DNA from: Anaerolineales bacterium
Lineage (GTDB): Bacteria > Chloroflexota > Anaerolineae > Anaerolineales > UBA11579
Reading direction: 5' to 3'
Assembly: GCA_050115475.1 (NCBI GenBank)
Contig: JASFQL010000012.1
Span: forward strand, 255-64,254
DNA length: 64,000 nt
Part shown: positions 1-64,000 of the stretch, one piece after another
How the letters are laid out: each line of letters starts with the position of its first letter
Numbering within the stretch: position 1 is the stretch's first letter
The notes under the pieces: model-generated
Seen by the model: only the letters and a program-made list of their open reading frames with translations
The model's database searches: none
What the model was told of the DNA's origin: nothing
Made by a program: the position numbers and the translations under genes

Positions 1-720
1 ATAAGCTCCCTGCTCGACCATGATCTCAGCCAATTCCGCTAAAGTCACCCCTTCGCTGTACCCCGTCTGTCGGCCGTCCACCACCACAATGATGAGGTGT
101 GTCCCGGCTTGGTTCAGTCCCACCGCAGTGCGTGGGTGGAGTTTCTTGTCAGATAGGCCCTCCACGACCGCACCGTCATCCACTAACAAGTTCGATCCGC
201 TGATGACGTTTTTCGCACCGCCGATGGTCCAGCTGATATCGACCTGCCTCCCCGCGCCGAAGACCAGCATGGGGGCTTTCTCATCGGATATTTCCGAATA
301 AACGACGCCATCGGACATGGCAAAACCTTGCGGAGAGACAGGGTCTCCGTCGTGGGGATAATAGAAAGGACCCATCACCCACCAGGGCTCGAAGCCATCG
401 CCGTTGACGGCAATTTTCAGGTCATATTTCTCAAGGAATTCGGAGGTTGTGCGGGCCTTCAAAGGCCGATCCGAACCGGGATTATCCGGTGGCGTGACGA
501 ACGCTTTCACACTCCCTAGCGCCAACCGGACTTCGACCGCATGGATGACCAGTTTGCGCGGGGTGTCCCGCACGATTCGCCGGTATTCGACCCCCCTGAA
601 CAATTCCTCGGTTACCGGTTTAGGGCGTCCAGGAAAGAGGATCAGGCGTCCGCAAAACCACAAAGCCATCAAACCAACGACAATAATTCCAACAATGCGA
701 AATCCTTTTTTCCAATTCAA
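1..720 (-). CDS. Phosphodiester glycosidase family protein (DUF2233/NAGPA-like) with N-terminal membrane anchor; 3' end runs off the window
   Basis: Absent from the supplied track because there is no stop inside the window. The reverse frame is open from nt 720 to nt 1. An in-frame stop at 724-726 leaves TTG 718-720 as the only upstream start. My translation begins MNWKKGFRIVGIIVVGLMALWF (TM anchor) and contains HPRTAVGLNQAGTHLIIVVVDGRQTGYSEGVTLAELAEIM, the HPRTAxG / DGRQ signature I associate with DUF2233. The + strand ORFs at 20-792 are shadows of this gene. Confidence 0.6.
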   Translation of the reverse strand, partial: MNWKKGFRIVGIIVVGLMALWFCGRLILFPGRPKPVTEELFRGVEYRRIVRDTPRKLVIHAVEVRLALGSVKAFVTPPDNPGSDRPLKARTTSEFLEKYDLKIAVNGDGFEPWWVMGPFYYPHDGDPVSPQGFAMSDGVVYSEISDEKAPMLVFGAGRQVDISWTIGGAKNVISGSNLLVDDGAVVEGLSDKKLHPRTAVGLNQAGTHLIIVVVDGRQTGYSEGVTLAELAEIMVEQGAY

Positions 721-805
721 AACCTATACACCTTTTCTTTTCTCACTGATTCCCCAAATATGTTAGCGACTATTTACAGGATTATATTTTGATTATTAAT
801 TATCA

Positions 806-1570
806 TTAATTACCACCATATGGGCAAAGCGTAACGCATTGAGAACAAATGTGGAAGGTGTGCTCGTCGAAGGATGTCAGGTTCATGAGTCTTGCTGCGG
901 ATTCACGGCGAAAAGCTCTTAATATGGCAAACTTTATTTTCGACATCAATGGTGTACGCGATGTATAGCTCAGACAGCGCATGATATTCACACGTTTTTT
1001 GTCTAATGATATCGCTTGAACTGGGCAAGCTTCAATGCAAATTCGGCAGTTAGGTGGGCAGCCAGGCTCCTCAATGTCAGGATAATGCATATCTGGCAGG
1101 GATGCCGTTGTAACAACGCCGCCCAACATCAATCTTGCGCCATATCGGGAATGGATTAACAAACCATTGCGTCCGATAATCCCGATCCCTGTTACTTCCC
1201 CCATCTTGATTTGGTTTAGATATCCAACTACCTCTCCCCTTTCATTTATCCCCATCGGTAAACAACCGAAAATGGGAATCGCTCGCTTTCCATTTTCTTC
1301 CAGCAACGTGGCGATCCTAAGAGATAGTGTGTCAAGACGGCGGTAATATATATTCTGAGAGCGCCAGATTGATTCAAGAGTATAATTTGGTGTTTTGTAT
1401 ACAGCATCAGGGACTGGTATGCCAAAACAAATTAAGCTTTCAGCACCTGGTAAGAGGTCTTCAGGTTTGTGCCCGATTGGCTCATTTGACATTCTCGAAG
1501 CTGGGCCAATACCTAAAACTTGAAAATTTTCCTCCTCGGCAACTTTACAGATTTCATCTACAATAGTCAT
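806..1570 (-). CDS. 4Fe-4S dicluster-domain protein (short QueG / reductive-dehalogenase-related type)
   Basis: 254-aa ORF with two ferredoxin-type motifs, CPPNCRICIEACP and CSQCVTLCP, in the C-terminal half. Specific function cannot be assigned by eye. Confidence 0.55.
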   Translation of the reverse strand: MTIVDEICKVAEEENFQVLGIGPASRMSNEPIGHKPEDLLPGAESLICFGIPVPDAVYKTPNYTLESIWRSQNIYYRRLDTLSLRIATLLEENGKRAIPIFGCLPMGINERGEVVGYLNQIKMGEVTGIGIIGRNGLLIHSRYGARLMLGGVVTTASLPDMHYPDIEEPGCPPNCRICIEACPVQAISLDKKRVNIMRCLSYTSRTPLMSKIKFAILRAFRRESAARLMNLTSFDEHTFHICSQCVTLCPYGGN

Positions 1571-1787
1571 AGATCCTCCTTACACATTCACATTACCTGT
1601 ATTGTATCTATCAAGAACTGATTGCTTTCTTTCCAACCATAACGGCAAAATGCACGCATATTACCATATTTTTCGTCTAGAAAGAATACACACGTAATGT
1701 AGACATGATGATTATCATGCCTTAATTTTTTTCCCCAATAGAATCAATTCTTTTTTGTATAGCTGGAATCATCCCATAGTATTCCCC

Positions 1788-3071
1788 TTACTCCCCATCC
1801 ATGATCCACAAAGCCATCTCACCTCCAACTGGGTGTCCGACCATCCAAATTGTTCCCTCTGAATCTGTAGAAACCCCTTCCACGATGATATCGGAAACCA
1901 TCTTGCTTTGATTGTCCTCAACGCATAGGATCCCTTCCCCAAAAATCCAGGGAGTGCCGCTGCCATCGAACAAGAGTGTTTGCGTGAAAAAGTACGGTTC
2001 CCCGACTGGGATCCATTCATCACCCTGGCGATGGAAACGTTTGAAATCCTCGCAGCTTTCCTCCCCACACAATAAATAACTCGCCCAAGATTCTCCTCCT
2101 GGGCTGATGACAATATCCCCCGCAAAACGATAACGTTTCGATTCTATAGATTCCGGAACAGGGTACTGCCGCCATGAGGCGGTTTTGGGGATGTATCGCC
2201 ACAAATTATCATCTACCCCCATCCACACTCGCCCACGTTCATCTTCAGCCACCGATAGCGCACATCCCTCCTTCAATGAGGTACCGCCGCCTTTCCAAAC
2301 GCCATTTTCATACCAACGCACACCCCCACCGCCAATCGGCCCTGGCCCTCCCCAAAAACAAGAGGTCACCCACATTTGATCGATTCCCTTGAGGTAATGC
2401 AGATTTATATTTCGGATAATTTCTTCGTACGGCGGAGTCGGCATTCCAAGATCATCCATGCCGAAAATCGTCCATTTCCGCCCATCGTACTTCCTAACAT
2501 CCCGCTCGGTATATATCCACACATCTCCATCAGAATCGGTGATCACCCCTTGTCCCAACATAATCCCGACGTCTTCCACGGTTTTCCATCCCCTGTCTAC
2601 CAGGATAAAATCTAATCCGCCGTCCCAATAGTATATCCTGCTGCCGTCCCCATCGACAAAGAACCACATCCGTTCGAAGTCGTCGACGCCGACCATTTGC
2701 TGTGAGTAACCCGTAATCTGTAGAAATATATCTTCACCCTCAAAAGTCGCATATCCCCGTGAGGTTGTTAATATCATCCGTCCATCAGGAAGTGACCGGA
2801 GGTCGATCACCTCTCCAAAGAGGATAGGTTCCAATACCGCTTTCAATCGAAGCGTGTCGATCTCCGATGGCAGTGTTGGCGTGGGCGTGTGAGGTTCTTC
2901 TTGTATCGACGTGGGTTTCAATGTAGGAGTAGGCGGCAGAGGAGATTCAGTGGTCGATTGGCTTACTGAAGTCTCACTTGGGAGGGTTTCGGTAGGATTC
3001 GTAGAGCTAGACGTGCAGGCTGATAGCACGATTAACACAAAAAACAGATATACGATTTTTTGGTTGGGCAT
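1788..3071 (-). CDS. Secreted lipoprotein with Pro/Thr-rich linker and beta-propeller-like repeats
   Basis: 427-aa ORF. Lipobox-like signal (LIVLSAC-TSS), a ~70-aa P/T/S-rich linker, then W/G/D-rich repeats (DGDVWIYT, GRVWMGV, GTIWMVG) reminiscent of two-component-regulator propeller repeats. Confidence 0.55.
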   Translation of the reverse strand: MPNQKIVYLFFVLIVLSACTSSSTNPTETLPSETSVSQSTTESPLPPTPTLKPTSIQEEPHTPTPTLPSEIDTLRLKAVLEPILFGEVIDLRSLPDGRMILTTSRGYATFEGEDIFLQITGYSQQMVGVDDFERMWFFVDGDGSRIYYWDGGLDFILVDRGWKTVEDVGIMLGQGVITDSDGDVWIYTERDVRKYDGRKWTIFGMDDLGMPTPPYEEIIRNINLHYLKGIDQMWVTSCFWGGPGPIGGGGVRWYENGVWKGGGTSLKEGCALSVAEDERGRVWMGVDDNLWRYIPKTASWRQYPVPESIESKRYRFAGDIVISPGGESWASYLLCGEESCEDFKRFHRQGDEWIPVGEPYFFTQTLLFDGSGTPWIFGEGILCVEDNQSKMVSDIIVEGVSTDSEGTIWMVGHPVGGEMALWIMDGE

Positions 3072-3299
3072 ATTCTTCTCCCTGATTGGCGTCTCAGGAT
3101 ATTTGCGACAATGCCCTATAGATTGTCTTCTTCTCTTCCTTACGAACTATCCTGGTTGTTGATATTTTTCTACGAACTATAACACGCTCGAAGGTGTCGC
3201 GTGTCGTTTTATTAAAAGGATATCAGTACTAATAATACTTCCCAAATTAAAAACTTCTTGCTATCTTTCAACTTCAATCAACAATCCTCAATTTCAAGT

Positions 3300-4193
3300 C
3301 TACACGACAGCATACTCTACATCCTTCTCCTGCATCGCCTTGAAGGAGGTTATTGCCACTTCCAGCATCGCCAAATCTGGCTCGTTGGTTGTTAAATGCT
3401 GTAATGCCAGATTGGGTTTTATCAACAACCGTATCAAGGGATTATCGAGGTTTCTCGCCGTCCAGCGAGTATATTCGTAAGCGATAGTAGCCAAGACGGG
3501 AATCAGTAAGATTCGTACTCCCAGCTTGATCCAAATCGACTCGAAGGGACCAACGAGTGAGAACAGTAAAATCGAGAACACCACTACAGTCAAAATGAAG
3601 GCTGTGCCGCAGCGGGGATGTTTAACGGATTGTTTCGAGACTTCTTCAGGGGATAAATCCACCCCGGCTTCCACAGCATTGATCGTCTTATGCTCTGCCC
3701 CATGATAGGAGAACACACGTTTGATGTCTTCCATCCGCCCCACACCCCAAATGTATCCGACAAGGATCGCCAACCTGAGAAGACCTTCGACCAGATTAGT
3801 CATCCAATTGCTGTCGAAATTCAACCAATCTTGAAGACAATGTCCGGCTGCTGCAGGGACCAGGAAAAAGAGTCCGATGGACAATGCCAGAGAAAACGCC
3901 AGGGTCAGGTAAAGAGCTGGTCCTTCTAGCTGTTCATCTTCGTCACCCTGCAGATTCGCCGAGATGGTCAGCGCCCGCATCCCTAAAATCAATGCATCCC
4001 ATAAAGCGATAACGCCGCGTAAAAAAGGGATTTTAATAATTTTGCTTTTATAGATATCCCCTAGCGGTTCAGTGTGTAGCACGATCTCCTGTTGGGGAGA
4101 ACGCATGGCAATCGCAACCGCATTTTCCCCACGCATCATCACCCCCTCTATTACAGCTTGTCCGCCGTACGATGTCAATTTATCTCTACTCAT
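3300..4193 (-). CDS. DUF1385 domain-containing membrane protein
   Basis: 297-aa ORF. The N-terminal YGGQAVIEGVMMRG motif and HGAEHK motif are typical of DUF1385. Several hydrophobic helices. Confidence 0.8.
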   Translation of the reverse strand: MSRDKLTSYGGQAVIEGVMMRGENAVAIAMRSPQQEIVLHTEPLGDIYKSKIIKIPFLRGVIALWDALILGMRALTISANLQGDEDEQLEGPALYLTLAFSLALSIGLFFLVPAAAGHCLQDWLNFDSNWMTNLVEGLLRLAILVGYIWGVGRMEDIKRVFSYHGAEHKTINAVEAGVDLSPEEVSKQSVKHPRCGTAFILTVVVFSILLFSLVGPFESIWIKLGVRILLIPVLATIAYEYTRWTARNLDNPLIRLLIKPNLALQHLTTNEPDLAMLEVAITSFKAMQEKDVEYAVV

Positions 4194-4195
4194 CT

Positions 4196-5572
4196 TTACT
4201 CAGCTAAATTATGGAAGTAATGGATCAACGCCTTGATACCTTTATACCAGGGTTCCAAAGTAAGCTTCTCGTTCGGAGCGTGCAGGTTATCATCCGGCAG
4301 TCCAAATCCACTCAAGACGGAATCGACATCCAGGATCGTCTCCATTTGAGAGACGACTGGTATACTTCCCCCCACCCGGAAATATAAGGGGGCTTTTCCC
4401 CACACGCTTTCTAGCGCCTTCGCTAAGGCTTTCACGCCCATAGAATCACGCGGGGTGATCGAAGCCGGAGCACCTGCCATCGCTTCAACTTCCCAGGTGA
4501 TGCCTTCGCTGGCATTCTCTTTCAAGTACTGGAGTAACTGCTTATGCACTTCATCCGGATCCTGTTCCGGCACCAGGCGAAACGATATTTTCGCCATTGC
4601 TTTAGAGGGTAATACGGTTTTCCCACCTTCGCCTGTGTAGCCAGAAAGGAAACCGTTCACGTCGAAGGATGGCCGCCCACCGACACGTTCGACCGGAGTA
4701 AAGCCTTTCTCTCCATCCAAAGCTTGAGCGCCGGAGAGTTTCAAGAAATAAGCTTCGTCCATTGGAAGCCTGGCGAGTTCATCCCGTTCCTCTTTATCCA
4801 TCTCCCGCACACGGTCGTAGAAACCCGGTAAAGTGATATGCCGGTTTCCATCCATCATCCCCCCGATGAGGCGGGCCAATTCGTTGGCCGGATTGACGAC
4901 CGTTCCGCCAAATATCCCGGAATGCAAATCTCCCGTTGGCCCCTGAACGTTGATCTCGAAATAAGCCATTCCCCGTAAGGCATAGGGGATCGTTGGTAAA
5001 TCTGCTCCGAGCATACCGCCGTCGGGGTTGAGGGCAAAATCGCAGCTCAACAGTATTTTGTTTTCCTCGATAAACGGCGCCAGGCTGGGGGAACCGATCT
5101 CCTCCTCCCCCTCGATGAGGAATTTAATGTTTACCGGCAGTCCTCCATGTGTATGGATGGCGTCTACAGCGCTGATACTGGCGATTACCTGGCCTTTCAT
5201 ATCCGAAGCCCCCCGTCCATATAGATTGCCATTGCGTAAAGTCGGTTCGAACGGGGGAGTCTCCCACAGGTCCAGCGGATCAGGGGGCTGGACATCATAA
5301 TGCCCGTAAATCAACACGGTCGGTGCATCTTTTCCTGCCTTCAGGCATTCAGCATACACCACAGGATGCCCAGCCGTTTTCATCACCTGGACTTCATCCA
5401 TGCCAATGTCTTTGAGCTTCTTCACCAACCAATCCGCGGCGGTTTTCATATCGTCTTTGAATTTAGAATCCGCAGATATGGAAGGAATTCTGGTCAATTC
5501 AACCAGTTCATCGAAATAGCGGTCTTTATTATTTTCAGCGTAGTCTATTGCTTCACTTCTATGATCACTCAT
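4196..5572 (-). CDS. M20 family metallopeptidase (dipeptidase-like)
   Basis: 458-aa ORF. The YGHYDVQPPDPLDLWETPPFEP...LYGRGASDMKGQ block is characteristic of M20 dipeptidases. Only 2 nt separate it from the downstream DUF1385 gene. Confidence 0.85.
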   Translation of the reverse strand: MSDHRSEAIDYAENNKDRYFDELVELTRIPSISADSKFKDDMKTAADWLVKKLKDIGMDEVQVMKTAGHPVVYAECLKAGKDAPTVLIYGHYDVQPPDPLDLWETPPFEPTLRNGNLYGRGASDMKGQVIASISAVDAIHTHGGLPVNIKFLIEGEEEIGSPSLAPFIEENKILLSCDFALNPDGGMLGADLPTIPYALRGMAYFEINVQGPTGDLHSGIFGGTVVNPANELARLIGGMMDGNRHITLPGFYDRVREMDKEERDELARLPMDEAYFLKLSGAQALDGEKGFTPVERVGGRPSFDVNGFLSGYTGEGGKTVLPSKAMAKISFRLVPEQDPDEVHKQLLQYLKENASEGITWEVEAMAGAPASITPRDSMGVKALAKALESVWGKAPLYFRVGGSIPVVSQMETILDVDSVLSGFGLPDDNLHAPNEKLTLEPWYKGIKALIHYFHNLAE

Positions 5573-5660
5573 TGTATCCTCTCCATGGTTGTTTGCCCGT
5601 CAAATTATACCAATTTACATCAATATCGATGCTGTACATTTTACACCCCTTACCAATGGC

Positions 5661-6218
5661 TTACCTATTCAAATGCCGTTTCATGAATATCGCCACTTCC
5701 CCCGCCGCGATCTCTTTTTCAGGGTAATAAGTCAGGTCAATGCCATCGACTACAAATCCCAGCTTGCGGTAAAATCGGATCGCCGGGACGTTCGTATTCT
5801 GGGTTTCGCATACCACCACGCGAAAATCTTTTTCTTTCGCCTGATCGATCACCGCATCCATCAACTTCGTTCCCACCCCTTTCCGCTGGTATTCGGCATC
5901 GATATGGAAATCCCAAACCCATAAGGAGTTGTTCCACTCCCTCTCCTCTGAGATGGCGATGCCAACCAGTCGTTTCCCATCAAATGCTCCCAGAGATAAT
6001 CCCTGTTTTACAGCACCTTCAAGATAGTCCTCCAGATCATCATCCTGGCCGAACCGTTTCACGTATGGCCGGTCAAGCGGTTGAAGTTTCATCGTGAAGT
6101 AGGTCTCATCTTCCGTTTCTGTTTTCCACACCAAATACTTTTCCGGTGATGTATAGCCAGCTGTCAGTTCACGATAGCGTTTGCGGTCAAACTGCGTCAA
6201 TTTGTCTATTCGAATCAT
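5661..6218 (-). CDS. GNAT family N-acetyltransferase (streptothricin-acetyltransferase-like)
   Basis: 185-aa ORF with acetyl-CoA binding motif QRKGVGTKLM and the NVPAIRFYRKLGF C-terminal block. Confidence 0.8.
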   Translation of the reverse strand: MIRIDKLTQFDRKRYRELTAGYTSPEKYLVWKTETEDETYFTMKLQPLDRPYVKRFGQDDDLEDYLEGAVKQGLSLGAFDGKRLVGIAISEEREWNNSLWVWDFHIDAEYQRKGVGTKLMDAVIDQAKEKDFRVVVCETQNTNVPAIRFYRKLGFVVDGIDLTYYPEKEIAAGEVAIFMKRHLNR

Positions 6219-6298
6219 AGAATAATTTAACCACAGATAGTATCTTTCTGTATTCGTTTGTGTTCAATCGTGATTGATGGAAATACTTTCGTGCTAAA

Positions 6299-6943
6299 AT
6301 GGTCAAGGACATGAAAAAGAAAAACAATTCTCGATGGCTCCTATGGGCGCGTGAGATTCAAGCCTTAGCCCAAACCGGTAATACGTATGCCCAAAACGAG
6401 TTCGATGCCCAGCGCTACCATCGCCTCACGGAGATCGCCGCAGAGATCATCGCCTCTCATTCCAACTTGACAGAAAACGAACTGATGGAAATCTATAAGG
6501 GGCAGCAAGGCTACGCCACGCCCAAAGTAGACCTGCGGAGCGCCGTCTTCAATACTGATGGAGAGTTGTTGATGGTCCAGGAGCGTATTGACGGTACCTG
6601 GACGATGCCAGGGGGATGGGCCGACGTTGGGGACGTCCCCTCGGAGGGGGCTGAACGAGAGGTGTGGGAAGAAGCTGGTTTCAAAGTTAAAGCCGCCAAA
6701 GTGGTGGGTGTGTATAATGTGAAATTCCCACCGGGAATGATTTTATTTCACCTCTATAAAATCGTCTATTTATGCGACCTGATCGAGGGGAAAGCCCGTC
6801 CCAGCATCGAGACCACCGACGTGCGTTTTTTCAAGCGTGAGGATATTCCCGAAGATTTATTAGGATTCCGCACGACTGTCCGCCACATCGACGACGCCTT
6901 CAAAGCCCACACCGATTCATCCCTACCGACTGTGTTCGATTAG
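6299..6943 (+). CDS. NUDIX hydrolase with N-terminal Nudix_N_2-type helical domain
   Basis: 214-aa ORF with Nudix box GGWADVGDVPSEGAEREVWEEAGF (GX5EX7REUXEEXGU). The N-terminal WLLWAREIQALAQTGNTYAQNEFDAQRY block is typical of this subfamily. Confidence 0.85.
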   Translation: MVKDMKKKNNSRWLLWAREIQALAQTGNTYAQNEFDAQRYHRLTEIAAEIIASHSNLTENELMEIYKGQQGYATPKVDLRSAVFNTDGELLMVQERIDGTWTMPGGWADVGDVPSEGAEREVWEEAGFKVKAAKVVGVYNVKFPPGMILFHLYKIVYLCDLIEGKARPSIETTDVRFFKREDIPEDLLGFRTTVRHIDDAFKAHTDSSLPTVFD

Positions 6944-6960
6944 AAAAAAGGGTAGAAACA

Positions 6961-8310
6961 ATGTTAATTACCAATGGGAAAATTATCACCTGGGAAAAAG
7001 AAAATCGGATCCTCGAAGATCACGCCATCTATATAAAAGATAAACTCATCACCGAGATCGAACCCCAGGTAAAGCTCGAGAAAAAATATCCGGATGAAGA
7101 AAAGGTCGATGCAGGCGGCCAATTCGTTATGCCGGGGAATATCTGCGCCCACACCCACTTCTACGGCGCTTATGCACGCGGAATGGCAATCACCGGGAAC
7201 CCACCCAAAGACTTCCCAGAAATCCTGGAAAAATTGTGGTGGCCGCTGGACAAAGCTCTCGATGAAAACAGCGTCCGCCTATCAGCGCTGGTACATCTGG
7301 TTGACGCCGTCAAACACGGCACTACCACATTGATCGACCACCACGCTTCCCCCAACTTCATCCACGGTTCACTGGACGTCATTGCAGATGCTGTCGATAG
7401 TTCGGGATTACGGGGTGTCTTGTGCTACGAAGTGACCGACCGTGATGGTGTGGATAAAGCTGAAGCAGGAATCTCTGAAAACACCCGCTTCATCCAGCGG
7501 CTCCATGAAGAAAAGTTAGCGGACGGACGCCTTGCCGCCACTTTCGGCCTGCACGCCAGCCTGACCCTCTCCGATGAGACCCTGGACGCCTGCGTTGAAG
7601 CCGCCGAGGAGGGCTGCGGCTTCCACCTCCACGTGGCCGAGCATGAAGTAGATGAGTATGACAGCCTCTACAAATCCGGTCTGCGCGTCGTTGACCGCCT
7701 GCAAAAACACGGTCTGTTGGGGCCGCGCTCGATCGTCGTCCACGGCGTACACATCGACGCCGCCGAAATGGCGCTCTTAGCCGAAACCGGAACCTGGCTC
7801 ACCCACCAACCCCGCTCGAATATGAACAACGGCGTGGGCCTCCCCGAAGTTGAACAGATGATGCGTATGGGTGTGAAAGTGTGTCTGGGTAACGATGGCT
7901 TCACCCAGGACATGTGGACGGAATGGAAGACGGCCTACCTCGCCCATAAACTTTGGCACCGCGATCCCCGCCGCATGACCGGGATGGACGTCGTTCAAAT
8001 GGCAATCTACAACAACGCAGCCCTGGCTGGTGTCTTCTTCCCGGATGCTCCCCTGGGGATACTCACCCCTGGCGCGTATGCCGACCTCATCTTCGTCGAT
8101 TACCACCCCACCACGACCCTCACCCCCGGCAACCTCCCCTGGCACATCATCTTCGGCTTCCATGAAAGTACGGTCACCAGCACGTTGGTCGCTGGAAAAT
8201 TCCTCATGCGAAACCGCAAGCTGCTCTCTCTTGATGAGGCTGAGATTACTGCGCAGGCGCGTGCATTGGCTCCTCAAGTTTGGGAACGCTACAACCAATA
8301 CGCCCAATGA
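6961..8310 (+). CDS. Amidohydrolase family protein (SsnA / chlorohydrolase-like)
   Basis: 449-aa ORF with a metal-binding HTHF motif near the N-terminus, HVAEH, and length and layout like SsnA-type aminohydrolases. Confidence 0.75.
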   Translation: MLITNGKIITWEKENRILEDHAIYIKDKLITEIEPQVKLEKKYPDEEKVDAGGQFVMPGNICAHTHFYGAYARGMAITGNPPKDFPEILEKLWWPLDKALDENSVRLSALVHLVDAVKHGTTTLIDHHASPNFIHGSLDVIADAVDSSGLRGVLCYEVTDRDGVDKAEAGISENTRFIQRLHEEKLADGRLAATFGLHASLTLSDETLDACVEAAEEGCGFHLHVAEHEVDEYDSLYKSGLRVVDRLQKHGLLGPRSIVVHGVHIDAAEMALLAETGTWLTHQPRSNMNNGVGLPEVEQMMRMGVKVCLGNDGFTQDMWTEWKTAYLAHKLWHRDPRRMTGMDVVQMAIYNNAALAGVFFPDAPLGILTPGAYADLIFVDYHPTTTLTPGNLPWHIIFGFHESTVTSTLVAGKFLMRNRKLLSLDEAEITAQARALAPQVWERYNQYAQ

Positions 8311-9176
8311 TCCATCCCGGTCTGGCAGATAAACCGATCCCCCCTGATATCGATCTCACCTGGGAACAAATCGCCCGAAAAGTCAACGACCACACTCTGG
8401 CCGTCCAGTTGTGGCTGGATACGCGTTCCCCGACCGCATCCAGATACGATGGCCTGGGGGTATCTTGCGGCGCTACCGGCATCCAGGTTCCTCTCCTCAA
8501 CCAGGCATTGGGTGCCAACTATCCACCCAACTGCCCATCGGATGAAATCGCAAGTGAGATTCAGGCCGTTCGTTCCTTCTTTGAAGACCTCGGCGTTCCG
8601 TATTTTTGGTGGCTCAGCCCCTTCTGCCGGCCAGACGATATGCCCAATTACCTGGAAAGAAGCGGATTGTCCGGTCGTGACCGTCCCCTTCCCGCCATGG
8701 CCGCTTTTTTAGATTCAGAGATTGAATATAAAAAAGATCCTGAGATTGAGGTATGGAAAGCCAAAGACATCGATGATTTGAAAACAGCGGGTTTCATCCG
8801 CTATACAGGCTTCCGCTTCCCCGAAGGAATTGGCCTGGATTATTTCGAAGCCATGCCCGGTGCCTGGCTCGATCCAGATGGACCTGCCCACCTCTACCTG
8901 GCTGCGATCCGTGAGGGTCCACCAGCAGCTATCGGCGCATTGATTTACGGGGCAGAGATGCCCGGTGTATATGTGATGGCGACCCTGCCGGAATGGCAGC
9001 AGAAAGGCCTAGGCAAGGCTATCCTCGCCCATATTTTGGAAGAAGCCGCAGCGCATTCAGGTGCCCCCATAATTGGCCTCACTGCTTCCCCCATCGGTTT
9101 TAGGCTTTACAGTCAGTTTGGTTTCACGCATATATTTGATTATCGAATTTATCATACCCACCCAAATGCATCTTAA
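8307..9176 (+). CDS. GNAT family acetyltransferase (C-terminal GNAT fold)
   Basis: I moved the start from the track position 8280 to ATG 8307, which overlaps the TGA of the amidohydrolase (ATGA at 8307-8310). The C-terminal QQKGLGKAIL...GFRLYSQFGF is a GNAT acetyl-CoA motif. Confidence 0.65.
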   Translation: MIHPGLADKPIPPDIDLTWEQIARKVNDHTLAVQLWLDTRSPTASRYDGLGVSCGATGIQVPLLNQALGANYPPNCPSDEIASEIQAVRSFFEDLGVPYFWWLSPFCRPDDMPNYLERSGLSGRDRPLPAMAAFLDSEIEYKKDPEIEVWKAKDIDDLKTAGFIRYTGFRFPEGIGLDYFEAMPGAWLDPDGPAHLYLAAIREGPPAAIGALIYGAEMPGVYVMATLPEWQQKGLGKAILAHILEEAAAHSGAPIIGLTASPIGFRLYSQFGFTHIFDYRIYHTHPNAS

Positions 9177-9208
9177 TCATCTACTCATCAATAAAATTGC
9201 ACTTCATA

Positions 9209-10279
9209 CTATAAATTTTTCCTACCTCCTCGCTTGAAAGCCTGATAACCCTGACCAATCCAAAAACTTTTCCCAGCTCCATTCCAGTTAAAAACCTTCA
9301 CTTCTATAAGAGAGATACTATTATCCACAAAGAATTTTCCGAGTGATTGCTCCAATTTTCGTGCATACCCTCTACTCTGATACTTGGGGAGATGAATAAA
9401 ATCAACGATTGAACCGATATTTTCACACGATGCCATAAATCTCGGGGCTGGGCAAGGCACGATTTCTCCAACCATAAATCCAATTATTGCGTCACCATCT
9501 TTAGCAATGATTATCCTTGAAGAAGGACTGTGCAGATGCTTTTCAATCAACTCCATTAGGAATTTTCTTGATTGTTGTTTATTTCTTATCGTGTCTTTGA
9601 GAAACGGATCATCCGCGTTTTTTGTAATGGTCGCAACTTCTTCATATAAATCGAGTAGTTGTGGCAAGTCTTCAGACACCATTTCCCTGATAACGAAATG
9701 ATTGTTTTCTGGAAAAGCATCGTTTTCAAATTCATTTCTTCCTCCCCCTTCTCCGGATACTTGCTTTCTCATCATTTCATAAAAAGTTTGATAACCATAT
9801 TTGGGCCAGGTATTGGCAGCAAGTTCATTCCCTAAAAAATAATCTAGCTCCACCCATTGCATCCCTTTATCCTTAAAGAATGTGGTTAAACTACTCTCAA
9901 GTTTTCTCATGATCCCTTGCTTCCGGTAAGGTTCCAGGATATGAGCCAAATCCAAATACCCCACTTCTAAACCGCTTGATATGCATAGAGGGACAGAACA
10001 ATTCATCACCCTTCCATCAACAAGTCCAACCACCTTACTATCGATCACAGCTACGAATATGGCCCGATTCGGGTCGGCAGCTTTCACGATTTTCCGTAAA
10101 CCGGCCACATTCTCTTCTCGGATTCTTTCCTGATTTTCCAGTTTCGCAGAACTATCCCTGTAAGCATCCTTAACCCCTCTAATCGCATAAAGGCCCTGAG
10201 TGAGATATATTTCCGCAGTTCCTTCAACATCAACTTCTGTTATCAGTCTGATATCCATTGTTTTGTCCTTCCAACCCAT
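9209..10279 (-). CDS. Tandem-GNAT (two acetyltransferase domains) protein
   Basis: 356-aa ORF with two GNAT cores, RKQGIMRKLE...YGYQTF and QSRGYARKLE...QGYQAF, each preceded by an (A/V)IIGF/VVGLV strand motif. Confidence 0.7.
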   Translation of the reverse strand: MGWKDKTMDIRLITEVDVEGTAEIYLTQGLYAIRGVKDAYRDSSAKLENQERIREENVAGLRKIVKAADPNRAIFVAVIDSKVVGLVDGRVMNCSVPLCISSGLEVGYLDLAHILEPYRKQGIMRKLESSLTTFFKDKGMQWVELDYFLGNELAANTWPKYGYQTFYEMMRKQVSGEGGGRNEFENDAFPENNHFVIREMVSEDLPQLLDLYEEVATITKNADDPFLKDTIRNKQQSRKFLMELIEKHLHSPSSRIIIAKDGDAIIGFMVGEIVPCPAPRFMASCENIGSIVDFIHLPKYQSRGYARKLEQSLGKFFVDNSISLIEVKVFNWNGAGKSFWIGQGYQAFKRGGRKNL

Positions 10280-10490
10280 TCAATCAGAGTTTTTCCATCC
10301 AAACGATTATACCTTTTATAGTAGCTAATTACTTATTTACTCAAACATTACGAAGAATACTTCTGTCACGCTTCGCAACAGGAAATACTTAATATCTAAT
10401 CAAAAAACCTCGTAAAGCCCCCAAAGAAGCTTTCTTTCCAGTATACTTATTGGTATCAATAGAACATCAATCGAATTGGAGGATAGATAG

Positions 10491-11153
10491 ATGAACCAAA
10501 AACCAACCATCGCCATTCTTGGTGGGACAGGCAGCGAAGGCACCGGTCTCGCCATGCGTTGGACTCACGCGGGATACAAGATTATTATCGGTTCACGCCA
10601 GACCGAGAAAGCAGAAACCATCGCTGCTGAATTGAACGAGGAGATGGGCACGGATTCGATCACCGGATTACAAAATGATGCCGCTGCCCGGGCAGCTGAC
10701 ATCTGTGTGCTGACTGTCAAGCATACTGCCCATAAATCCGCCTTGGAGAGTTTGAAAGATTCCCTGCAGGGGAAAATACTCGTGGATGCCACCGTGCGGA
10801 TCGATTTCCGAGACCCCATCCCCCCTTCCCCTCCCTCTGCTGCCCGTATCGCCCAGGACATCCTTGGCAGCGGGGTCATGGTAGTGGCTGCCTTTCAAAA
10901 CGTCCCTGCCAGCGCGCTGAAAAAAGATTTAAGCAAGCCTGTCGATGCGGATGTGCTGGTCTTTGCCGATGACGTAGTTGCCTCCACCCAAGTGGCCGCC
11001 CTCACAGAAGACGCCGGGATGCGCCCGTTTTATGCAGGTGGATTGGATAACGCCGTCGTCGCTGAAGGCATCACCGCCGTCCTCATCAGCATGAACAAAC
11101 ATTACCGGGGCCACGGAACCATCCAAATTACGGGAATTACTAAAGACAAGTAA
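10491..11153 (+). CDS. npdG: NADPH-dependent F420 reductase (Fno/NpdG)
   Basis: 220-aa ORF with the Rossmann motif IAILGGTGSEGTGLAMRW and GYKIIIGSR, typical of NpdG. GGAGG lies 8 nt upstream of the ATG. Confidence 0.85.
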   Translation: MNQKPTIAILGGTGSEGTGLAMRWTHAGYKIIIGSRQTEKAETIAAELNEEMGTDSITGLQNDAAARAADICVLTVKHTAHKSALESLKDSLQGKILVDATVRIDFRDPIPPSPPSAARIAQDILGSGVMVVAAFQNVPASALKKDLSKPVDADVLVFADDVVASTQVAALTEDAGMRPFYAGGLDNAVVAEGITAVLISMNKHYRGHGTIQITGITKDK

Positions 11154-11163
11154 CGGGTTGTTT

Positions 11164-11919
11164 ATGCCCCTGACGATAACCCCGCTTGAGGGTATCCCCC
11201 TCATCCAAAAAGGAGATGACTTATCCGAAATAATATTGCATTCCTTAATTAATATGCAAATTATTTTACACGATAGTGACCTCCTCGTTTTTACCCAGAA
11301 GATCGTGTCCAAATCCGAAGGTCGCCAGGTATATTTGCCTGATGTAACCCCTTCACCCGAAGCCCAAGAGCTGGCTGCAGAGACGGAAAAAGACCCTCAC
11401 CTCGTGGAGATGATCCTGCGAGAAAGCAAACAAGTGTTGCGCAAACGCCCGGGATTAATCATCGTTGAACACAAACTCGGTTTTATCTGCGCCAACGCCG
11501 GCATCGATCATTCCAACGTAAATGGATCGGATGATTGGGTCCTCCTCCTCCCAGAAAACCCTGATGCTTCCGCCGCGTCCTTGCGACGTTCACTTGAACA
11601 GGAAACCGGTGTTCGATTGGGAGTATTGATCATCGATTCTCACGGACGAGCCTGGCGCAACGGCACCGTGGGGATCACCATCGGTCTGTCCGGCCTGCCG
11701 GGTCTGGTCGACCGGCGCGGTGAGATCGACCTGTTAGGTTATGAAATGAAGGTCACCCAGGTGGGTGCTTCCGACGAAGTAGCTGCCGCCGCATCCCTGG
11801 TGATGGGGCAGGTCGCAGAAGCTTCTCCGGTCGTTCATGTGCGCGGTTTCCCCTATCCTCTTCGAGAGGCTTCTTTGACCGAGCTCCTTCGCCCAGAAGA
11901 GCAGGATTTGTTCAGATGA
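11164..11919 (+). CDS. cofE: Coenzyme F420-0:L-glutamate ligase (CofE / FbiB N-terminal module)
   Basis: About 250-aa ORF (the track starts at TTG 11158; ATG 11164 is preferred). The motifs QKIVSKSEGR, ANAGIDHSN and IIDSHGRAWRNGTVG are CofE hallmarks. Confidence 0.85.
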   Translation: MPLTITPLEGIPLIQKGDDLSEIILHSLINMQIILHDSDLLVFTQKIVSKSEGRQVYLPDVTPSPEAQELAAETEKDPHLVEMILRESKQVLRKRPGLIIVEHKLGFICANAGIDHSNVNGSDDWVLLLPENPDASAASLRRSLEQETGVRLGVLIIDSHGRAWRNGTVGITIGLSGLPGLVDRRGEIDLLGYEMKVTQVGASDEVAAAASLVMGQVAEASPVVHVRGFPYPLREASLTELLRPEEQDLFR

Positions 11920-11927
11920 GGTCTTGA

Positions 11928-12470
11928 ATGTACGGGATTGTCACGCTTTTAGACGATAAACACACAGCCAGGGTTGAAGCACTGTGGGAGGAACTCCAAA
12001 AATCCTGCGGCTTGACCTGCATCCAGATGGCGCCCCTCCCCCACTTCTCCTGGCACATCGCCGAGGAATATGATTTCGACAGACTCGAAGATAAACTCGC
12101 ACACATCGCAAAGAAGACGAAACCATTCACCATTCATACAGCAGGAATGGGCCTGTTCACCGGAGAAAAACCGGTCGTTTACATCCAAATCGTGAAAGAC
12201 CGCCGCCTACTTGATCTGCACCAACACATCTGGGAAGAGATTCAGCCCATAAGTTCAGGGATCAATCTTTTATACGCGCCAGACCAATGGATGCCCCATA
12301 TCACCTTAGCGAACCAGGATGTGAACGATGATATTCTCCCATGTATTTTCTCGACATTGGTCTGGCGCGCCTTTACCTGGGAGATTGAAGTAAACTGCTT
12401 TGCCCTTGGTTTTCAAAACGAAGACACACCTGGCGAGATCACCAAAACCTTCCCATTGAATCCCTCATAG
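11928..12470 (+). CDS. 2H phosphoesterase superfamily protein (LigT / 2'-5' RNA ligase-like)
   Basis: 180-aa ORF carrying the two H-x-(S/T)-x motifs of the 2H fold, PHFSWH and PHITLA, at the expected ~90-aa spacing. Confidence 0.7.
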   Translation: MYGIVTLLDDKHTARVEALWEELQKSCGLTCIQMAPLPHFSWHIAEEYDFDRLEDKLAHIAKKTKPFTIHTAGMGLFTGEKPVVYIQIVKDRRLLDLHQHIWEEIQPISSGINLLYAPDQWMPHITLANQDVNDDILPCIFSTLVWRAFTWEIEVNCFALGFQNEDTPGEITKTFPLNPS

Positions 12471-12556
12471 GTGTTTTATTCGAATTGAAATAATCATAGT
12501 TCCAAGAATGGGGAGTTGATGAGAATCATTTACAATATAAATCACACGGAGGTGCC

Positions 12557-13168
12557 ATGGATAAAGAACCGACCTTCTGGGATGTTGTCAAAACCCGCCG
12601 GTCCATCCGCACATTCGAAGACCGGCCTGTGCCCCCTGAACTCATAAAAAAATTACTCGAAACTGCCGTCCTGGCCCCCAGCGCCCATAATGCCCAACAC
12701 TGGCGTTTTGTAGTAGTGACCAAAAATGAAGACAAGCGCCGCCTCGCTGAACGAATGGGGATCGATTACAGGGAATCCCTCCTCGCCCAGGGGATGCCAC
12801 CCGAAGAAGTCCAGAACCGGTCAGAAACACGAATAGTACGCATCAGCAGTGCGCCTGCAATCATTTTACTCTGCCTGGATACAAAGGACGTACATAATTT
12901 CAACGACGCCAACCGGTCCGACGGCGATTACCTCATGGGGGCCCAGAGTGTCGCCCTGGCAGGGGGGCACCTCCTCCTGGCAGCCCACGCCGAGGCTTTA
13001 GGGGCTGTGTGGGTGTGTGCACCGCTCTTCGCCCCGGAACGCGTCAGGGAAGCACTCGACCTGCCCTCAAACTGGATCCCTCAGGGGATGATCTCCCTCG
13101 GCTACCCGGCGGAACAACCCAGAAGTAAGACTATGAAAACACTAGAAGAGGTCGTGAAATTCATATGA
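12557..13168 (+). CDS. Nitroreductase-family protein resembling the FbiB C-terminal (dehydro-F420-0 reductase) module
   Basis: 203-aa ORF with the RRSIRTF, APSAHNAQHWRF and GAVWV motifs of the FMN nitroreductase fold. Located between cofE and cofD. GGAGG lies upstream of the ATG. Confidence 0.75.
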   Translation: MDKEPTFWDVVKTRRSIRTFEDRPVPPELIKKLLETAVLAPSAHNAQHWRFVVVTKNEDKRRLAERMGIDYRESLLAQGMPPEEVQNRSETRIVRISSAPAIILLCLDTKDVHNFNDANRSDGDYLMGAQSVALAGGHLLLAAHAEALGAVWVCAPLFAPERVREALDLPSNWIPQGMISLGYPAEQPRSKTMKTLEEVVKFI

Positions 13169-13214
13169 AAGCTTTTTCCCTGATAACTAATTCCCGTTAC
13201 CCGATCCCCAGCCC

Positions 13215-14132
13215 ATGAAAGTTGTTGCCCTCGCCGGGGGTGTTGGCGGCGCCAAACTCGCCGATGGCCTCGCCCATAATCTCCCCCCCCAAGACCTCAC
13301 CATTATCGTCAACACCGGGGATGATTTCGAGCACCTCGGTTTATCGATCAGCCCGGACCTGGATACGGTCTGCTACACCCTGGCAGGAATCGCCAACCCG
13401 GAGACCGGCTGGGGGCGAGTCGATGAGACCTGGCAAGTCATGGACAACCTCGAGGTACTCGGCGGCCCTGCATGGTTCCGCCTGGGAGATAAAGACCTCG
13501 CCACCCATTTGGAACGTACCCGCCGCCTAAAGTCCGGTGAGCCTTTGAGTGAAATCACCGCATACTTTTGCAAAGCATGGGGAGTGGGGCCAGTAGTGCT
13601 GCCGATGAGTGACCAACCGGTACGGACCATCGTCATCACCGGTCAGGGTGAACTACCCTTTCAGGAGTACTTCGTCGCCCAGCGATGCGAACCCAAAGTG
13701 ATGGGTTTTCGATTTGATGGCATCCAATCCGCTGTCCCCGCCTCTGGCGTTCTGGAAGCCATTCAAGAATCCGATGCCGTGATCCTTTGCCCCTCCAATC
13801 CCTGGGTGAGTATTGATCCCATTCTCAATGTTCCGGGCATCTCGCCTGCTTTACGTGAAAAGCATGTTTTAGGTGTCTCCCCCATCATCGGGGGAAAAGC
13901 CCTGAAAGGCCCGGCAGCGAAGATGTATAATGAATTAGGCATCACCCCTTCTGCTCAAGCTGTCGCCGATCATTACGGGGATCTATTGGATGGCTTTGTG
14001 ATAGATATAATTGATAAAGAACTAACAAAACTTTTAAGTTTGAAGACCCTGGTTGCTGATACAATAATGAGGAGGCAAGAAGATAGAATCAGATTAGGCG
14101 AAGAGGTATTGTCCTTTACAAGAGAACTGTGA
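13215..14132 (+). CDS. cofD: 2-phospho-L-lactate (or EPPG:FO) transferase CofD/FbiA
   Basis: 305-aa ORF with N-terminal VVALAGGVGGAKLADGL, NTGDDFEH and LCPSNPWVSI motifs diagnostic of CofD. Confidence 0.9.
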   Translation: MKVVALAGGVGGAKLADGLAHNLPPQDLTIIVNTGDDFEHLGLSISPDLDTVCYTLAGIANPETGWGRVDETWQVMDNLEVLGGPAWFRLGDKDLATHLERTRRLKSGEPLSEITAYFCKAWGVGPVVLPMSDQPVRTIVITGQGELPFQEYFVAQRCEPKVMGFRFDGIQSAVPASGVLEAIQESDAVILCPSNPWVSIDPILNVPGISPALREKHVLGVSPIIGGKALKGPAAKMYNELGITPSAQAVADHYGDLLDGFVIDIIDKELTKLLSLKTLVADTIMRRQEDRIRLGEEVLSFTREL

Positions 14133-14231
14133 TTATTCAGGGCTCGACTAATTTCCAATTACCAGAGCATCCTGATATTTCCAAGGAGATCGAAACTGGT
14201 AAGAAAACAATTGAGAAAGGATAAACCCTAA

Positions 14232-14915
14232 ATGGCATTATGGGCTGTTGTCCCTGTCAAACCGCTACGCCGGGGGAAGTCCAGACTGGCTGGTGTGCTT
14301 TCAAACGAAGAACGGACCTCACTTAATCGCAAGCTATTGGCGCATACAATTGATACCCTGGTCGAACTCCCCGATCTGGAACACGTCTTGGTAGTCAGCC
14401 GCGACCCAGAAGCTTTAGCCCTGGCGCGCGATCGCGGCGCTCGCACGGTTTTAGAAGACGGTGCGCCGCACCTGAATATCGCCTTGACCAGAGCGACCGT
14501 CATTGCTACGACATATGCCGCCCAGGGAATATTGATCCTTCCCGCCGACCTCCCCCAAATAAGTGCAGAAGATATCCATACCATGATTACAGCCGGGCAG
14601 GATCCTCCTGTTGTGGTCATCGCGCCCGATTACCGTCGTGAAGGCACCAATGCCTTGTTGGTCAATCCTGCCGGACTGATTCAATATGACTTTGGCCCAA
14701 ACTCATTCGAACGTCATGTCGCCCAGGCCGAAGCTAAAGGCGCCGAGGTGAAAGTACTCGACCTCCCCTCACTCGCCCACGATGTGGATTTACCGGAAGA
14801 CCTTACTTTCCTCAATGGACAATTGAACCTTTGGACTTCGGGAGAAGAAGATAAGGACGAGGGATACCGGGGGTATTACCGGGAATTGGCAGCCGAGGAC
14901 GAGGAGCAGGGTTAA
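14232..14915 (+). CDS. cofC: Phosphoenolpyruvate/2-phospho-L-lactate guanylyltransferase CofC/FbiD, with acidic C-terminal tail
   Basis: 227-aa ORF. The WAVVPVKPLRRGKSRLAGVL opening and GTNALL motif are typical of CofC. The last ~30 aa are Glu/Asp-rich (SGEEDKDEGY...AAEDEEQG). Confidence 0.85.
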   Translation: MALWAVVPVKPLRRGKSRLAGVLSNEERTSLNRKLLAHTIDTLVELPDLEHVLVVSRDPEALALARDRGARTVLEDGAPHLNIALTRATVIATTYAAQGILILPADLPQISAEDIHTMITAGQDPPVVVIAPDYRREGTNALLVNPAGLIQYDFGPNSFERHVAQAEAKGAEVKVLDLPSLAHDVDLPEDLTFLNGQLNLWTSGEEDKDEGYRGYYRELAAEDEEQG

Positions 14916-14950
14916 GCAATCTATAACACACCAAAACGTATCTTTTAAAC

Positions 14951-14990
14951 CGCAGTGATAGGATCGATGATCCACCTCTGCGATTTTTTT
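14951..14990 (+). terminator. Probable intrinsic terminator of the F420 cluster
   Basis: CGCAG (14951-14955) pairs with CTGCG (14978-14982) around an inner GGATC-GAT-GATCC hairpin. A T7 run follows at 14984-14990, 36 nt after the cofC stop. Confidence 0.45.
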
Positions 14991-15058
14991 ATGGGGCACC
15001 ATATAACTATTTATGCCGTCTCTAACCCCTATAAATCACACAAAACACGCTGAAATAG

Positions 15059-15093
15059 GACATCTGTCCCCCCTTTCACGGGACAAATGTCCT
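15059..15093. promoter_or_regulatory. Twin 12-bp palindromes GGACA-N2-TGTCC (candidate operator pair, or one 14-bp hairpin)
   Basis: GGACATCTGTCC at 15059-15070 and GGACAAATGTCC at 15082-15093. Centres are 23 bp apart, 80-115 bp upstream of the DtxR-family gene. Confidence 0.35.
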
Positions 15094-15121
15094 TAACATA
15101 AAATTGAAGTTAGTGTATTCT

Positions 15122-15140
15122 TTAGGTAGACCATAACTTT
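15122..15140. promoter_or_regulatory. Weak DtxR/IdeR-box-like sequence
   Basis: TTAGGTAGACCATAACTTT matches 11 of 19 positions of the TTAGGTTAGCCTAACCTAA consensus as I remember it, including a perfect TTAGGT half-site. It lies 34 nt upstream of the regulator start. Confidence 0.25.
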
Positions 15141-15173
15141 TTTCTGGTAATATTTTGGAGCAACTAAATTATT

Positions 15174-15851
15174 ATGTTTAGCGAAAGTGTTGAAATGTAC
15201 TTGGTCACCATCGCCGTGCTGGGTGAGAAGGGTCTTAGTGGTCCCATCCCTCTCTCACGGTTGGCAGAAGAACTCTCTGTTCAATCCGTTTCAGTCAACC
15301 AGATGATCCGCAAGATGGACGAGGAGGGTTTGGTTTCCTATCTTCCTTATAAAGGTGTTGAACTCACCGATGAAGGCAGAGAAAAAGCCAACCGCATCTT
15401 GCGTTACCGCCGTTTGTGGGAGGTATTTTTCGTAGACCAGCTTGGGTTGCCCCCCGGAGAAGCTGAGGAACTGGCTTGCCGGATAGAACATGACACGACA
15501 GTGAAAGTATCAGATAGACTGGCTGGTTTCCTTGAGAATCCAGTTGTCTCGCCTACAGGGAGATTGATTCCCTCAACTGATAGTTCCATCCTCCCCCCAG
15601 ATAGTTTGCGTTTGAGCGACTTGCGCGTTGGACAGCAGGGGGAAGTTATCGCACTGAAGGCAGATGATGCTACAACAAAATCCCTACAGAATAAAGGACT
15701 TGAACCAGGTGTGATTCTGGTCGTTGAAGCTTCCAGCAGTAAAGGGGGAGTACTCGTTCGCATCCAGAATCAACGAGTTTCTATCATCAAAGAGATTGCA
15801 GAAAAAATCAAAGTAACAGTATCGGAGACCAAAAAAATCTATGCCGCCTGA
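15174..15851 (+). CDS. DtxR/IdeR-family metal-dependent transcriptional regulator with C-terminal FeoA/SH3-like domain
   Basis: 225-aa ORF with N-terminal winged HTH (SVEMYLVTIAVL...LAEELSVQSVSVNQMIRKMDEEGLV), a metal-site region (RYRRLWEVFF...CRIEH) and a C-terminal LRVGQQGEVIAL FeoA-like barrel. Confidence 0.85.
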   Translation: MFSESVEMYLVTIAVLGEKGLSGPIPLSRLAEELSVQSVSVNQMIRKMDEEGLVSYLPYKGVELTDEGREKANRILRYRRLWEVFFVDQLGLPPGEAEELACRIEHDTTVKVSDRLAGFLENPVVSPTGRLIPSTDSSILPPDSLRLSDLRVGQQGEVIALKADDATTKSLQNKGLEPGVILVVEASSSKGGVLVRIQNQRVSIIKEIAEKIKVTVSETKKIYAA

Positions 15852-16083
15852 CAAAACATTCCCCCTCTCACGCGCCCCCGTTGGTCAGAAAGTCCGATTG
15901 GTTCATATCCATGGTGGTCGCCAACTCACACATCGCTTGGTTGAAATGGGGCTTACCCCAGGAGTAATCATTCGCGTTTTGCAGAACTCAGGCGGCCCCC
16001 TGCTTGTGGCCGAATCCGATTCTCGAATCGCTGTAGGAAGGGGCATGGCAGAAAAAATCGACGTTTCACAAGAGGTATCATGA
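15841..16083 (+). CDS. feoA: Ferrous iron transport protein A
   Basis: 80-aa [18 protein letters not shown]...[15 protein letters not shown] is the FeoA SH3-like signature. It overlaps the regulator by 11 nt and feoB by ATGA. Confidence 0.85.
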
Positions 16084-16637
16084 ACGAAACCCCCATCCGC
16101 GTTGCCCTTGCAGGCAATCCAAATGCCGGAAAAACCACTGTGTTCAATGCCCTAACCGGCGAAAACCAACACGTGGGTAATTGGCCTGGAAAAACAGTCA
16201 AAAGGATCGTCGGCCATTTCATTCATAAGGGACGAACGATTGAAGTCATCGATCTGCCTGGAACCTACAGTCTATCTTCTTATTCCCCAGAAGAAGAGAT
16301 TGCGCGAGATTTTATCGTCCAGGAGAAACCCGACGTTGTTGTTAACGTCGTGGACGCCTCGAACCTCGAACGAAACCTTTACCTCACCATCCAGGTGATC
16401 GAAACGGGTGCGCCTCTCATTATTGTATTGAACATGGGAGATGTTGCGGAACGCCGTGGCGTCCATATTGACTCTGAGAAGCTCTCAAAAAAACTCGAAG
16501 GTTTCCCCGTGGTAAAGACAATTGCGGTGAAAAAGATTGGGATGGATGATCTAAAAGATACTATTTTGGCTTTTAACCGCCAGAATAATAATGAAAAGGA
16601 CACACCTCAACTAGCCGGTGAAATGGTGAAAACCTGA
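16080..16637 (+). CDS. feoB: FeoB N-terminal GTPase (G) domain as a stand-alone ORF
   Basis: 185-aa ORF with G1 [10 protein letters not shown]3 DLPG and G4 NMGD. It ends with TGA at 16635-16637 at the boundary where full-length FeoB continues into the helical domain. Confidence 0.85.
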
Positions 16638-16638
16638 C

Positions 16639-18300
16639 ATGATGATGTACCACGCTGACATTGAAAAAGAGATTCAATTTTTATCAAAAGAAATTGAATC
16701 CGACCACGAATTAGCCGGGTGTTTTCCACCGCGCTGGTTGGCGATCCAATTATTGGAGGGAGACACCCATATCGTTTCGGATCAGAAGAATCCCCTTCCT
16801 GCAAAAGTTCAATCCGCTTTAGCGGAAAGTATTTCCCGCCTGCAAAATATCTACAGTGATGACCTTGAGATTGTGATCGCCGATAACCGCTATCAATACG
16901 TACGTGCCCTGATGGGGGATATCCTGACGAGAGACGAAAAAAAAGAACTCACCAGATCCGATCGTATCGATCAAATTGTGACCAGTCAATACCTTGGCAT
17001 TCCCATTTTCCTCTCGATTATGTACGTCATCTTTAATATCGTCCAGAATGTGTCTGCACCCTTCCTGGATTGGATCGACTATCTATTCTCTGGCCCACTG
17101 ACCAACTGGGCGACAGCTCTTCTCACCGCACTGAACGCCCCCGATTGGCTGCTCTCACTCACCATCGATGGAATGCTGGCTGGTGTGGGTGGAGTACTCG
17201 TCTTCTTCCCAGGCCTCTACGCCATGTATTTCTGTCTCGCCATCCTCGAACAATCCGGCTATCTCGCCCGTGCGGCATTCGTGATGGATCGTTTTATGAG
17301 TAAGATCGGGCTGCATGGTAAATCATTCATCCCCATGATTCTGGGGTTTGGCTGCAATGTCCCTGCTATTTACGCCACGCGCACGATCGAAAAACGGGAA
17401 GCCCGCCTGCTGACCGCCCTGCTGATCCCATTTATGTCCTGTGCTGCCAGGCTGCCCGTATATATCGTCTTTGGGCTGGCCTTCTTCCCCGACAACGCCA
17501 ATCTCGTTATCCTTGGCTTATACATCACCGGCATCGTCATAGCTGCAGTCGTAGGATTGATCCTTTCTCGCACGCTTTTCAAAGGCCATACCCTGAGTAT
17601 TCTCGTGATGGAACTCCCCGCTTATGGTCTTCCCTCTTTGAAATGTGTCCTTATGGCAGCCCGTGACCAATCCAAGGAATTCCTCTATAAAGCCGGGACC
17701 TTGATCGTGGGTTTTTCACTCATCCTATGGTTCCTCTTGAACATGCCCTGGGGGGTCACCGATCCCCAGCAAAGCCTCTATGGAAAGGTTAGCGCTGAAA
17801 TTGCCCCCATCTTAGAACCAGCCGGTTTTGGGAAATGGGAGGCAAGCGGCGCGCTCGTGACCGGTATGGTAGCAAAAGAGATCGTGGTTTCCACGCTGGC
17901 GCAGGTCTACCATCTTCCACAAGAAGTTGAAACCACAGAAGACTCTTCCTTTTTGGGAGATGTCCAGAACCTCCTCTGGGGATTGGGAGAGGCAACCATT
18001 CAAGCCGGGAAAGAACTATTGGATGTGTTCACCCCAGGGATATCGCTGTTCCCCAACGAAGAAGCTGAAGGAGAAAACGTCGCCTTGAGCCGGGCACTTC
18101 AAGCATCCTTCACACCTCTCTCGGCTATCTCTTTTCTGCTTTTTGTATTGTTATATGTTCCTTGTGTAGCAACCATCGGCGCCCAAAAACAGGAGTTCGG
18201 TTGGAGATGGGCAGCCGTTTCGGTTGCCATTACCTTGATCGTTCCCTGGATGATATCGGTGACCGTTTACCAGGTCGGGACATTGCTCGGGTTAGGATAA
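16639..18300 (+). CDS. feoB: FeoB helical plus membrane (gate) domains as a separate ORF
   Basis: 553-aa ORF starting 1 nt after the G-domain stop, in a different frame. RWLAIQLLEGD (helical domain) is followed by polytopic gate-motif regions (GLHGKSFIPMILGFGCNVPA, LIPFMSCAARLPVY). Confidence 0.85.
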   Translation: MMMYHADIEKEIQFLSKEIESDHELAGCFPPRWLAIQLLEGDTHIVSDQKNPLPAKVQSALAESISRLQNIYSDDLEIVIADNRYQYVRALMGDILTRDEKKELTRSDRIDQIVTSQYLGIPIFLSIMYVIFNIVQNVSAPFLDWIDYLFSGPLTNWATALLTALNAPDWLLSLTIDGMLAGVGGVLVFFPGLYAMYFCLAILEQSGYLARAAFVMDRFMSKIGLHGKSFIPMILGFGCNVPAIYATRTIEKREARLLTALLIPFMSCAARLPVYIVFGLAFFPDNANLVILGLYITGIVIAAVVGLILSRTLFKGHTLSILVMELPAYGLPSLKCVLMAARDQSKEFLYKAGTLIVGFSLILWFLLNMPWGVTDPQQSLYGKVSAEIAPILEPAGFGKWEASGALVTGMVAKEIVVSTLAQVYHLPQEVETTEDSSFLGDVQNLLWGLGEATIQAGKELLDVFTPGISLFPNEEAEGENVALSRALQASFTPLSAISFLLFVLLYVPCVATIGAQKQEFGWRWAAVSVAITLIVPWMISVTVYQVGTLLGLG

Positions 18301-18305
18301 GTGTA

Positions 18306-18587
18306 ATGTTGGGTCGCTTATTGACGTTGATAAAGAACAACCAGGGAATCATCTCGCAAGATGATCTCTGTGCGGCATTGGACGTTACCCCTGATATGCT
18401 TGAAGGATTGATATCTTCTCTCGTCCATATGGGCCGCCTCGTAGAAGTGCCTGATAATAAACCTGTAAGTTGCACTACCTGCGAGGGCTGTTCCCTCAAT
18501 CAACAATGCGGTTTATTGAGTTTATTCCAAGAAAAGCGTTATCAAGTAGTAGACAGAATTATTACTTCGAAAGTACAAACAATATAA
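18306..18587 (+). CDS. FeoC-like small winged-helix protein with Cys cluster
   Basis: The track ORF 18162-18587 overlaps feoB, so I trimmed it to the in-frame ATG 18306 (93 aa), 5 nt after the feoB stop. ISQDDLCAALDVTPDMLEGLISSLVHMGRL plus CTTCEGCSLNQQC resemble FeoC. Confidence 0.55.
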   Translation: MLGRLLTLIKNNQGIISQDDLCAALDVTPDMLEGLISSLVHMGRLVEVPDNKPVSCTTCEGCSLNQQCGLLSLFQEKRYQVVDRIITSKVQTI

Positions 18588-18596
18588 AAACCTGAT

Positions 18597-18857
18597 ATGG
18601 AAGACCTGACCGCACTCCCCAATATCGGCAAGGTCTTGGCTCAGAAGTTGAATGAGATCGAAGTGACCAGTTATGAGGATCTCGTCGATATAGGGAGTGT
18701 GGAAGCTGTCCTCCGCATCGTTGGAACCGATACTTTCGGTTATTACAATATGCTCTATGCCCTAGAGGGGGCTATCCTCGGTATCCGCTGGCACGATATC
18801 CCTCCAGAAGTTCGCCAAAAACTGAAACAAGAATATGACTCCGCCAGAGGTAAATAA
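18597..18857 (+). CDS. TfoX C-terminal (helix-hairpin-helix) domain protein
   Basis: 86-aa ORF. LTALPNIGKVLAQKLNEIEVTSYEDLVDIGSVEAV matches my memory of the TfoX_C domain. No TfoX N-terminal domain is present. Confidence 0.6.
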   Translation: MEDLTALPNIGKVLAQKLNEIEVTSYEDLVDIGSVEAVLRIVGTDTFGYYNMLYALEGAILGIRWHDIPPEVRQKLKQEYDSARGK

Positions 18858-18885
18858 TCACCCTTCTGCGTATTTGAACTTTAAC

Positions 18886-19644
18886 TTACTGCTCTTTCAA
18901 CCATCCCGCCCCCACTGCCAGAGCGACACATCCCAATAGCGCCGAAAAACCGCCGATAAGGTATTTCCTTTTCTTGAACGCTGCCGCACTCAGCACGCCC
19001 AATCCAACACTCGTGGCAAGGTTGACCTTTCGAACGACATCGTCGGCTTGTGCTGGTGTGCTTCCACGTTCCACCAGCGACCATTTCAAGATAGGACCGC
19101 CGTCAATGCCTGGAATTGGAAGGAGTGAGACGGTCGCTAAAAAAGTATTCATCCCCACCGCAGCTTCAGCAACATCCCGGGCGGGTGAATCCTTACCTGT
19201 AAAATGTCGGGCTAGCAGGGCTACAGGCAGGATCGCCAGGTTGAAGAGCGGCCCGCCAAGCGCGCGGGTGACATGTTGTCGAGGGCTGACGCTGGTATCT
19301 TGGACGTCGAAGTATATCAAGATCGGCATCCCCCAGGTGATGCGTATGGCATCCACCGGACCCCCGACGAGTTTGGCTGCTGCGGCGTGAGCAAGGTTGT
19401 GGCACCATTCCGATCCGAGGATCACACACGTTGTCATCCCCCCAACACCGATTCGCTCCCCCCAGGATCGTGAAGGGCGTTTTTTCCCGGCAAACCAGGT
19501 CATAATTCCCCACAGGAGAATCTGGGTGAGAGGCAGCCAGGTGTTCCCTTTGACAGCGAGTGGCGTATCGAAGACCTTACCGACATGATTGAGGCCGGTT
19601 TTGTGAGCGGCAATTGAGTGCTTGCTTTCCATGGAAGTCATCAT
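18886..19644 (-). CDS. M50/site-2-protease-like polytopic membrane protein with degenerate zinc motif
   Basis: 252-aa ORF. HNLAH (nt 19387-19401) sits where M50 proteases carry HExxH. The downstream LLPIPGIDGGPIL matches the NxxPxxxLDG-type M50 motif. Confidence 0.55.
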   Translation of the reverse strand: MMTSMESKHSIAAHKTGLNHVGKVFDTPLAVKGNTWLPLTQILLWGIMTWFAGKKRPSRSWGERIGVGGMTTCVILGSEWCHNLAHAAAAKLVGGPVDAIRITWGMPILIYFDVQDTSVSPRQHVTRALGGPLFNLAILPVALLARHFTGKDSPARDVAEAAVGMNTFLATVSLLPIPGIDGGPILKWSLVERGSTPAQADDVVRKVNLATSVGLGVLSAAAFKKRKYLIGGFSALLGCVALAVGAGWLKEQ

Positions 19645-19785
19645 CCCTTTTAAGAAGTCTCTTTAATAATCATAGATGAAGATACGTCGTAGATATGAGT
19701 GATTATTTGAACATTTTCATAGCACTTCATTCAACTCTCTCTCATTTTTTGGGTTATCATTAAGCCCAAAAGGAGGCAAGAGAAA

Positions 19786-20781
19786 ATGGAACGTGTCGCA
19801 TTATATTTACAAGACTCACACAACCTGCGTGATGGTTTGGATTATGTGAGATATGCAGAAGAAAAGGGATTTGAAGCCGTCTGGCAGGCAGAATCACGCC
19901 TCGTGCGTGACGCCATCGTCCCCATGGCAGCTTACGCTGCGGTTACAGAAAAGATAAAGGTCGGTTCGGGAGTTATCAACAACTGGACCCGCAACATAGG
20001 TCTCTTGGCCGCAACCTTCCTCACACTGGACGATCTCGCCCCCGGAAGGATCATCTGCGGCATGGGCGCTTGGTGGGATCCATTGGCTCAAAACGTGGGC
20101 ATCGAACGGCGTAAACCCCTCCTGGCGATGAAGGAGACCATCGATGTTCTCCGGAGGTTGCTGAACATGGAACGGGTCACTTTCCACGGCGAATTCCACC
20201 ACGTCGATGGGATCGAACTCGACGTTGTCCACGGGCGGCGTGAACCCCGTGATGTCAAAATCATGATTGGGGCAACCGGGCCGAAGATGATTGAAATGAC
20301 CGGAGAGATCGCCGATGGGATTGTCCTCAACTACTGCGTTCCCCCTGAGTACAACGAGATGGCGATGGAGCGTTTGGAAGCTGGCGCTAAGAAAGCCGGC
20401 CGCAAACTGGACGATATCGACCGCCCCCAACTCGTCGTTTGTTCTGTCGACAAAGACCACGATAAAGCCATCGACACTTCCCGTGAGCTTCTCACCCAAT
20501 ACCTCGCCCAGCAGCCCCACATCGCCAAGGCGTCCGGTGTCTCACAAGATGTCGTGGCGGAAATTCAATCCATCCTCGGTTGGCCTGCAACCCACGAGCA
20601 GATCCAGGCAGCCAAACACCTTGTTCCCGAAGACCTCATCCTGCGGATCACAGCATCCGGCACGCCGGATGAAGCTCGCGCCAAGGTACAGCAGTATATC
20701 GATAACGGCGCTACCTGCCCGATCATGTACCCCGTGGGAGGCGACGTTAATCTTCTCATTGACACATTCGCGCAAACCTGA
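19786..20781 (+). CDS. LLM-class (luciferase-like) F420-dependent oxidoreductase
   Basis: 331-aa ORF with AGGAGG upstream. The N-terminal [16 protein letters not shown] and overall TIM-barrel layout are typical of the Mer/LLM family. Confidence 0.8.
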
Positions 20782-20821
20782 TTGCCATTCACGCAATACG
20801 AAATACGCAATAAATTTAAAT

Positions 20822-21313
20822 ATGACCACACCCTCCCATAAAAAACTCCCCAACTCTTACTACTGCTTCGCCTGCGGATTGGAGAACGACTTCGGATTGA
20901 AACTCGCTTTCTACCAGGAAGGGAATGACACCATCGTAGTGGACTATGTTGTTCCAGACCATTACCAGGGATACCCCGGTGTGGTTCATGGCGGGATTGT
21001 GACCACTATGCTCGACGAAGTCCTTGGTCGGGTCATTATGATTGATGATCCTAACCGCCTCATGTTCACCGCCAAGCTGACCACCCGCTATCGTAAACCG
21101 GTCCCCACCGAAACGCCCCTCAAGTTGATTGGAAAAGTCGTCAAGGACCGGGGGCGTATCGCCGAAGCAAAAGCAGAACTATTAGGACCGGATGGGACGC
21201 TGCTTGCCGAAGCCGAAGGCCTGATGGTCAGTCTCTCGCAAGATGTCCTCGATAATTTAGATAAAGAAGCTCTCGGGTGGCAGGTCTACCCGGATGAGGA
21301 GGAATCCACATGA
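20822..21313 (+). CDS. PaaI/4HBT-type hotdog-fold thioesterase
   Basis: Only the 3' third of track ORF 20315-21313 is used; the rest overlaps the LLM gene in another frame. From ATG 20822 this gives 163 aa with N-terminal CFACG and the HGGIVTTMLDEVLG hotdog motif. Confidence 0.8.
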   Translation: MTTPSHKKLPNSYYCFACGLENDFGLKLAFYQEGNDTIVVDYVVPDHYQGYPGVVHGGIVTTMLDEVLGRVIMIDDPNRLMFTAKLTTRYRKPVPTETPLKLIGKVVKDRGRIAEAKAELLGPDGTLLAEAEGLMVSLSQDVLDNLDKEALGWQVYPDEEEST

Positions 21314-22065
21314 TTGTAGAATATCACCGTCCTGATACCATCGATGATGCCCTGAAATTACTAAAAAGAAAAGAACCTGTCACCGTACCGTTGGGCGGCG
21401 GCACGGTCCTCAACGCCCCTTCAGATGACCAGTATGCTGTCGTCGACCTGCAAAATCTCGCTTTAAGTGGGGTGAAAAAGAAGGGCAGCAACCTTATCGT
21501 GGGGGGGACTACCACTTTACAGGATCTCCTCCAATTCCCAGATCTCGCTGAGGTCTTGGTGAAAGCCATTCACCACGAAGCGACCTACAACCTCCGCCAG
21601 GTCAGCACCATTGCTGGAACGATTGTGACCGCTAGCGGTCGTTCCCCCTTTGCGACCACTCTTCTCGCCCTCGATCCCCAACTCACCTGGCTGCCCGGTG
21701 AAAAATCCCAACCGCTAGGGGAATTCATCCCCCTGCGGAGCGAACCCTGGTCTGGACTTTTGATTTCTCAGATATCCATCCCCCTCCAGCCAAAGTTGGC
21801 TTACGAATACGTGGCCCGCAGCCCCGCCGACCTACCCATTGTGGCTGTCGCAGTTGCCAGATGGGCATCCGGGCGCACCCGGATCGTGTTGGGCGGCTAT
21901 GGAGATTCCCCCATGATGGTCATGGATGGCGCAGAAGATGATGGTGCATTGGCTGTTGTCGAGAATGCCTATCTGCATGCAGGGGACCATTGGGCTTCCG
22001 CAGAATACCGGGCCGATGTCGTAAAAACGTTGACCAAAAGGTGCCTTGACAAAGTTACTGATTAG
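21310..22065 (+). CDS. Xanthine dehydrogenase-family FAD-binding subunit (CoxM/XdhB-like), short form
   Basis: 251-aa ORF. YHRPDTIDDALKLL...VPLGGGT...LQDL is the FAD_binding_5 opening. The start overlaps the thioesterase stop (ATGA at 21310-21313). Confidence 0.8.
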   Translation: MIVEYHRPDTIDDALKLLKRKEPVTVPLGGGTVLNAPSDDQYAVVDLQNLALSGVKKKGSNLIVGGTTTLQDLLQFPDLAEVLVKAIHHEATYNLRQVSTIAGTIVTASGRSPFATTLLALDPQLTWLPGEKSQPLGEFIPLRSEPWSGLLISQISIPLQPKLAYEYVARSPADLPIVAVAVARWASGRTRIVLGGYGDSPMMVMDGAEDDGALAVVENAYLHAGDHWASAEYRADVVKTLTKRCLDKVTD

Positions 22066-22087
22066 TGTCAGACAAAAAGGAACCCGC

Positions 22088-25006
22088 ATGCCAATACACA
22101 AAGATTTTGAACTCATCCAAGAACGAGACATCCCCGAAATTAACACCAAAGGGAAACTCTACCGCCATATCCCCACCGGGGCGGAACTCCTCTCCATGGA
22201 AAACGATGATGAAAATAAATGCTTCTGCATCACGTTCCGGACACCACTGGAGGACTCCACCGGTGTCGCCCACATCATGGAACACGCCGCCTTGCTGGGG
22301 TCTGAGAAATATCCCGTCAAGGAGCCATTCATCGAACTCGTTAAAGGCTCTCTCCAAACATTTGTCAACGCCTTCACCTTTCCCGATAAGACCATCTACC
22401 CCCTTGCCAGCCAGAACCTCCAGGATTTTTACAACCTCATCGACGTCTACATGGAATCCGTGCTGCGACCGCTCCTCACCCGCCACGGCTTCGAACAGGA
22501 GGGATGGCATTTCGAGTTGGAGGACATGGATTCTCCCCTCACGTACAAAGGCGTCGTTTTCAATGAGATGAAAGGCGCTTACTCCGACCCGCAGGACCTG
22601 CTGGGGGAGTACAACCAGCAGAACCTATTCCCTGATACCACAACTTACAATGTCGACTCTGGTGGTCACCCCGAAAACATCCCCGACCTGACCTACGAAC
22701 AGTTCAAAGCTTTCCACGAGACCTTCTACCATCCATCCAACGCTCGTATCTACTGGTATGGAGATGATCCCCCTGAAGAGCGTCTCAAACGCACGGCGGA
22801 ATACCTCAAAGGCTACGAAAAGATTACCGTGGAGTCGTCTGTTCCACTCCAGAAGAAATTCGATAAACCCCGCAGCATCACCAAACCCTACGCTGTGGCT
22901 GAAGATGAGCAGGATGCCAAAAGTTATCTGTGTGTCAACTGGCTTTTGCCCGATCAAACCCATCCCAAGACGACCCTCAGTCTGGCGATCCTCAACCATA
23001 TTCTGGTGGGCACACAAGCTTCCCCCCTGCGGAAAGCCCTCATCGACAGTGGTCTGGGCGAAGACCTCGTTGGCGGTGGACTTAGTCCCTATCTCCGCCA
23101 ACTAACCTTCTCCACAGGCCTTAAAGGGATCGAATCGAAGGATGCCTCCAAAGTTGAACGACTTATTCAAGAAACCCTCGCTTCCCTGGCAGAAACCGGG
23201 ATTGATCCCAATATGGTCGCCGCTTCGATGAACACGGTGGAATTCCAGTTGAGAGAGAACAATTCAGGCATCTATCCCCGTGGGTTGGTCTTCCTTCTCA
23301 ACGCTATGGGAACCTGGCTCTATGATGGCGATCCCCTTTCACCGATTGCCTACGCTGCGCCCTTGCAGGCCATCAAAGAGCAGATCGAACGGGGAAACGG
23401 CTATTTTGAGGGATTGATAAAAGAACACTTCATCGACAACCCACACCGCGTCACTGTCCTGCTCGAACCCGATCCTGGTCTGGACCAGAGGCAGTCGAAA
23501 GAAGAGGCAGCCCGTCTGGCAAAAGCCCGTGAAAGCATGAGTGAAAGTGAACTGCAGGCCATCATAGACAACACGAAAAAGTTGATCGAAATCCAGAACA
23601 CACCGGATACCCCCGAAGCGCTTGCTACTCTACCTGCTCTCATCCTGGAAGACCTTGACAAGGAAAACAAAGTCATCCCTCAAGAAGAATACGAGGAACA
23701 AGGTGTTAGCGTTTTATATCACGACATCTTTACTAACGGGATCGTTTACCTCGATCTCGGCTTCGATCTTCACACAGTCCCCCAGGAATACCTGCCCTAT
23801 CTGGAGTTATTTGCCAGCGGCCTGATTAAAATGGGCACCAAAACCGAAGATTTCGTAAAACTTTCGCAGCGTATCGGTCGAGAAACCGGAGGGATCACGC
23901 CTTCCATTTTCTCGCAGCAGGTGCGCCATTCCACCGACAGCGCTTCCTGGTTGATACTGCGCGGCAAGTCGACTATCGATAAAATCAGCGAGCTTTTTAC
24001 CATCCTGAAGGACATCCTCCTCACCACAAAGTTCGACAACCAGGAACGCTTCCGCCAGATTCTCCTCGAACGCAAAGCCCAGATGGAAGCCGCCCTTTTG
24101 CCCAGCGGCCACTCATTCGTCAATCGCCGCCTGCGCGGCAAACAGCATGAAGCCGGGTGGGTCACCGAGCAGGTCAGCGGGTTCGATAACCTCGACTTTA
24201 CCCGTAACCTCATCGAACAGGTGGAGAAAGATTGGTCTGGTGTCCTAGCTAAGTTCAAAGATATTCAGGCAGCGTTGATCGACCGGTCAATGATGGTCGC
24301 CAATTTCACCGTCGACAAAGACAACTGGAAAGAAGTCAAGCCCCAAATTTCAGGCTTCCTCGCCGATATCCCCTCGAAAGAGGGAAAACGCCATAAATGG
24401 AATCCTGATTATCCCAAAGGAAACGAGGGACTCACCATCCCCGCCCAGGTGAATTACGTCGGCAAAGGCACCAACCTCTACGACTTGGGCTATGAACTCG
24501 ACGGCTCGGTATCGGTGGTCCGTAAATATCTAGGGACGACCTACCTGTGGGAGAAAATCCGCATCCAGGGAGGCGCTTATGGGGTTTTCATCGTCTTCGA
24601 CTCCAATGCAGGCACCCTGAATTATATCTCCTACCGGGATCCTAACCTTATCGAGACACTCGACAATTACGATGGCACGCCAACTTTCCTTGATAAGTTG
24701 CAGATCAGCGATTCGGAACTCACCAAGGCTATCATCGGTGCCATCGGTGAGATGGATACGCATCAACTGCCCGACGCCAAGGGCTATTCCACCTTGGTTC
24801 GCTACCTCACCGGGTACACTGATAAAGAACGCCAGGAAATCCGTGATGAAGTCTTATCTACCACAGTAGACGATTTCAAAACTTTTGGGAAAGCCCTTGA
24901 AAAAGTGATAGACAACGGCCAGGTCGTTGTCCTTGGTTCCGCAGAATCAATCGGAGCCGCCAACCAGGAGCGCAAAGCTTTCTTGAAGGTAAAGAAGGTC
25001 ATGTAA
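22088..25006 (+). CDS. M16C (PreP/insulinase-like) zinc metallopeptidase
   Basis: About 972-aa ORF from ATG 22088; the track start 22046 would overlap the previous gene. Carries the inverted zinc motif HIMEH (HxxEH) followed by EPF...G; length and layout are typical of M16C. Confidence 0.9.
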   Translation: MPIHKDFELIQERDIPEINTKGKLYRHIPTGAELLSMENDDENKCFCITFRTPLEDSTGVAHIMEHAALLGSEKYPVKEPFIELVKGSLQTFVNAFTFPDKTIYPLASQNLQDFYNLIDVYMESVLRPLLTRHGFEQEGWHFELEDMDSPLTYKGVVFNEMKGAYSDPQDLLGEYNQQNLFPDTTTYNVDSGGHPENIPDLTYEQFKAFHETFYHPSNARIYWYGDDPPEERLKRTAEYLKGYEKITVESSVPLQKKFDKPRSITKPYAVAEDEQDAKSYLCVNWLLPDQTHPKTTLSLAILNHILVGTQASPLRKALIDSGLGEDLVGGGLSPYLRQLTFSTGLKGIESKDASKVERLIQETLASLAETGIDPNMVAASMNTVEFQLRENNSGIYPRGLVFLLNAMGTWLYDGDPLSPIAYAAPLQAIKEQIERGNGYFEGLIKEHFIDNPHRVTVLLEPDPGLDQRQSKEEAARLAKARESMSESELQAIIDNTKKLIEIQNTPDTPEALATLPALILEDLDKENKVIPQEEYEEQGVSVLYHDIFTNGIVYLDLGFDLHTVPQEYLPYLELFASGLIKMGTKTEDFVKLSQRIGRETGGITPSIFSQQVRHSTDSASWLILRGKSTIDKISELFTILKDILLTTKFDNQERFRQILLERKAQMEAALLPSGHSFVNRRLRGKQHEAGWVTEQVSGFDNLDFTRNLIEQVEKDWSGVLAKFKDIQAALIDRSMMVANFTVDKDNWKEVKPQISGFLADIPSKEGKRHKWNPDYPKGNEGLTIPAQVNYVGKGTNLYDLGYELDGSVSVVRKYLGTTYLWEKIRIQGGAYGVFIVFDSNAGTLNYISYRDPNLIETLDNYDGTPTFLDKLQISDSELTKAIIGAIGEMDTHQLPDAKGYSTLVRYLTGYTDKERQEIRDEVLSTTVDDFKTFGKALEKVIDNGQVVVLGSAESIGAANQERKAFLKVKKVM

Positions 25007-25026
25007 GGGTGGAGAATACTCCACCC
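25007..25026 (+). terminator. GC-rich hairpin immediately after the M16C stop (no U-tract)
   Basis: GGGTGGAG-AATA-CTCCACCC, a perfect 8-bp stem starting 1 nt after the TAA. No T-run follows, so terminator function is uncertain. Confidence 0.3.
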
Positions 25027-25043
25027 GAGGAAAGGGCTTCTAA

Positions 25044-25850
25044 ATGGAGCTCCTTTCGGAGGGAAACATGTCTGAGGATTCGAGAATAGAGATAGACAAA
25101 CAAAAAGAGCAAAGAAACAAACGAGGGATAATCGTGCTTATTTGTCTTTTTGTAGGTGTTTGCCTCTTAAGCCTATGCGTTTGTTATTTTTCGATGAACC
25201 TCTCACTACTATATCAGTATTCCTTATCGAATTTTACAGATGAAGGTAAGGCAGCCAAAGCCCTGATTGAAGAAGCGGAAAATTGGGAGGTAAAATTCTT
25301 CGATAATTTTGAGGAAGACAATCAATTATGGTGGGTTGGTACCGATTCGAGTAAATATGGGATTTTTGAACAAACGATAGAAGATGGTGCTTATCGAATC
25401 GATGCAACAGCTAAACAGGGTTTCTACCGGAGGGAAACCTTCGACATCCGCCCCATCTCTGATTTTTACTTAAGTGTTGAGGTTGATAAAACGAGTGGCT
25501 CATATAATGGAGAATATGGTGTTGTCTTCCGAAAAAAAGCCCCAAATTTTTATAATTTCACGATTAATGATTCTGGCACCTTTGTCGTAAGGATCATGTA
25601 TAAAGGAGAATGGGATCAATTGATGGTTGGTAATTACTTTCCCAGAGGAGGACAAGACAAACCCAGAAAAATCACCGTTATCGCCAAAGGATCGGATTTT
25701 TATTTCTATGTTGACGATCAATTTGTGACCCACGTTGATGATGACCGCTTGCGGTCTGGTTTTGTAGGCGTAACTTTTGGGCTGGATTATGATGGAGAAC
25801 AAGCGGTGTTTGAATTCGATAATTTCGAATTGAGAGTACCGGGAGAGTAA
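25044..25850 (+). CDS. Single-pass membrane protein with extracytoplasmic ConA-like/DUF1080-like beta-sandwich domain
   Basis: 268-aa ORF with one TM helix (IIVLICLFVGVCLLSLCVCYF). The beta-rich domain ends in GFVGVTFG...AVFEFDNFELRV, a pattern I associate with LamG/3-keto-disaccharide-hydrolase-like folds. Confidence 0.5.
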   Translation: MELLSEGNMSEDSRIEIDKQKEQRNKRGIIVLICLFVGVCLLSLCVCYFSMNLSLLYQYSLSNFTDEGKAAKALIEEAENWEVKFFDNFEEDNQLWWVGTDSSKYGIFEQTIEDGAYRIDATAKQGFYRRETFDIRPISDFYLSVEVDKTSGSYNGEYGVVFRKKAPNFYNFTINDSGTFVVRIMYKGEWDQLMVGNYFPRGGQDKPRKITVIAKGSDFYFYVDDQFVTHVDDDRLRSGFVGVTFGLDYDGEQAVFEFDNFELRVPGE

Positions 25851-25865
25851 AAGGGAGATAAATCA

Positions 25866-26558
25866 ATGGATACCAGGATCGATATTGATACGGCATTCAA
25901 GTTTGTTTTTTGGGATAAAGACTGGATAAAGAAGATATTGATTGCCGGCGCCCTTTACTTCACAATGATTGGTATGTTTCCAATTATGGGCTGGGCGCTT
26001 GAGATCCAAAGACGGGTGATCCGTGAAGAGGAAGACCTCCTCCCAGATTGGCACTATATTGGAATTTTCACCTTGGATGGTTTGAAATATATGTTGGTGA
26101 ATTTGATTTGGACGTGGCCATTAATGCTCATGTATTTCGGTATATTTTTAGTTCCGGTCTTGTTTCTGGAATCTGCGGAGGAAATGTCTGGTTTCTTTGA
26201 ATTCTATCCGATAGGTTCATTTTTTATTTTTCCATTCATACTGCTAATCGGGTTCCTGTTTTATACATTACTGCCGCAAATTTCAGGAATACTCGTTGAT
26301 ACAGGATCGATAAGAGAAGCCTTACGAATATCTAGGGTCTATATATTATGGAAATCTAATTTCTTACAATGTTTAGCGGTTGCTTTCCTTTCATATTTAG
26401 CTACATACGCCGCATCCATGGTTGGTATGGTATTGTTCTTTGTAGGAATGCTCTTTACTACACCAATCAGTATGGCGATCATGCACCACTTCTTTGGCCA
26501 GGCTTATCGCAATGCTGTTATAAAATCATCGCAAGAAATAACACCCTCTCAAGCATAA
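25866..26558 (+). CDS. DUF4013-like polytopic membrane protein
   Basis: 230-aa ORF. The N-terminal FKFVFWDKDWIKKILIAGAL and multiple TM helices fit my memory of DUF4013. Confidence 0.55.
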   Translation: MDTRIDIDTAFKFVFWDKDWIKKILIAGALYFTMIGMFPIMGWALEIQRRVIREEEDLLPDWHYIGIFTLDGLKYMLVNLIWTWPLMLMYFGIFLVPVLFLESAEEMSGFFEFYPIGSFFIFPFILLIGFLFYTLLPQISGILVDTGSIREALRISRVYILWKSNFLQCLAVAFLSYLATYAASMVGMVLFFVGMLFTTPISMAIMHHFFGQAYRNAVIKSSQEITPSQA

Positions 26559-26599
26559 CCGTCTCCTAATTTTATTTTTAACTATTCAGAGGTAAACTG

Positions 26600-29572
26600 A
26601 TGAAACTCGAACTAAACATAAACGGAAAATCACACCAACTTACCGTCAACCCCGGCGATTCCCTCCTCAAAATCCTGCGCGCCAAAGGCTACTTCGGCGT
26701 CAAACACGGCTGTGAAACCGGCGAATGCGGCGCTTGCACCGTCTTGATCGATGGGAAACCGGTCAATTCCTGCGTCTACCTTGCCGCCCAGGCGCAGGGA
26801 CACGAGATCGAAACCATCGAACACCTCGGTGAACACCCCGAACAGGGCTGGAAGCACACCGACGGTCTTCATCCCCTGCAATCTTCATTTGTAGACAGCG
26901 GATCTATCCAGTGCGGGTTCTGCACGCCTGCCATGATTCTGGCGGCCAAAGAACTCCTCACCCGCGATCCCAATCCCACGGAAGAAGCTGTTAGGGATGC
27001 CCTCTCCGGTGTGCTCTGCCGCTGCACGGGCTACACAAAACCCGTCCAGGCGGTCCTGCACGCCGCGGCTGTCTTGCGCGGAGATGCGCAGCCAGGAGAT
27101 TTACTCGCCCAGGAAATCCTCGATTCCCTCTTCATCGCCCCCGGAGAAGAATCGGATTCGAAATCAAAACCTGCCTTCCAGGTACTGCCGAAAGTGGTCG
27201 TCGTCCCCCAAACCGAAGAATGGCGTAGCGTGGGGAAACCAGAACGTAAGGTGGACGCAGTGAAACTTGCCCTGGGGAAACCCGCCTTCACAGCCGATGA
27301 ACCACGCCCAGATATGCTCGTTGCCAAAGTTCTGAGAAGCCCCCTCGCCCATGCCAGTATCAAGAAGATCGACGCCGGCAAGGCGCGTGCCTTGGAGGGG
27401 GTCGCGGCTGTGCTCACTCACAAAGACATCCCCCACGTGGCTTATTCCACCGCCGGCCAATCCGATCCCATCCCTGGGCCCCTTGATACTTTCTCGCTGG
27501 ACAAGAAGGTACGCTACGTCGGTGACCGGGTAGCCTTCGTTGCCGCCGAAACAGAAGAGATTGCCGAACAAGCTCTCAAACTGATCGAGGTCGAATACGA
27601 AGAGCTCCCCGCCATTCTAGACCCGGCTGATTCGATCGGCAACAAAATCATCATCCACGATGAGCCTGAATATGTCGATTTCGCCGACTCGGATGCTTCC
27701 CGCAACCTCGCCGCCCACATCCACATCGACATAGGCGACGTCGAGCAGGGTTTCAAAGAATCCGATCAGGTATTTGAAGCTGAATACGAAGTCCCCAAGG
27801 TGCAGCAGGCTCACATCGAACCCCACGTCGTCATCACCTATTGGGACGAGGATGATCGCCTGGTGATCCGCACCAGCACCCAGGTGCCCTTCCACGTCAG
27901 GCGACAGATCGCCCCCGTCCTAGGATTGCCCATCAAACGCATCCGTGTCATCAAGCCTCGTATCGGTGGGGGGTTCGGCGGTAAACAGGAGGTGCAGATC
28001 GAAGACGTTGCCGCCCACCTGACCATCGCCACGGGCCGTCCGGTGATGTTCGAAACGACCCGCGAAGAAGAGTTCGTTGCATCCCGGGCGCGCCACCCCA
28101 TGCGTATCCGCATGAAAACGGGCGTGAAGAAAGACGGCACGATGACGGCTAACCAGATGCACATCCTCACCAATACCGGTGCTTACGGCTGCCATGCTCT
28201 CACCGTAACGGGGAATACCGGCCACAAGGCCATGGCGCTCTACGTCGGTGATGGGAAATATCGTGAAAATCCCAATATCCAGTTCAAGGCTGACATCGTA
28301 TATACGAATACCAGCTCTGCTGGCGCTTACCGCGGCTACGGTGTGCCCCAGGGGTTCTGGCCGGTTGAGCGACACATGGAACGTGTCGCTCAAGCCATGG
28401 GTTTCGACCCGATTGAATTCCGTCTGAAGAACGCCCTCCGGGCAGGTGAGCTCCAGCCCTTCAGCACCGCATGGAGTGAGGGGCGTGAACCACGCCCAGA
28501 AACCATCGAAACCTGCGGCTTGGAAGAATGCGCCCAGCAGGGGCGTGCCGCTATCGGTTGGAACCAGAAATATGGCCAGGCTTCCTGGCAGGAAGTTCCC
28601 GGAAAACCCCACCTCCGCAAAGGCATCGGCGTGGCCCTCGTCATGCAGGGCACGGCTATCCCTTACCTGGACATGGGGGGGGCTTCCATCAAAATCAACG
28701 ACGATGGTTCTTTCAATCTCCTCGTCGGGGCCACCGATCTGGGCACCGGTTCAGATACCGTCCTGGCGCAGTTGGCCGCCGAGATCTTGGGTATTCCCAT
28801 CGAAGATATCATCGTCTACTCATCGGATACCGACTTCACCCCTTTCGACAAAGGCGCTTACGCGTCCAGCACGACCTATATCTCCGGGGGTGCCGTGGTC
28901 AAAGCCGCCCGGGAAGTCGCCCAACAGATAAAACTGCGGGCAGCCAAGATGCTCAATCAGCAGGAAGAAGGCCCCGGCGTTACACCGGAAGACATCTACC
29001 TCGAAGATCGCAAAGCCCTCGCCCCAGATGGACGCTTCGTTACCCTCGAAGATATCGGACACAACACCCTCCACCACGAAGACCAGGTCCAAATTATGGC
29101 TGTGGATTCCTTTGTCTCGCCGGTCGCCCCACCGCCTTTTGCAGCCCAGTTCGCCGAGGTGACGGTCGACATCGAGACCGGTATGGTCGTGGTCGATAAA
29201 CTCGTTATGGCCGTCGATTCCGGGGTCATCGTCAATCCTGCTACCGCCTCCGGGCAAATCGAAGGCGGGATGGTCCAGGCCTTGGGCTATGCCGTGAGTG
29301 AAGAGATGGTCTACGATGATAAAGGTCGTATCCGTGAGAAAGACCTGCGGGACTATCACATTTTTCAGGCGAACGAGATGCCTGAGTTAGAGACCATTTT
29401 CGTGGAAACCTTCGAACCTACCCATCCCTATGGGCTCAAAGCTGTTGCCGAAATCCCCCTGGACGGGGTTGCGCCAGCTGTTGGAAATGCCATCATGAAT
29501 GCCTGCGGCGCAGACCTGAACGCCAACCCGGCCACCCCCGAACGTATCTGGCGGGCATTGAAAGATAAATGA
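26600..29572 (+). CDS. Fused [2Fe-2S] plus molybdopterin-binding oxidoreductase (xanthine dehydrogenase / aldehyde oxidoreductase family)
   Basis: 990-aa ORF. The N-terminus carries both 2Fe-2S motifs (GCETGECGACTV...NSC and CGFCTPAM...CRCTGY). The remainder carries aldehyde-oxidase/XDH a/b-hammerhead and Moco-binding blocks (GGGFGGK, AEIPLDGVAPAVGNAI). Confidence 0.9.
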   Translation: MKLELNINGKSHQLTVNPGDSLLKILRAKGYFGVKHGCETGECGACTVLIDGKPVNSCVYLAAQAQGHEIETIEHLGEHPEQGWKHTDGLHPLQSSFVDSGSIQCGFCTPAMILAAKELLTRDPNPTEEAVRDALSGVLCRCTGYTKPVQAVLHAAAVLRGDAQPGDLLAQEILDSLFIAPGEESDSKSKPAFQVLPKVVVVPQTEEWRSVGKPERKVDAVKLALGKPAFTADEPRPDMLVAKVLRSPLAHASIKKIDAGKARALEGVAAVLTHKDIPHVAYSTAGQSDPIPGPLDTFSLDKKVRYVGDRVAFVAAETEEIAEQALKLIEVEYEELPAILDPADSIGNKIIIHDEPEYVDFADSDASRNLAAHIHIDIGDVEQGFKESDQVFEAEYEVPKVQQAHIEPHVVITYWDEDDRLVIRTSTQVPFHVRRQIAPVLGLPIKRIRVIKPRIGGGFGGKQEVQIEDVAAHLTIATGRPVMFETTREEEFVASRARHPMRIRMKTGVKKDGTMTANQMHILTNTGAYGCHALTVTGNTGHKAMALYVGDGKYRENPNIQFKADIVYTNTSSAGAYRGYGVPQGFWPVERHMERVAQAMGFDPIEFRLKNALRAGELQPFSTAWSEGREPRPETIETCGLEECAQQGRAAIGWNQKYGQASWQEVPGKPHLRKGIGVALVMQGTAIPYLDMGGASIKINDDGSFNLLVGATDLGTGSDTVLAQLAAEILGIPIEDIIVYSSDTDFTPFDKGAYASSTTYISGGAVVKAAREVAQQIKLRAAKMLNQQEEGPGVTPEDIYLEDRKALAPDGRFVTLEDIGHNTLHHEDQVQIMAVDSFVSPVAPPPFAAQFAEVTVDIETGMVVVDKLVMAVDSGVIVNPATASGQIEGGMVQALGYAVSEEMVYDDKGRIREKDLRDYHIFQANEMPELETIFVETFEPTHPYGLKAVAEIPLDGVAPAVGNAIMNACGADLNANPATPERIWRALKDK

Positions 29573-30423
29573 ATCTGGCAGGTCCAACCCTGGTCTCAAT
29601 CGAGAAAGATAAGCGGAGGAAGTTGTCCCCGCTATTCCAGGAATACCAATGGAATTACATACCCGATGCCATTCTCGATGGCTATATCGGTGAAGCCTAT
29701 GTGGATGATGAAAACAATCCCCACATCGCCGTTTTAGAGATTCCAAATTTACGATTAAAGCTTTTGGGTGGAGATTCTAGCCACCCGCTGGCGCGTAAAT
29801 ATATCGAAACCATGCCCACTAGGTCTGCCCTGATATTTGGTTCACAGGGCTGGGAAGATTTGGTGAAGGAATGTCATCATGGTAGATTGGTCAGTCTGCC
29901 CCGGTATGCCTTTCCGAGTGAAAAACTCGACCTCGATCACCTAATAGAACTCAAATCGCGCCTCCCTATAAGATATCGGCTGGCACAGTTGGATTTGAAA
30001 GTCGCTCAACGACTCGCTGATGAAGATAGCGAATTAACTGCTGACCATTTCAGGTGTTTCAACTCGATTGAAGAATTCAATGACCGGGGTTTTGGATTTT
30101 GCATTTTCGAAGGGGACGAAATCGTCTGCTTGGCAACAACCTTTCTCATTTGTGATAAAGGTATTGAGGTCCAAATCGATACCCACAAGAGACATCGAGG
30201 AAAAGGATTAGCAACTGTCGCAGCCGCACAGATTTTAATCCACAGCCTCCAAAACAACCTGGATCCAAATTGGGACGCCGCTACCAAGATCTCGGCTGGC
30301 TTGGCAAAGAAACTCGGTTACACGCCGCAAGGAGAGTATTCAATCGTCTTTGTTGTCAAGTCAAGGATGAAGGCCGTCATTGCTGGTGTGATTTTAAAAT
30401 TAAATGAATTATTAAATAAATAG
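29569..30423 (+). CDS. GNAT-fold acetyltransferase (C-terminal GNAT_acetyltran-type domain)
   Basis: 284-aa ORF whose start overlaps the oxidoreductase stop (ATGA at 29569-29572). HRGKGLATVAAAQIL...AKKLGY is the GNAT core. Confidence 0.6.
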   Translation: MNLAGPTLVSIEKDKRRKLSPLFQEYQWNYIPDAILDGYIGEAYVDDENNPHIAVLEIPNLRLKLLGGDSSHPLARKYIETMPTRSALIFGSQGWEDLVKECHHGRLVSLPRYAFPSEKLDLDHLIELKSRLPIRYRLAQLDLKVAQRLADEDSELTADHFRCFNSIEEFNDRGFGFCIFEGDEIVCLATTFLICDKGIEVQIDTHKRHRGKGLATVAAAQILIHSLQNNLDPNWDAATKISAGLAKKLGYTPQGEYSIVFVVKSRMKAVIAGVILKLNELLNK

Positions 30424-30476
30424 GACAGACCAACAAGTTGGTCTATATGTAGGGATTTCTAGAGGAATCCACAATC

Positions 30477-30512
30477 AAAAACTCCCACAGATTAATTTCA
30501 GTGGGAGTTTTT
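30477..30512. terminator. Bidirectional intrinsic terminator between convergent genes
   Basis: AAAAACTCCCAC (30477-30488) and GTGGGAGTTTTT (30501-30512) around a 12-nt loop. A/T runs on both sides give a U-tract on either strand. Confidence 0.65.
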
Positions 30513-30546
30513 ATAAATAGTAACTTAGCTTTATACTGAATTCGAT

Positions 30547-31323
30547 CTATTCTGTAGTCCCCGTGAGTTTCTCCCATAGATTAGGCCACACCATGATAAC
30601 CACAAGAATAAAACTGAAGATGGGGGCAAGTGAGAAAAGGGAAAACCGCCCCAACTGCCCTGCTGTCTCGACGGCAAGGGGGATACCTACAATTAATTCC
30701 AGGACCCCGGAACACAATCCAACCACTTTCATCCACCCCTTCGCATGGATGAGAATCCCGGCGGTGACCACTCCCCAACCAATGAAGGCGATCCAATGAG
30801 ACCGCTGTACGATGATAAACAGTTGGGTGCCGATGGTGATGATTCGGCTCCAGCTAGCCACACCGTTCATGAAACATGTAATGAAAGTGATACCCGTCAG
30901 CAGGCCGATCAGGGTCAAACTCCAGGTGTGTTTCCACACAAGTTTCATGAAAAGCAAATACAAGATCAGGTTCGGCCAGAAGATAATGAAATATACCGGT
31001 GGTAAATCAGCTGCCATAAAAGGAACGTTGATGAACCAGCCCCCTTGCAAGGCCAGCACATTAGCAATCATGGCCAATGGGAAAGCCCATCCGGCTGCAG
31101 TAAAGAACCCGTACGCACTAACTGCGTACAACGCAGCAGCAAGTAACCCGAAGTCCGATAATGCCGGCATCAGATATTCCAATAAGATTTCGCAGCCAGG
31201 TTCCGCAGCCTCTGCGTTCAATGCAGGTGTATACCAGTTGAAGAATATCATGTAGGTTCCAACGACACCCAACACCGCGCCGATGAGAGCCAGAACTCCG
31301 CCTAAACGATGGTTGACTTTCAT
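30547..31323 (-). CDS. Polytopic membrane protein, unknown function
   Basis: 258-aa ORF, almost entirely hydrophobic (about 8 predicted helices). I recognise no motif. Confidence 0.6.
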   Translation of the reverse strand: MKVNHRLGGVLALIGAVLGVVGTYMIFFNWYTPALNAEAAEPGCEILLEYLMPALSDFGLLAAALYAVSAYGFFTAAGWAFPLAMIANVLALQGGWFINVPFMAADLPPVYFIIFWPNLILYLLFMKLVWKHTWSLTLIGLLTGITFITCFMNGVASWSRIITIGTQLFIIVQRSHWIAFIGWGVVTAGILIHAKGWMKVVGLCSGVLELIVGIPLAVETAGQLGRFSLFSLAPIFSFILVVIMVWPNLWEKLTGTTE

Positions 31324-31450
31324 AGATGATCTCCTCTCAGATTCTTTAGTAATAAACGACCTGTTTGAAATGTATCATGTTGGTTTTACGCTGTCTTTGC
31401 TTTTAAGCAAATGGTTCTTATAAATTGTTTATTGAAACCTTCCCCATTTC

Positions 31451-31834
31451 TCATTCGTGGCACGAACACCCTTCGTTGAATTGCTGGTCGTTGTGGGAGG
31501 CGACATACACGATAGTACCTTCCTCGATATTTAGATCGCAATCCCTTAGAAAAGTAGGCTCGTCTTCCCATGCGGCTACCTGCACGTCGCATGCCGCGTA
31601 AATGACTCCCTGCCAATGATCGTTGCACAGCGGGCCGTGGATCACACGGTTGACTTCTTTAAGTTTCCCCTTGATTTCCACTTCGATAAGCGTAGATGAT
31701 GAGTGCGAAACGAATGGATCAAAAGTTGGATACGGGGGAATCATTGTGGTGACAGACTCAGGTGGGCACACCGGTTCGCATGCAGCCATGAGAAAGAATA
31801 TACATGTCAGAATGATTAAATTTCTTGAAGTCAT
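31451..31834 (-). CDS. Small Cys-rich lipoprotein, unknown function
   Basis: 127-aa ORF with a lipobox-like signal (FFLMAAC-EP) and 8 Cys in the whole protein (6 after the lipobox Cys), ending ...EGCSCHE. Confidence 0.5.
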   Translation of the reverse strand: MTSRNLIILTCIFFLMAACEPVCPPESVTTMIPPYPTFDPFVSHSSSTLIEVEIKGKLKEVNRVIHGPLCNDHWQGVIYAACDVQVAAWEDEPTFLRDCDLNIEEGTIVYVASHNDQQFNEGCSCHE

Positions 31835-32190
31835 ATTTTTACCTCACAGGGAGTGATCGAATATTCGCCTTACGCTTTTCATACTACAAGGAGTCGGAGG
31901 AAAAAGATTTAACTTCAGATAAATTCGGACCATTTCACGTCAATCGAAATCGATTTTGGATTAGGGAATCAGGGAATCAGTTACCCAGGGAAAATCCAAG
32001 CAGGTAGCTGGGTCAGTGAATAACTACAACACTATCCAACTAAGAGCTGACTAACTGAACGACTATCCAATTCTTACTATCGAGATTTTACATTGCAAAT
32101 ATACATCTCATCTTTGTTACCACGACACGCCAGCAGAATATTCGTATGGCAGTCTGCCAAAGCTGATGATAAACTTATTGAGAGGAATCG

Positions 32191-32868
32191 ATGAAATCGA
32201 TCACCGATATTATTTCTGAAAACCCGATATTTCAAGCATTTCCAAAAAATACCTTGGAGGAACTGGGGAAAACCGCCCTCACAAAAGCCTATCAGGCCGG
32301 AGAGATCATCGTCCACCAGGGCGATCCATGGCCTTTTTTATTTATCGTAATCCAAGGGAAAGTGAATGCCGTAAAAGAATCTGCTGCCGGTCGTTCGCTG
32401 ATTGCCACCACCATCACTGAGGGAGAGATCTTTTGGGGTTTGGCCTTCTTCATCGAAAACGCCTCCATGCCCGTCGCCTTCCACGCTGGAGTAGACTCGA
32501 AAATCGCATATTGGCCGCGAGATCAACTCATGCCTGTTATCATTAAAAATGGGGAGGTTGCCTGGAAATTGTGCAGCATCATGATTAACCGCATGCAGAT
32601 TGCCAGTGATATCGTCGAAGAGTTGGCTTTTCTTCCCGTTGTTGGCCGCCTGGCAGGCTTACTCCTCGATACCTTCGGGGAAGATGAACATGAATTCGTT
32701 GCCCGTCAACTGACCCTTGATGACATGGCCGCTCGCATTGGCACCACACGTGAAGTTGTCTGCCGCCATCTTTATAAATTCGCAGAGAAAGGCATCATCG
32801 ATATCCGCAGAACCGAACTTCGCATTAATGACCGCGCCTTCTTGGAACAACAAGTTAGCAAGAGTTGA
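32191..32868 (+). CDS. Crp/Fnr family transcriptional regulator
   Basis: 225-aa ORF with a cNMP-binding beta-barrel (YQAGEIIVHQGD...FFIVIQGKV) and a C-terminal HTH (LTLDDMAARIGTTREVVCRHLYKF). Confidence 0.85.
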   Translation: MKSITDIISENPIFQAFPKNTLEELGKTALTKAYQAGEIIVHQGDPWPFLFIVIQGKVNAVKESAAGRSLIATTITEGEIFWGLAFFIENASMPVAFHAGVDSKIAYWPRDQLMPVIIKNGEVAWKLCSIMINRMQIASDIVEELAFLPVVGRLAGLLLDTFGEDEHEFVARQLTLDDMAARIGTTREVVCRHLYKFAEKGIIDIRRTELRINDRAFLEQQVSKS

Positions 32869-32869
32869 T

Positions 32870-33634
32870 ATGGATATCATCGGAAGTGGAAATATGGAAA
32901 AGGAACCCAAAGAGACCTCACCCGAAGTCATACCCGGCACCTGGAGCGATTTACTCCTCTACATCTTTGCAGGCTTTGGCCTCTACGTAGTTGCCAGCAT
33001 CCTGGTCAGCCTGCCTTTTCAGGAGATCGACCTGACCGTCACCACCCTGGCAATTCTTACGAACGTCCTCTTTATCGGGGGCGGCGCTTACGTGCTTGGA
33101 ATCCGTAGAAAGAAGATAACCTGGGCCAGCTTGGGTATCTCCCCACCGGTCTGGAAACCCGAATACCTCTTATGGGCTTTCCTCCTTGCTGTCGGATTGA
33201 TGCCCATCCGTGGGGTCATCGGACTTGTTGTTGAAATTCTCCTGGAAGGGGATTTCGACAACCTCCAACTTCGTTCTGATTTATTTACTGCCGGGATGGA
33301 CAACGGATATGCCTATTTGATTCTCCTCCTTGGCGTGGGGATACTCGCACCTATCTCTGAAGAATTGTTCTTCCGTGGTCTGATTTACAACTGGTTCCGT
33401 CAGCGCTGGGGCATGTGGGTTAGTATCTTGCTGAGTTCCATCTGGTTCTCCATCGGCCATATCGATTCCTTGGGGGTGGTTGCCTCTAGTTTTTTGATGG
33501 GTGGAGTGATTGCTTATGTCTACGAACGTACCAGATCTCTCTGGTTTGCGATTGCCATCCACCTCATTACCAATTCCATTTCTGTTTTATTGCTGATGCT
33601 CATTCAATTGATTTCTCCATATATCCCTGTATAA
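32870..33634 (+). CDS. CPBP family intramembrane glutamic endopeptidase (CAAX protease-like)
   Basis: Trimmed to ATG 32870, 1 nt after the Crp stop. Carries motif 1 SEELFFRG, motif 2 FSIGH and motif 3 HLITN on TM helices. Confidence 0.8.
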   Translation: MDIIGSGNMEKEPKETSPEVIPGTWSDLLLYIFAGFGLYVVASILVSLPFQEIDLTVTTLAILTNVLFIGGGAYVLGIRRKKITWASLGISPPVWKPEYLLWAFLLAVGLMPIRGVIGLVVEILLEGDFDNLQLRSDLFTAGMDNGYAYLILLLGVGILAPISEELFFRGLIYNWFRQRWGMWVSILLSSIWFSIGHIDSLGVVASSFLMGGVIAYVYERTRSLWFAIAIHLITNSISVLLLMLIQLISPYIPV

Positions 33635-33652
33635 ACGCAGGAGAGTAATAAT

Positions 33653-34390
33653 ATGACCTTGACAGATTGGATTTCCTGTATCGTCCCGCTGATTTTTGCA
33701 GGGCTGATTGTCTGGCGATGGAGACAAACGAAAGGATCGTTCTGGGAAGCCTTTGGCGTAACGATAGATCGTCGCGTTCCTCTCGAATGCTTGGTTGGCT
33801 TCACCATTGGCGGGTTGGCAATGTTTGGTATTTTCGGTGTCGAATGGGCCCTTAAATTCATCCGCATCGATGGGTTGGCCGCACCCGGTGAGGATTTTTG
33901 GCCCTGGATCGTATTTTTAATCATCGCCGCATTATTAGAAGAAGTTCTATCGCGTTCTTTTATTCTGGGTGGATTGGTCCTTTTCCTAAAGGAGAATAAA
34001 TGGCTGGCTGTTGCTATATCCGCAGCTTTCTTCGGTTTAGCCCATGCAGCGAATCCAAACGCAACAATCATTTCCGTATTTGGGAATGCCCTTGGCGGGG
34101 TTATGTACGCCGTCGCCTTCTTGGAAAGTGGGCGGGTATGGCTGGGTTGGGGCTTGCATTTTGCCTGGAACTTCTTTCAAGGTCCCCTTTTAGGCTTCCC
34201 CGTCAGTGGCTTGACGGAAGGGGGAAGCATCCTCCAGCAAGTTGCCGTAGGTCCCGAGATCATCACTGGTGGCGCTTACGGGCCAGAGGCTGGGCTTGTG
34301 GGGATGTCCTTCCGCTTCGTTGTTATCGCCTTGCTGTACGCCTGGTTTTCTTGGGAGAAAAAACGTCCGCTTGTGGTCAATCCCCAATAA
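33653..34390 (+). CDS. CPBP family intramembrane glutamic endopeptidase, second copy
   Basis: 245-aa ORF with LEEVLSRS, FGLAHA and HFAWNF motifs. AGGAG lies upstream of the ATG. Confidence 0.8.
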   Translation: MTLTDWISCIVPLIFAGLIVWRWRQTKGSFWEAFGVTIDRRVPLECLVGFTIGGLAMFGIFGVEWALKFIRIDGLAAPGEDFWPWIVFLIIAALLEEVLSRSFILGGLVLFLKENKWLAVAISAAFFGLAHAANPNATIISVFGNALGGVMYAVAFLESGRVWLGWGLHFAWNFFQGPLLGFPVSGLTEGGSILQQVAVGPEIITGGAYGPEAGLVGMSFRFVVIALLYAWFSWEKKRPLVVNPQ

Positions 34391-34410
34391 GACTAAACTT
34401 ATATTATACA

Positions 34411-34478
34411 GATAGGCGCAGCATACTGCGCCTATCAATTGAAACTAAATTTTTTCAATTGGAGAAACTCATTTCTCC
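34411..34478. terminator. Two hairpins between the convergent CPBP operon and the giant gene
   Basis: GATAGGCGCAG-CATA-CTGCGCCTATC (34411-34436, perfect 11 bp, no adjacent U-tract). GGAGAAA-CTCA-TTTCTCC (34461-34478) is followed by T-rich ATTTGATTTATATTT on the + strand. Confidence 0.45.
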
Positions 34479-34506
34479 ATTTGATTTATATTTATACTCC
34501 TCTTGT

Positions 34507-37500
34507 TTATCTCACCTCGATCAAAACCGCTTCCACGATGATTCTGTCCGGGTACATTTGTAATACTTCATTATACTCCCCACACGTCATCAGAGTGACC
34601 CGGTCGTAAGCGTCGTGCTTGAAGATCGAGAAGTCTCGAGCTGACACTGTTTGGTTATCGAGTACCTGATAGATATATTCGTGACCCCAGGCATGGATGG
34701 TAAACGTGTCTCCCCATCGCATATCCTTGAGGTTGTAGAATGGTCCCGGCAACCCATCGGCGTTAACCACGTGGGCGGTAATGAAGGTATTCCCGGGTTG
34801 TCCGATCCCGGCTGTGCCGGCCAGATGCCCGGCTTGCTTCCCCAACCACGTCACTTCCCAACCCTTTTCCGTGAACGGGACCCCGACAATCGGTATATCG
34901 ATTCCCAATCGTGGGATCTCTATCCGGAAATCATTATAGCTTTGATAGGCAGATTCTTCTGGTTGCGGCGGAAGGACGGTCACCTCTCCCGGAGCGAAGC
35001 CTGTTTCCACTAAGAGTTCAACCCTCACGATAGACACATCCCCGTAAGTGTTTACCAGGTCGAGAGGATCGTAAGACCGCTCAACAGAAAGAATGTTGAA
35101 TGGGGATAGCGGTGTTGAGACATCACCCGGTAGACTGGTCCATTCTGCCGAGGCTTCATTGATGATCCCGCCAGGAGGGAAGGAAACGATTTCGACATCG
35201 AATTGGAAAGCCGCAATCTCTCCGGGACGGACTTCATCCCAAATAACTTGCAGGATGTTCCCCGGCAGGATGTTGAGGGTGGCGGGACCTGTAGCAGTGT
35301 TCGTCGAGCTGAGGATGAAGGTAGTAGCAGGATTGAAGAGGACTGTCCCTATTGGGACTTCATCCTGAGATTCGACATCGTAGGCGATGGAGTCGCTCAC
35401 GCCAGCATGCTCTATACTCACATAGAAGGTAATCACCTGGCCTGGAAGGGCTTGCGCCTGGCTGACTGACTTCGTAACAGACAATGTCGGTTCAATAACG
35501 GTCACATCATCCGTAGACTCAGGCCCAAGCTGGCTGACTTGTGTTCCGTTGTTCCACTCCCACGTTGCCGCGTTGTTCATGGTCACACCGCGCGTATTGA
35601 CAGAACTGTTCAGTACAATCGCCCGGTAGATGATTTCCACTTGTTGGGCGCTGGTCGTGTTGTTCGTAACTATCCCCAGGTTGAAGGTGATCAACCGGCC
35701 GTCGTCCGTGGGGGAGATATGTGGTGGGGCGCTGTCAATCACAGGATGTGTGCCCACTGATCCTGGTGGTGGTCCAAAGCCCTGGTCGCAGACAGTATTA
35801 CCCACGCTTAGGTTAGGTGCAGAAATAGCTGGAGCAGCAGTCCCATCACCGCAGCCCAAGAAGGCTAAACCTTGATCGAGCACATCTATCACGGTCGCAT
35901 CATTCATTGATACAGACCCAGGCGCAGGGGCTGATGCCCCCGGAACCTCTAACACCAGCCTATAAGTCAGGATGGTCCCCAACGTAGCCGGGATAGGGGG
36001 TGTGAAGGGGGGGCTTTGAGCTGGTTCGCTGACCGCGATGATCTCCTTACTCACCAGCCGCCCGACCACATCGTGGTCGTCATCCGATGCCTGTACGGGT
36101 ACACCACCGCTGTTGTTTCCGTCATCCTCGATGACAGCAGTATCGGAAATATGTGTGATACCCGCCGCTAAAGGATTATCGACGTCCACGGCGAAGTTCA
36201 CCGTATATATTCCCCCTGTCTGAGCATACAGGTTCCCCGTTGATGGTACTCCGTGACCCACGTCGACAATGTGTGTGCATACAGAACCAGCCGGCGCGCC
36301 GTCGCTGCAGCTCCACACACCCGATCCGCCGCTTTCAGCTTCATTGAAGGTCGTCCCCGTAGAAACCGTTTCAGTGATGAACACCCCTGTGGCGTCTTGG
36401 GTCCCCACATTATCGAAAGTGAGGAGGTAAACAATGGTCGATCCAGGAGCGGTGATATCGATGCTGTCATCTTTGACAATCGTCAGGATCGGCACTGCGT
36501 CCGTCGGGGCGGAGTCGCTGTCTTCGTTGTTCGCAGGCGTTGGTTCTGGCCCGTCCTGGGCTTCGTTGTAAGCGATCGAAGCCGTGTTGTCGATAGTGTC
36601 GATGCCGGCCGGTAGTGGGTCCACAACGGTCACGGCGAAATTCACCGTGCCTTGATAAATGTGCGTCCCCGGTGGGCTGGGGTCGTTCGCCCCATGCAGG
36701 ATCCCCGCGCCCAAACCTGCGTCGATGGTATGCGTACAGGTCGTCCCCGCTGGTGAATTGTTTGCGCAACTCCACACCCCCGCGCCGCCGCTGGCAGCCT
36801 CGTTGAAGGTCGTTCCATCTGGGACAGTGTCTGTAATCGTCACACCGTTTGCCGTTCCCGAGCCGTCGTTATAGTAATCGAGTGTAAAAGTGACGATGCT
36901 GCCGGGCACGTATGGTCCGCCGGCAGGAGCGATTTTATCGATTCTCAGGTCGGGGTTTATGACCGTCACAGTCTCGACATCGCTATTCGAATCGGTCCGG
37001 TCGTTGGCCGTATCCTCTGGAAGTGACGACCAGTCCACCTGGACAGCGTTGTCGAGTAAGATGGCCGTCGCGCTCGTCACATCGACCACATTCACGTCGC
37101 CCGGTGCTGCGATCTCTGCGCGGTAGGTGAAAGTGACCGTCTGCCCAACATCGATCATCGTTCCTGTATAGGCTGTACCGGGTGTCCACGCTGCCGTATC
37201 CGCCGTAAAGCTGATGACTTGAGGGGTAGGAGGTGTGGTGCTCGGTTTTGTGATCGTCCATCCGGCGGGTGCAGTCGTGTTGACGTCGTCGATATAGGTC
37301 ATCCCCGCAGGTATCGTATCGGTAATCACCGCCTGGTAAGCCGGTGCGGTGCCGTTGTTGGTCACCTCGATGCTGTATTCGATGACTGCCCCCAGGATAG
37401 CCGTGCCGCTTGCAGGTGTGACCACGGCGGCGGTTTTATCGATATCCAGAATAGGCACAACCACGTCCACGTCGGTTGTGACAGTTGGATTGGGAACAAC

Positions 37501-40500
37501 CGGATTGTTGTTGTCCACTTCGCCGGTGTTGGCCAGGTCGTCGCCGTCTTGGTTTTCGCTGTCATCGATGAGGACCGCGACCACTTCCACCCGCACCCGA
37601 TCGTTGTCGTTGGGTCCCAGGTTATCGGCGACGTTGACCACGTCTCCGAAATCGAAGGTCACCGTATCGTTGCCAGGGTTGATCGTCCCGGGACTTCCTA
37701 CCGATAAAATGCTCCCGGTGATGTTCGCGCCGATGTGCAGCACCTGTGAACTGACCGCTTCCAGGATGCCCGCATCAGGGGGCACCGTCGGGAGGTGATC
37801 TGTGATGGTCAGTGGGATCGTCGATCCTTCTGGCAGGGTGACTTCGATCACGAATGTCACTTCCTCCCCGATGGTGAGGTCGATGTCTATCCCATCGTGC
37901 TGGCTGGAGGTCGTTTCCACGACCGTTGTACCCGTGATCGCCTTGGTGATAGCTGGGTCTGTAATGTTGAAGTCTACGCTGTCGCTGGCCTCATAATCGT
38001 GGGTCTCGCCGTTCGGTAAAGTCGTGTCGCCCGTACGTTCCACAGAGAGCGGGTTGGGGGCAATCGGTGTTGTCTCATCGCCCGGCAAACTCGTCCAGCG
38101 GTTAATCGCCTCGTTTGTCACCACCAGGGAAGGTTCCACCGTATTCGCCATCGCCCCATCGATGGTTAAGGTAATGATGTGCGGGTCGGCGCCATCCAGC
38201 AAAACGTCGAAGGCTGTCACCGTCGATAGTGTATAGCCGGTCGCGTCGCTGCCTGTGAGGCTGAAGTTTGCGCTCGTCACCAACGATTTCGTATCGCTTA
38301 CCGTCAAAGTCAGCGGTCCCTGGATGTAAGATTCTCCAGAGCCGTTCACCGGCAGTGCGTCGTCCAGGGTCACGTCCAGTGCGTCGATGCTGCTGGTCGC
38401 CAGGTCGTGGCTGATGACAATTTCGTATGAGATGGCATCCCCCGCGTCGCCCACAGAAGCGCCCGCGATCGTCTTATCGACTTCGAGAAGTGCCTCTTTG
38501 ACCTGGACGGTAGTCGAGGAAGTCTGTGTTTGGACGTTGGGCGGGACGCCCCAATACCACGTCGCCGTGTTATGCAAGTCGAAACCATCTATGTTGACGG
38601 CTGCGTTCAAGACAATCGCTCGGTACCGCAGCACGATCTGTTCGTCCGTGCCGTTATCTGTATCCGAGTTTGTAACGATCCCGAAGTCCAATGTCAGCCT
38701 GCGGTCCTGGTTGATATCGCCGGCTCCTTCATCGCTGACGATGGCATTTGCGGCTACCTGTGGGAAGCCGCCGGGTATGGTCGTAGATAAGCCCGGTGAG
38801 GCAGACACCAGGGTAACAATCGGGCTGTCGTTTGCCATGAACGCCATCCCCTGGTCGAGGAGGTCGTCGAAGTCTACAGGCTGGGAGGTGCCCTCAGGCA
38901 GTGTGATGGCCACCTGGTAGGTGACGATCTCCCCGATAGCCGCTTCAACGGGAACAGCCAGATCGGATGTGTGAGCCTGGTCCGTCCCCACAAGCGTCTT
39001 CCCGACGACCGCGTTGTTGATTTGTAAAGTCGCATCGTCTGTATCGGTGTAATCATCCCGCTCGGTCGAGTCGGGGTTGTGCGTCGATTGCGGTGTGCTT
39101 ACGTCCCCATCGAGACTCGACCAAAAGATTTCCGCCTCGTTGATGATATCGCTCCCTGGTGATACAGAGATTCCCAGCGTGCCGCTGAAGCTTAGCGTGA
39201 TAGTGCGTGCAAGGTCATAAGGAAAATCGAAAGGCGTCACGGTGGTGAGTGTTCGCCCGGTAAGGTCGAAGTAGCTTGCATCCACAATCCCATCTGTATC
39301 CACCACACTGTCTAAAGAAATGCTGTCGACTTCAGTCGGGAATTCCTCTTCCAGGGTCACCTCGAAGGCATCCGTTTGTGAATCTGTGGGGTTGTGTTGG
39401 ATGATAAACGTATAAGTGACCGGGTCGCCGTAATCGCCTGTGTTCGGCACCACGTCCTTGTCCACATCCAGGTCTGGTTCGATCACCTCGACTTCGTTAG
39501 CGCTGTCTGTTAAAGAAACCCGCCCGCCGGCATCATCATCCCATTCCCATATTGCCTCGTTGTTCAACACCGTGACCGGGGCCGGTAAACCGTTATTCCC
39601 CAGCACATCCAATACGACGGCGCGGTAGACGATTTCGAGCGTCTCTTCCGTTGTATTATCGTTGTCGCTGTTGGTTAGTGTGCCGAAATCGAAGGTGATG
39701 CGATTCCCCGTTCCGCCGTTTGCGTTGCTGATGACGGCATTATCCATAATGTCGTAAAATGTGCCTGCACTCGAAGAGATGAGTGAGGTAGGTGTGCCGC
39801 CGTGCAGTGGGGTGATCGAATCTGGGGGCGTTGGCAGCGATTGGTCGATGTCCATGAATGCCAGGCCGGCATCCAGGGTGTCGACCAGGGTCACGTTCTC
39901 AGATTCGCCTTCAGGCACGACTACGGTGAGTTTATAGATGACGACTTCGCCGATAGCGACCTGCAGTCCGCTGGTAAATCCTTGATTGGTATCGTCTACG
40001 TCTTTTGTCAGCCCGAAGTTGGCAGCCGCTGTGGTTGAGTCGTCGGTATGTACCCCTTCCGTGGGATGGTCCCCCGGGCCGCCTGCATGGACGTGGTTGG
40101 TTCCACCATCCTCGCCGGCGTAGTTCTCCAGGGTAGCTGTATTGGGAATTTCTACCAATGGCGTGATATCTGGATCGATTTCCAGGTCGTAGGTGATGAT
40201 GACGATATTCGTGCCCGCCGCAGGAGTGTACCCCTGGCAGATGCCCTGGTTGATATTGTCGTTCAGTTCGATGCCGTCGCCAAATAAGTCCCTGGGGTCT
40301 CCATTCGGGCCTAGATAGCTGATCCCCGGCGAGGCAACCAGGTCGGTGCCGTCGCCGAGATATACCTGCAGGTTCAGGTTGTTGTAATCATCCCCCGGAT
40401 ATCGGTATCCCGTTGGGAGGACATCTGTTATCACGATGTCGAAAGCGCCTTTACTGCTGTGCCCTGTGTTCTCGATGATGATGGCGAATTTGACTAGGTC

Positions 40501-43323
40501 GCCGTCTCCGGGCGGTGTTGCCTGGTCTCCCCCATCCACGTCGCTCACATCTGCGTCGATGATCCCTGCGCCGCTGCCGTCGTCGTTGATATATCCGGTC
40601 CCCGCCCCATTGGACGTGATTGGCCCGCCGCTCCACGGAGGTGAGCCTGGGTTGCCGGGGTCGGTCCAGCTGATCCCCGGAGGGGCTACCGAACCCGTAA
40701 AGGTTCCATTCGGGTTGCTGGTTGAAACAGCGCCTTTCTTGATGGTCAAGAGCGGCTCTTCGATGATAATCTGCACGATATCGTCATTGAATTGGTTCCC
40801 CGCGTTCGTCGAACTTTCCCCGCCGGTTCCCTGGTTGGTCAGGTACAGCAGGTCGGCGAACGGCTCGCTGGAGACTGTTGCCGTAAGTAGTACGTCGATG
40901 ACCGACTCTAAGGAAGGATCGATATCGAAGTTCCCGTAATAGATATCGATGCTGTTCGACGCCGGAAAAGCTGTGACCGTGGGCAGCGGTGCCCCTAATA
41001 GGTGCTGTGTGTCCGATGGATGGTACGCCACCACGCCCGGCCCTGGGACGCCTGCGGGAGGCCAGGTGGAGTCGAAAGACCAACTCGACGAACCGGTCTG
41101 GGCTGGGTCGGACACATCGAATATGGGCGAAGGCAGGAAATCGGTTAACACCAGCTCTTCGTAATCACTGGTGGGGAGGGTGAAAGTCAGGCGGTAGGTC
41201 ACCTCGTCCCCCGGTTCTACCAGGGGCGGTGTGGCAAAGGGGCTGTACGTATACGATGTTCCATCGAAAAAGGCATACACTTGCTTGGTCAATTCGCCCC
41301 TCGGGATCGTGATGTCCACGTCGCTGTTATCCGGGACGCGGTTGCTGAGATCGGTTAGGTCGATTGTATTGACCAGTAAGCCGTCGATGTCCACCTCGTT
41401 GGTGAGTTCATCGCCCTGGTCGACGCTCTCATCCCCGTTGCCGGGTATCAGGTAGATGTCCGTAAACTCTTCCTGGATGACAGTCTGGAAGGTGATCGTG
41501 CCGGTGGTCGGGCCATCGTCCACTGGGACAGGTGTTGGTGGAGAATCGCTGCAGTCCAGCGATCCCACCCCGATCCCGCCGCTGTCCACACAGCCGCCCA
41601 AGAGCGTACCTGCGGCAGAGCCGCTGCCCCCGCTCCAGGTGCGGAAAATCAACTCATCGGATACACGGAATTCAATCACCGTATCTCCATCCTCATAGGG
41701 GGCTGGAGCAGGAACCCCATCGCTGCCCCCTGTAAAATACTCCCAAACCGTATAATTGCTCGAATCGAACGCTGCTGTCGTATAGGTGCTCCCATGTTCG
41801 ACCAACGTCAGCGTTGGAGTACCTGTCAGGCGGTGTCCGTCGCCGATGATATCGGTGATGACGATGTCCCGGAAGGCAAAATAATCCGAAATCTGGAAAT
41901 CGATCGTGAATGTGAGAACGTCACTCGGTGAATACCCCGTAGGGGGATTATCCGTGAGGATGTGCCCTTTTTGGATCGCAATCGCCTGATCGCTGACCGT
42001 TACCGAGGGCGTGCACACCGGGCAGGGACCGCCGGTGACGGTGATGGGTTGGATGCCGGGTGTGCCCAGGTCGCCGTCGTCGCGCGCATCGATAGGCACC
42101 CAATCCCCGGTCGAGTCTATCGTGTTGACGGATGAGTTTGCTGCCCCTGTATCTGCCGGGACGATGACTCCGGATGTGTTGTCGATTCGAGGGATAAAGA
42201 AATCATACGTGATCGTGATGTCATCCCCTGCCCCGCCGGTGATCGAATTGTACCTGAAAGACATCGTCGCCCCGTTGGCGGGTGTCGCCCCGACTGCAGG
42301 GACACCCGAAGCCGAGTCATAGGCGGGGCTGGCGCTGATCCCCCCCAAATAGGTGATTTCCCCGTCAAAGGTATCGATCACATCCAGGTTGCTGATGGTC
42401 TGTCCCTCGGCGATGTCGACCGTAAGTGTATACGTATGGGGGAAGTTAGGACCTGTCGCAGTCTCCCCCTCTGCAGGGTCTTGGGCTTTCGAGACCGTCA
42501 TCAAGACTGGGCTGACCGGCGAACTCGACCAGGTGCCCATGATGACCGTCGGGTCGCAGCAGGGGTCGTCCAGGGGATTTTCACCGTACCGGAAACCGCC
42601 CCGCGCCTCGATGTCCAGCGCTGTGCCGGGGTCGGCCAGATCGCTCAACGATGCCTCGACAGTAATGGTAGCAGGAGACTGCTCTTGTGTGAAAGAACCG
42701 AAGGGAAGCAGGGCAATAACGAGTTGGTCGCCAGGAGTGCCGCACACGGGGATAGGTTCACCCAGCGTATCCAGAGCGTAAGGGTGATCGATCCGCCCGT
42801 CGCCGCCGGGGTAGCAGTCAGGGTCGGCGGGGTCAAGAGCGGGAAAGACGGCGTCGTAGGTCTCCAGGGAGAGGCCCTGGTAGGTCACATCTTGGGAAGC
42901 ATTATTGAAAAAGACCCCATCTGGTGTATCCGTACCCGCCGCGCCGTCGGCCCCGTTGCGGGGCAGGATGATATCGACGTAAGGCCCATAACCAATATCA
43001 CCGCTGGTGTTGCTGAAGTCGATCGTGAAAGTGAAATCGTTTCCCAGCATCACGCCGGAGGGGACGTTCACGCTTACGCTGGGCGCAGGTTGGAATAAAA
43101 ATCTTACAGCTCCGGAGCTTTGCGGGTCTCCGGGGGATGGATCGCTGTTAATATCATTTGAAGGGATTGAACTCGCCTCGGATCCAAAATCATCTTGAGC
43201 GTAGGCAGGTGGCAGAGAGCCTATTAATGGACTGAATGCGGTGCTTACCCAAATGATTGCGATGAGGAATTTAAATGCTCGACTGAGTCGGCGACGGTTA
43301 ACGAGGGTAGTACGTCCTGCCAT
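34507..43323 (-). CDS. Giant (2,938 aa) secreted repeat protein: DUF11 / pilin-like isopeptide-type domains with a C-terminal sortase domain
   Basis: Single uninterrupted 8.8-kb ORF with GGAG 8 nt upstream. N-terminal signal peptide (FKFLIAIIWVSTAFSPLIGSLPPAYA-QD). Multiple L-x-(V/I)-(D/T)-K...G-x-x-(I/V)-x-(Y/F) domain starts (e.g. LDIDKTAAV..., LRIDKIAPA..., LTIVKDDSI..., LSVTKSVSQ...). The last 168 aa carry sortase signatures (see findings). Confidence 0.9.
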   Translation of the reverse strand: MAGRTTLVNRRRLSRAFKFLIAIIWVSTAFSPLIGSLPPAYAQDDFGSEASSIPSNDINSDPSPGDPQSSGAVRFLFQPAPSVSVNVPSGVMLGNDFTFTIDFSNTSGDIGYGPYVDIILPRNGADGAAGTDTPDGVFFNNASQDVTYQGLSLETYDAVFPALDPADPDCYPGGDGRIDHPYALDTLGEPIPVCGTPGDQLVIALLPFGSFTQEQSPATITVEASLSDLADPGTALDIEARGGFRYGENPLDDPCCDPTVIMGTWSSSPVSPVLMTVSKAQDPAEGETATGPNFPHTYTLTVDIAEGQTISNLDVIDTFDGEITYLGGISASPAYDSASGVPAVGATPANGATMSFRYNSITGGAGDDITITYDFFIPRIDNTSGVIVPADTGAANSSVNTIDSTGDWVPIDARDDGDLGTPGIQPITVTGGPCPVCTPSVTVSDQAIAIQKGHILTDNPPTGYSPSDVLTFTIDFQISDYFAFRDIVITDIIGDGHRLTGTPTLTLVEHGSTYTTAAFDSSNYTVWEYFTGGSDGVPAPAPYEDGDTVIEFRVSDELIFRTWSGGSGSAAGTLLGGCVDSGGIGVGSLDCSDSPPTPVPVDDGPTTGTITFQTVIQEEFTDIYLIPGNGDESVDQGDELTNEVDIDGLLVNTIDLTDLSNRVPDNSDVDITIPRGELTKQVYAFFDGTSYTYSPFATPPLVEPGDEVTYRLTFTLPTSDYEELVLTDFLPSPIFDVSDPAQTGSSSWSFDSTWPPAGVPGPGVVAYHPSDTQHLLGAPLPTVTAFPASNSIDIYYGNFDIDPSLESVIDVLLTATVSSEPFADLLYLTNQGTGGESSTNAGNQFNDDIVQIIIEEPLLTIKKGAVSTSNPNGTFTGSVAPPGISWTDPGNPGSPPWSGGPITSNGAGTGYINDDGSGAGIIDADVSDVDGGDQATPPGDGDLVKFAIIIENTGHSSKGAFDIVITDVLPTGYRYPGDDYNNLNLQVYLGDGTDLVASPGISYLGPNGDPRDLFGDGIELNDNINQGICQGYTPAAGTNIVIITYDLEIDPDITPLVEIPNTATLENYAGEDGGTNHVHAGGPGDHPTEGVHTDDSTTAAANFGLTKDVDDTNQGFTSGLQVAIGEVVIYKLTVVVPEGESENVTLVDTLDAGLAFMDIDQSLPTPPDSITPLHGGTPTSLISSSAGTFYDIMDNAVISNANGGTGNRITFDFGTLTNSDNDNTTEETLEIVYRAVVLDVLGNNGLPAPVTVLNNEAIWEWDDDAGGRVSLTDSANEVEVIEPDLDVDKDVVPNTGDYGDPVTYTFIIQHNPTDSQTDAFEVTLEEEFPTEVDSISLDSVVDTDGIVDASYFDLTGRTLTTVTPFDFPYDLARTITLSFSGTLGISVSPGSDIINEAEIFWSSLDGDVSTPQSTHNPDSTERDDYTDTDDATLQINNAVVGKTLVGTDQAHTSDLAVPVEAAIGEIVTYQVAITLPEGTSQPVDFDDLLDQGMAFMANDSPIVTLVSASPGLSTTIPGGFPQVAANAIVSDEGAGDINQDRRLTLDFGIVTNSDTDNGTDEQIVLRYRAIVLNAAVNIDGFDLHNTATWYWGVPPNVQTQTSSTTVQVKEALLEVDKTIAGASVGDAGDAISYEIVISHDLATSSIDALDVTLDDALPVNGSGESYIQGPLTLTVSDTKSLVTSANFSLTGSDATGYTLSTVTAFDVLLDGADPHIITLTIDGAMANTVEPSLVVTNEAINRWTSLPGDETTPIAPNPLSVERTGDTTLPNGETHDYEASDSVDFNITDPAITKAITGTTVVETTSSQHDGIDIDLTIGEEVTFVIEVTLPEGSTIPLTITDHLPTVPPDAGILEAVSSQVLHIGANITGSILSVGSPGTINPGNDTVTFDFGDVVNVADNLGPNDNDRVRVEVVAVLIDDSENQDGDDLANTGEVDNNNPVVPNPTVTTDVDVVVPILDIDKTAAVVTPASGTAILGAVIEYSIEVTNNGTAPAYQAVITDTIPAGMTYIDDVNTTAPAGWTITKPSTTPPTPQVISFTADTAAWTPGTAYTGTMIDVGQTVTFTYRAEIAAPGDVNVVDVTSATAILLDNAVQVDWSSLPEDTANDRTDSNSDVETVTVINPDLRIDKIAPAGGPYVPGSIVTFTLDYYNDGSGTANGVTITDTVPDGTTFNEAASGGAGVWSCANNSPAGTTCTHTIDAGLGAGILHGANDPSPPGTHIYQGTVNFAVTVVDPLPAGIDTIDNTASIAYNEAQDGPEPTPANNEDSDSAPTDAVPILTIVKDDSIDITAPGSTIVYLLTFDNVGTQDATGVFITETVSTGTTFNEAESGGSGVWSCSDGAPAGSVCTHIVDVGHGVPSTGNLYAQTGGIYTVNFAVDVDNPLAAGITHISDTAVIEDDGNNSGGVPVQASDDDHDVVGRLVSKEIIAVSEPAQSPPFTPPIPATLGTILTYRLVLEVPGASAPAPGSVSMNDATVIDVLDQGLAFLGCGDGTAAPAISAPNLSVGNTVCDQGFGPPPGSVGTHPVIDSAPPHISPTDDGRLITFNLGIVTNNTTSAQQVEIIYRAIVLNSSVNTRGVTMNNAATWEWNNGTQVSQLGPESTDDVTVIEPTLSVTKSVSQAQALPGQVITFYVSIEHAGVSDSIAYDVESQDEVPIGTVLFNPATTFILSSTNTATGPATLNILPGNILQVIWDEVRPGEIAAFQFDVEIVSFPPGGIINEASAEWTSLPGDVSTPLSPFNILSVERSYDPLDLVNTYGDVSIVRVELLVETGFAPGEVTVLPPQPEESAYQSYNDFRIEIPRLGIDIPIVGVPFTEKGWEVTWLGKQAGHLAGTAGIGQPGNTFITAHVVNADGLPGPFYNLKDMRWGDTFTIHAWGHEYIYQVLDNQTVSARDFSIFKHDAYDRVTLMTCGEYNEVLQMYPDRIIVEAVLIEVR

Positions 43324-43493
43324 AATGCTTCTCCAAGGCTTATTCTTTTTTATGATGCTAAATTGACTAATTATATACCGATTAGCCCATTAGTACCATC
43401 CCTCACAATAAACTTAAATATTCATTATCAGCCGGTCGATATTCATTTTTCATCAATTTCCATCTCCCCGATTGTAAAAAATTTCTAATCCAT

Positions 43494-43530
43494 AAAAAAA
43501 CTGCCCGTTAAGATAGCCTAACGAGCAGTT
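43494..43530 (-). terminator. Intrinsic terminator after the FG-GAP gene, separating it from the giant gene
   Basis: On the - strand: AACUGCUCGUUA-8 nt-UAACGGGCAGUU (12 bp, one G-U) followed by a U7 run. It lies 85 nt after the FG-GAP stop. Confidence 0.7.
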
Positions 43531-43615
43531 TACTTCCATTTTTTTATCTCCTTATATAGAAACCTCTCCTTTGATTTGACTGACTATAAAATCCTTCCTT
43601 CAACTGCATTCAATC

Positions 43616-45385
43616 TCAATAAATCACGTAGACTTCGCCAGCCTCCGGGCGTGTGTTGTTGGGTCCGAAAGCGTAGTTCGCCCCCACCACAATATCGATC
43701 GCATGATCTCCATTTACGTCGCCGCAAGAGATCGCCGCCCCCAGAAAATCGTAGCTTTCTGCCCCATAGATAGTGATTCCAGCTGCATCCGGGTCTGACA
43801 GGTCGATGTCGCTGCCGGTGGAGATCGTTCGCCCATAGATCACGTAGGCCTCTCCTGTATATTGATTGCGGGTATTCCCCGGCCCTGCGCCGCCGGTAGC
43901 CCCCAAGAGAACGTCGGCGCTTCCATCATCGTCAACATCCCCACAGGAGACTGAAGATCCCAGATTGTCGCCCGCATCCGCGCCGTAAATTGTTGCATCT
44001 GCTGGGGCTGCTGAAAGGTCCATCGGCGTAATCCAGATTTGGCGCCCCAAGATGATGTAAGCTTCTCCCGCGGCTGCTTTTAGGTTGCCAACTCCCCCTG
44101 CGCCGGGCGCACCGATGAGCAGGTCGCCAAACGAATCACCGTTGGCGTCGCCCATCCCTAATCCGAGAAGCGAGCTGAAGGTGTCTCCGCTGTCCACGCC
44201 ATAAATGGTTACGTCTGCACTTTGCGTGGATAGATCCACAGGGGATATCGCTCGCCACGCCTCTCTATCTCGCCCGAAGAACAGGGTAACTTCTCCTGCG
44301 TCAGGTTTTCCGTTTTCCTCTCCATCTCCCTGGTAGGCGCCGATTGCCAGGTCGGATACCCCATCCCCGTTCAGGTCTTCCCCACTCGCCAGGGCGCTTG
44401 AAAATTTGTCGTCCACGTCCGCCCCATAGATGGTCACGTCGGCAAGCTCTGGGGAGGCTGATAGATCGACCGGCGACATCATCTTCCAATCTTCAGCCGG
44501 GCGGCCGAAAAACACGTAGCTTTCCCCTGCATTGCTGGTATCGTTCCCTTCCCCGTCGGCGTAGCATGCGCCGACGAATAGGTCATCGGTTCCATCTCCA
44601 TCCACATCCCCCGTCGCCAATCCGCACCCCAGTAAATCCTCTTCGTCTGCACCGTGGATGACGACGTCAGGCGCAGGCCCGGCTTCTCCGGCCGCATCGA
44701 AGATAACTGGTTCTTCAGGAGAGGGACGCAGAAGATCCCACTCCTCTTGGGATCGCCCGAAGATGATATAGACAGCGCCTGAATCGGGCAATAAATTCCC
44801 TTCGCCGTCAGCCAATGAGGAAGCAACAATGAGATCGTCGTAGGGGTCTCCATCCAGGTTCCCCATCGTAATGACTTCACCCATACTATCCCCGGCGATG
44901 TATAAGCTGGAAGCGATACCTAATTCCTCTCCATAGATACGGATATCTGGCTGTGGACCTTCAATCCCCGCCACGTCGATTTGGGAAGGAAGATCGCTTT
45001 TCCCAAACACAACGTAAGCTTCTCCGGCGTGGTCGCGGGAGTTATTCGGGCCGTCTGCCCCACTGGCACCCGTAAGGATATCCTTGATTCCATCGCCGTT
45101 GTAATCCCCCACGGCTAAAGAAGCGCCCAACATGTCTGCTGCCTGTGAATTTAAATTGTTGCTGTCCTCGCCAAATAGGGTCATATCTTGCTCGTGATTG
45201 TAAATATCTACGACTTCAGGTTCAGGGAGCGGTAGTTCGCTTGGCGGTGCTGTGGTCTGTGAAGGGGGCAATGTCGGCTCAGGGCTGGTATCCTCTGTTG
45301 GGGCTGTCGTTCCCGTGCAAGAAACGAGAAAAAATACAGCCCCGAGAACAAAACATAAGATAAATAGAATTACTTTCCTGTTCAC
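43616..45385 (-). CDS. FG-GAP repeat (integrin-alpha-like, seven-blade) lipoprotein
   Basis: 589-aa ORF with a GTG start 5 nt after AGGAGG and lipobox FFLVSC-TG. It contains seven Ca-binding-type repeats (GDYNGDGIKD, GNLDGDPYDD, GDVDGDGTDD, EDLNGDGVSD, GDANGDSFGD, GDVDDDGSAD, GDVNGDHAID), each followed by the h-h-h-G-A pattern. Confidence 0.85.
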   Translation of the reverse strand: MNRKVILFILCFVLGAVFFLVSCTGTTAPTEDTSPEPTLPPSQTTAPPSELPLPEPEVVDIYNHEQDMTLFGEDSNNLNSQAADMLGASLAVGDYNGDGIKDILTGASGADGPNNSRDHAGEAYVVFGKSDLPSQIDVAGIEGPQPDIRIYGEELGIASSLYIAGDSMGEVITMGNLDGDPYDDLIVASSLADGEGNLLPDSGAVYIIFGRSQEEWDLLRPSPEEPVIFDAAGEAGPAPDVVIHGADEEDLLGCGLATGDVDGDGTDDLFVGACYADGEGNDTSNAGESYVFFGRPAEDWKMMSPVDLSASPELADVTIYGADVDDKFSSALASGEDLNGDGVSDLAIGAYQGDGEENGKPDAGEVTLFFGRDREAWRAISPVDLSTQSADVTIYGVDSGDTFSSLLGLGMGDANGDSFGDLLIGAPGAGGVGNLKAAAGEAYIILGRQIWITPMDLSAAPADATIYGADAGDNLGSSVSCGDVDDDGSADVLLGATGGAGPGNTRNQYTGEAYVIYGRTISTGSDIDLSDPDAAGITIYGAESYDFLGAAISCGDVNGDHAIDIVVGANYAFGPNNTRPEAGEVYVIY

Positions 45386-45422
45386 ATTTTCCTCCTGTAA
45401 ACGAATCCCCAGTTAACAAAAA

Positions 45423-45457
45423 AACGAAACATTGCCGCTTGCCGTTTGTTTCGTTTC
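45423..45457 (-). terminator. Terminator-like hairpin plus U-run in the 5' leader of the FG-GAP gene
   Basis: On the - strand: AAACGAAACA-15 nt-UGUUUCGUUU followed by UUUUGUU, ending ~25 nt before the RBS. No co-directional gene lies upstream. Confidence 0.4.
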
Positions 45458-45680
45458 CACTGTGTCAAGGCCACACAACCTATTCAGGTAGAATCACACC
45501 GTTTAAGCCTTGTGAAATGGTCGCAATTTATGCGTTATTCAGTTTTAGTATTTGTAATTATACTATGATACACTCATGGATAAACACCCTGAAATTGGAT
45601 AGGATGGTGTGTTTTTCAAGAATTAAAGAGCCTATCACCTTCCTTCGCTATTTTTTTACGCTTACTTTGGAGTATAAACT

Positions 45681-46520
45681 TTGGAAAAAGTAATCATCAC
45701 CGTGGCCCTGGTCGGTTCAAGACCAACAAAAGACCTCAATCCGGCCGTCCCTTACTCCCCGGAGGAAATTGCCAATTCCGCCCTGGATGCCTGGCGGGCT
45801 GGGGCAGCCATCGCCCATATCCACGTGCGCGATCCCAAAACCGGCGAACCTTCGCACCAATTGGAATTATTCCAGGAAGTCGTGGAACGTGTCCGCAGCG
45901 AGTCGGACATTCTCTTGAATCTGACCACCAGCGGACAATTTATCCAGGGGGATGATATGGAGATGATCGAAAAACGCTTGGCGCCCATGTCATTGCATCC
46001 TGAAATTTGTTCCTTCGATGTCGGCTCGCTGAACTTCCAGGATCGCATTTTCACCAATCCACCTGCCTGGGGATTGGATGCGGCTGCCAGGATGCAGGCG
46101 GCTGGCGTCAAACCGGAGATCGAGGTCTTCGATACCGGTCACATCGCCCAGGCCGTTGATCTCATCGACAAAGGTCTTATCGATGAACCGCCCTGGTTCC
46201 AGCTTTGCATGGGGGTCAAGTGGGGCATCCCGGGAACGATAGAAAATCTTGAATTTATGGCGAAGCAATTGCCTGACAAGGCTCGATGGTCGGCTTTAGG
46301 CGTTGGCAGGCTTCAAGATACCATTATCTCTAAAGCCATTCAGATGGGCGGCCATATCCGCGTGGGGCTGGAAGATAATCTCTATTTGAAAAAGGGCGTC
46401 CTCGCTCAAAGCAACGCCCAGTTCGTAGAAAAAGCCGTCTCACTGGTTCATGAATTTGGGCGCCAGGTGGCCGCACCCGACGAAGCCAGGGAAATATTAA
46501 AGATTAAGAAACATGCGTGA
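45681..46520 (+). CDS. BKACE family enzyme (3-keto-5-aminohexanoate cleavage enzyme-like, DUF849)
   Basis: 279-aa ORF with a TTG start 8 nt after [33 protein letters not shown]...[17 protein letters not shown] is the BKACE N-terminal signature. Confidence 0.85.
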
Positions 46521-47043
46521 CCGTACCCCCTTATTCCTCCTGCTTGTTGCCGTACTCCTTGCAGGACTGACCTGGCATCTTAAAGGTCCCGAAACGGTTC
46601 TGGAAGGGTTTGCCACAGGGATGGACATCCTCTTGAGTGTCGTTCCTTTGCTGGTTGCCGCTTTTCTTGTCGCCGGATTGGTGCAGGTATTGGCGACCAG
46701 GGAGTTGATCACCAGGTGGATAGGCGCTTCGAGCGGATGGAAAGGGATCGCCCTGGCCTGTTTGGGCGGGGGATTGATGCCCGGCGGACCCTACGTCTAT
46801 TACCCCATTACAGCCGTTCTCCTCCAAACCGGGGCTGGTCTGGGACCCCTGGTCGCTTTCGTGACCGCCAAGAATCTCTGGGCGTTTTCGCGATTACCGC
46901 TGGAGCTTGCCCTCCTCGGCTCTCAACTGACCCTCTTCCGATTCCTGGTGACCTTTGCCCTGCCGCCTTTATTGGGATACCTGGCTGAGAAGTTATTCGG
47001 GCATCGACTGGAAGCCATCCGCCAGGGGGCTGGATCCTCATGA
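46513..47043 (+). CDS. Permease half-protein (DUF318/ArsP_1-like, SMU_747c-type)
   Basis: 176-aa hydrophobic ORF with the [14 protein letters not shown] motif. Overlaps the BKACE gene by 8 nt. Confidence 0.55.
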
Positions 47044-47525
47044 CCACGGCCACGGTTATTCTATGGGTCATTGCCGCCGCCCTTTTCCTTTTCGCTCTGG
47101 CGAAGAAAGATGGCAGTTATCGACGAGGGGCCGTCCAGGGATGGGAGACTCTCAAACGCAATTTCTGGGTCCTTGTTCTGGCATTTATCATCGTCGGGTT
47201 CGTCAATGTGCTCTCCCCTCAGAATCTGGTTCACAAGTACCTCGGCCCTGATTCCGGCTGGGGGGGATTATTTCTCGCCGAAGCGATTGGTATGCTGCTT
47301 CCGGGGGGGCCTTACGTGGTCTTCCCCCTCATCGCCGTCATCTACTCGCAAGGCGCAGGCCTCGCCCCTGCCGTAGCCCTTGTGACCGGTTGGGCGGCTG
47401 TTGCGCTGCTGACGGTTACCTTCGAGCTGCCCTTTATGGGCTGGCGCTTTGCTGCCATTCGCTGGGGATTAGGGCTGTTAGCGCCCATCATCGCCGGCGC
47501 CGTCGTGATGCTTTTCTTCTCGTAG
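47040..47525 (+). CDS. Permease half-protein, second subunit (SMU_746c-type)
   Basis: 161-aa hydrophobic ORF with the paralogous motif GMLLPGGPYVVFPLI. ATGA overlap with the previous ORF. Confidence 0.55.
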   Translation: MTTATVILWVIAAALFLFALAKKDGSYRRGAVQGWETLKRNFWVLVLAFIIVGFVNVLSPQNLVHKYLGPDSGWGGLFLAEAIGMLLPGGPYVVFPLIAVIYSQGAGLAPAVALVTGWAAVALLTVTFELPFMGWRFAAIRWGLGLLAPIIAGAVVMLFFS

Positions 47526-47598
47526 ATAAAGGGACCTATCCGTAGGGACAGGTTTGAAAACCTGTCCCTGTGAAAATTTAATTTCTCAGGCTTCTTCG

Positions 47599-48840
47599 TC
47601 ACTCTCCCCCAATCGGAACCAGGATCCTGGCATCGTCTTGATACACGGTGAATGTCATCCCGCTTTCTCCTGTAAAAATATCCCGATATGGTATATCGAG
47701 TGAGACCTGTGCAGCTTGTCCCGCAGCGATGAGGACAATGCCGCCCGTATAATCCCGGCGGTACAGGGAATTCTCATAAGTATACAACCCCAACGGATCC
47801 CCTAAATCGGCTCCATAGTATTCAGGGAACCACCATCCATCGACCCCACCGTGGTCGCGTGCCCCGAAATCGAAAGCGAAATAGGTGTTATCCATTAACA
47901 GGCTGGCGGCCATCCCCATCCGGAAACGCGGCCAGGAAATGTCCCCCGTATCATCCGTATCCACGGCCAAAATCACCAGATGAGGTTCCTTCGTCGTTTC
48001 CAATGCCCGTTGTGCTGAAGCCAGCCCTTCTGCTAAATTCGATCCCCATTCCCCCAGGAAATTCTCCAAGACGTAGCCGTTCAAATATGCCGGGAATGGG
48101 GAGCCCTCCGGGAAATCCCACCCCGCATTCGCCACCATCCACTTGTCCGCCGGGACCACCGCCTGGATCAGTTCAAGCAGTTCGGTCTGCGCAGATACCC
48201 ACGCTGTGGCATCGATGGGAGTCGCTGCGCCGCTCGACCAAGCCCCATCACAAAAGGGATATGCATCCACCATGTCAATAATTATGCCGTCATGTTGGGC
48301 TTGTCCGGCTGTATTATTATAGAACGCTGTGATTAGGTCCCGCCAGCCGGGATGTCTTGGGTCCATGGCGTAGATTTGCGCCCACCCCGGCGGAGAACAC
48401 TTCCGGTCGAGGCTTCCATCCCCGTCATCGTCGAACATCAGGTACATGTCGTTAGTGATCTGCAGGGGGCCATCGGCATCCCCGTTGTTTGCTACAGTGA
48501 TGAGGAATTCTAGCCATCCCGGATCGTCGAATATCCAGGTGTGGGTCAGCCCGGCCAGCAGTTTTGTCGCAGGGTTTTCTCCCCGGAGTGCCGCTTCTTC
48601 TGAGGCTTCTATCCACCCCGTCATGACCAAATCATAATCCGCATCTGCATGAGCGATTAACTCCTCCTTTTTCGCCAGCCACAAAGCCAGCCTGACGCTC
48701 CTTCCAGGCGGCGTTTCAGCTAACCCCTCGTTATCATCCCTTTGTGGGACCGTTTCCCTACACGCCATGAGGATGAGTATTAAAATCATGGATGGAATGA
48801 GTATGCGGAAAAACGCTTGTTGTTTGCAAATTTTCGTCAT
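47599..48840 (-). CDS. Lipoprotein, putative TIM-barrel glycoside-hydrolase-like (GH114/TM1410- or GHL15-like)
   Basis: 413-aa ORF with lipobox LILMAC-RE. The DGIIIDMVD and YLNGYVLENF blocks resemble TM1410/GH114-type proteins from memory. Weak call. Confidence 0.4.
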   Translation of the reverse strand: MTKICKQQAFFRILIPSMILILILMACRETVPQRDDNEGLAETPPGRSVRLALWLAKKEELIAHADADYDLVMTGWIEASEEAALRGENPATKLLAGLTHTWIFDDPGWLEFLITVANNGDADGPLQITNDMYLMFDDDGDGSLDRKCSPPGWAQIYAMDPRHPGWRDLITAFYNNTAGQAQHDGIIIDMVDAYPFCDGAWSSGAATPIDATAWVSAQTELLELIQAVVPADKWMVANAGWDFPEGSPFPAYLNGYVLENFLGEWGSNLAEGLASAQRALETTKEPHLVILAVDTDDTGDISWPRFRMGMAASLLMDNTYFAFDFGARDHGGVDGWWFPEYYGADLGDPLGLYTYENSLYRRDYTGGIVLIAAGQAAQVSLDIPYRDIFTGESGMTFTVYQDDARILVPIGGE

Positions 48841-49003
48841 AATTTTTTTATACTCATGAGATTAATACAAGGGATATTCCCCGATTGTTGCTTTCTAATG
48901 ACTGGCTGTAATGAGAGAAGAAATCCTCTCACCGCTCTGATTCTAGAAATCATCTTCTCATTTTAGCCTGGAATCTGAACTTTAAAGAAGTTATACTTAC
49001 CCC

Positions 49004-49543
49004 ATGCCTGATGAGATTACCATCCGTGAAGCGACCGCTGAAGATGCCCGCGCCATCGCCGAGGTGCACGTCTCTGCCTGGCGCTCTTCTTACGCAGATA
49101 TCCTCCCTCCCGGCGTGCTGGCAGGCCTCTCGGCAGAGAGCCGGGCTGCCATGTGGGAAAAAGGCTTGTTACAGTCCAGGGGGATGAACTTCCTCTTTGT
49201 GGCAGAAAATTCAGACGGTGAAATCGTTGGCTTCACTGGTGGCGGTCGCTCGAGTGAGGGCATCAAAGGCTATCTAGGTGAAATACGTGTCCTCTACATC
49301 CTGGAAGCCTATCAGCGGATGGGGGTCGGCACGAAATTATTCCGGGCAGCTGTCGCCAGGTTACTCGATAAAGGGACCACTTCCCTGCTCGTATGGGTTT
49401 TCAAAGACAGCCCTTACCGCCAGTTTTACGAAAAACTCGGCGGGGAATGCATCGGTGAGAAGGTCTTCGAAATAGCTGGGGGCAATTATCTGGCCGTTGG
49501 CTACGGGTGGAAGGATAGCCGCTGCCTGGTAGATATCGATTGA
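49004..49543 (+). CDS. GNAT family N-acetyltransferase
   Basis: 179-aa ORF with YQRMGVGTKLF and FYEKLGG motifs. Confidence 0.85.
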   Translation: MPDEITIREATAEDARAIAEVHVSAWRSSYADILPPGVLAGLSAESRAAMWEKGLLQSRGMNFLFVAENSDGEIVGFTGGGRSSEGIKGYLGEIRVLYILEAYQRMGVGTKLFRAAVARLLDKGTTSLLVWVFKDSPYRQFYEKLGGECIGEKVFEIAGGNYLAVGYGWKDSRCLVDID

Positions 49544-49632
49544 GGCTTGCGTAATTTCGATAATCAGGGATAATAAAATTCAGAGCTTTTTTATACGATT
49601 GATGGAATATCGATATTTAGAAGGAGATGAAG

Positions 49633-50001
49633 ATGTTAAAAGAGTTTAAAGAATTTGCCATGAAAGGGAATATGCTGGATATGGCCGTGGGTATCGTCCT
49701 GGGTGCCGGATTTTCCGCCGTCGTGAATTCCCTGGTGAACGATATCCTCATGCCCCCCATCGGTTTATTTCTTGGCGGCGCTGACTTCTCTGAATTGTTC
49801 GTTGCCCTCAAAGAGGGTGTCCCTGCTGGCCCATATACCTCTCTTACCCTCGCCCAAGAGGCCGGGGCGGTGACCCTCAACTACGGCCTCTTCGTCAACG
49901 CCCTCGTCAATTTCCTCATCGTTGCTTTTGCCCTCTTCATCGTCGTGCGTGTAATGAACCGCATGAGAGGCGACCAGCCTGAAGAAGAAGAAAAAGAATA
50001 A
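49633..50001 (+). CDS. mscL: Large-conductance mechanosensitive channel
   Basis: MLKEFKEFAMKGNMLDMAVGIVLGAGF...NDILMPPIG is the MscL signature. The track start 49627 abuts the AGGAG, so ATG 49633 (6-nt spacing) is preferred. Confidence 0.9.
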   Translation: MLKEFKEFAMKGNMLDMAVGIVLGAGFSAVVNSLVNDILMPPIGLFLGGADFSELFVALKEGVPAGPYTSLTLAQEAGAVTLNYGLFVNALVNFLIVAFALFIVVRVMNRMRGDQPEEEEKE

Positions 50002-50118
50002 TTTTATATTAAAATAAATCATTGGGAGGAGTTGGCTATACGCAGCAAATCCCAATGCTTTTTTCTTTTTCCTTTAGCGCTGAATATTCTAAAAATCCCT
50101 CGAGGAAATTCCCTGACT

Positions 50119-50181
50119 ACTGATTACCGGTCACTGATTACTTATTACTAATCACTGATCACTGACCACTGATCCCTAATT
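50119..50181. repeat. Degenerate heptanucleotide tandem repeat (ACTGATY)n, about 9 units
   Basis: Read in register from 50119: ACTGATT ACCGGTC ACTGATT ACTTATT ACTAATC ACTGATC ACTGACC ACTGATC CCTAATT. The last unit overlaps the pepF stop codon. Confidence 0.8.
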
Positions 50182-51997
50182 ACAATTCCACATATCGCTC
50201 GATCTTTTCGCCAATCACCGCTAAGCTGCCTTCCCAGAATTCTGGGCTGCGTAAATCTAAGTCGAAGCGGGCTGCCAGGTCAGCCGCTGTGCCCTGCCCC
50301 GTGGAAGCCAGAAGGTCTCTATATTCTGGGATGAATGCATCCCCTCGTTCCTTATAGATGGCGTATAAGCCCGTGCTGAAGAGCAAACCGAAAGCGTATG
50401 GGTAATTGTAGAATGAGATGCCGGGGATATAGTAGTGCGGTTTCCACGTCCACATATACTTGTGCAGGGTATCCTCATCCACGCTATCGCCGTAAGTCTC
50501 CTTCTGCGCCCTCTCCATGATTTCACACAATTCCTCCGCAGATAGGTCCGCCTGCGCCCGGCGCTCGAAGACCTCTTTCTCGAAGAGGTAACGTGAGTAG
50601 ATATCCACTACCACCTGGCTGTCGCCGATTAATGAAGTCTCCAAGATGGCGAGTCTTTCATCCTCATCGCTCGCTTCTTTGATCGCCGCTTCCGTCACGA
50701 TGGTCTCGCACATCACCGAGGCGGTTTCCCCCAGGGTATACGGCGTATCTCGCTGCAGCATCGTCTTCCCCGCCCGGCACTCGTTGTGATAACCGTGCCC
50801 CAATTCGTGAGCGACGGTGAAGATTCCATCCAGACTCCCATCGTAGTTCGTAAGAATTCTGGACTCCCTCACCCCTGGTACGTACATACAAAAAGCCCCC
50901 GCGCGTTTCCCATCCCGCGGCCCCACGTCGATCCAGTTGTTATCGAATGCTCTTTTGGCGTAGTCGGCCAGGTCCCCGGAGAATTTGGCAAAATTATCCA
51001 GCACGAATTCCATCGCCTCATCATAGGAATAAACCCGCTCTGTTTTTCCCAGGGGGGCAAACAGGTCCCACCACGGCAATCGTTTCTTCCCCAGTTGCTT
51101 CGCCTTGGCCTGGAAATATTTCCGGAATAGAGGGAAAGAGTCCTTCATCGCCCCCAGCATGGCGTTCAGCGTCATCCGGTCGATCCGGTACAGGTCGATA
51201 GAGAAGTGCACTGGATCTTCACGCCCTCTCCGGGTGTTGAGTGTGTTTTGGCTGCCCTTGACCCCATTCATGCAGGCCGCTAGCTGGTTTTCGACAGATT
51301 TCCAGGCCGCCTGTTCGGCTTCGTAGCCCCACCGCCGCATCACTTCGTTGGGATGTGAACGCAGGTTAAGGATTGCCGTGATAGGCATCTTTTCGATCTC
51401 CCCATCTTCGTTCTTGATCTCCCAATTTAATTGGGTTGTGATCGTGCGTTGGAGTTTCTCCCACCCCCGGATGCCGCTCAAAGATAATTCCCCGGCCAGT
51501 TCTTCCTCCGCTGGACTCATCATATACTTGCTTTGCTGGATGCTTTCGCTGAGGAAAAAGGAATGCGCCTGGGCAATCTCACTGTTTTCCAGGATTTCGG
51601 GAAGCCGGTCTTCCAATTTCCCCACCCATCCCCTGAAGATGCTTTTCCTCTGCAGGTTCAGCTTCACGTTATACTTCTGCCACTCAGACATGGCCTTGAG
51701 GGCTGTCTCGTTATAAGAATCGGTGGATACGAACGAATTGATGTAAGCGCGCAGGGTTTCAGAAAGGTTCCAGGCCGCATTCATTTGATCGATGAATCCC
51801 TCGATGATGCTCGCCAGCCTGGCAGAGTCGCTCTCCTGGATGGCTTTTGTAGGGTCGATATTCTGTCCGTAGATATATTCATCCAGGTCATCCAGCATCT
51901 CCCCAAGAGTCTGGAAAGCCTCTTTGAATTCAGGCGAATCGAGGCCGGGATATACGTTGCCTAAATCCCAGCGTGGCAGGTCGGAGTCTTTACTCAT
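50180..51997 (-). CDS. pepF: M3B oligoendopeptidase F
   Basis: 605-aa ORF with zinc motif HELGHGYH and a downstream E; length and layout fit PepF. Confidence 0.9.
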   Translation of the reverse strand: MSKDSDLPRWDLGNVYPGLDSPEFKEAFQTLGEMLDDLDEYIYGQNIDPTKAIQESDSARLASIIEGFIDQMNAAWNLSETLRAYINSFVSTDSYNETALKAMSEWQKYNVKLNLQRKSIFRGWVGKLEDRLPEILENSEIAQAHSFFLSESIQQSKYMMSPAEEELAGELSLSGIRGWEKLQRTITTQLNWEIKNEDGEIEKMPITAILNLRSHPNEVMRRWGYEAEQAAWKSVENQLAACMNGVKGSQNTLNTRRGREDPVHFSIDLYRIDRMTLNAMLGAMKDSFPLFRKYFQAKAKQLGKKRLPWWDLFAPLGKTERVYSYDEAMEFVLDNFAKFSGDLADYAKRAFDNNWIDVGPRDGKRAGAFCMYVPGVRESRILTNYDGSLDGIFTVAHELGHGYHNECRAGKTMLQRDTPYTLGETASVMCETIVTEAAIKEASDEDERLAILETSLIGDSQVVVDIYSRYLFEKEVFERRAQADLSAEELCEIMERAQKETYGDSVDEDTLHKYMWTWKPHYYIPGISFYNYPYAFGLLFSTGLYAIYKERGDAFIPEYRDLLASTGQGTAADLAARFDLDLRSPEFWEGSLAVIGEKIERYVEL

Positions 51998-52034
51998 GGG
52001 TCTTCTCCCTGGTGTTTATCACAGCAGAATTGTA

Positions 52035-53231
52035 TCAAACCTTCATCGTTTGCCAGAAACGCACGCAGGCAATCACCAGCAAGCTTACCGCGAAAAGGTA
52101 AAGCGTTTCGAATCCAAATATCTCAGCGATGCTGAACGCAAGCAAAGGGCTGACCGCCGCTCCCGCATCGATCGCCGTCGAGAACGCGCCTACGAAAAGG
52201 TGAGGGCGTTCGGTTTGCTCTCCGAGTTCACAGGAGGCTGCATTCATCGTGGCAAAGATCCCCGCCCCAGACATGAAAACGGGGATCAGGCAGGTGACCA
52301 TCCAGGTGCCGTTCAGGGATACCAACCCGGAGATTCCCCCCAGGGAAATCACCGATAAGATAATAAGCATTCCTGCCTGGCCGACCTTATCGGATATCGA
52401 GCCGAGGACGGGGGAAAATAAAATGTTGGAAATATATCTTACAGCAATCAATGTCCCTGCCAGTGTCCCGATACCAAACAGAGAATCCTCAATCCTGGTC
52501 CCCAGCCGGTTGAACAAGTACAGGGAAAGGGTCGAGACGAGCATTCCCTCGAAAAGCGTGTCCATGAATCCCACCGTCAAGATCCACCGGCGTGGGGCTG
52601 TTTTCAAGGCGAGTTTCAAACCCTCAAGTGCGGTAGTGCGTTCTTCCTTTGGCACAAATTGAGTCTTTGGCCAGCGCACTGCCAGCGCAGCAGGGATAGA
52701 CAATGCAGTCAGGATGGCGACAGCACCCACCGCCGCTGTATAGCTGAACTGGTCGTAAAAGAATCCGCCAAGGACGACACTTACCGCACTGCCCACCCGC
52801 ACAATCCCCCAAAAGATCCCCATTAAACGTCCCTTGATGTTTTCAGGCGCAGCCCACACAGCTTGGTATCCACCCTGCCTGAAGGCCGACCAGGCTATCC
52901 CCCACCCCACCCGGGCGAGGAAAAAGACCACGAACCCCCACCCTGTGCCGTATAAGCTGGTTGTAATTAAGGCCAGAATAGCTGCACAGACGAAGGGGAG
53001 GCGCGGCCCCCAACGTTCGAAGGCCAGCCCTGCCCAGGTGTTGGAGACCAGACGAATGAGCCGGTTGGCGCTGAGGAGTAAGCCGACCAGGGTCAGGGGA
53101 ATGCCCAGGTCTCCTGCTTCCAGGGGGAGCAAGCTGTACATCAAGGAATCGCCCATGATCCCCAGGGCAACCACGAGTGCCGCGTGGATGAGGAGTTTAG
53201 GCGTCTTACTCCTTTCTTGCGTGGTGGTCAT
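52035..53231 (-). CDS. MFS transporter
   Basis: 398-aa ORF with about 12 hydrophobic helices and an MFS-like loop motif (SNTWAGLAFERWGPR). Confidence 0.75.
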   Translation of the reverse strand: MTTTQERSKTPKLLIHAALVVALGIMGDSLMYSLLPLEAGDLGIPLTLVGLLLSANRLIRLVSNTWAGLAFERWGPRLPFVCAAILALITTSLYGTGWGFVVFFLARVGWGIAWSAFRQGGYQAVWAAPENIKGRLMGIFWGIVRVGSAVSVVLGGFFYDQFSYTAAVGAVAILTALSIPAALAVRWPKTQFVPKEERTTALEGLKLALKTAPRRWILTVGFMDTLFEGMLVSTLSLYLFNRLGTRIEDSLFGIGTLAGTLIAVRYISNILFSPVLGSISDKVGQAGMLIILSVISLGGISGLVSLNGTWMVTCLIPVFMSGAGIFATMNAASCELGEQTERPHLFVGAFSTAIDAGAAVSPLLAFSIAEIFGFETLYLFAVSLLVIACVRFWQTMKV

Positions 53232-53348
53232 TCTATATGGATTCCTCTCCCAATCAAAGAAAATACGCTGAGTTACTCGCCCTTTCTAACACACTCACTA
53301 CGGCTTCACTTGTTTACTTCCCCTGGTGAGATTTCTTTCCTGCTGCGA

Positions 53349-54575
53349 TTATTTCATCTCCGCTTTCAAAGCCGATACGAATTTTATCGTGTCGATCTGT
53401 GTGGCTTCCTGGAACACCAGCAGGTCGAATTCCCTTGCGGCTGCCAGTAAGTGGTCGAAAATGTCTGCCTGGATTTTTTCATACGCCAGCCAATCGGTGG
53501 TTTTCGTAAACGAATAGATTTCGATGGGCAGCCCTTTGGGGTTTGGTGCCAGTTGCCGCACCAGGAATGTCATCCCTTTCTGGTAGATTTCATTTTTCGT
53601 TTTCAAGTACACCTCGATGTACGCCCTGAACGTACCCACGTTGGTGAGTTGGCGTCCATTGACCGTCACCGTTGAGTCGATCCCTCTTTCCTTATTGTAA
53701 GCCGCAATTTCAGCTTCTTTTTCTTCCAGGTATGGGCGGATTAACTCGATCCTTTTCCACCGTTCCAGCATCTCATCCGTACAGAACTTGATGCTGTGCA
53801 GGTCGAGGTTGATAGCCCGCTTGATTCGCCGACCGCCGCTCTCTTCCATCCCCCGCCAGTTCTTGAAGGCCACCTCCGTGAACTTATACGTGGGGATCAC
53901 CGTGATGGTCTTGTCCCAGTTCTGGATTTTCACAGAATGCAGGCTCATGTCGATGACGTCCCCATCGGCGTTGTAGCTCGGCACCTCGATCCAATCGCCT
54001 TCCTTCAGCAGGTCGTTGGCCGATATCTGGATGCTGGCCACCAGGGAGAGGATCGTATCCCGGAAGACCAGCAGCAAGACCGCTGTGACCGCGCCCAGCC
54101 CGGATAATAACACGATGGGCGACTCACCGGTGAACAACGAGATGCTCAAGATGATACCGATAAGGATGACCAGCAGCTTCACGATATCCAGATACCCCAT
54201 AATGGATACACCTGTGAAAGACGGGCTGCTTTCATAGATCTTATTCCCGGCATTCAGCAGGGAATGGACGGTGAAAACCATCACCCACAGGATGAGGAAC
54301 AGGGTCACCTGCTTGATGATGTCTTCATATGCTGGGAGTAAATAAGCGAACGAATACAGTACAATCAAGGGGGCAGCCCAAGCCACTCTGAAAGGATGCA
54401 GCGCTTTTACAAAGATATCGTCGAATTTCGTCTCCGTGCGGGAAGCGAGATACGTCAGGCCTCGCCCGAGGATCAGCCGGACGATAAAGAAGACCGCAAT
54501 ACTCAGTAGCACAGCCGCGCCGAAAGCCAGGCTCGGGTTTTCTTCAGCCCATAATTGGATTAGATTAATTGACAT
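53349..54575 (-). CDS. MscS-family mechanosensitive channel
   Basis: 408-aa ORF with N-terminal TM helices followed by the MscS beta-domain block GDWIEVPSYNADGDVIDMSLHSVKIQNWDKTITVIPT. Confidence 0.85.
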   Translation of the reverse strand: MSINLIQLWAEENPSLAFGAAVLLSIAVFFIVRLILGRGLTYLASRTETKFDDIFVKALHPFRVAWAAPLIVLYSFAYLLPAYEDIIKQVTLFLILWVMVFTVHSLLNAGNKIYESSPSFTGVSIMGYLDIVKLLVILIGIILSISLFTGESPIVLLSGLGAVTAVLLLVFRDTILSLVASIQISANDLLKEGDWIEVPSYNADGDVIDMSLHSVKIQNWDKTITVIPTYKFTEVAFKNWRGMEESGGRRIKRAINLDLHSIKFCTDEMLERWKRIELIRPYLEEKEAEIAAYNKERGIDSTVTVNGRQLTNVGTFRAYIEVYLKTKNEIYQKGMTFLVRQLAPNPKGLPIEIYSFTKTTDWLAYEKIQADIFDHLLAAAREFDLLVFQEATQIDTIKFVSALKAEMK

Positions 54576-54896
54576 TGCTTCTCACTCCTAAAGGATTTCC
54601 ATAGATAATGTCCGGATGGAGACTCCCAATTGTAATGGCATTGACCTTCTTCTACCAGCCGTATTTTTAAAAATCCAACTTTTCAGTATCGTATATAAAT
54701 AAATCATCTGACATGCGTCTTAATTTTATATACTTCCTCACCTTCAAACAATAGTCCAAACAAAACAAACTATGGTCAGATGATGAACAAATTACTTTCA
54801 TAAGAGATTGAAACTCAATCATACATTACTAATCATTTCTCCATAGGGCAATAAAATCATCTGCACGTATTTTGCGGGGGAGGGACATTCGATGTT

Positions 54897-54979
54897 GGAG
54901 GGGGCCGTAGCCCCCTCCCGGCCCTGTAGAGAATGCCGTCGGCATTCTCTTAAACAATGACCTGTTTGTTGGTCATTGT
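54897..54979. other. Three consecutive perfect hairpins in a 625-bp divergent intergenic region (candidate structured RNA or palindromic element)
   Basis: GGAGGGGGC-CGTA-GCCCCCTCC (54897-54918). AGAGAATGCCG-T-CGGCATTCTCT (54928-54950). ACAATGACC-TGTTTGTT-GGTCATTGT (54954-54979). Confidence 0.7.
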
Positions 54980-55032
54980 CATCCTCTTTCCCCGGTTGAG
55001 CATGAGTATAATCGCCCGGTTCCCTAATTGCT

Positions 55033-55057
55033 GGGGAAGGGGGCCAGGGGGTTGGGG
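55033..55057 (+). other. Canonical G-quadruplex motif
   Basis: GGGG AA GGGGG CCA GGGGG TT GGGG: four G-runs of at least 4 with 2-3 nt loops, ~80 nt upstream of the putative promoter of the DUF3795 gene. Confidence 0.6.
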
Positions 55058-55137
55058 TTTTTACTATACTCTAAAAAATAATTGATAAAAAATAATAAAA
55101 GAATGTCCCATCAAACGACTGAACCAATCCTTTTTAC

Positions 55138-55165
55138 TTGTCAAATTAGGAAAATATTGTATAAT
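55138..55165 (+). promoter_or_regulatory. Putative sigma-70-type promoter of the DUF3795 gene
   Basis: TTGTCA (55138-55143), 16-nt spacer, TATAAT (55160-55165), 35 nt upstream of ATG 55200. Confidence 0.4.
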
Positions 55166-55199
55166 AATCTAGAACATATTTTCTAGAGGAGACAAAACG

Positions 55200-55547
55200 A
55201 TGACAGAAATAATGATTGCCAAATGTGGCTTGGAATGCACAAAGTGTGGTGCCTACATCGCCACCCAAAATAACGACCTCGAAGCTCTGCAGAAGATGGC
55301 AGATGAGGCCAAGAAACAATATAACCTCGACTACACCGCGGAACAAAGCCGCTGCACCGGATGCTTGAGTGACGGCGTGAAGATTCAATACACAGACCAA
55401 TGTGAAGTCCGGCGCTGTGCTGTTGAAAGGGGCGTTGAAAACTGTGCCTATTGTGATGAATATGGCTGCGAGACCATTTCAGGCTTTCTGGCAAATGCCC
55501 CCAAGGCAAAAGAAAACCTTGAAAAAATCAGGGTGAGTCTGAGCTGA
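55200..55547 (+). CDS. DUF3795 domain-containing Cys-rich protein
   Basis: 115-aa ORF. The Cys pattern CGLECTKCGAY...CTGC...C.VRRCA...CAYCDEYGC matches my memory of DUF3795. Confidence 0.7.
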   Translation: MTEIMIAKCGLECTKCGAYIATQNNDLEALQKMADEAKKQYNLDYTAEQSRCTGCLSDGVKIQYTDQCEVRRCAVERGVENCAYCDEYGCETISGFLANAPKAKENLEKIRVSLS

Positions 55548-55830
55548 TCCTGTGATTTCAACTTTCGCCAATCCCCCCTATAGAGCAGAGTTGTGATAAT
55601 AGATGCGCCTTAATAAATCGTAAACCCCCCGTCCTAAATGTCATAACAACTCTGTAAGGTCATTTTGATGTTAGTCAGGATATAATACTGCTACAGCACT
55701 TTGTCTATCATCACAGCCCTCGTGGATACTGGATTCCACCTCCAACCCTCCTCAATCCACCCCGACTTAGTGCTGTTTTTTTTAACGACTTAATCAGATG
55801 TGGAGCGCATCAATCGAGTATACTTCTCCC

Positions 55831-56961
<1,131 letters not shown>

Positions 56962-57048
56962 ATTGGTGGCTTTCCACGCCAGCCCTATCATCTATCAATT
57001 TCCGATAAAACATCTCGCAGACTACGCTGTGTAGCGTACCAAAAAAAA

Positions 57049-58011
57049 TCACGGCACCGGAGTTGCTTTCCCCGATGGCGGGTACGGGTCGATACCGGGG
57101 TCGCAGCTGACCGGTGTTGGTCCCCCGCCCACAGGCGATGGGCAGCCGCTCCCTGACGAGGGTGGGTAGCTCCCTGATGAACATGTCACCGGTGTCGGTC
57201 CCCCACCGATAGGTGACGGGCAGCCGCTTCCTGACGCGGGTGGGTAGCTCCCCGACGGACATGTCACCGGTGTCGGTCCCCCGCCCACAGGTGACGGGCA
57301 TCCGCTTCCTGACGAGGGTGGGTAGCTCCCCGACGGACATGTGACGGGTGTCGGTCCCCCGCCCACAGGCGATGGGCAGCCGCTCCAGGATGGTGCTGAA
57401 CTGACCTCTGTAGGGCAAGTCACCGGCGTCGGCCCCCCGCCCACAGGTGACGGACAGCCGCTTCCTGATGGTGCCGAACTGACCTCCGTCGGGCATGTCA
57501 CCGGCGTCGGCCCCCCGCCCACAGGTGACGGACAGCCGCTCCCTGATGGTGCTGAACTGACCTCTGTCGGGCAGGTCACTGGTGTCGGCCCACCACCGAC
57601 AGGTGAAGGGCACCCGCCAACTGGCAGAGCGGATGTTGGCGTAGGGATCACCGGGATACCGGCAGGATCGCCTGAGACGATGGTATTACCGCTGGGCAGC
57701 CATCCCAAGACGGCTGGATTGGCAGGGTCCCGGATCACCAGGAAATCGCCTTGTGAATTTCGCCCGACGACTTCCGCTTCCTGTCCTGGATTGAGTGTCC
57801 CCAGAAGTTTGTAGTCCGCTCCAGGTCCAGAATGGTATTCCGTTGCCGTATTCACGCTCACTGTCATGGAAGTGGTAGGTGGAACGGTTGCTGCCTGGTC
57901 GCCTGGCATGTTGCAGCCCGAAATGAAGATCGTAAGCATTACCATGAATAAGAAGCTCAGATATGTGGTATTGGTAATCCCATTGAATTTTCTCATATTA
58001 ACAAACATCAC
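57049..58011 (-). CDS. Lipoprotein with SH3b-like domain and seven Cys-bounded 26-aa tandem repeats
   Basis: 320-aa ORF with lipobox IFISGC-NM and an SH3b-like segment (EYHSGPGADYKLLGTLNPGQEAEVVGRNSQGDFLVI). Seven GCPSPVGGGPTPVTC units start at aa 133, 159, 185, 211, 237, 263 and 289. Confidence 0.75.
   Translation of the reverse strand: MMFVNMRKFNGITNTTYLSFLFMVMLTIFISGCNMPGDQAATVPPTTSMTVSVNTATEYHSGPGADYKLLGTLNPGQEAEVVGRNSQGDFLVIRDPANPAVLGWLPSGNTIVSGDPAGIPVIPTPTSALPVGGCPSPVGGGPTPVTCPTEVSSAPSGSGCPSPVGGGPTPVTCPTEVSSAPSGSGCPSPVGGGPTPVTCPTEVSSAPSWSGCPSPVGGGPTPVTCPSGSYPPSSGSGCPSPVGGGPTPVTCPSGSYPPASGSGCPSPIGGGPTPVTCSSGSYPPSSGSGCPSPVGGGPTPVSCDPGIDPYPPSGKATPVP
57103..57615. repeat. 78-bp tandem repeat, about 6.6 copies, inside the SH3 lipoprotein gene
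   Basis: The DNA repeats are visible directly (e.g. the recurring ccgcccacaggtgacgg / cagccgct motifs). They keep long ORFs open in three frames (57049-58011 -, 56933-57613 -, 57341-57814 +). Confidence 0.9.
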
Positions 58012-58268
58012 TCTTCCTCTGCTGCTCCCAATTTTACTAGGGAAATATCGTCGCCTTAACGATCGAAAATACTTGGCTTCTACCTAATCATACTATATAT
58101 CATGTTGTGTGTTCCGAAAATTCCTTTCAAGTAATATTTTGTGGATACTCTAATTTCGAACACATAATGGCTGATAGAACACCCTTGCCATTATTCAGAC
58201 AAAATTGGTAAGAATTACCTGACGCAGCCCGTCAGAATATTCACACACTGTTGAGAGGAACACCGTAT

Positions 58269-59237
58269 ATGCAGCTTACCGGAATCCACCACGTTACCGC
58301 GGTCACCGCCAGAATCGCAGAAAACCTGGACTTTTACACCCGGGTTTTAGGACTGCGCCTCGTAAAGAAATCCGTCAACCAGGACGACGTCTCCGCTTAC
58401 CACCTCTTTTACGCCGATAAATTGGGCAGTCCAGGCACCGATATCACCTTTTTCGATTGGCCCAATATCGGGCCGAACGTCCGCGGCACAGACAGCATCG
58501 CAGGCACAGCATTCCGTGTCGGCAGCCAGGATGCCCTGGCCTTTTGGAGGGGTCGTCTCGATGAATACGGTATCAAACGGGGTGACATCACCGGTTTCGC
58601 CGGACGCCAAATCCTGCCCTTCGAAGACTTTGAAGGCCAGCGTTTATATTTCGTCAATGACCTCGGAGCCGAATTCGAAGGGGAAATCTGGCCGCGCCCC
58701 GACATCCCAGACGAATACGCCCTGCGGGGCTTCAACAGCGTAATCCTCTCCCTTCCATCCATTCACCGGCTTGCCGGGGTTTTCGAAGATTTCCTCAATT
58801 TCGAAGAGCGCGTGAATGCAAAGTGGATCGATGAAAAATCCAATGCCTTCATCTACACCACCAGAAAAAACGGCGGCCCCGCATCCGAAGTCTGGTTGCT
58901 TGAGCAGCCCCATGAAAGGCGCAGCCGTTTGGGGGCAGGCGGCACACACCATGTCGCTTTCCGCGTCTCCGACGCTGAAACGCAGGAAAAGTGGCATGTG
59001 CATTTATCTAACGCAGGCTTTCAAGTCAGTGGTCTGATCGACCGTTTCTGGTTCCAGTCGATTTACTTCCGCGTGACCAATGGAATCTTATTCGAAATTG
59101 CCACAGACGGCCCCGGCTTCGCCATCGATGAAGCCCCACACACGCTGGGTGAAAAGCTGGTCTTGCCCCCCTTCCTCGAAAAACACCGCCTGGAGATTGA
59201 ATCCCGTTTGGCCCCCATTGGAGTAGAATCGAGGTGA
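58269..59237 (+). CDS. VOC-family ring-cleaving dioxygenase (glyoxalase/bleomycin-resistance fold, two-domain)
   Basis: MQLTGIHHVTAVTARIAENLDFYTRVLGLRLVKK...YHLFYAD is the classic opening. A second VOC module carries GTHHVAFRV. ATG 58269 is preferred over TTG 58251 (GAGAGGA lies 9 nt upstream). Confidence 0.85.
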   Translation: MQLTGIHHVTAVTARIAENLDFYTRVLGLRLVKKSVNQDDVSAYHLFYADKLGSPGTDITFFDWPNIGPNVRGTDSIAGTAFRVGSQDALAFWRGRLDEYGIKRGDITGFAGRQILPFEDFEGQRLYFVNDLGAEFEGEIWPRPDIPDEYALRGFNSVILSLPSIHRLAGVFEDFLNFEERVNAKWIDEKSNAFIYTTRKNGGPASEVWLLEQPHERRSRLGAGGTHHVAFRVSDAETQEKWHVHLSNAGFQVSGLIDRFWFQSIYFRVTNGILFEIATDGPGFAIDEAPHTLGEKLVLPPFLEKHRLEIESRLAPIGVESR

Positions 59238-59273
59238 TCGTACAGGTTCGCTAAGCTGCGATCCTTTTCATAT

Positions 59274-60827
59274 CTATCTTTTGAAGGTCACCCTTACCCT
59301 TGTCCCGTTCCCCCCACTGAGCACCTCGATTTCCGCCTGGTGCTGGTCGAAGATCGCTTTCACGATTGCCAGCCCCAGACCGCTCCCCGGGTAAGAAGAA
59401 GCGTTTCGCCCCCGGTGGAATCGCTGGAAAATGTTGGCCATATCTTCGGCAGGGATCCCAATACCCGTATCCCGGATCGTGAGACAGGGCACCCCATCAT
59501 AGTCTTCAAGCCGCAGCCTTACTTCCCCTCCCTTGTCTGTAAATTTCAGCGCATTATCCACCAGGTTATCGATGGCGCGCCGCACCTTGTTCAAATCGCC
59601 GTAGATCTGATCTTCCCCTTTGGGGGTATCTATCTCAAGCCTGAGTGATATCCCCTGCGAATCGGCTTCTTCTGCGTACTTTTGTTCGATCTCCTCCACC
59701 AGCTTGCCGAGAGAAAAAGTTGTTGGCTCCATATTTCCTGCTTCTATCCGCGAAAGGTCCAGCAAATTGTCGACGAGTGTCTGCATGCGCCTTGTCTGGT
59801 TTTGTGCGTTCTCCAGGTACTTGTGCAGGTCCTGGTCTTCCTCGCTGGCCAGTTCCAGGTTGACGCCCAGAGTCGTAATTGGGGTATGAAGTTCGTGGGC
59901 CGCGTCTGCCACGAACCGCCGTAGCGTCGTGACTGTATCTTCGACCTGCTCCGCCATGGCATTGAATGATTCCCCCAGCACGTTCAACTCATCCCGTGTC
60001 TCGATCTTGACCCGGGCGGAGAGGTCGCCCCCGGACATCTGTTGTGTTGTTTCGATTAGATCTGTAAGGGGAGATACCAATCGGCGGCTGACAATCCAAC
60101 CTGTCGTTCCTGCCACCACTACAGCCACGAGTCCCGCGATCATCCAGGCGCGGGCGACGTTTTCGATGATTGTTCTGCCAAATGCCAGCCCTTCCGACAC
60201 TTCCAGCGTCCCTAGCGGTTGGCCTGTCGAGCTGTAGACCGGCATGCGAATCACCTGGTCGGTGTGCTGTGGGGACAGGGATTCCATGCTTCCCAACCCA
60301 AAACCAAACAGGGTGTTTTCAGTTGGCAGTTGGGATAATAATACAGTGTTTTCTCCTAGCGTGCCTAAAACTTGGTTCTCATCGGCCACTTTGAGGGTCA
60401 GATTAAAAATATACCGGTCTGTCCGCCCTTCGTGCAGCACTTCAGCGCCCATCCCGTAAGGTGTCAGGTTGGTATAGATAAAAGACTGCGTTTGGAGGGA
60501 TCCAGAATCGGCCACCACATTTTCCTCGGGATCGATTAATCGGATACGGGCCTGGATCAGGAACGATAGGCTGTGGATGTAGCCCTGCAATGTCTGCGAA
60601 GACTCACCCGCCTCCATTACCTTGGCGATTCCCGGGTTCATCAAAGCTGCGCTGTTTTCCAGATAGCTTCGTTCCTGTAGCTTGTAGAAGTTTTGCAAGG
60701 AAAAAAACAAGATACCCCCTAACACCCCCATTGTCAGCAAAGCAATCAAAGCGTAACTGGCGGGCAGTCGCACGCGTATAGAGGACATCTTCATTTTATA
60801 TCTCCATCCGACCCGCTTACAGGTCAT
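59274..60827 (-). CDS. Sensor histidine kinase (2 TM, ~190-aa extracytoplasmic domain, HAMP, HisKA, HATPase)
   Basis: 517-aa ORF with HAMP (PLTDLIETTQQMSGGDLSARV), H-box AAHELHTPIT, N-box DNALKFT and G-boxes DTGIGI / GSGLGLAIV. The start codon overlaps the stop of the upstream lipoprotein gene (ATGA at 60824-60827). Confidence 0.9.
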   Translation of the reverse strand: MTCKRVGWRYKMKMSSIRVRLPASYALIALLTMGVLGGILFFSLQNFYKLQERSYLENSAALMNPGIAKVMEAGESSQTLQGYIHSLSFLIQARIRLIDPEENVVADSGSLQTQSFIYTNLTPYGMGAEVLHEGRTDRYIFNLTLKVADENQVLGTLGENTVLLSQLPTENTLFGFGLGSMESLSPQHTDQVIRMPVYSSTGQPLGTLEVSEGLAFGRTIIENVARAWMIAGLVAVVVAGTTGWIVSRRLVSPLTDLIETTQQMSGGDLSARVKIETRDELNVLGESFNAMAEQVEDTVTTLRRFVADAAHELHTPITTLGVNLELASEEDQDLHKYLENAQNQTRRMQTLVDNLLDLSRIEAGNMEPTTFSLGKLVEEIEQKYAEEADSQGISLRLEIDTPKGEDQIYGDLNKVRRAIDNLVDNALKFTDKGGEVRLRLEDYDGVPCLTIRDTGIGIPAEDMANIFQRFHRGRNASSYPGSGLGLAIVKAIFDQHQAEIEVLSGGNGTRVRVTFKR

Positions 60828-62125
60828 TCACTCACATTGCCGAAAATATTTGTTTTTACGAGAATTGTTGAGAACCGCCCATTATCATCGATGGTCGCTC
60901 CGGCAAGCAGAATATTCCCCTCCCTATCTTGTAGCAGGTTGCCGGACTTTACTGAATAATCGGTTTTTAACTCGTTTACCCACAGTTGTTGCCCTTCTCT
61001 GCTGATTCCCATAAGTAAAGTAGTGTCGCCGGAAACGTAAAAGTTGATAAGCCTGTCCACTAAAACGATATAGTCCCCCTTATCACTCTCTATGATATCG
61101 CGGCCGATATCATACAGCTCCTCATCACCGAATTCTCTCTGCCATATTTCATCCCCCATAGGATCGATCTTCAATACAAAGATATCCGTATCGCTGTCAT
61201 CAGTCACCCTGATAAGACCTGTGATGATGAGATTACCATCTGAATCAAGGATCATCTCATACCCCCCCATAGTCCCTTCCTCCCATGTCCGAGACCATAC
61301 CTCTTGCCCTTCATCATCCAGCATCACCAGGAGGAGGTCGTCACCTTCCTCCGGGAAATAAACCTTTGTGCCCAAGACGTAGTACCCGCCTTGCGGGGCT
61401 TCGACCCCGGCCGTGGTCAGTATGTTGAATTCACTTTCCAGTGTTTTCGACCAAACCTCATTCCCTTCCGCATCCGTCTTCACTACGTAGATGTTGCTCC
61501 GGCCCTCGAAACCGCCGTACCCCGCGCTTCCTGGGTCGGCGATAAAATCCTTGGGGTCAACACAGTTCCCCACCAGGAAATACCCCCCATCTTCCGTTTG
61601 CTGGGCCATCAAAACTGATTCATCCAAGCTTCCCCCAAAAGTCCTTTCCCAAATCTTGCTTCCGTCTTCATCCACCTTGATTAGGTATGCATCTCTTCCT
61701 CCGGCGCCGTAGGAGGTAGTTGTCCCGGCAAGTATGTATCCCCCCCCATGTGCAGGGCTGATTGCCCATCCGGCATCGTACCCTTCTCCTCCATAGGTCT
61801 TTTGCCACAATTTCTCTCCAGATGCGTCAGTCTTTAGCAGCATCACCCCCCCAAAAGCTTCCGATTCCTGTTCTGGGCTGGTTCCCCCCACAATTAAGTA
61901 TCCCCCATCCTCCGTTTGTCTTACACCCGCGCCCGAGCTCTCATACCCGTTCCCAAAGATCCTTACCCATGAATCATCTGCCCCATCTGGTGTCAGGGTG
62001 GCTGTCTCGCTGTTTGCTGCAATAGATTTAGCTTCGCTATCGGGTGGGTTGATCAGCTGGTTGCACCCTGACATACTGATGATGATGAAACTTCCAATGA
62101 TGAGAAAATGGGGTCTATGGGGCAT
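60824..62125 (-). CDS. Beta-propeller-repeat lipoprotein (paralogue 2)
   Basis: 433-aa ORF with lipobox IISMSGC-NQ and 7-8 repeats of the pattern DGGY-x-(L/I)-x-G...(K/V)-(V/T)-D-x-x-G-x-x-x-W. Confidence 0.7.
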   Translation of the reverse strand: MPHRPHFLIIGSFIIISMSGCNQLINPPDSEAKSIAANSETATLTPDGADDSWVRIFGNGYESSGAGVRQTEDGGYLIVGGTSPEQESEAFGGVMLLKTDASGEKLWQKTYGGEGYDAGWAISPAHGGGYILAGTTTSYGAGGRDAYLIKVDEDGSKIWERTFGGSLDESVLMAQQTEDGGYFLVGNCVDPKDFIADPGSAGYGGFEGRSNIYVVKTDAEGNEVWSKTLESEFNILTTAGVEAPQGGYYVLGTKVYFPEEGDDLLLVMLDDEGQEVWSRTWEEGTMGGYEMILDSDGNLIITGLIRVTDDSDTDIFVLKIDPMGDEIWQREFGDEELYDIGRDIIESDKGDYIVLVDRLINFYVSGDTTLLMGISREGQQLWVNELKTDYSVKSGNLLQDREGNILLAGATIDDNGRFSTILVKTNIFGNVSE

Positions 62126-62211
62126 TATTTTTCCAAATAATTCTATTATTTATTCCTTTCTGGATTATAACATTCAGGGGTATTCTTGAAATTTCACCAA
62201 TGGAAAAAGTT

Positions 62212-62240
62212 GAGCAGCCCATCGATTTGATGGGCTGCTC
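62212..62240 (-). terminator. Intrinsic terminator between the two propeller lipoprotein genes
   Basis: Perfect 12-bp stem GAGCAGCCCATC / GATGGGCTGCTC with a 5-nt loop, followed on the - strand by AACUUUUUCC. It lies 28 nt after the stop at 62268. Confidence 0.65.
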
Positions 62241-62267
62241 GAATGAAGTGGCATGAAATCTAACCCC

Positions 62268-63578
62268 CTATTCCGCCACGTTGCCGTCAGCATCCATTTT
62301 AATCACCAGGATGTCAGCCCTTTCCCCTTCATAGCTTGAGGCAGCCATGAGGTAGCCGCCGTCTGGATGTTCAAGCACACTTCGGATCATAAAATGCTGG
62401 CCGCTGGTAACAACCTTCTCCCAGGCGACCTCACCGTTGGCATCCAATTTCATCAAAACCACCTCAGAAGGAGAATTGTATAAATCAGCTGTTCGATCGA
62501 AAACGATGATGTAGTCGCCGTCTTTCGTTTCACAGATCGCAGAACCCATCTCGATCACCTCGGGTTCGCCGAAGGTCGTTGCCCACAGAATATCACCATC
62601 TTCGCTCATCTTTGTAATCATTAAGTCGGCATCCCCCTCTCTCGGGTCTCCACTGGCTGAATATAAGGAAATCAATAATAGGTTCCCATCAGAGGTCAGG
62701 AGTAAATCTCGTCCATTCGCTCTTCCCTCTTCCCAGGTATAGGACCACACTTCCTCGCCATTTTCATCTACTTTCAACAGCAGTTGGTCGTCGCCCATAT
62801 CCGGGTAATAGAGTATGCTTGCCAAGACAGCATATCCACCATCCGGCGTTTGAACGCCTTTTGCAGAGATAGTATTCTCTTCACTTTCAAAAATATGTGT
62901 CCAAACCACCTCGCCTTCCCCATCTGTTTTCGTCAGCATGATATTACTGCGGTTCTCGAACCCCCCGTATCCTGCCGCACCAGGGTTGGTGATGAAATCA
63001 TCTGGATCCACACGGTTGCCTACCAGGACGTATCCCCCATCGGTAGTCGCAATAATCGTATTGACCCATTCATCCATTGGGCCGCTGATAGTCTTTGACC
63101 ATAATTCGTTTCCTTCAAGGTCGACTTTCAGCAGGTAATGGTCCATCCCCGTTTCCTCAGATAAAGTCATCCCTGCGATAAGCAGCTTGCCGTCAGCGGT
63201 ATAGGTGATCGACTGCCCGAATTTATCTGGGCCGAAAGTCTTCTCCCAGATCACCTCACCGCTAGAATCTATGTGGATAAGATAGATATCGCCGTGTCGT
63301 TCCGGTTCATACTCGACATTTGCCCCACCTATCAGGTACAGTCCCCCATCGTCCGTTGATAGGATACTGGACAGGTTATCGTCCCCTATTCCCCCATAGA
63401 ATCTCGTCCATGTATCTTCAGGTGTTTCTTTCTCGGCTTCTTCCGGGATACTTGTTGCTTCGCTGATATCGCCAGTTGTTTCGGTGGGGGCTTGCTTTGA
63501 AGGCTCGTCCGTCCCACAACCCGTAATTAAAACAGATATCACGAATATTGAAAATAATACTCTTCTGATTTTGGACAT
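62268..63578 (-). CDS. Beta-propeller-repeat lipoprotein (paralogue 1)
   Basis: 436-aa ORF with lipobox LITGC-GT. It has the same repeat pattern as paralogue 2 and collinear blocks (NPGAAGYGGFENRSNIMLTKTDGEGEVVW versus DPGSAGYGGFEGRSNIYVVKTDAEGNEVW). Confidence 0.7.
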   Translation of the reverse strand: MSKIRRVLFSIFVISVLITGCGTDEPSKQAPTETTGDISEATSIPEEAEKETPEDTWTRFYGGIGDDNLSSILSTDDGGLYLIGGANVEYEPERHGDIYLIHIDSSGEVIWEKTFGPDKFGQSITYTADGKLLIAGMTLSEETGMDHYLLKVDLEGNELWSKTISGPMDEWVNTIIATTDGGYVLVGNRVDPDDFITNPGAAGYGGFENRSNIMLTKTDGEGEVVWTHIFESEENTISAKGVQTPDGGYAVLASILYYPDMGDDQLLLKVDENGEEVWSYTWEEGRANGRDLLLTSDGNLLLISLYSASGDPREGDADLMITKMSEDGDILWATTFGEPEVIEMGSAICETKDGDYIIVFDRTADLYNSPSEVVLMKLDANGEVAWEKVVTSGQHFMIRSVLEHPDGGYLMAASSYEGERADILVIKMDADGNVAE

Positions 63579-63608
63579 TTATCACTCCTCTGCGACACTG
63601 GTAGATAG

Positions 63609-63638
63609 AAAAAACTCCTTGTCATACAGACAAGGAGT
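63609..63638 (-). terminator. Intrinsic terminator after the response-regulator gene
   Basis: ACTCCTTGTC (63614-63623) and GACAAGGAGT (63629-63638) around a 5-nt loop, followed on the - strand by a U6 run (A-run 63609-63614 on +). Confidence 0.7.
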
Positions 63639-63696
63639 AGCATACCCGAACCGTATTTCATCCCGGTTTCAAGGATATTTCAATTCTGCAACATCC

Positions 63697-64000
63697 CTAC
63701 CCCGGTTCCACCAACCTGTACCCGATGCCGGGGACCGTTAAGATGAGCTTGGGGTTGCCCGGGTCTGATTCGATCTTTTCACGCAGTCGGCTGATTTGCA
63801 CGTCCACAATCCGTTCGGATTCTCCCTCGGTGGTGTGTCCCCAGACGCTTTCGATGATTTGAGAGCGCGTTAAAGCTTGTCCCTTATGCCGCGCCAGGTA
63901 GACCAGCAGGCGGAACCCGACGGGATTCAGGCTGATGATTTCCTTTCCTCGTTTCACCTGCCCACTTGACTGGTCGACCACTAGGTCCCCTACGTATAAG
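63697..64000 (-). CDS. OmpR/PhoB-family response regulator, C-terminal winged-helix part; 5' end lies outside the window
   Basis: The frame stays open to nt 64000 (upstream codons read ...LYVGDLVVDQSSGQV), so the GTG in the track is internal. LNPVGFRLLVYLARHKGQALTRSQIIESVWG...VDVQISRLREKIE...TVPGIGYRL is the Trans_reg_C signature. Confidence 0.85.
   Translation of the reverse strand, partial: LYVGDLVVDQSSGQVKRGKEIISLNPVGFRLLVYLARHKGQALTRSQIIESVWGHTTEGESERIVDVQISRLREKIESDPGNPKLILTVPGIGYRLVEPG

Follow-up and report, generated by a model that had tools for sequence, protein, structure and literature searches.

A YjcG-Like 2H Phosphoesterase Gene as an Old, Optional Member of an F420 Cassette in Anaerolineae

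Introduction

The closest described counterpart of the locus analyzed here comes from Thermomicrobium roseum (Chloroflexi), in which CofE and a stand-alone FbiE form the unfused counterpart of mycobacterial FbiB. FbiE denotes the independent homologue of the FbiB C-terminal domain in Chloroflexi, for which dehydro-F420 reduction has been demonstrated, and in Actinobacteria the CofE-nitroreductase fusion is considered to be derived (PMC8498797). The diagnostic residue of the guanylyltransferase CofC corresponds to Mrhiz S162 and Mtb G163, with Ser marking the 3PG type (PMC8764529). Dehydro-F420 and the intermediates LPPG, EPPG, and GPPG have been described as unstable (PMC8498797; PMC8764529).

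Two further systems bear on this locus. Reductive urate degradation involving SsnA is described in a preprint, the available part of which also reports a putative F420-dependent luciferase-family reductase in the Chloroflexota variant of the cluster (bioRxiv 10.1101/2025.05.19.654654); embedded F420 tail genes, or a slot holding 2H, PPase-like, and PPOX genes, are not described in that part. The other system is the 2H superfamily, represented by the uncharacterized YjcG of Bacillus subtilis (PDB 2D4G), by the RNA 2′,3′-cyclic phosphodiesterase ThpR/LigT, and by the plant Appr>p CPDase (1FSI, 1JH6). Enzymes of this family cut phosphodiesters adjoining a vicinal hydroxyl. No publication connecting F420 to a 2H phosphoesterase turned up in a literature search.

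Organization of the Cluster

The window is a 64,000-nucleotide stretch from an Anaerolineales bacterium (GCA_050115475.1, contig JASFQL010000012.1, positions 255 to 64,254). Between positions 10491 and 14915 it contains six plus-strand ORFs, each with a family match, in the co-directional order fno, cofE, 2H, nitroreductase, cofD, and cofC that an earlier sequence-only reading had proposed.

10491..11153, plus strand: fno/npdG, F420 reductase using NADPH to recharge the cofactor (TIGR01915, 189.7 bits, cut-off 149.8; PF03807)
11158..11919, plus strand: cofE, F420-0:gamma-glutamyl ligase (TIGR01916, 274 bits against 180.7; PF01996, E 3e-74)
11928..12470, plus strand: YjcG-like 2H phosphoesterase of 180 aa (PF13563, 49.9 bits against 27)
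12557..13168, plus strand: fbiE, stand-alone nitroreductase fold, putative dehydro-F420-0 reductase (PF00881, E 3e-32; TIGR03553, 136 bits)
13215..14132, plus strand: cofD/fbiA, phospho-lactyl/enolpyruvyl transferase acting on FO (TIGR01819, 317.5 bits against 257.5)
14232..14915, plus strand: cofC/fbiD, guanylyltransferase (TIGR03552, 157 bits against 105)
~14951..14989, plus strand: candidate intrinsic terminator (two-tier hairpin, then U7; MFE −12.9 kcal/mol, z −1.98)

Fno, CofE, CofD, and CofC, the canonical F420 tail pathway, all score above their curated equivalog cut-offs (4/4). The gaps are indeed short (4, 8, 86, 46, and 99 nt in gene order), and the placement of a candidate terminator solely 3′ of cofC is borne out by the hairpin and U7 found there, while a generic terminator scan gave no above-chance signal inside the cluster. 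The same scan overlooked the hairpin after cofC because its loop is long. The F420 tail genes together with the stand-alone FbiE constitute a textbook core, and the sole unusual feature of the cluster is the 2H gene. We read the region as an operon, fno-cofE-2H-fbiE-cofD-cofC, whose products build and recharge the F420 side chain; with a clean-up role for the 2H protein included, the probability of this reading is roughly 0.4.

Route to F420 and Origin of the Head Group

The cofE product is monofunctional (253 aa, lacking a nitroreductase domain), and its stop codon lies 8 nt ahead of the 2H start. A fused FbiB with both domains on a single polypeptide is ruled out, as the CofE ORF ends in this stop and the nitroreductase ORF follows ~640 nt downstream. 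The best NCBIfam match of the nitroreductase is the FbiB C-terminal domain TIGR03553 (E 1e-39), although its score lies below the 249.55 cut-off, and its best PDB match is the C-terminal domain of Mycobacterium tuberculosis FbiB (4XOM, E 1e-27). With cofE/2H on one side and cofD on the other, the gene occupies a place that it also has in many related cassettes. The earlier description of a split FbiB is correct in that CofE and the nitroreductase are encoded separately, but the arrangement is not new: since free FbiE is documented and the fusion is considered derived, it is the known unfused arrangement (PMC8498797).

The locus thus resembles that of T. roseum in pairing a monofunctional CofE with a separate FbiB C-terminal homologue encoded between cofE and cofD, an arrangement that implies the PEP/dehydro-F420-0 route. 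It differs in belonging to the class Anaerolineae, in the 2H gene between cofE and fbiE, in the lack of a detectable FO synthase in the genome, and in the position of the cassette inside a urate-degradation block. The proposal that the stand-alone nitroreductase points to the PEP/dehydro-F420-0 route agrees with its closest solved relative, 4XOM, and with CofC, whose diagnostic motif FGPNS is of the Gly (2-PL/PEP) rather than the Ser (3-PG) type in alignments to 7P97 and 6BWG and in a motif table. Gly occupies this position in 38/38 related cassettes compared. The Gly speaks against the 3PG-F420 route, which would involve a Mycetohabitans-type CofC. Judging from the known families, CofC would activate PEP (or 2-PL) using GTP, CofD would pass the activated PEP (or 2-PL) onto FO, the free nitroreductase FbiE would reduce dehydro-F420-0, CofE would add the glutamates, and Fno would use NADPH to reduce F420.

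The sequence-only reading placed FO synthase outside the window, and neither the window nor the rest of the genome (91.5% complete) yielded cofG, cofH, or fbiC: TIGR03550 gave no match, and the top TIGR03551 match reached 20 bits. Complete F420 biosynthesis, which would require cofG/cofH or fbiC to be encoded in the genome, is not observed. Neither cofG nor cofH was found in 10 other genomes with a linked 2H gene, including one assembled as a complete single contig. At the level of the class, true cofH occurs in 15/301 genomes, compared with cofE in 142. Lacking a detectable FO synthase, the Anaerolineae host probably depends on uptake of the FO head group. In this survey FO synthase is missing from most Anaerolineae that carry cofC/D/E, implying widespread dependence on FO from neighboring organisms.

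This apparent auxotrophy raises the possibility, which we rate as quite unlikely, that the 2H enzyme serves cofactor turnover by cleaving the ribityl-phospho-lactyl diester of imported, damaged, or surplus F420-n or F420-0. Such cleavage would release FO or FO phosphate for reuse in an FO-auxotrophic cell. The idea fits the missing FO synthase in every linked genome tested, the phosphodiester chemistry of the 2H family beside vicinal hydroxyls, and the location of the gene between those for the ligase and the transferase. However, most cofE-bearing genomes without 2H likewise lack FO synthase, so auxotrophy does not predict the presence of 2H. Moreover, the protein begins with MYGIV and has no evident signal peptide, making action on extracellular F420 impossible, and cleaving the pathway product of its own operon would be futile.

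The 2H Protein and Its Possible Activity

Both motifs noted earlier in the translation are present, HFSW at residues 39–42 and HITL at 124–127, giving the two H-x-S/T-x motifs of the 2H superfamily. H39 and H124 are invariant in a 19-sequence alignment and 99–100% conserved among 150 labeled sequences, with both catalytic His invariant in the F420-linked set. An AF2 model (pLDDT 93.8, pTM 0.88) displays the bilobed 2H fold, and its top Foldseek matches are all 2H enzymes (YjcG, CPDase, LigT, AKAP18, and Usb1; probability 1.00), led by YjcG 2D4G and plant CPDase. B. subtilis YjcG is the best match both by sequence profile (E 7e-8) and by Foldseek (E 6e-9, TM ~0.7) and has the same two H-x-S/T motifs in ~170–180 aa, but identity is only ~21%, and the F420 operon context and a Cys27/Cys139 pair set the linked clade apart. 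This pair is conserved at 99% and 95%, respectively, in linked 2H genes versus 19% and 4% in unlinked ones. Membership in the YjcG family (NF010223/PRK13679) was rejected by cut-off (46.8 bits vs 129), as was a ThpR/LigT identity (TIGR02258, 33.5 bits vs 65.7); a canonical ThpR (TIGR02258, 129 bits) is encoded on another contig of the same genome. The 2H protein is YjcG-like, with intact catalytic motifs, and distinct from the canonical ThpR of the genome.

ThpR/LigT and plant CPDase have the fold and the catalytic His pair of 2H enzymes in common with this protein, and their opening of five-membered cyclic phosphodiesters offers a model for its proposed activity, although the putative substrate here may be a non-nucleotide. 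The 2H protein would most likely hydrolyze either a cyclic phosphodiester with a five-membered ring or a labile phosphodiester arising as a by-product of the CofC/CofD steps; chemical reasoning suggests, for example, a ribityl 4′,5′-cyclic phosphate from the collapse of dehydro-F420-0 or F420-0. Hydrolysis would recover scarce FO or clear a dead-end product, with the core pathway able to work without it. As part of the explanation of the whole operon, we regard the 2H protein with moderate confidence as an optional cyclic-phosphodiester clean-up or FO-salvage enzyme. Almost as likely is a general YjcG-like 2H enzyme that hitch-hikes in the operon and acts, for example, on 2′,3′-cyclic nucleotides, RNA ends, or ADP-ribose cyclic phosphate with no role in F420 metabolism. 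That its closest solved relatives are nucleotide/RNA cyclic phosphodiesterases and the uncharacterized YjcG speaks for such a passenger, while the canonical ThpR already in the genome and the conserved Cys pair particular to the linked clade speak against it.

Linkage of the 2H Gene to the F420 Cassette

The suggestion that co-occurrence of this 2H subfamily with F420 genes be checked across genomes received a divided answer. The gene is absent from most F420 clusters, being linked in 8/107 cofE-bearing genomes of the order and in 2/142 of the class, yet 73 homologues were located immediately 3′ of cofE in tight linkage. It is not adjacent in 6/6 genomes from a sister genus within the family, nor in any sampled f2 genome (8/8 in the class sample, 9/9 in the order sample). 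The 2H gene stands beside F420 genes at 13/80 genome loci and 55/80 metagenome loci. The 65 complete cofE-2H junctions have a median gap of 8 nt (≤30 nt in 55), none of the 2H genes has an internal stop, and 64/65 keep the H-x-S/T motifs. On a tree of 163 rows, linked genes hold deep branches that span the deepest splits of the subfamily, and the linked/unlinked label changes just 4 times. Absence from most cassettes makes the 2H gene dispensable for F420 synthesis, while a linkage this old, tight, and recurrent (73 genes) makes it more than a chance insertion. The linkage has kept its place since the early history of the family in a minority of related bacteria.

The passenger scenario explains this pattern by one capture behind cofE in an early Anaerolineae ancestor, followed by inertial co-inheritance, co-transcription, and free loss. 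The ~4 label changes fit a single capture with vertical descent, and the lack of the gene in ~92% (order) and ~99% (class) of orthologous cassettes points the same way. Genomes that lack cofD (Brassicibacter, Tissierella, and an Acidobacteriota MAG) also carry homologues at 39–42% identity, no fusion of 2H to any F420 enzyme was found when looked for, and 2H diverges much faster than its neighbors (33–56% identity vs 56–76% for cofE and 81–86% for the downstream luciferase-like gene). Against a passenger stands the fact that at such divergence the gene stays intact, with both catalytic motifs kept, ~8 nt from cofE.

For the proposed clean-up role, recurrence, short gaps, the Cys pair, deep branches, an F420-related slot, the separate ThpR, the missing FO synthase, and unstable intermediates were counted in favor, and absence from most cassettes, homologues without cofD, the lack of fusions, fast divergence, and the lack of a published link between F420 and 2H enzymes against. 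What is new here is that a motif-intact 2H gene keeps a single position in the F420 cassette throughout the deepest divergences of its family. Activity on a pathway by-product would make the enzyme the first known F420 repair/salvage enzyme, which could aid heterologous F420 production, whose yield is limited by unstable intermediates. If it is a passenger, the locus still offers a useful caution on inferring function from operon position.

Variable Slot and Reductive Urate Block

Related loci follow a fixed order, ssnA-fno-cofE-[2H]-[PPase-like]-[F420 PPOX]-[FbiE]-cofD-cofC-LLHT, in which the bracketed slot is variably filled and no permutation occurs. Behind cofE, the 2H gene is a long-standing, optional occupant of this slot, alongside two further accessory genes. 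Other occupants are F420-related where their family is known (FbiE and a TIGR03618 F420-dependent PPOX), another point against the passenger scenario. A more far-reaching reading, which we consider doubtful, holds that 2H is an unrecognized F420 repair/salvage cyclic phosphodiesterase of FO-auxotrophic Anaerolineae and, with the PPase-like and PPOX proteins, forms an undescribed accessory layer. The enzyme would then recover FO or clear a toxic or dead-end cyclic phosphate once EPPG/LPPG or dehydro-F420-0 collapse.

Three genes outside the cluster define the surrounding block:

6299..6943, plus strand: Nudix hydrolase, recurrent neighbor upstream of ssnA (PF12535 and PF00293)
6961..8310, plus strand: ssnA aminohydrolase, conserved upstream neighbor and reductive urate marker (NF005540, 522.8 bits against 444)
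19786..20781, plus strand: F420-dependent luciferase-like oxidoreductase, LLHT (PF00296, E 7e-66)

The ssnA gene adjoins fno-cofE in most related loci, and the order nudix-ssnA-fno recurs across many. Like the Chloroflexota reductive uric-acid (2,8-dioxopurine) cluster, as far as the available part of its description goes, the window encodes SsnA, an XdhD/YgfM-type Mo enzyme, an M20 hydrolase, and an F420-type LLHT, with the F420 cassette lying between ssnA and LLHT. The ssnA...LLHT block belongs to the Chloroflexota F420-linked variant of the reductive urate cluster.

This setting suggests a further role for 2H, in purine supply: the enzyme would convert RNA-derived 2′,3′-cyclic purine nucleotides to nucleotides feeding purine catabolism, and so serve the ssnA/LLHT urate block. 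The cassette is embedded in a nudix-ssnA...LLHT block in most loci, and this block has been predicted to represent the F420 variant of the reductive urate pathway in Chloroflexota. Even so, we judge the role very improbable, as 2H always lies within the F420 subcluster directly after cofE and never adjoins ssnA or xdh, many ssnA-F420 blocks lack 2H, and the genome loci with unlinked homologues (67) have no ssnA or LLHT within 6 kb.

Elsewhere LLHT normally follows directly 3′ of cofC; here it lies ~4.9 kb downstream, past a minus-strand gene and a dtxR-feo insertion that parts it from cofC. Its many NCBIfam matches, to Mer-like and F420-dependent LLM-class families, all fall below their cut-offs. 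The gene is 81–86% identical to that after cofC in other loci, and the genome contains no second strong copy.

F420 Gene Cluster and Side-Chain Route

The two-histidine (2H) phosphoesterase encoded between cofE and the stand-alone nitroreductase gene is a long-established yet optional component of the F420 cassette, catalytically intact by its motifs and distinct from ThpR. ORF calling and family searches bore out in full the six-gene codirectional order that the sequence-only reading had placed at 10491-14915, and the HFSW and HITL motifs that it had reported in the 2H protein are present at residues 39-42 and 124-127.

Genes of the F420 cluster (coordinates, strand, assignment)
10491-11153, +, Fno/NpdG (TIGR01915, 189.7 bits; cut-off 149.8)
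11158-11919, +, CofE (TIGR01916, 274 bits; cut-off 180.7)
11928-12470, +, 2H phosphoesterase (PF13563, 49.9 bits; cut-off 27)
12557-13168, +, nitroreductase (PF00881, E 3e-32; top NCBIfam match, FbiB C-terminal domain)
13215-14132, +, CofD (TIGR01819, 317.5 bits; cut-off 257.5)
14232-14915, +, CofC (TIGR03552, 157 bits; cut-off 105)

The intergenic gaps are 4, 8, 86, 46, and 99 nt in gene order, a GAGG lies 8 nt upstream of the 2H ATG, and the 2H gene is probably cotranscribed with cofE. A terminator had been proposed only after cofC, and a two-tier hairpin (-12.9 kcal/mol) followed by U7 was found there; a generic promoter and terminator scan of the cluster gave counts no higher than shuffles, with nothing above chance inside. 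A search for riboswitches and other RNA elements within and around the cluster gave no Rfam match at E ≤ 0.1.

The nearest solved relative of the nitroreductase is the C-terminal domain of M. tuberculosis FbiB (4XOM, E 1e-27). In Thermomicrobium roseum (Chloroflexi), dehydro-F420 is reduced by an independent homologue named FbiE, several predicted producers possess such independent homologues, and actinobacterial fbiB is the product of a cofE and fbiE fusion (PMC8498797). Since the unfused state is documented, the “split FbiB” of this cluster is the known unfused arrangement, and both the gene cluster and its stand-alone nitroreductase are known biology; FbiE lies between cofE and cofD in about half of 40 cassettes drawn from class- and order-level genome samples. 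The diagnostic motif of the window CofC is FGPNS, displaying the Gly of M. tuberculosis FbiD rather than the Ser of 3-PG-activating enzymes, and this Gly was also present in each of the 38 related cassettes in the comparison, those with 2H as the sole extra gene among them. A Gly-type CofC fits a PEP or 2-PL route, and, together with the match to 4XOM, it upholds the earlier suggestion that the stand-alone nitroreductase points to the PEP/dehydro-F420-0 route. A 3-PG route, in which the 2H enzyme would act on glycerate 2,3-cyclic phosphate from collapsed GPPG, was ruled out by the same residue.

Identity of the 2H Protein

The confident AF2 model of the 2H protein (pLDDT 93.8) most closely resembles Bacillus subtilis YjcG (2D4G), the plant Appr>p cyclic phosphodiesterase, and LigT/ThpR enzymes. 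The protein scores under the curated cut-offs for both ThpR (33.5 vs 65.7 bits) and YjcG (46.8 vs 129 bits), and the true ThpR of the window's own genome (TIGR02258, 129 bits) is encoded on another contig (G000:C35:788-1336, locus L182), well away from the F420 cluster, with ndk on one side and a response-regulator gene on the other. A Rosetta-stone search among longer proteins found no fusion of a 2H domain to an F420 enzyme, a weak negative, and a literature search returned no paper connecting F420 with a 2H phosphoesterase.

Distribution and Phylogeny of the 2H Gene

Absence of the 2H gene from orthologous clusters had been named as an outcome that would speak against a pathway role, and co-occurrence with cofE was surveyed in class and order samples, with a divided answer: most orthologous cassettes lack the gene, yet the linkage recurs. 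In the class sample, 2H adjoins cofE in 2 of 142 cofE-bearing genomes, namely the window's genome and that of locus L088. The order sample of 121 genomes contains cofE in 107 and a 2H homologue in 19; the two are adjacent in eight of these 19 (8/107 of the cofE-bearing genomes), spread across 5 of 18 families, with two further cofE/2H pairs at contig edges. A sister genus in the window's family retains cofE in 6/6 genomes and the 2H gene in 0/6, and sampled family f2 lacks the latter throughout (8/8 genomes in the class sample and 9/9 in the order sample). When searches were seeded with 2H instead, F420 genes stood alongside 13 of the best 80 species-representative loci, cofE being the immediate upstream neighbor in 12, and 55 of the best 80 metagenome loci were F420-linked, the latter sample being seeded with window-like motifs and gathered with an alignment query (a scan with the single 2H protein gave no matches). 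At 65 complete cofE-2H junctions, the median gap is 8 nt (≤30 nt in 55); none of these 2H genes contains an internal stop and 64 retain the H-x-S/T motifs, with just 33-56% identity to the window protein.

The scarcity of the gene favors a rival explanation, that a general 2H enzyme has hitch-hiked into the cassette, which we consider about as likely as the by-product role proposed below. Most orthologous cassettes do without the gene, and relatives of the enzyme function in F420-free genomes; homologues with 39-42% identity occur in cofD-free genomes of Brassicibacter, Tissierella, and an Acidobacteriota MAG.

The 163 rows of a maximum-likelihood tree comprised 73 genes linked to F420 genes, 77 unlinked, 12 of undetermined context, and one outgroup. 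The linked/unlinked label changes four times on this tree vs about 50 times with shuffled labels. When the tree is rooted on the genome's own ThpR, linked genes form a basal comb and unlinked genes fall into two derived clades (27 and 57 rows; support 88 and 84), a topology with a very long outgroup branch, hence an uncertain root, with modest backbone support, and with metagenome sequences from the motif-seeded sample. The safe conclusion from this tree is that the linkage is old, arose once or a few times, and covers the deepest diversity of the subfamily. Motifs with the catalytic His are common to both groups, and two cysteines separate them: Cys27 is kept in 99% of linked vs 19% of unlinked proteins, and Cys139 in 95% vs 4%. 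One possibility is that the pair acts as a redox switch, by analogy with plant CPDase. Around unlinked homologues, no recurring alternative neighbors were found, only lineage-local synteny.

Variable Slot between cofE and cofD

Every cassette examined displays one order, ssnA-fno-cofE-[2H]-[PPase-like, ~120 aa]-[PPOX, ~131 aa]-[FbiE]-cofD-cofC-LLHT, where LLHT is an F420-dependent luciferase-like oxidoreductase. Each bracketed gene is optional, and a permuted order was never seen. All four slot genes occur in loci L012, L017, L107, and L197; the window holds 2H and FbiE. The simplest explanation for a constant order with varying occupancy is that an ancestral operon held more of these genes and that lineages have since lost different ones. 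A 2H gene that is kept yet dispensable, together with its slot companions, constitutes an undescribed variant of the F420 cassette.

Directly 3′ of 2H in many cassettes, and absent from the window, is the PPase-like ORF of 117-134 aa (L012:6527-6931, L017:6531-6908, L002:6543-6896, and others), which gives weak inorganic-pyrophosphatase matches and belongs to no NCBIfam family; its product could dispose of the PPi that CofC generates. PPOX, also missing from the window, is an F420-dependent PPOX-class oxidoreductase (TIGR03618, 98.8 bits; cut-off 79) encoded between cofE/2H and FbiE/cofD (L012:6928-7329, L004:6602-6997, L087:4713-5114, and others). Some cassettes contain PPOX without FbiE, raising the question of whether PPOX substitutes for FbiE as a dehydro-F420-0 reductase. 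In L088 (G208, a complete genome), L201, L202, and L025, 2H is the sole extra gene (fno-cofE-2H-cofD-cofC). No FbiE homologue was found anywhere in genomes with such cassettes (family f3, the complete L088 genome included; E ≤ 1e-10), which still possess a Gly (2-PL/PEP)-type CofC.

FO Synthase

FO synthase had been reported absent from the window, and this extends to the whole genome (4.32 Mb, 91.5% complete), where neither cofG nor cofH, and hence no fbiC, was found; cofH was likewise not found in ten further genomes with linked 2H genes, one of them a complete single-contig genome. FO is thus probably a scavenged resource in the window's organism. Among 301 class-sample genomes, 142 carry cofE and only 15 have cofH above its curated cut-off. 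These counts suggest that FO auxotrophy prevails in the class and that the majority of Anaerolineae encoding F420 tail genes rely on an outside supply of FO. A tie between 2H presence and missing FO synthase was rejected as nonspecific, given that ~90% of cofE-bearing class genomes lack a true cofH with or without 2H. Many Anaerolineae in this sample encode paired CofH-like radical-SAM proteins (about 260-330 bits, under the cofH cut-off of 374), which are more likely to be MqnC/MqnE-type enzymes of the futalosine pathway than FO synthase.

Proposed Role of the 2H Enzyme

Enzymes of the 2H superfamily act on five-membered cyclic phosphodiesters, opening the ring beside a vicinal hydroxyl. Among F420 intermediates, dehydro-F420 and the CofC products LPPG, EPPG, and GPPG have been described as unstable (PMC8498797, PMC8764529). 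Combined with the probable scavenging of FO, this chemistry and instability make by-product hydrolysis the most economical pathway-related role, to which we assign a probability of about 0.4: the enzyme would hydrolyze a cyclic or labile phosphodiester by-product of the F420 pathway, for repair or FO salvage. Turnover of F420 by the 2H enzyme, or a contribution to purine-nucleotide supply, is a minor alternative.

Urate Block and Wider Neighborhood

Upstream of the cassette lies ssnA (6961-8310, +), and downstream lies LLHT (19786-20781), whose 81-86% identity to the gene directly after cofC in other loci is the highest conservation in the block. LLHT immediately follows cofC in related genomes; in the window, ~4.9 kb separates the two, and this interval contains, at 15174-19644, a dtxR/mntR-feoA-feoB segment and then a minus-strand gene (18886-19644). 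A 2025 preprint on the reductive urate pathway (bioRxiv 10.1101/2025.05.19.654654) describes Chloroflexota SsnA clusters in which a putative F420-dependent luciferase-family reductase replaces YgfK/UacX. Each F420 gene in the window's genome is single-copy and located within the window, and the genome encodes only one strong LLHT; F420 may therefore serve mainly the reductive urate pathway in this organism.

A link between unlinked 2H genes and purine degradation was rejected, as neither ssnA nor LLHT was found near 67 unlinked homologues in genome loci. In many related loci, as in the window, fno is preceded by genes for an M20 dipeptidase-like hydrolase (4196-5572, -) and a Nudix hydrolase with a Nudix_N domain (6299-6943, +) and by ssnA; an M20 gene is near just two of the 67 unlinked loci. 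Two GNAT genes (8280-9176 and 9209-10279) part ssnA from fno, an arrangement seen only in the window among the related loci.

Follow-up and report, generated by a model that had tools for sequence, protein, structure and literature searches.

A candidate self-sorting C-terminus in proteins of Anaerolineae: LPxTG-type motif, tether and anchor-less sortase in a single chain

Why does a giant secreted protein end in a sortase placed directly behind a sorting-type motif? Sortases are anchored in the membrane, turn over many times and work on substrates encoded as separate proteins, which are themselves held in the membrane by a transmembrane (TM) helix and a tail. In the window, the stretch of 64,000 nucleotides of an Anaerolineales bacterium analyzed here (assembly GCA_050115475.1, contig JASFQL010000012.1), enzyme and motif occupy one polypeptide. 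This arrangement was first noticed in an earlier note on the same DNA, which offered two readings: a module that cleaves and anchors itself, or a transpeptidase displayed at the far end of a giant stalk.

The gene is preceded by a GGAG Shine-Dalgarno sequence 7 nt 5′ of its ATG and comprises the following parts:

34507..43323, minus strand: whole gene, 2,938-aa secreted protein plus stop codon (ORF call, translation)
43198..43323, minus strand: Sec signal peptide, about aa 1-42 (hydropathy and direct sequence reading)
35014..43197, minus strand: cargo, aa 43-2770 (Pfam/NCBIfam profile matches and repeat ends)

The predicted signal peptide consists of an RRR n-region, an h-region at aa 19-37 and an AYA|QD cleavage site. 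Its h-region is the sole hydrophobic segment in the 2,938 aa (KD19 1.94; runner-up 1.53). The cargo begins with an N-terminal region lacking any family match and continues as a stalk of RrgB_K2N-type isopeptide and CLIPPER/DUF11 domains, CLIPPER being a DUF11 isopeptide domain (PMC12617251). Stalk units end in W[ST]SLxGD at aa 1401, 1743, 2098 and 2728. The stalk matches PF01345 at 103.6 bits (cut-off 24.6, four stretches), TIGR04226 at 122.9 bits (cut-off 30, three stretches) and TIGR01451 at 124.3 bits (cut-off 24). By profile match, the protein is an adhesin-like giant of the fibrillar, isopeptide-domain type.

Behind the stalk lie the motif, the tether and the enzyme. All coordinates given earlier (the open reading frame, LVETG at aa 2771-2775 and nt 34999-35013, and the catalytic His, Cys and Arg) proved correct:

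34996..35013, minus strand: LVETGF, aa 2771-2776, predicted scissile bond Thr2774-Gly2775 (family alignment)
34921..34995, minus strand: tether, aa 2777-2801 (APGEVTVLPPQPEESAYQSYNDFRI), about 25 aa (family alignment, AlphaFold2 model)
34510..34923, minus strand: sortase catalytic domain, Pfam match aa 2801-2934, protein end at aa 2938 (Pfam, NCBIfam, AlphaFold2, Foldseek, hydropathy)
34771..34773, minus strand: catalytic His2851 (ITAH, after β4), present in 122 of 122 family modules
34582..34584, minus strand: catalytic Cys2914 (TLMTC, end of β7), present in 122 of 122 family modules
34543..34545, minus strand: catalytic Arg2927 (start of β8), present in 121 of 122 family modules

Against a cut-off of 26.6 bits, the PF04203 Sortase model scores 70.8 over aa 2801-2934 when run on the whole protein and 76.5 when run on the C-terminal 197 aa; TIGR01076 sortase_fam scores 41.8 and 47.7 bits, respectively (cut-off 39.35). 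For the last 230 aa, AlphaFold2 gives a model with pLDDT values of 86-98 from the motif onward and below 50 immediately upstream of it. Foldseek aligns this model with many solved sortases (E 3e-10 to 1e-9, TM ≤0.80 on target), 2KW8 among them. The predicted fold is an eight-strand barrel within a catalytic domain of 138 aa, and neither a TM segment nor a tail lies C-terminal of the barrel. In the model, His, Cys and Arg sit after β4, at the end of β7 and at the start of β8, which is the canonical sortase topology. Profile, fold and triad topology agree, and the domain looks like a real and complete sortase, as the earlier note had read it.

By both sequence and fold, the module lies closest to class C sortases (2xwg, 3g66, 2w1j). 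Unlike canonical sortases, the module comes near no class cut-off of NCBIfam (about 23-49 versus 140-166 bits). The class C model NF033745 gives 43.0 and 49.2 bits, far under its cut-off of 160; class D gives 29.9-35.7 versus 165, SrtD 30.8-37 versus 140, class E 24.2-30.4 versus 160, class F 42.4 versus 166 and class GN 22.6-28.3 versus 158. No NCBIfam model dedicated to this type of module was found. A class C lid was also considered; the DP[W/F/Y] sequence before β1 is not conserved among the 122 modules (columns D51/G21/E15, L/M/I and W35/T20/R18), and the window copy reads NDFR at this place.

Between motif and barrel runs the tether, with the family pattern A-P-G-x-x-T-x-L-P-x-Q-P-x4-Y. 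In the window copy it is modelled as packed onto the sortase domain (pLDDT 90-96), and motif plus tether are confidently placed on the domain in two AlphaFold2 models (pLDDT 86-96 for the window, 84-94 for P0015). No hidden TM segment follows the motif in the window protein, where KD19 stays at or below 1.22 throughout. The claim that neither a TM helix nor a basic tail follows LVETG, so that the enzyme occupies their position, is borne out by hydropathy, HMM and fold.

Compared with the canonical class A-F systems, the module has the same fold, the same His/Cys/Arg triad and an L-P-x-T-G motif after an adhesin-like stalk. The chemistry implied by these residues would also be the same, a Thr thioacyl intermediate followed by transfer to an amine. 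However, enzyme and substrate form one polypeptide, with the enzyme standing where the TM helix and charged tail would be, and the catalytic domain has no membrane anchor beside it, either N- or C-terminal. The sorting signal differs as well: its Gly is followed by a conserved Phe and the conserved tether, and no hydrophobic helix or positive tail lies within about 35 residues after the motif.

The arrangement of motif, tether and sortase is a family trait of hundreds of Anaerolineae (Chloroflexota) proteins. It was followed in 122 distinct modules (genome loci and first matches) and in 140 metagenome cluster representatives. The locus sample was gathered with two peptide patterns and is therefore biased to close relatives; the spread is documented within Anaerolineae. 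The family consensus is [L/I/A]-P-x-T-G-F, with P kept in 120 of the 122 modules, T in 121, G in 122 and F in 121, against 122, 122 and 121 for His, Cys and Arg. P-T-G-F and H-C-R are kept together in 136 of the 140 metagenome representatives. The four motif residues are as constrained as the catalytic ones, and the near-invariance of the scissile T-G fits a true substrate. A six-frame scan of related DNA (1.2 Mb) for [LIAMV]PxTGF placed 79 occurrences directly before a sortase module and two elsewhere, which argues that an LVETG-type motif at this place is not due to chance. The earlier note suspected that other Chloroflexota proteins end in a similar xTGFAPG-linker-sortase; this proved correct and is a family rule in modules from both loci and metagenomes.

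The window copy is an atypical member, with LVETGF as the only Val-for-Pro motif among the 122 modules, a remodelled loop and 56% identity to the consensus. It could be impaired.

The module is always found at the extreme C-terminus, followed by a tail of median 2 and at most 40 aa, and no TM segment was detected in 78 distinct family modules or tails (maximal KD19 ≤1.63). The cargo ranges from 285 to more than 6,000 aa and includes Ig-like, β-helix, cadherin, CLIPPER and PT-repeat regions. Since unrelated cargo is joined to a constant module, the module acts in the manner of a sorting signal that can be moved between proteins. In related CLIPPER giants that lack it, a classical motif, TM segment and basic tail occupy the same place. 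Some genomes encode several intact copies, sometimes in tandem, and the triad is kept in all of them. Keeping one enzyme per substrate implies a single turnover, and is expected for stoichiometric action rather than for a reusable enzyme.

The neighborhood offers no partner. A scan of the window upheld the statement that it holds no canonical LPXTG+TM substrate elsewhere, and all-against-all clustering of neighboring ORFs gave no conserved partner gene; its clusters consist of antisense shadow ORFs and of generic ABC ATPases, about as frequent as in the background. The 1.2 Mb of flanking DNA likewise contains neither a stand-alone sortase nor a canonical LPXTG+TM substrate, which counts in favor of a module that works by itself. 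Beside the giant gene lie an FG-GAP lipoprotein gene and two CPBP/CAAX protease genes, which were considered as partners; they do not recur beside 80 related loci. An Rfam scan of the window returned nothing.

Two loops of the domain bear on the coupling between motif and sortase:

34621..34632, minus strand: short helix of the β6/β7 loop, FSIF, aa 2898-2901, module columns 129-132 (AlphaFold2 model, covariation)
34789..34818, minus strand: β3/β4 loop, aa 2836-2845, GTAGIGQPGN (AlphaFold2 model, family alignment)

The β6/β7 loop forms the sorting-signal pocket in SrtA and SrtB. In an alignment of related sequences with a Neff of about 220, where the signal stems partly from a few clades, the strongest covariation partners of motif position P4 are columns 132 (z 5.3) and 129 (z 5.2), which sit i/i+3 on the loop helix. 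These pairs rank 19 and 21 among about 13,000 long-range pairs. Leu at P4 goes with Leu132, while Ala, Met, Thr or a gap goes with Phe132, a pattern that looks volume-compensating. The β3/β4 loop has the family consensus GTAFPTWxGN and is uniquely remodelled in the window version. Its column 71 is non-Pro in two of the 122 modules, the window copy and L081, the latter of which keeps APETGF. In a class E sortase, this loop contacts motif position P3 (PMC5148588). The only copy with a Pro-to-Val motif is thus also remodelled in the loop that contacts P3 in class E, and this coincidence was counted in favor of the self-sorting reading that follows.

The last 168 aa, we consider with modest confidence, form a self-contained, single-turnover self-sorting module in which motif, tether and anchor-less sortase would together cleave their own T-G bond and pass the cargo to an envelope amine. 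The giant protein would be exported by Sec and lose its signal peptide, after which the isopeptide-stabilized stalk would fold. The motif would then dock in the groove of an attached sortase, most likely that of the same chain, though it could be that of a sister molecule. Attack of Cys2914 on Thr2774-Gly2775 would yield a thioacyl intermediate with the cargo. An envelope amine, in a peptidoglycan stem peptide or precursor or in another surface polymer or protein, would resolve this intermediate, fixing the cargo covalently through its C-terminal Thr. The 164-aa sortase domain, now starting with GFAPG, would be discarded after this one turnover. The arrangement points to self-cutting and self-attachment of each protein, with no reliance on a separate membrane-bound sortase. 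A stricter version of this proposal, an autosortase that serves as portable C-terminal signal and enzyme, cleaves LPxTGF in cis, holds the cargo as a thioester, ligates it to the envelope and is then discarded, is plausible, although we stop just short of calling it probable.

For four reasons, a self-acting module is favored over display of the enzyme at the stalk tip. The cleavable signal peptide leaves a displayed enzyme no base; the cargo is unrelated between members and the module constant; the scissile T-G and the triad are kept family-wide; and the motif covaries with the substrate pocket of its own domain. The proposal has difficulties of its own. The tether, as modelled, could equally hold the motif rigidly off the active site of its own chain, which would favor action in trans, and the Gly-starting leaving group would stay nearby, so that the reverse reaction could compete.

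Among the alternatives, the most likely by a narrow margin is release or maturation. Here the T-G bond would be cut and the intermediate resolved by water, the sortase being shed as a C-terminal propeptide that aids export or folding and the cargo being left free or non-covalently held. A soluble sortase domain has no obvious means of staying near membrane-bound lipid II, which counts against self-sorting and speaks for such a hydrolytic outcome. Sortases do hydrolyze their substrates when no nucleophile is available, a property used in self-cleaving tags (PMC2901362), and the invariance of motif and triad fits equally well. However, a distal N-terminal region, a stalk, sometimes a long PT-rich spacer, and an LPxTG motif together make up the architecture of a wall-anchored fibrillar adhesin, and a transpeptidase fold would be odd for simple proteolysis. 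Release is unlikely.

Assembly in the manner of pili is likewise rather unlikely. In this scheme, the sortase of one molecule would cut the LPxTGF of another and link it to a third molecule through a Lys or N-terminal amine of the latter, generating covalent fibers or a mesh of giant subunits. The closest sequence and fold matches are indeed pilin-polymerizing class C enzymes, the stalk domains (RrgB_K2N, CLIPPER) are pilin-like, the packed tether might present the motif outward, and the covariation fits homotypic recognition in trans as well as in cis. Yet the class C model stays far under its cut-off and no DP[WFY] lid is present, a YPKN-type pilin motif was looked for in the giant and not found, and no common acceptor Lys is apparent because the cargo is unrelated between members. 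Moreover, one enzyme would be discarded per joining event.

The placement of the motif on the domain could also be read as a pseudo-substrate lid, in which an uncleaved LPxTGF would autoinhibit the groove, and the enzyme borne by the giant would act on other proteins. The N-terminal segments of class C sortases and of B. anthracis SrtA reach the active site, motif and tether are modelled as docked, and a lid would also yield motif-pocket covariation. As in class C sortases, the stretch N-terminal to the barrel is predicted to rest on the catalytic domain; unlike in these, this stretch is LPxTG instead of DP[W/F/Y], and a TM anchor and linked pilin genes are lacking. Pseudo-substrates normally lose the scissile T-G, which is near-invariant here. 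No LPXTG+TM proteins were found near 81 loci, whereas class C sortases adjoin their pilins, and the removal of the signal peptide would leave the stalk without a base. The diversity of cargo and the several copies per genome are also hard to explain for the carrier of one enzyme, and this reading is quite improbable.

The weakest alternative, that a housekeeping sortase encoded elsewhere cleaves the motif and the fused domain has another role such as binding or regulation, draws on the generic housekeeping character of LPxTG and on the chance that such a gene lies outside the 1.2 Mb of flanking DNA and the window, in which no stand-alone sortase was found, but it is very improbable given that a classical enzyme needs the TM helix and charged tail that its substrate lacks here, that the triad shows strict conservation across about 260 modules and that the motif covaries with the pocket of the attached domain.

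In favor of the self-sorting module, engineered BISOP-type fusions provide a precedent (PMC2901362). They too combine sortase and LPXTG in one chain and self-cleave at T|G, offering a proof of principle that such chains are chemically competent. They are, however, artificial and ordered sortase-LPXTG-target, and they serve protein purification through hydrolysis or added glycine, whereas the module is natural, has the order cargo-LPxTGF-tether-sortase and recurs in hundreds of species. The proposed logic would also parallel Hedgehog autoprocessing. There, the catalytic domain at the C-terminus makes a thioester where it meets the cargo, a nucleophile from outside takes over the cargo, which is thereby anchored covalently, and the domain is discarded after one use (PMC4695875). 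This is an analogy only: the Hint fold is unrelated to the sortase β-barrel, the catalytic domain of Hedgehog begins with its Cys, which in the sortase is a distant active-site residue, and the acceptor is cholesterol instead of a presumed wall amine.

The giants share their size, signal peptide, isopeptide-domain stalk and C-terminal anchoring element with CLIPPER/DUF11 and RrgB-type fibrillar adhesins, the known members of which end in LPXTG+TM, OmpA-like or other anchors (PMC12617251; PMC9210967). Both surveys sought sortase motifs in the last 50 residues only; in the present family the motif sits some 165 residues before the C-terminus, so that its members would count as motif-less. Full-text searches of the literature turned up no account of LPXTG and sortase fused in a natural protein. 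If the self-sorting proposal is true, it would expose this blind spot and give protein engineers tags of natural origin that cleave and ligate themselves. The idea is directly testable, since the family has small members, such as LPxTGF proteins of 921 aa (Pelolinea submarina MO-CFX1) and 495 aa, and cultured hosts (Pelolinea submarina, Levilinea saccharolytica, Longilinea arvoryzae).

Filamentous Anaerolineae are abundant yet poorly understood, and are common in sludge, sediments and soils. Self-sorting, if true, would be a new principle of surface display, with one enzyme per cargo and no membrane component, and would explain how these bacteria attach giant adhesins to their unusual monoderm-type envelope. 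Should the autosortase reading also hold, bacteria would have in this module an equivalent of Hedgehog autoprocessing, Anaerolineae would use it as their main or only sortase pathway, and sortase-mediated anchoring would work without any membrane-embedded component.

The giant gene of the window encodes a secreted, adhesin-like protein whose C-terminal 168 residues read LVETG-FAPGEVTVLPPQPEESAYQSYNDFRI-EIPRLGIDIPIVGVP...ITAH...TLMTC...DRIIVEAVLIEVR*. The positions that the earlier note had assigned to the motif and the catalytic residues proved exact when re-read from the sequence:

34507-43323, minus strand: giant ORF, 2,938 aa
34999-35013, minus strand: LVETG motif
34771-34773, minus strand: catalytic His2851 (in ITAH)
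34582-34584, minus strand: catalytic Cys2914 (in TLMTC)
34543-34545, minus strand: catalytic Arg2927

A full-length hydropathy scan finds a sole hydrophobic segment, the signal-peptide core (aa 19-37, then AYA/QD), and none after the motif, in agreement with the first reading. Upstream of the module (motif, tether of ~25 aa and sortase domain without membrane anchor), profile searches match three RrgB_K2N-type isopeptide domains and several DUF11 domains. DUF11, since renamed CLIPPER, is CnaA-like, carries an intramolecular isopeptide bond and is typical of fibrillar-adhesin stalks (PMC12617251). These matches thus give a layout of signal peptide, N-terminal region without family match, repetitive stalk and motif, which is that of wall-anchored Gram-positive adhesins except for the part after the motif. 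The G+C content is 0.56-0.57 across the giant gene (36001-44000) versus ~0.50 in the remaining window, which probably reflects a composition rich in Thr, Asp, Gly and Pro, not foreign origin.

By profile, triad and predicted fold, the C-terminal domain belongs to the sortase superfamily, as the earlier note had proposed. Against the Pfam Sortase profile PF04203 (cut-off 26.6), aa 2801-2934 score 70.8 bits within the full protein and the isolated C-terminus 76.5 bits, and the generic NCBIfam sortase model also scores above its cut-off. None of the NCBIfam class models C, D, E, F and GN comes near its own cut-off (24-49 bits versus 140-166), and the domain lies outside every curated sortase class. 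By sequence, the solved structures closest to it are those of class C sortases (E 2e-6). AlphaFold2 models the last 230 aa with pLDDT of 86-98 from the motif onward and below 50 just before it, and Foldseek places this model among solved class C, E, A and D sortases (E 3e-10 to 1e-8). In this model the His follows β4, the Cys ends β7 and the Arg starts β8, the arrangement seen in solved sortases (PMC11231552).

Used as a protein query, the last 230 aa retrieved 45 relatives (40-53% identity) from Anaerolineales and Chloroflexota metagenomes, annotated merely as 'sortase' or 'LPXTG-site transpeptidase'. The sequence x-P-x-T-G-F-A-P directly precedes the sortase core in 45 of 45, bearing out the earlier note on xTGFAPG-linker-sortase C-termini in other Chloroflexota; the closest module relatives of the window copy are Anaerolineales. 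Scanning a single genome for each GTDB species, with two peptide patterns and so in favour of close relatives, gave 129 relatives, and 80 of these 129 loci were taken for analysis. Almost all belong to Anaerolineae, among them the isolates Levilinea saccharolytica, Longilinea arvoryzae and Pelolinea submarina; Brevefilum fermentans (a MAG) is also among the family-bearing loci. One member lies on a contig binned as 'Bacteroidota' (locus L061) and agrees with a member binned as Anaerolinea (L062) in ORF length, in motif and at 49 of the first 50 residues; it is probably binning contamination, not evidence for the family outside Chloroflexota.

Among 122 distinct modules extracted with an HMM of the module, the motif is as conserved as the active site: Pro is found in 120, Thr in 121, Gly in 122 and Phe in 121, next to the catalytic His (122), Cys (122) and Arg (121), while the first position is L in 83, I in 17 and A in 14. 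The tether follows the pattern A-P-G-x-x-T-x-L-P-x-Q-P-x4-Y. In every extracted copy the module forms the protein end (0-40 residues after it) and none contains a hydrophobic helix. Both features suggested earlier for inspection in homologues, an LxxTG-like motif upstream of the core and a terminal, anchor-less domain, recur in the family. Across 1.2 Mb of related DNA, [LIAMV]PxTGF precedes a module 79 times and is found at two other places. An exhaustive profile search against 1.84 billion cluster representatives yielded 2,622 matches at E<=1e-30; the full module stands at the extreme C-terminus in 140 of the 153 sequences examined (median tail 2 aa, median length 2,378 aa, longest 6,026 aa), with P-T-G-F and H-C-R all intact in 136 of the 140. 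Judged from these sequences, a motif-sortase C-terminus is a family rule, not a one-off. The window copy is a divergent member: its motif is LVETG, its β3/β4 loop is remodelled and it shares 56% identity with the module consensus.

Two members carry a tether insertion of ~30 aa between the LPxQP…Y segment and β1 (L038, 8197-10251; L063, 6662-10597), which indicates that tether length tolerates doubling. At L029 (9965-10567), a 201-aa ORF has an intact sortase core and a frame broken at the expected motif site (…AAEDRLRPRQVT…), and probably represents a pseudogene, or else an assembly error.

The protein parts upstream of the module, its cargo, are unrelated among members and include Big_12, HYDIN-type Ig, β-helix repeats, Flg_new, cadherin and CLIPPER, some being without known domain. 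Members range from 285 aa to several thousand, most beginning with a signal peptide. The full ORF of protein P0015 (L082, 5301-8981) is 1,226 aa long, and the 326 aa reported by gene callers are just its tail. This ORF encodes a signal peptide, a globular domain and a (TDTPTP)n stretch of ~600 aa, reminiscent of the Pro/Thr-rich spacers with which sortase substrates span the wall; the repeat also gives rise to a false antisense gene. Protein P0004 (L001, 4386-11104), 367 aa as called, overlaps a 1,883-aa ORF, probably due to a frameshift. Gene callers shorten both proteins, and database lengths for the family are therefore unreliable. Among the 80 loci, at least 13 genomes contribute two loci each, and three loci hold tandem module genes with differing cargo (L070, 3762-7985 and 8144-10501; L080; L081); the upstream copy at L081 has LPTTGR in place of LPxTGF. 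The distribution is one enzyme per cargo, and no recurring neighbour gene family was found beside module genes at related loci. The same search also yielded two CLIPPER-repeat giants without the module, P0103 and P0122; in these, …KTGG or …VPNTN precedes a terminal TM helix and basic tail. These classical anchors stand at the equivalent place, so that the enzyme occupies the membrane-retention position of the classical signal.

The giant gene has its own Shine-Dalgarno sequence, an AT-rich upstream region and a terminator-like hairpin on its 3′ side. Its neighbours are:

43616-45385, minus strand: FG-GAP repeat protein, 589 aa, lipoprotein-type signal (…FFLVSC), immediately upstream
32717-33634 and 33653-34390, plus strand: tandem CPBP/CAAX (Rce1-like, PF02517) intramembrane protease genes, downstream and convergent
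32191-32868: Crp-type regulator, adjoining the protease genes

A terminator-like T-run separates the FG-GAP lipoprotein gene from the giant gene, and the former is not found beside family members at other loci. Some other C-terminal sorting signals are processed by CPBP proteases; the linkage of these protease genes to the giant gene is not kept in 80 related loci. The 64-kb window encodes no other sortase and no protein with LPXTG, TM helix and tail, as first read. Elsewhere in the window, two adjacent, overlapping ORFs (46513-47043 and 47040-47525, plus strand; 176 and 161 aa) both align with one N-terminal stretch of the permease profile ArsP_1 (PF03773; 11-138 and 16-133 of its 294 positions), and look from these matches like tandem half-size paralogues or a two-gene permease, not two halves of one gene.

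Several signals bear on whether the domain reads its own motif. AlphaFold2 places motif and tether confidently on the domain in the window protein (pLDDT of the blocks 86, 96) and in P0015 (84, 94), an independent second model with canonical LPNTGF; the linker before the motif is uncertain in both. Covariation, scored by mutual information with APC correction, was computed for 256 distinct modules (Neff about 220); these sequences are related, and shared ancestry confounds the signal. For the first motif position, P4 (L, I, A, others), the two strongest couplings are with alignment columns 132 and 129 (z 5.3 and 5.2; ranks 19 and 21 of ~13,000 long-range pairs). These columns sit i/i+3 on a short β6/β7-loop helix (residues 190-193 of the 230-aa model); of 79 variable columns, just 2 find both of their top partners in this helix. 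P4 Leu pairs with Leu132 in 140 of 197 cases, and Ala, Met, Thr or a gap with Phe132 in 31 of 35, a pairing that looks compensatory. In SrtA and SrtB, the first sorting-signal residues lie in a pocket formed by the β6/β7 loop. At the second position, P3, Val for Pro occurs in the window copy only, and a non-Pro residue at β3/β4-loop column 71 in that copy and one other module (loop GTAGIGQPGN versus consensus GTAFPTWxGN); this is a single-case hint that the domain reads its own motif. The β6/β7 loop is described as a sorting-signal pocket in SrtB (PMC11231552), and in a class E sortase P3 is read by the β3/β4 loop (PMC5148588). Together, these signals are supportive, not conclusive, of an attached motif sitting in the canonical groove of a domain of its own kind; they fit cis and homotypic trans alike, and substrate and lid alike.

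We read the module, with moderate confidence, as a self-contained, single-turnover sorting device. After Sec export and signal-peptide removal, the motif would dock in the groove of the attached sortase domain and Cys2914 would attack the Thr2774-Gly2775 bond. The cargo would then be held as a thioester and passed to an envelope amine, with loss of the 164-aa domain starting GFAPG; we infer the cleavage itself, its intramolecular course and the acceptor. A soluble domain would still have to find its acceptor, the packed tether may hold the motif either in or away from its own active site, and the Gly leaving group, remaining tethered, could favour the reverse reaction. In B. anthracis SrtA (2KW8, among the Foldseek matches), an N-terminal appendage directly before β1 reaches the active site. 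The same is possible for the corresponding segment in class C lids (PMC11231552), and engineered sortase-LPXTG fusions self-cleave (PMC2901362); these precedents make the mechanism feasible. 

Self-cleaving release by hydrolysis agrees with the missing membrane anchor and is nonetheless unlikely, being a poor fit to the adhesin-like architecture. Intermolecular, pilus-like polymerisation matches the class C resemblance, yet the giant protein has no pilin motif and there is no common acceptor, which makes it improbable. An uncleaved pseudo-substrate lid on a displayed enzyme, which the pocket signals would also fit, is quite improbable given an invariant scissile T-G, no other substrate near 81 loci, a cleavable N-terminal signal and diverse cargo. 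Cleavage by a separate housekeeping sortase is very unlikely, given the absent TM helix and tail, the conserved triad and the motif-pocket coupling.

The self-contained sorting module would resemble a classical sortase with its LPXTG signal in mode of working, but the fused enzyme lacks the membrane anchor of the former, and the hydrophobic helix and charged tail of the substrate are missing after the motif. Its logic is similar to that of Hedgehog autoprocessing, in which a thioester first joins the cargo to a C-terminal domain, the cargo is next anchored by an external nucleophile, and the domain is then thrown away (PMC4695875), although the folds are unrelated. NCBIfam release 20.0 holds no dedicated model for the fused arrangement, databases name the proteins simply 'sortase', and a 2024 structural review of sortases mentions neither fused nor Chloroflexota sortases (PMC11231552). 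In the full-text literature searched, outside which a mention is possible, no natural LPXTG-sortase fusion is described, and no use of 'fused sortase' or 'C-terminal sortase domain' concerns this arrangement. Two large adhesin/isopeptide surveys sought sortase motifs in the last 50 residues only (PMC12617251; PMC9210967), a limit by which the family would be missed. This suggests that the natural motif-sortase fusion was previously undescribed. The stronger finding is the family rather than the window gene itself: its module behaves like a portable sorting signal.
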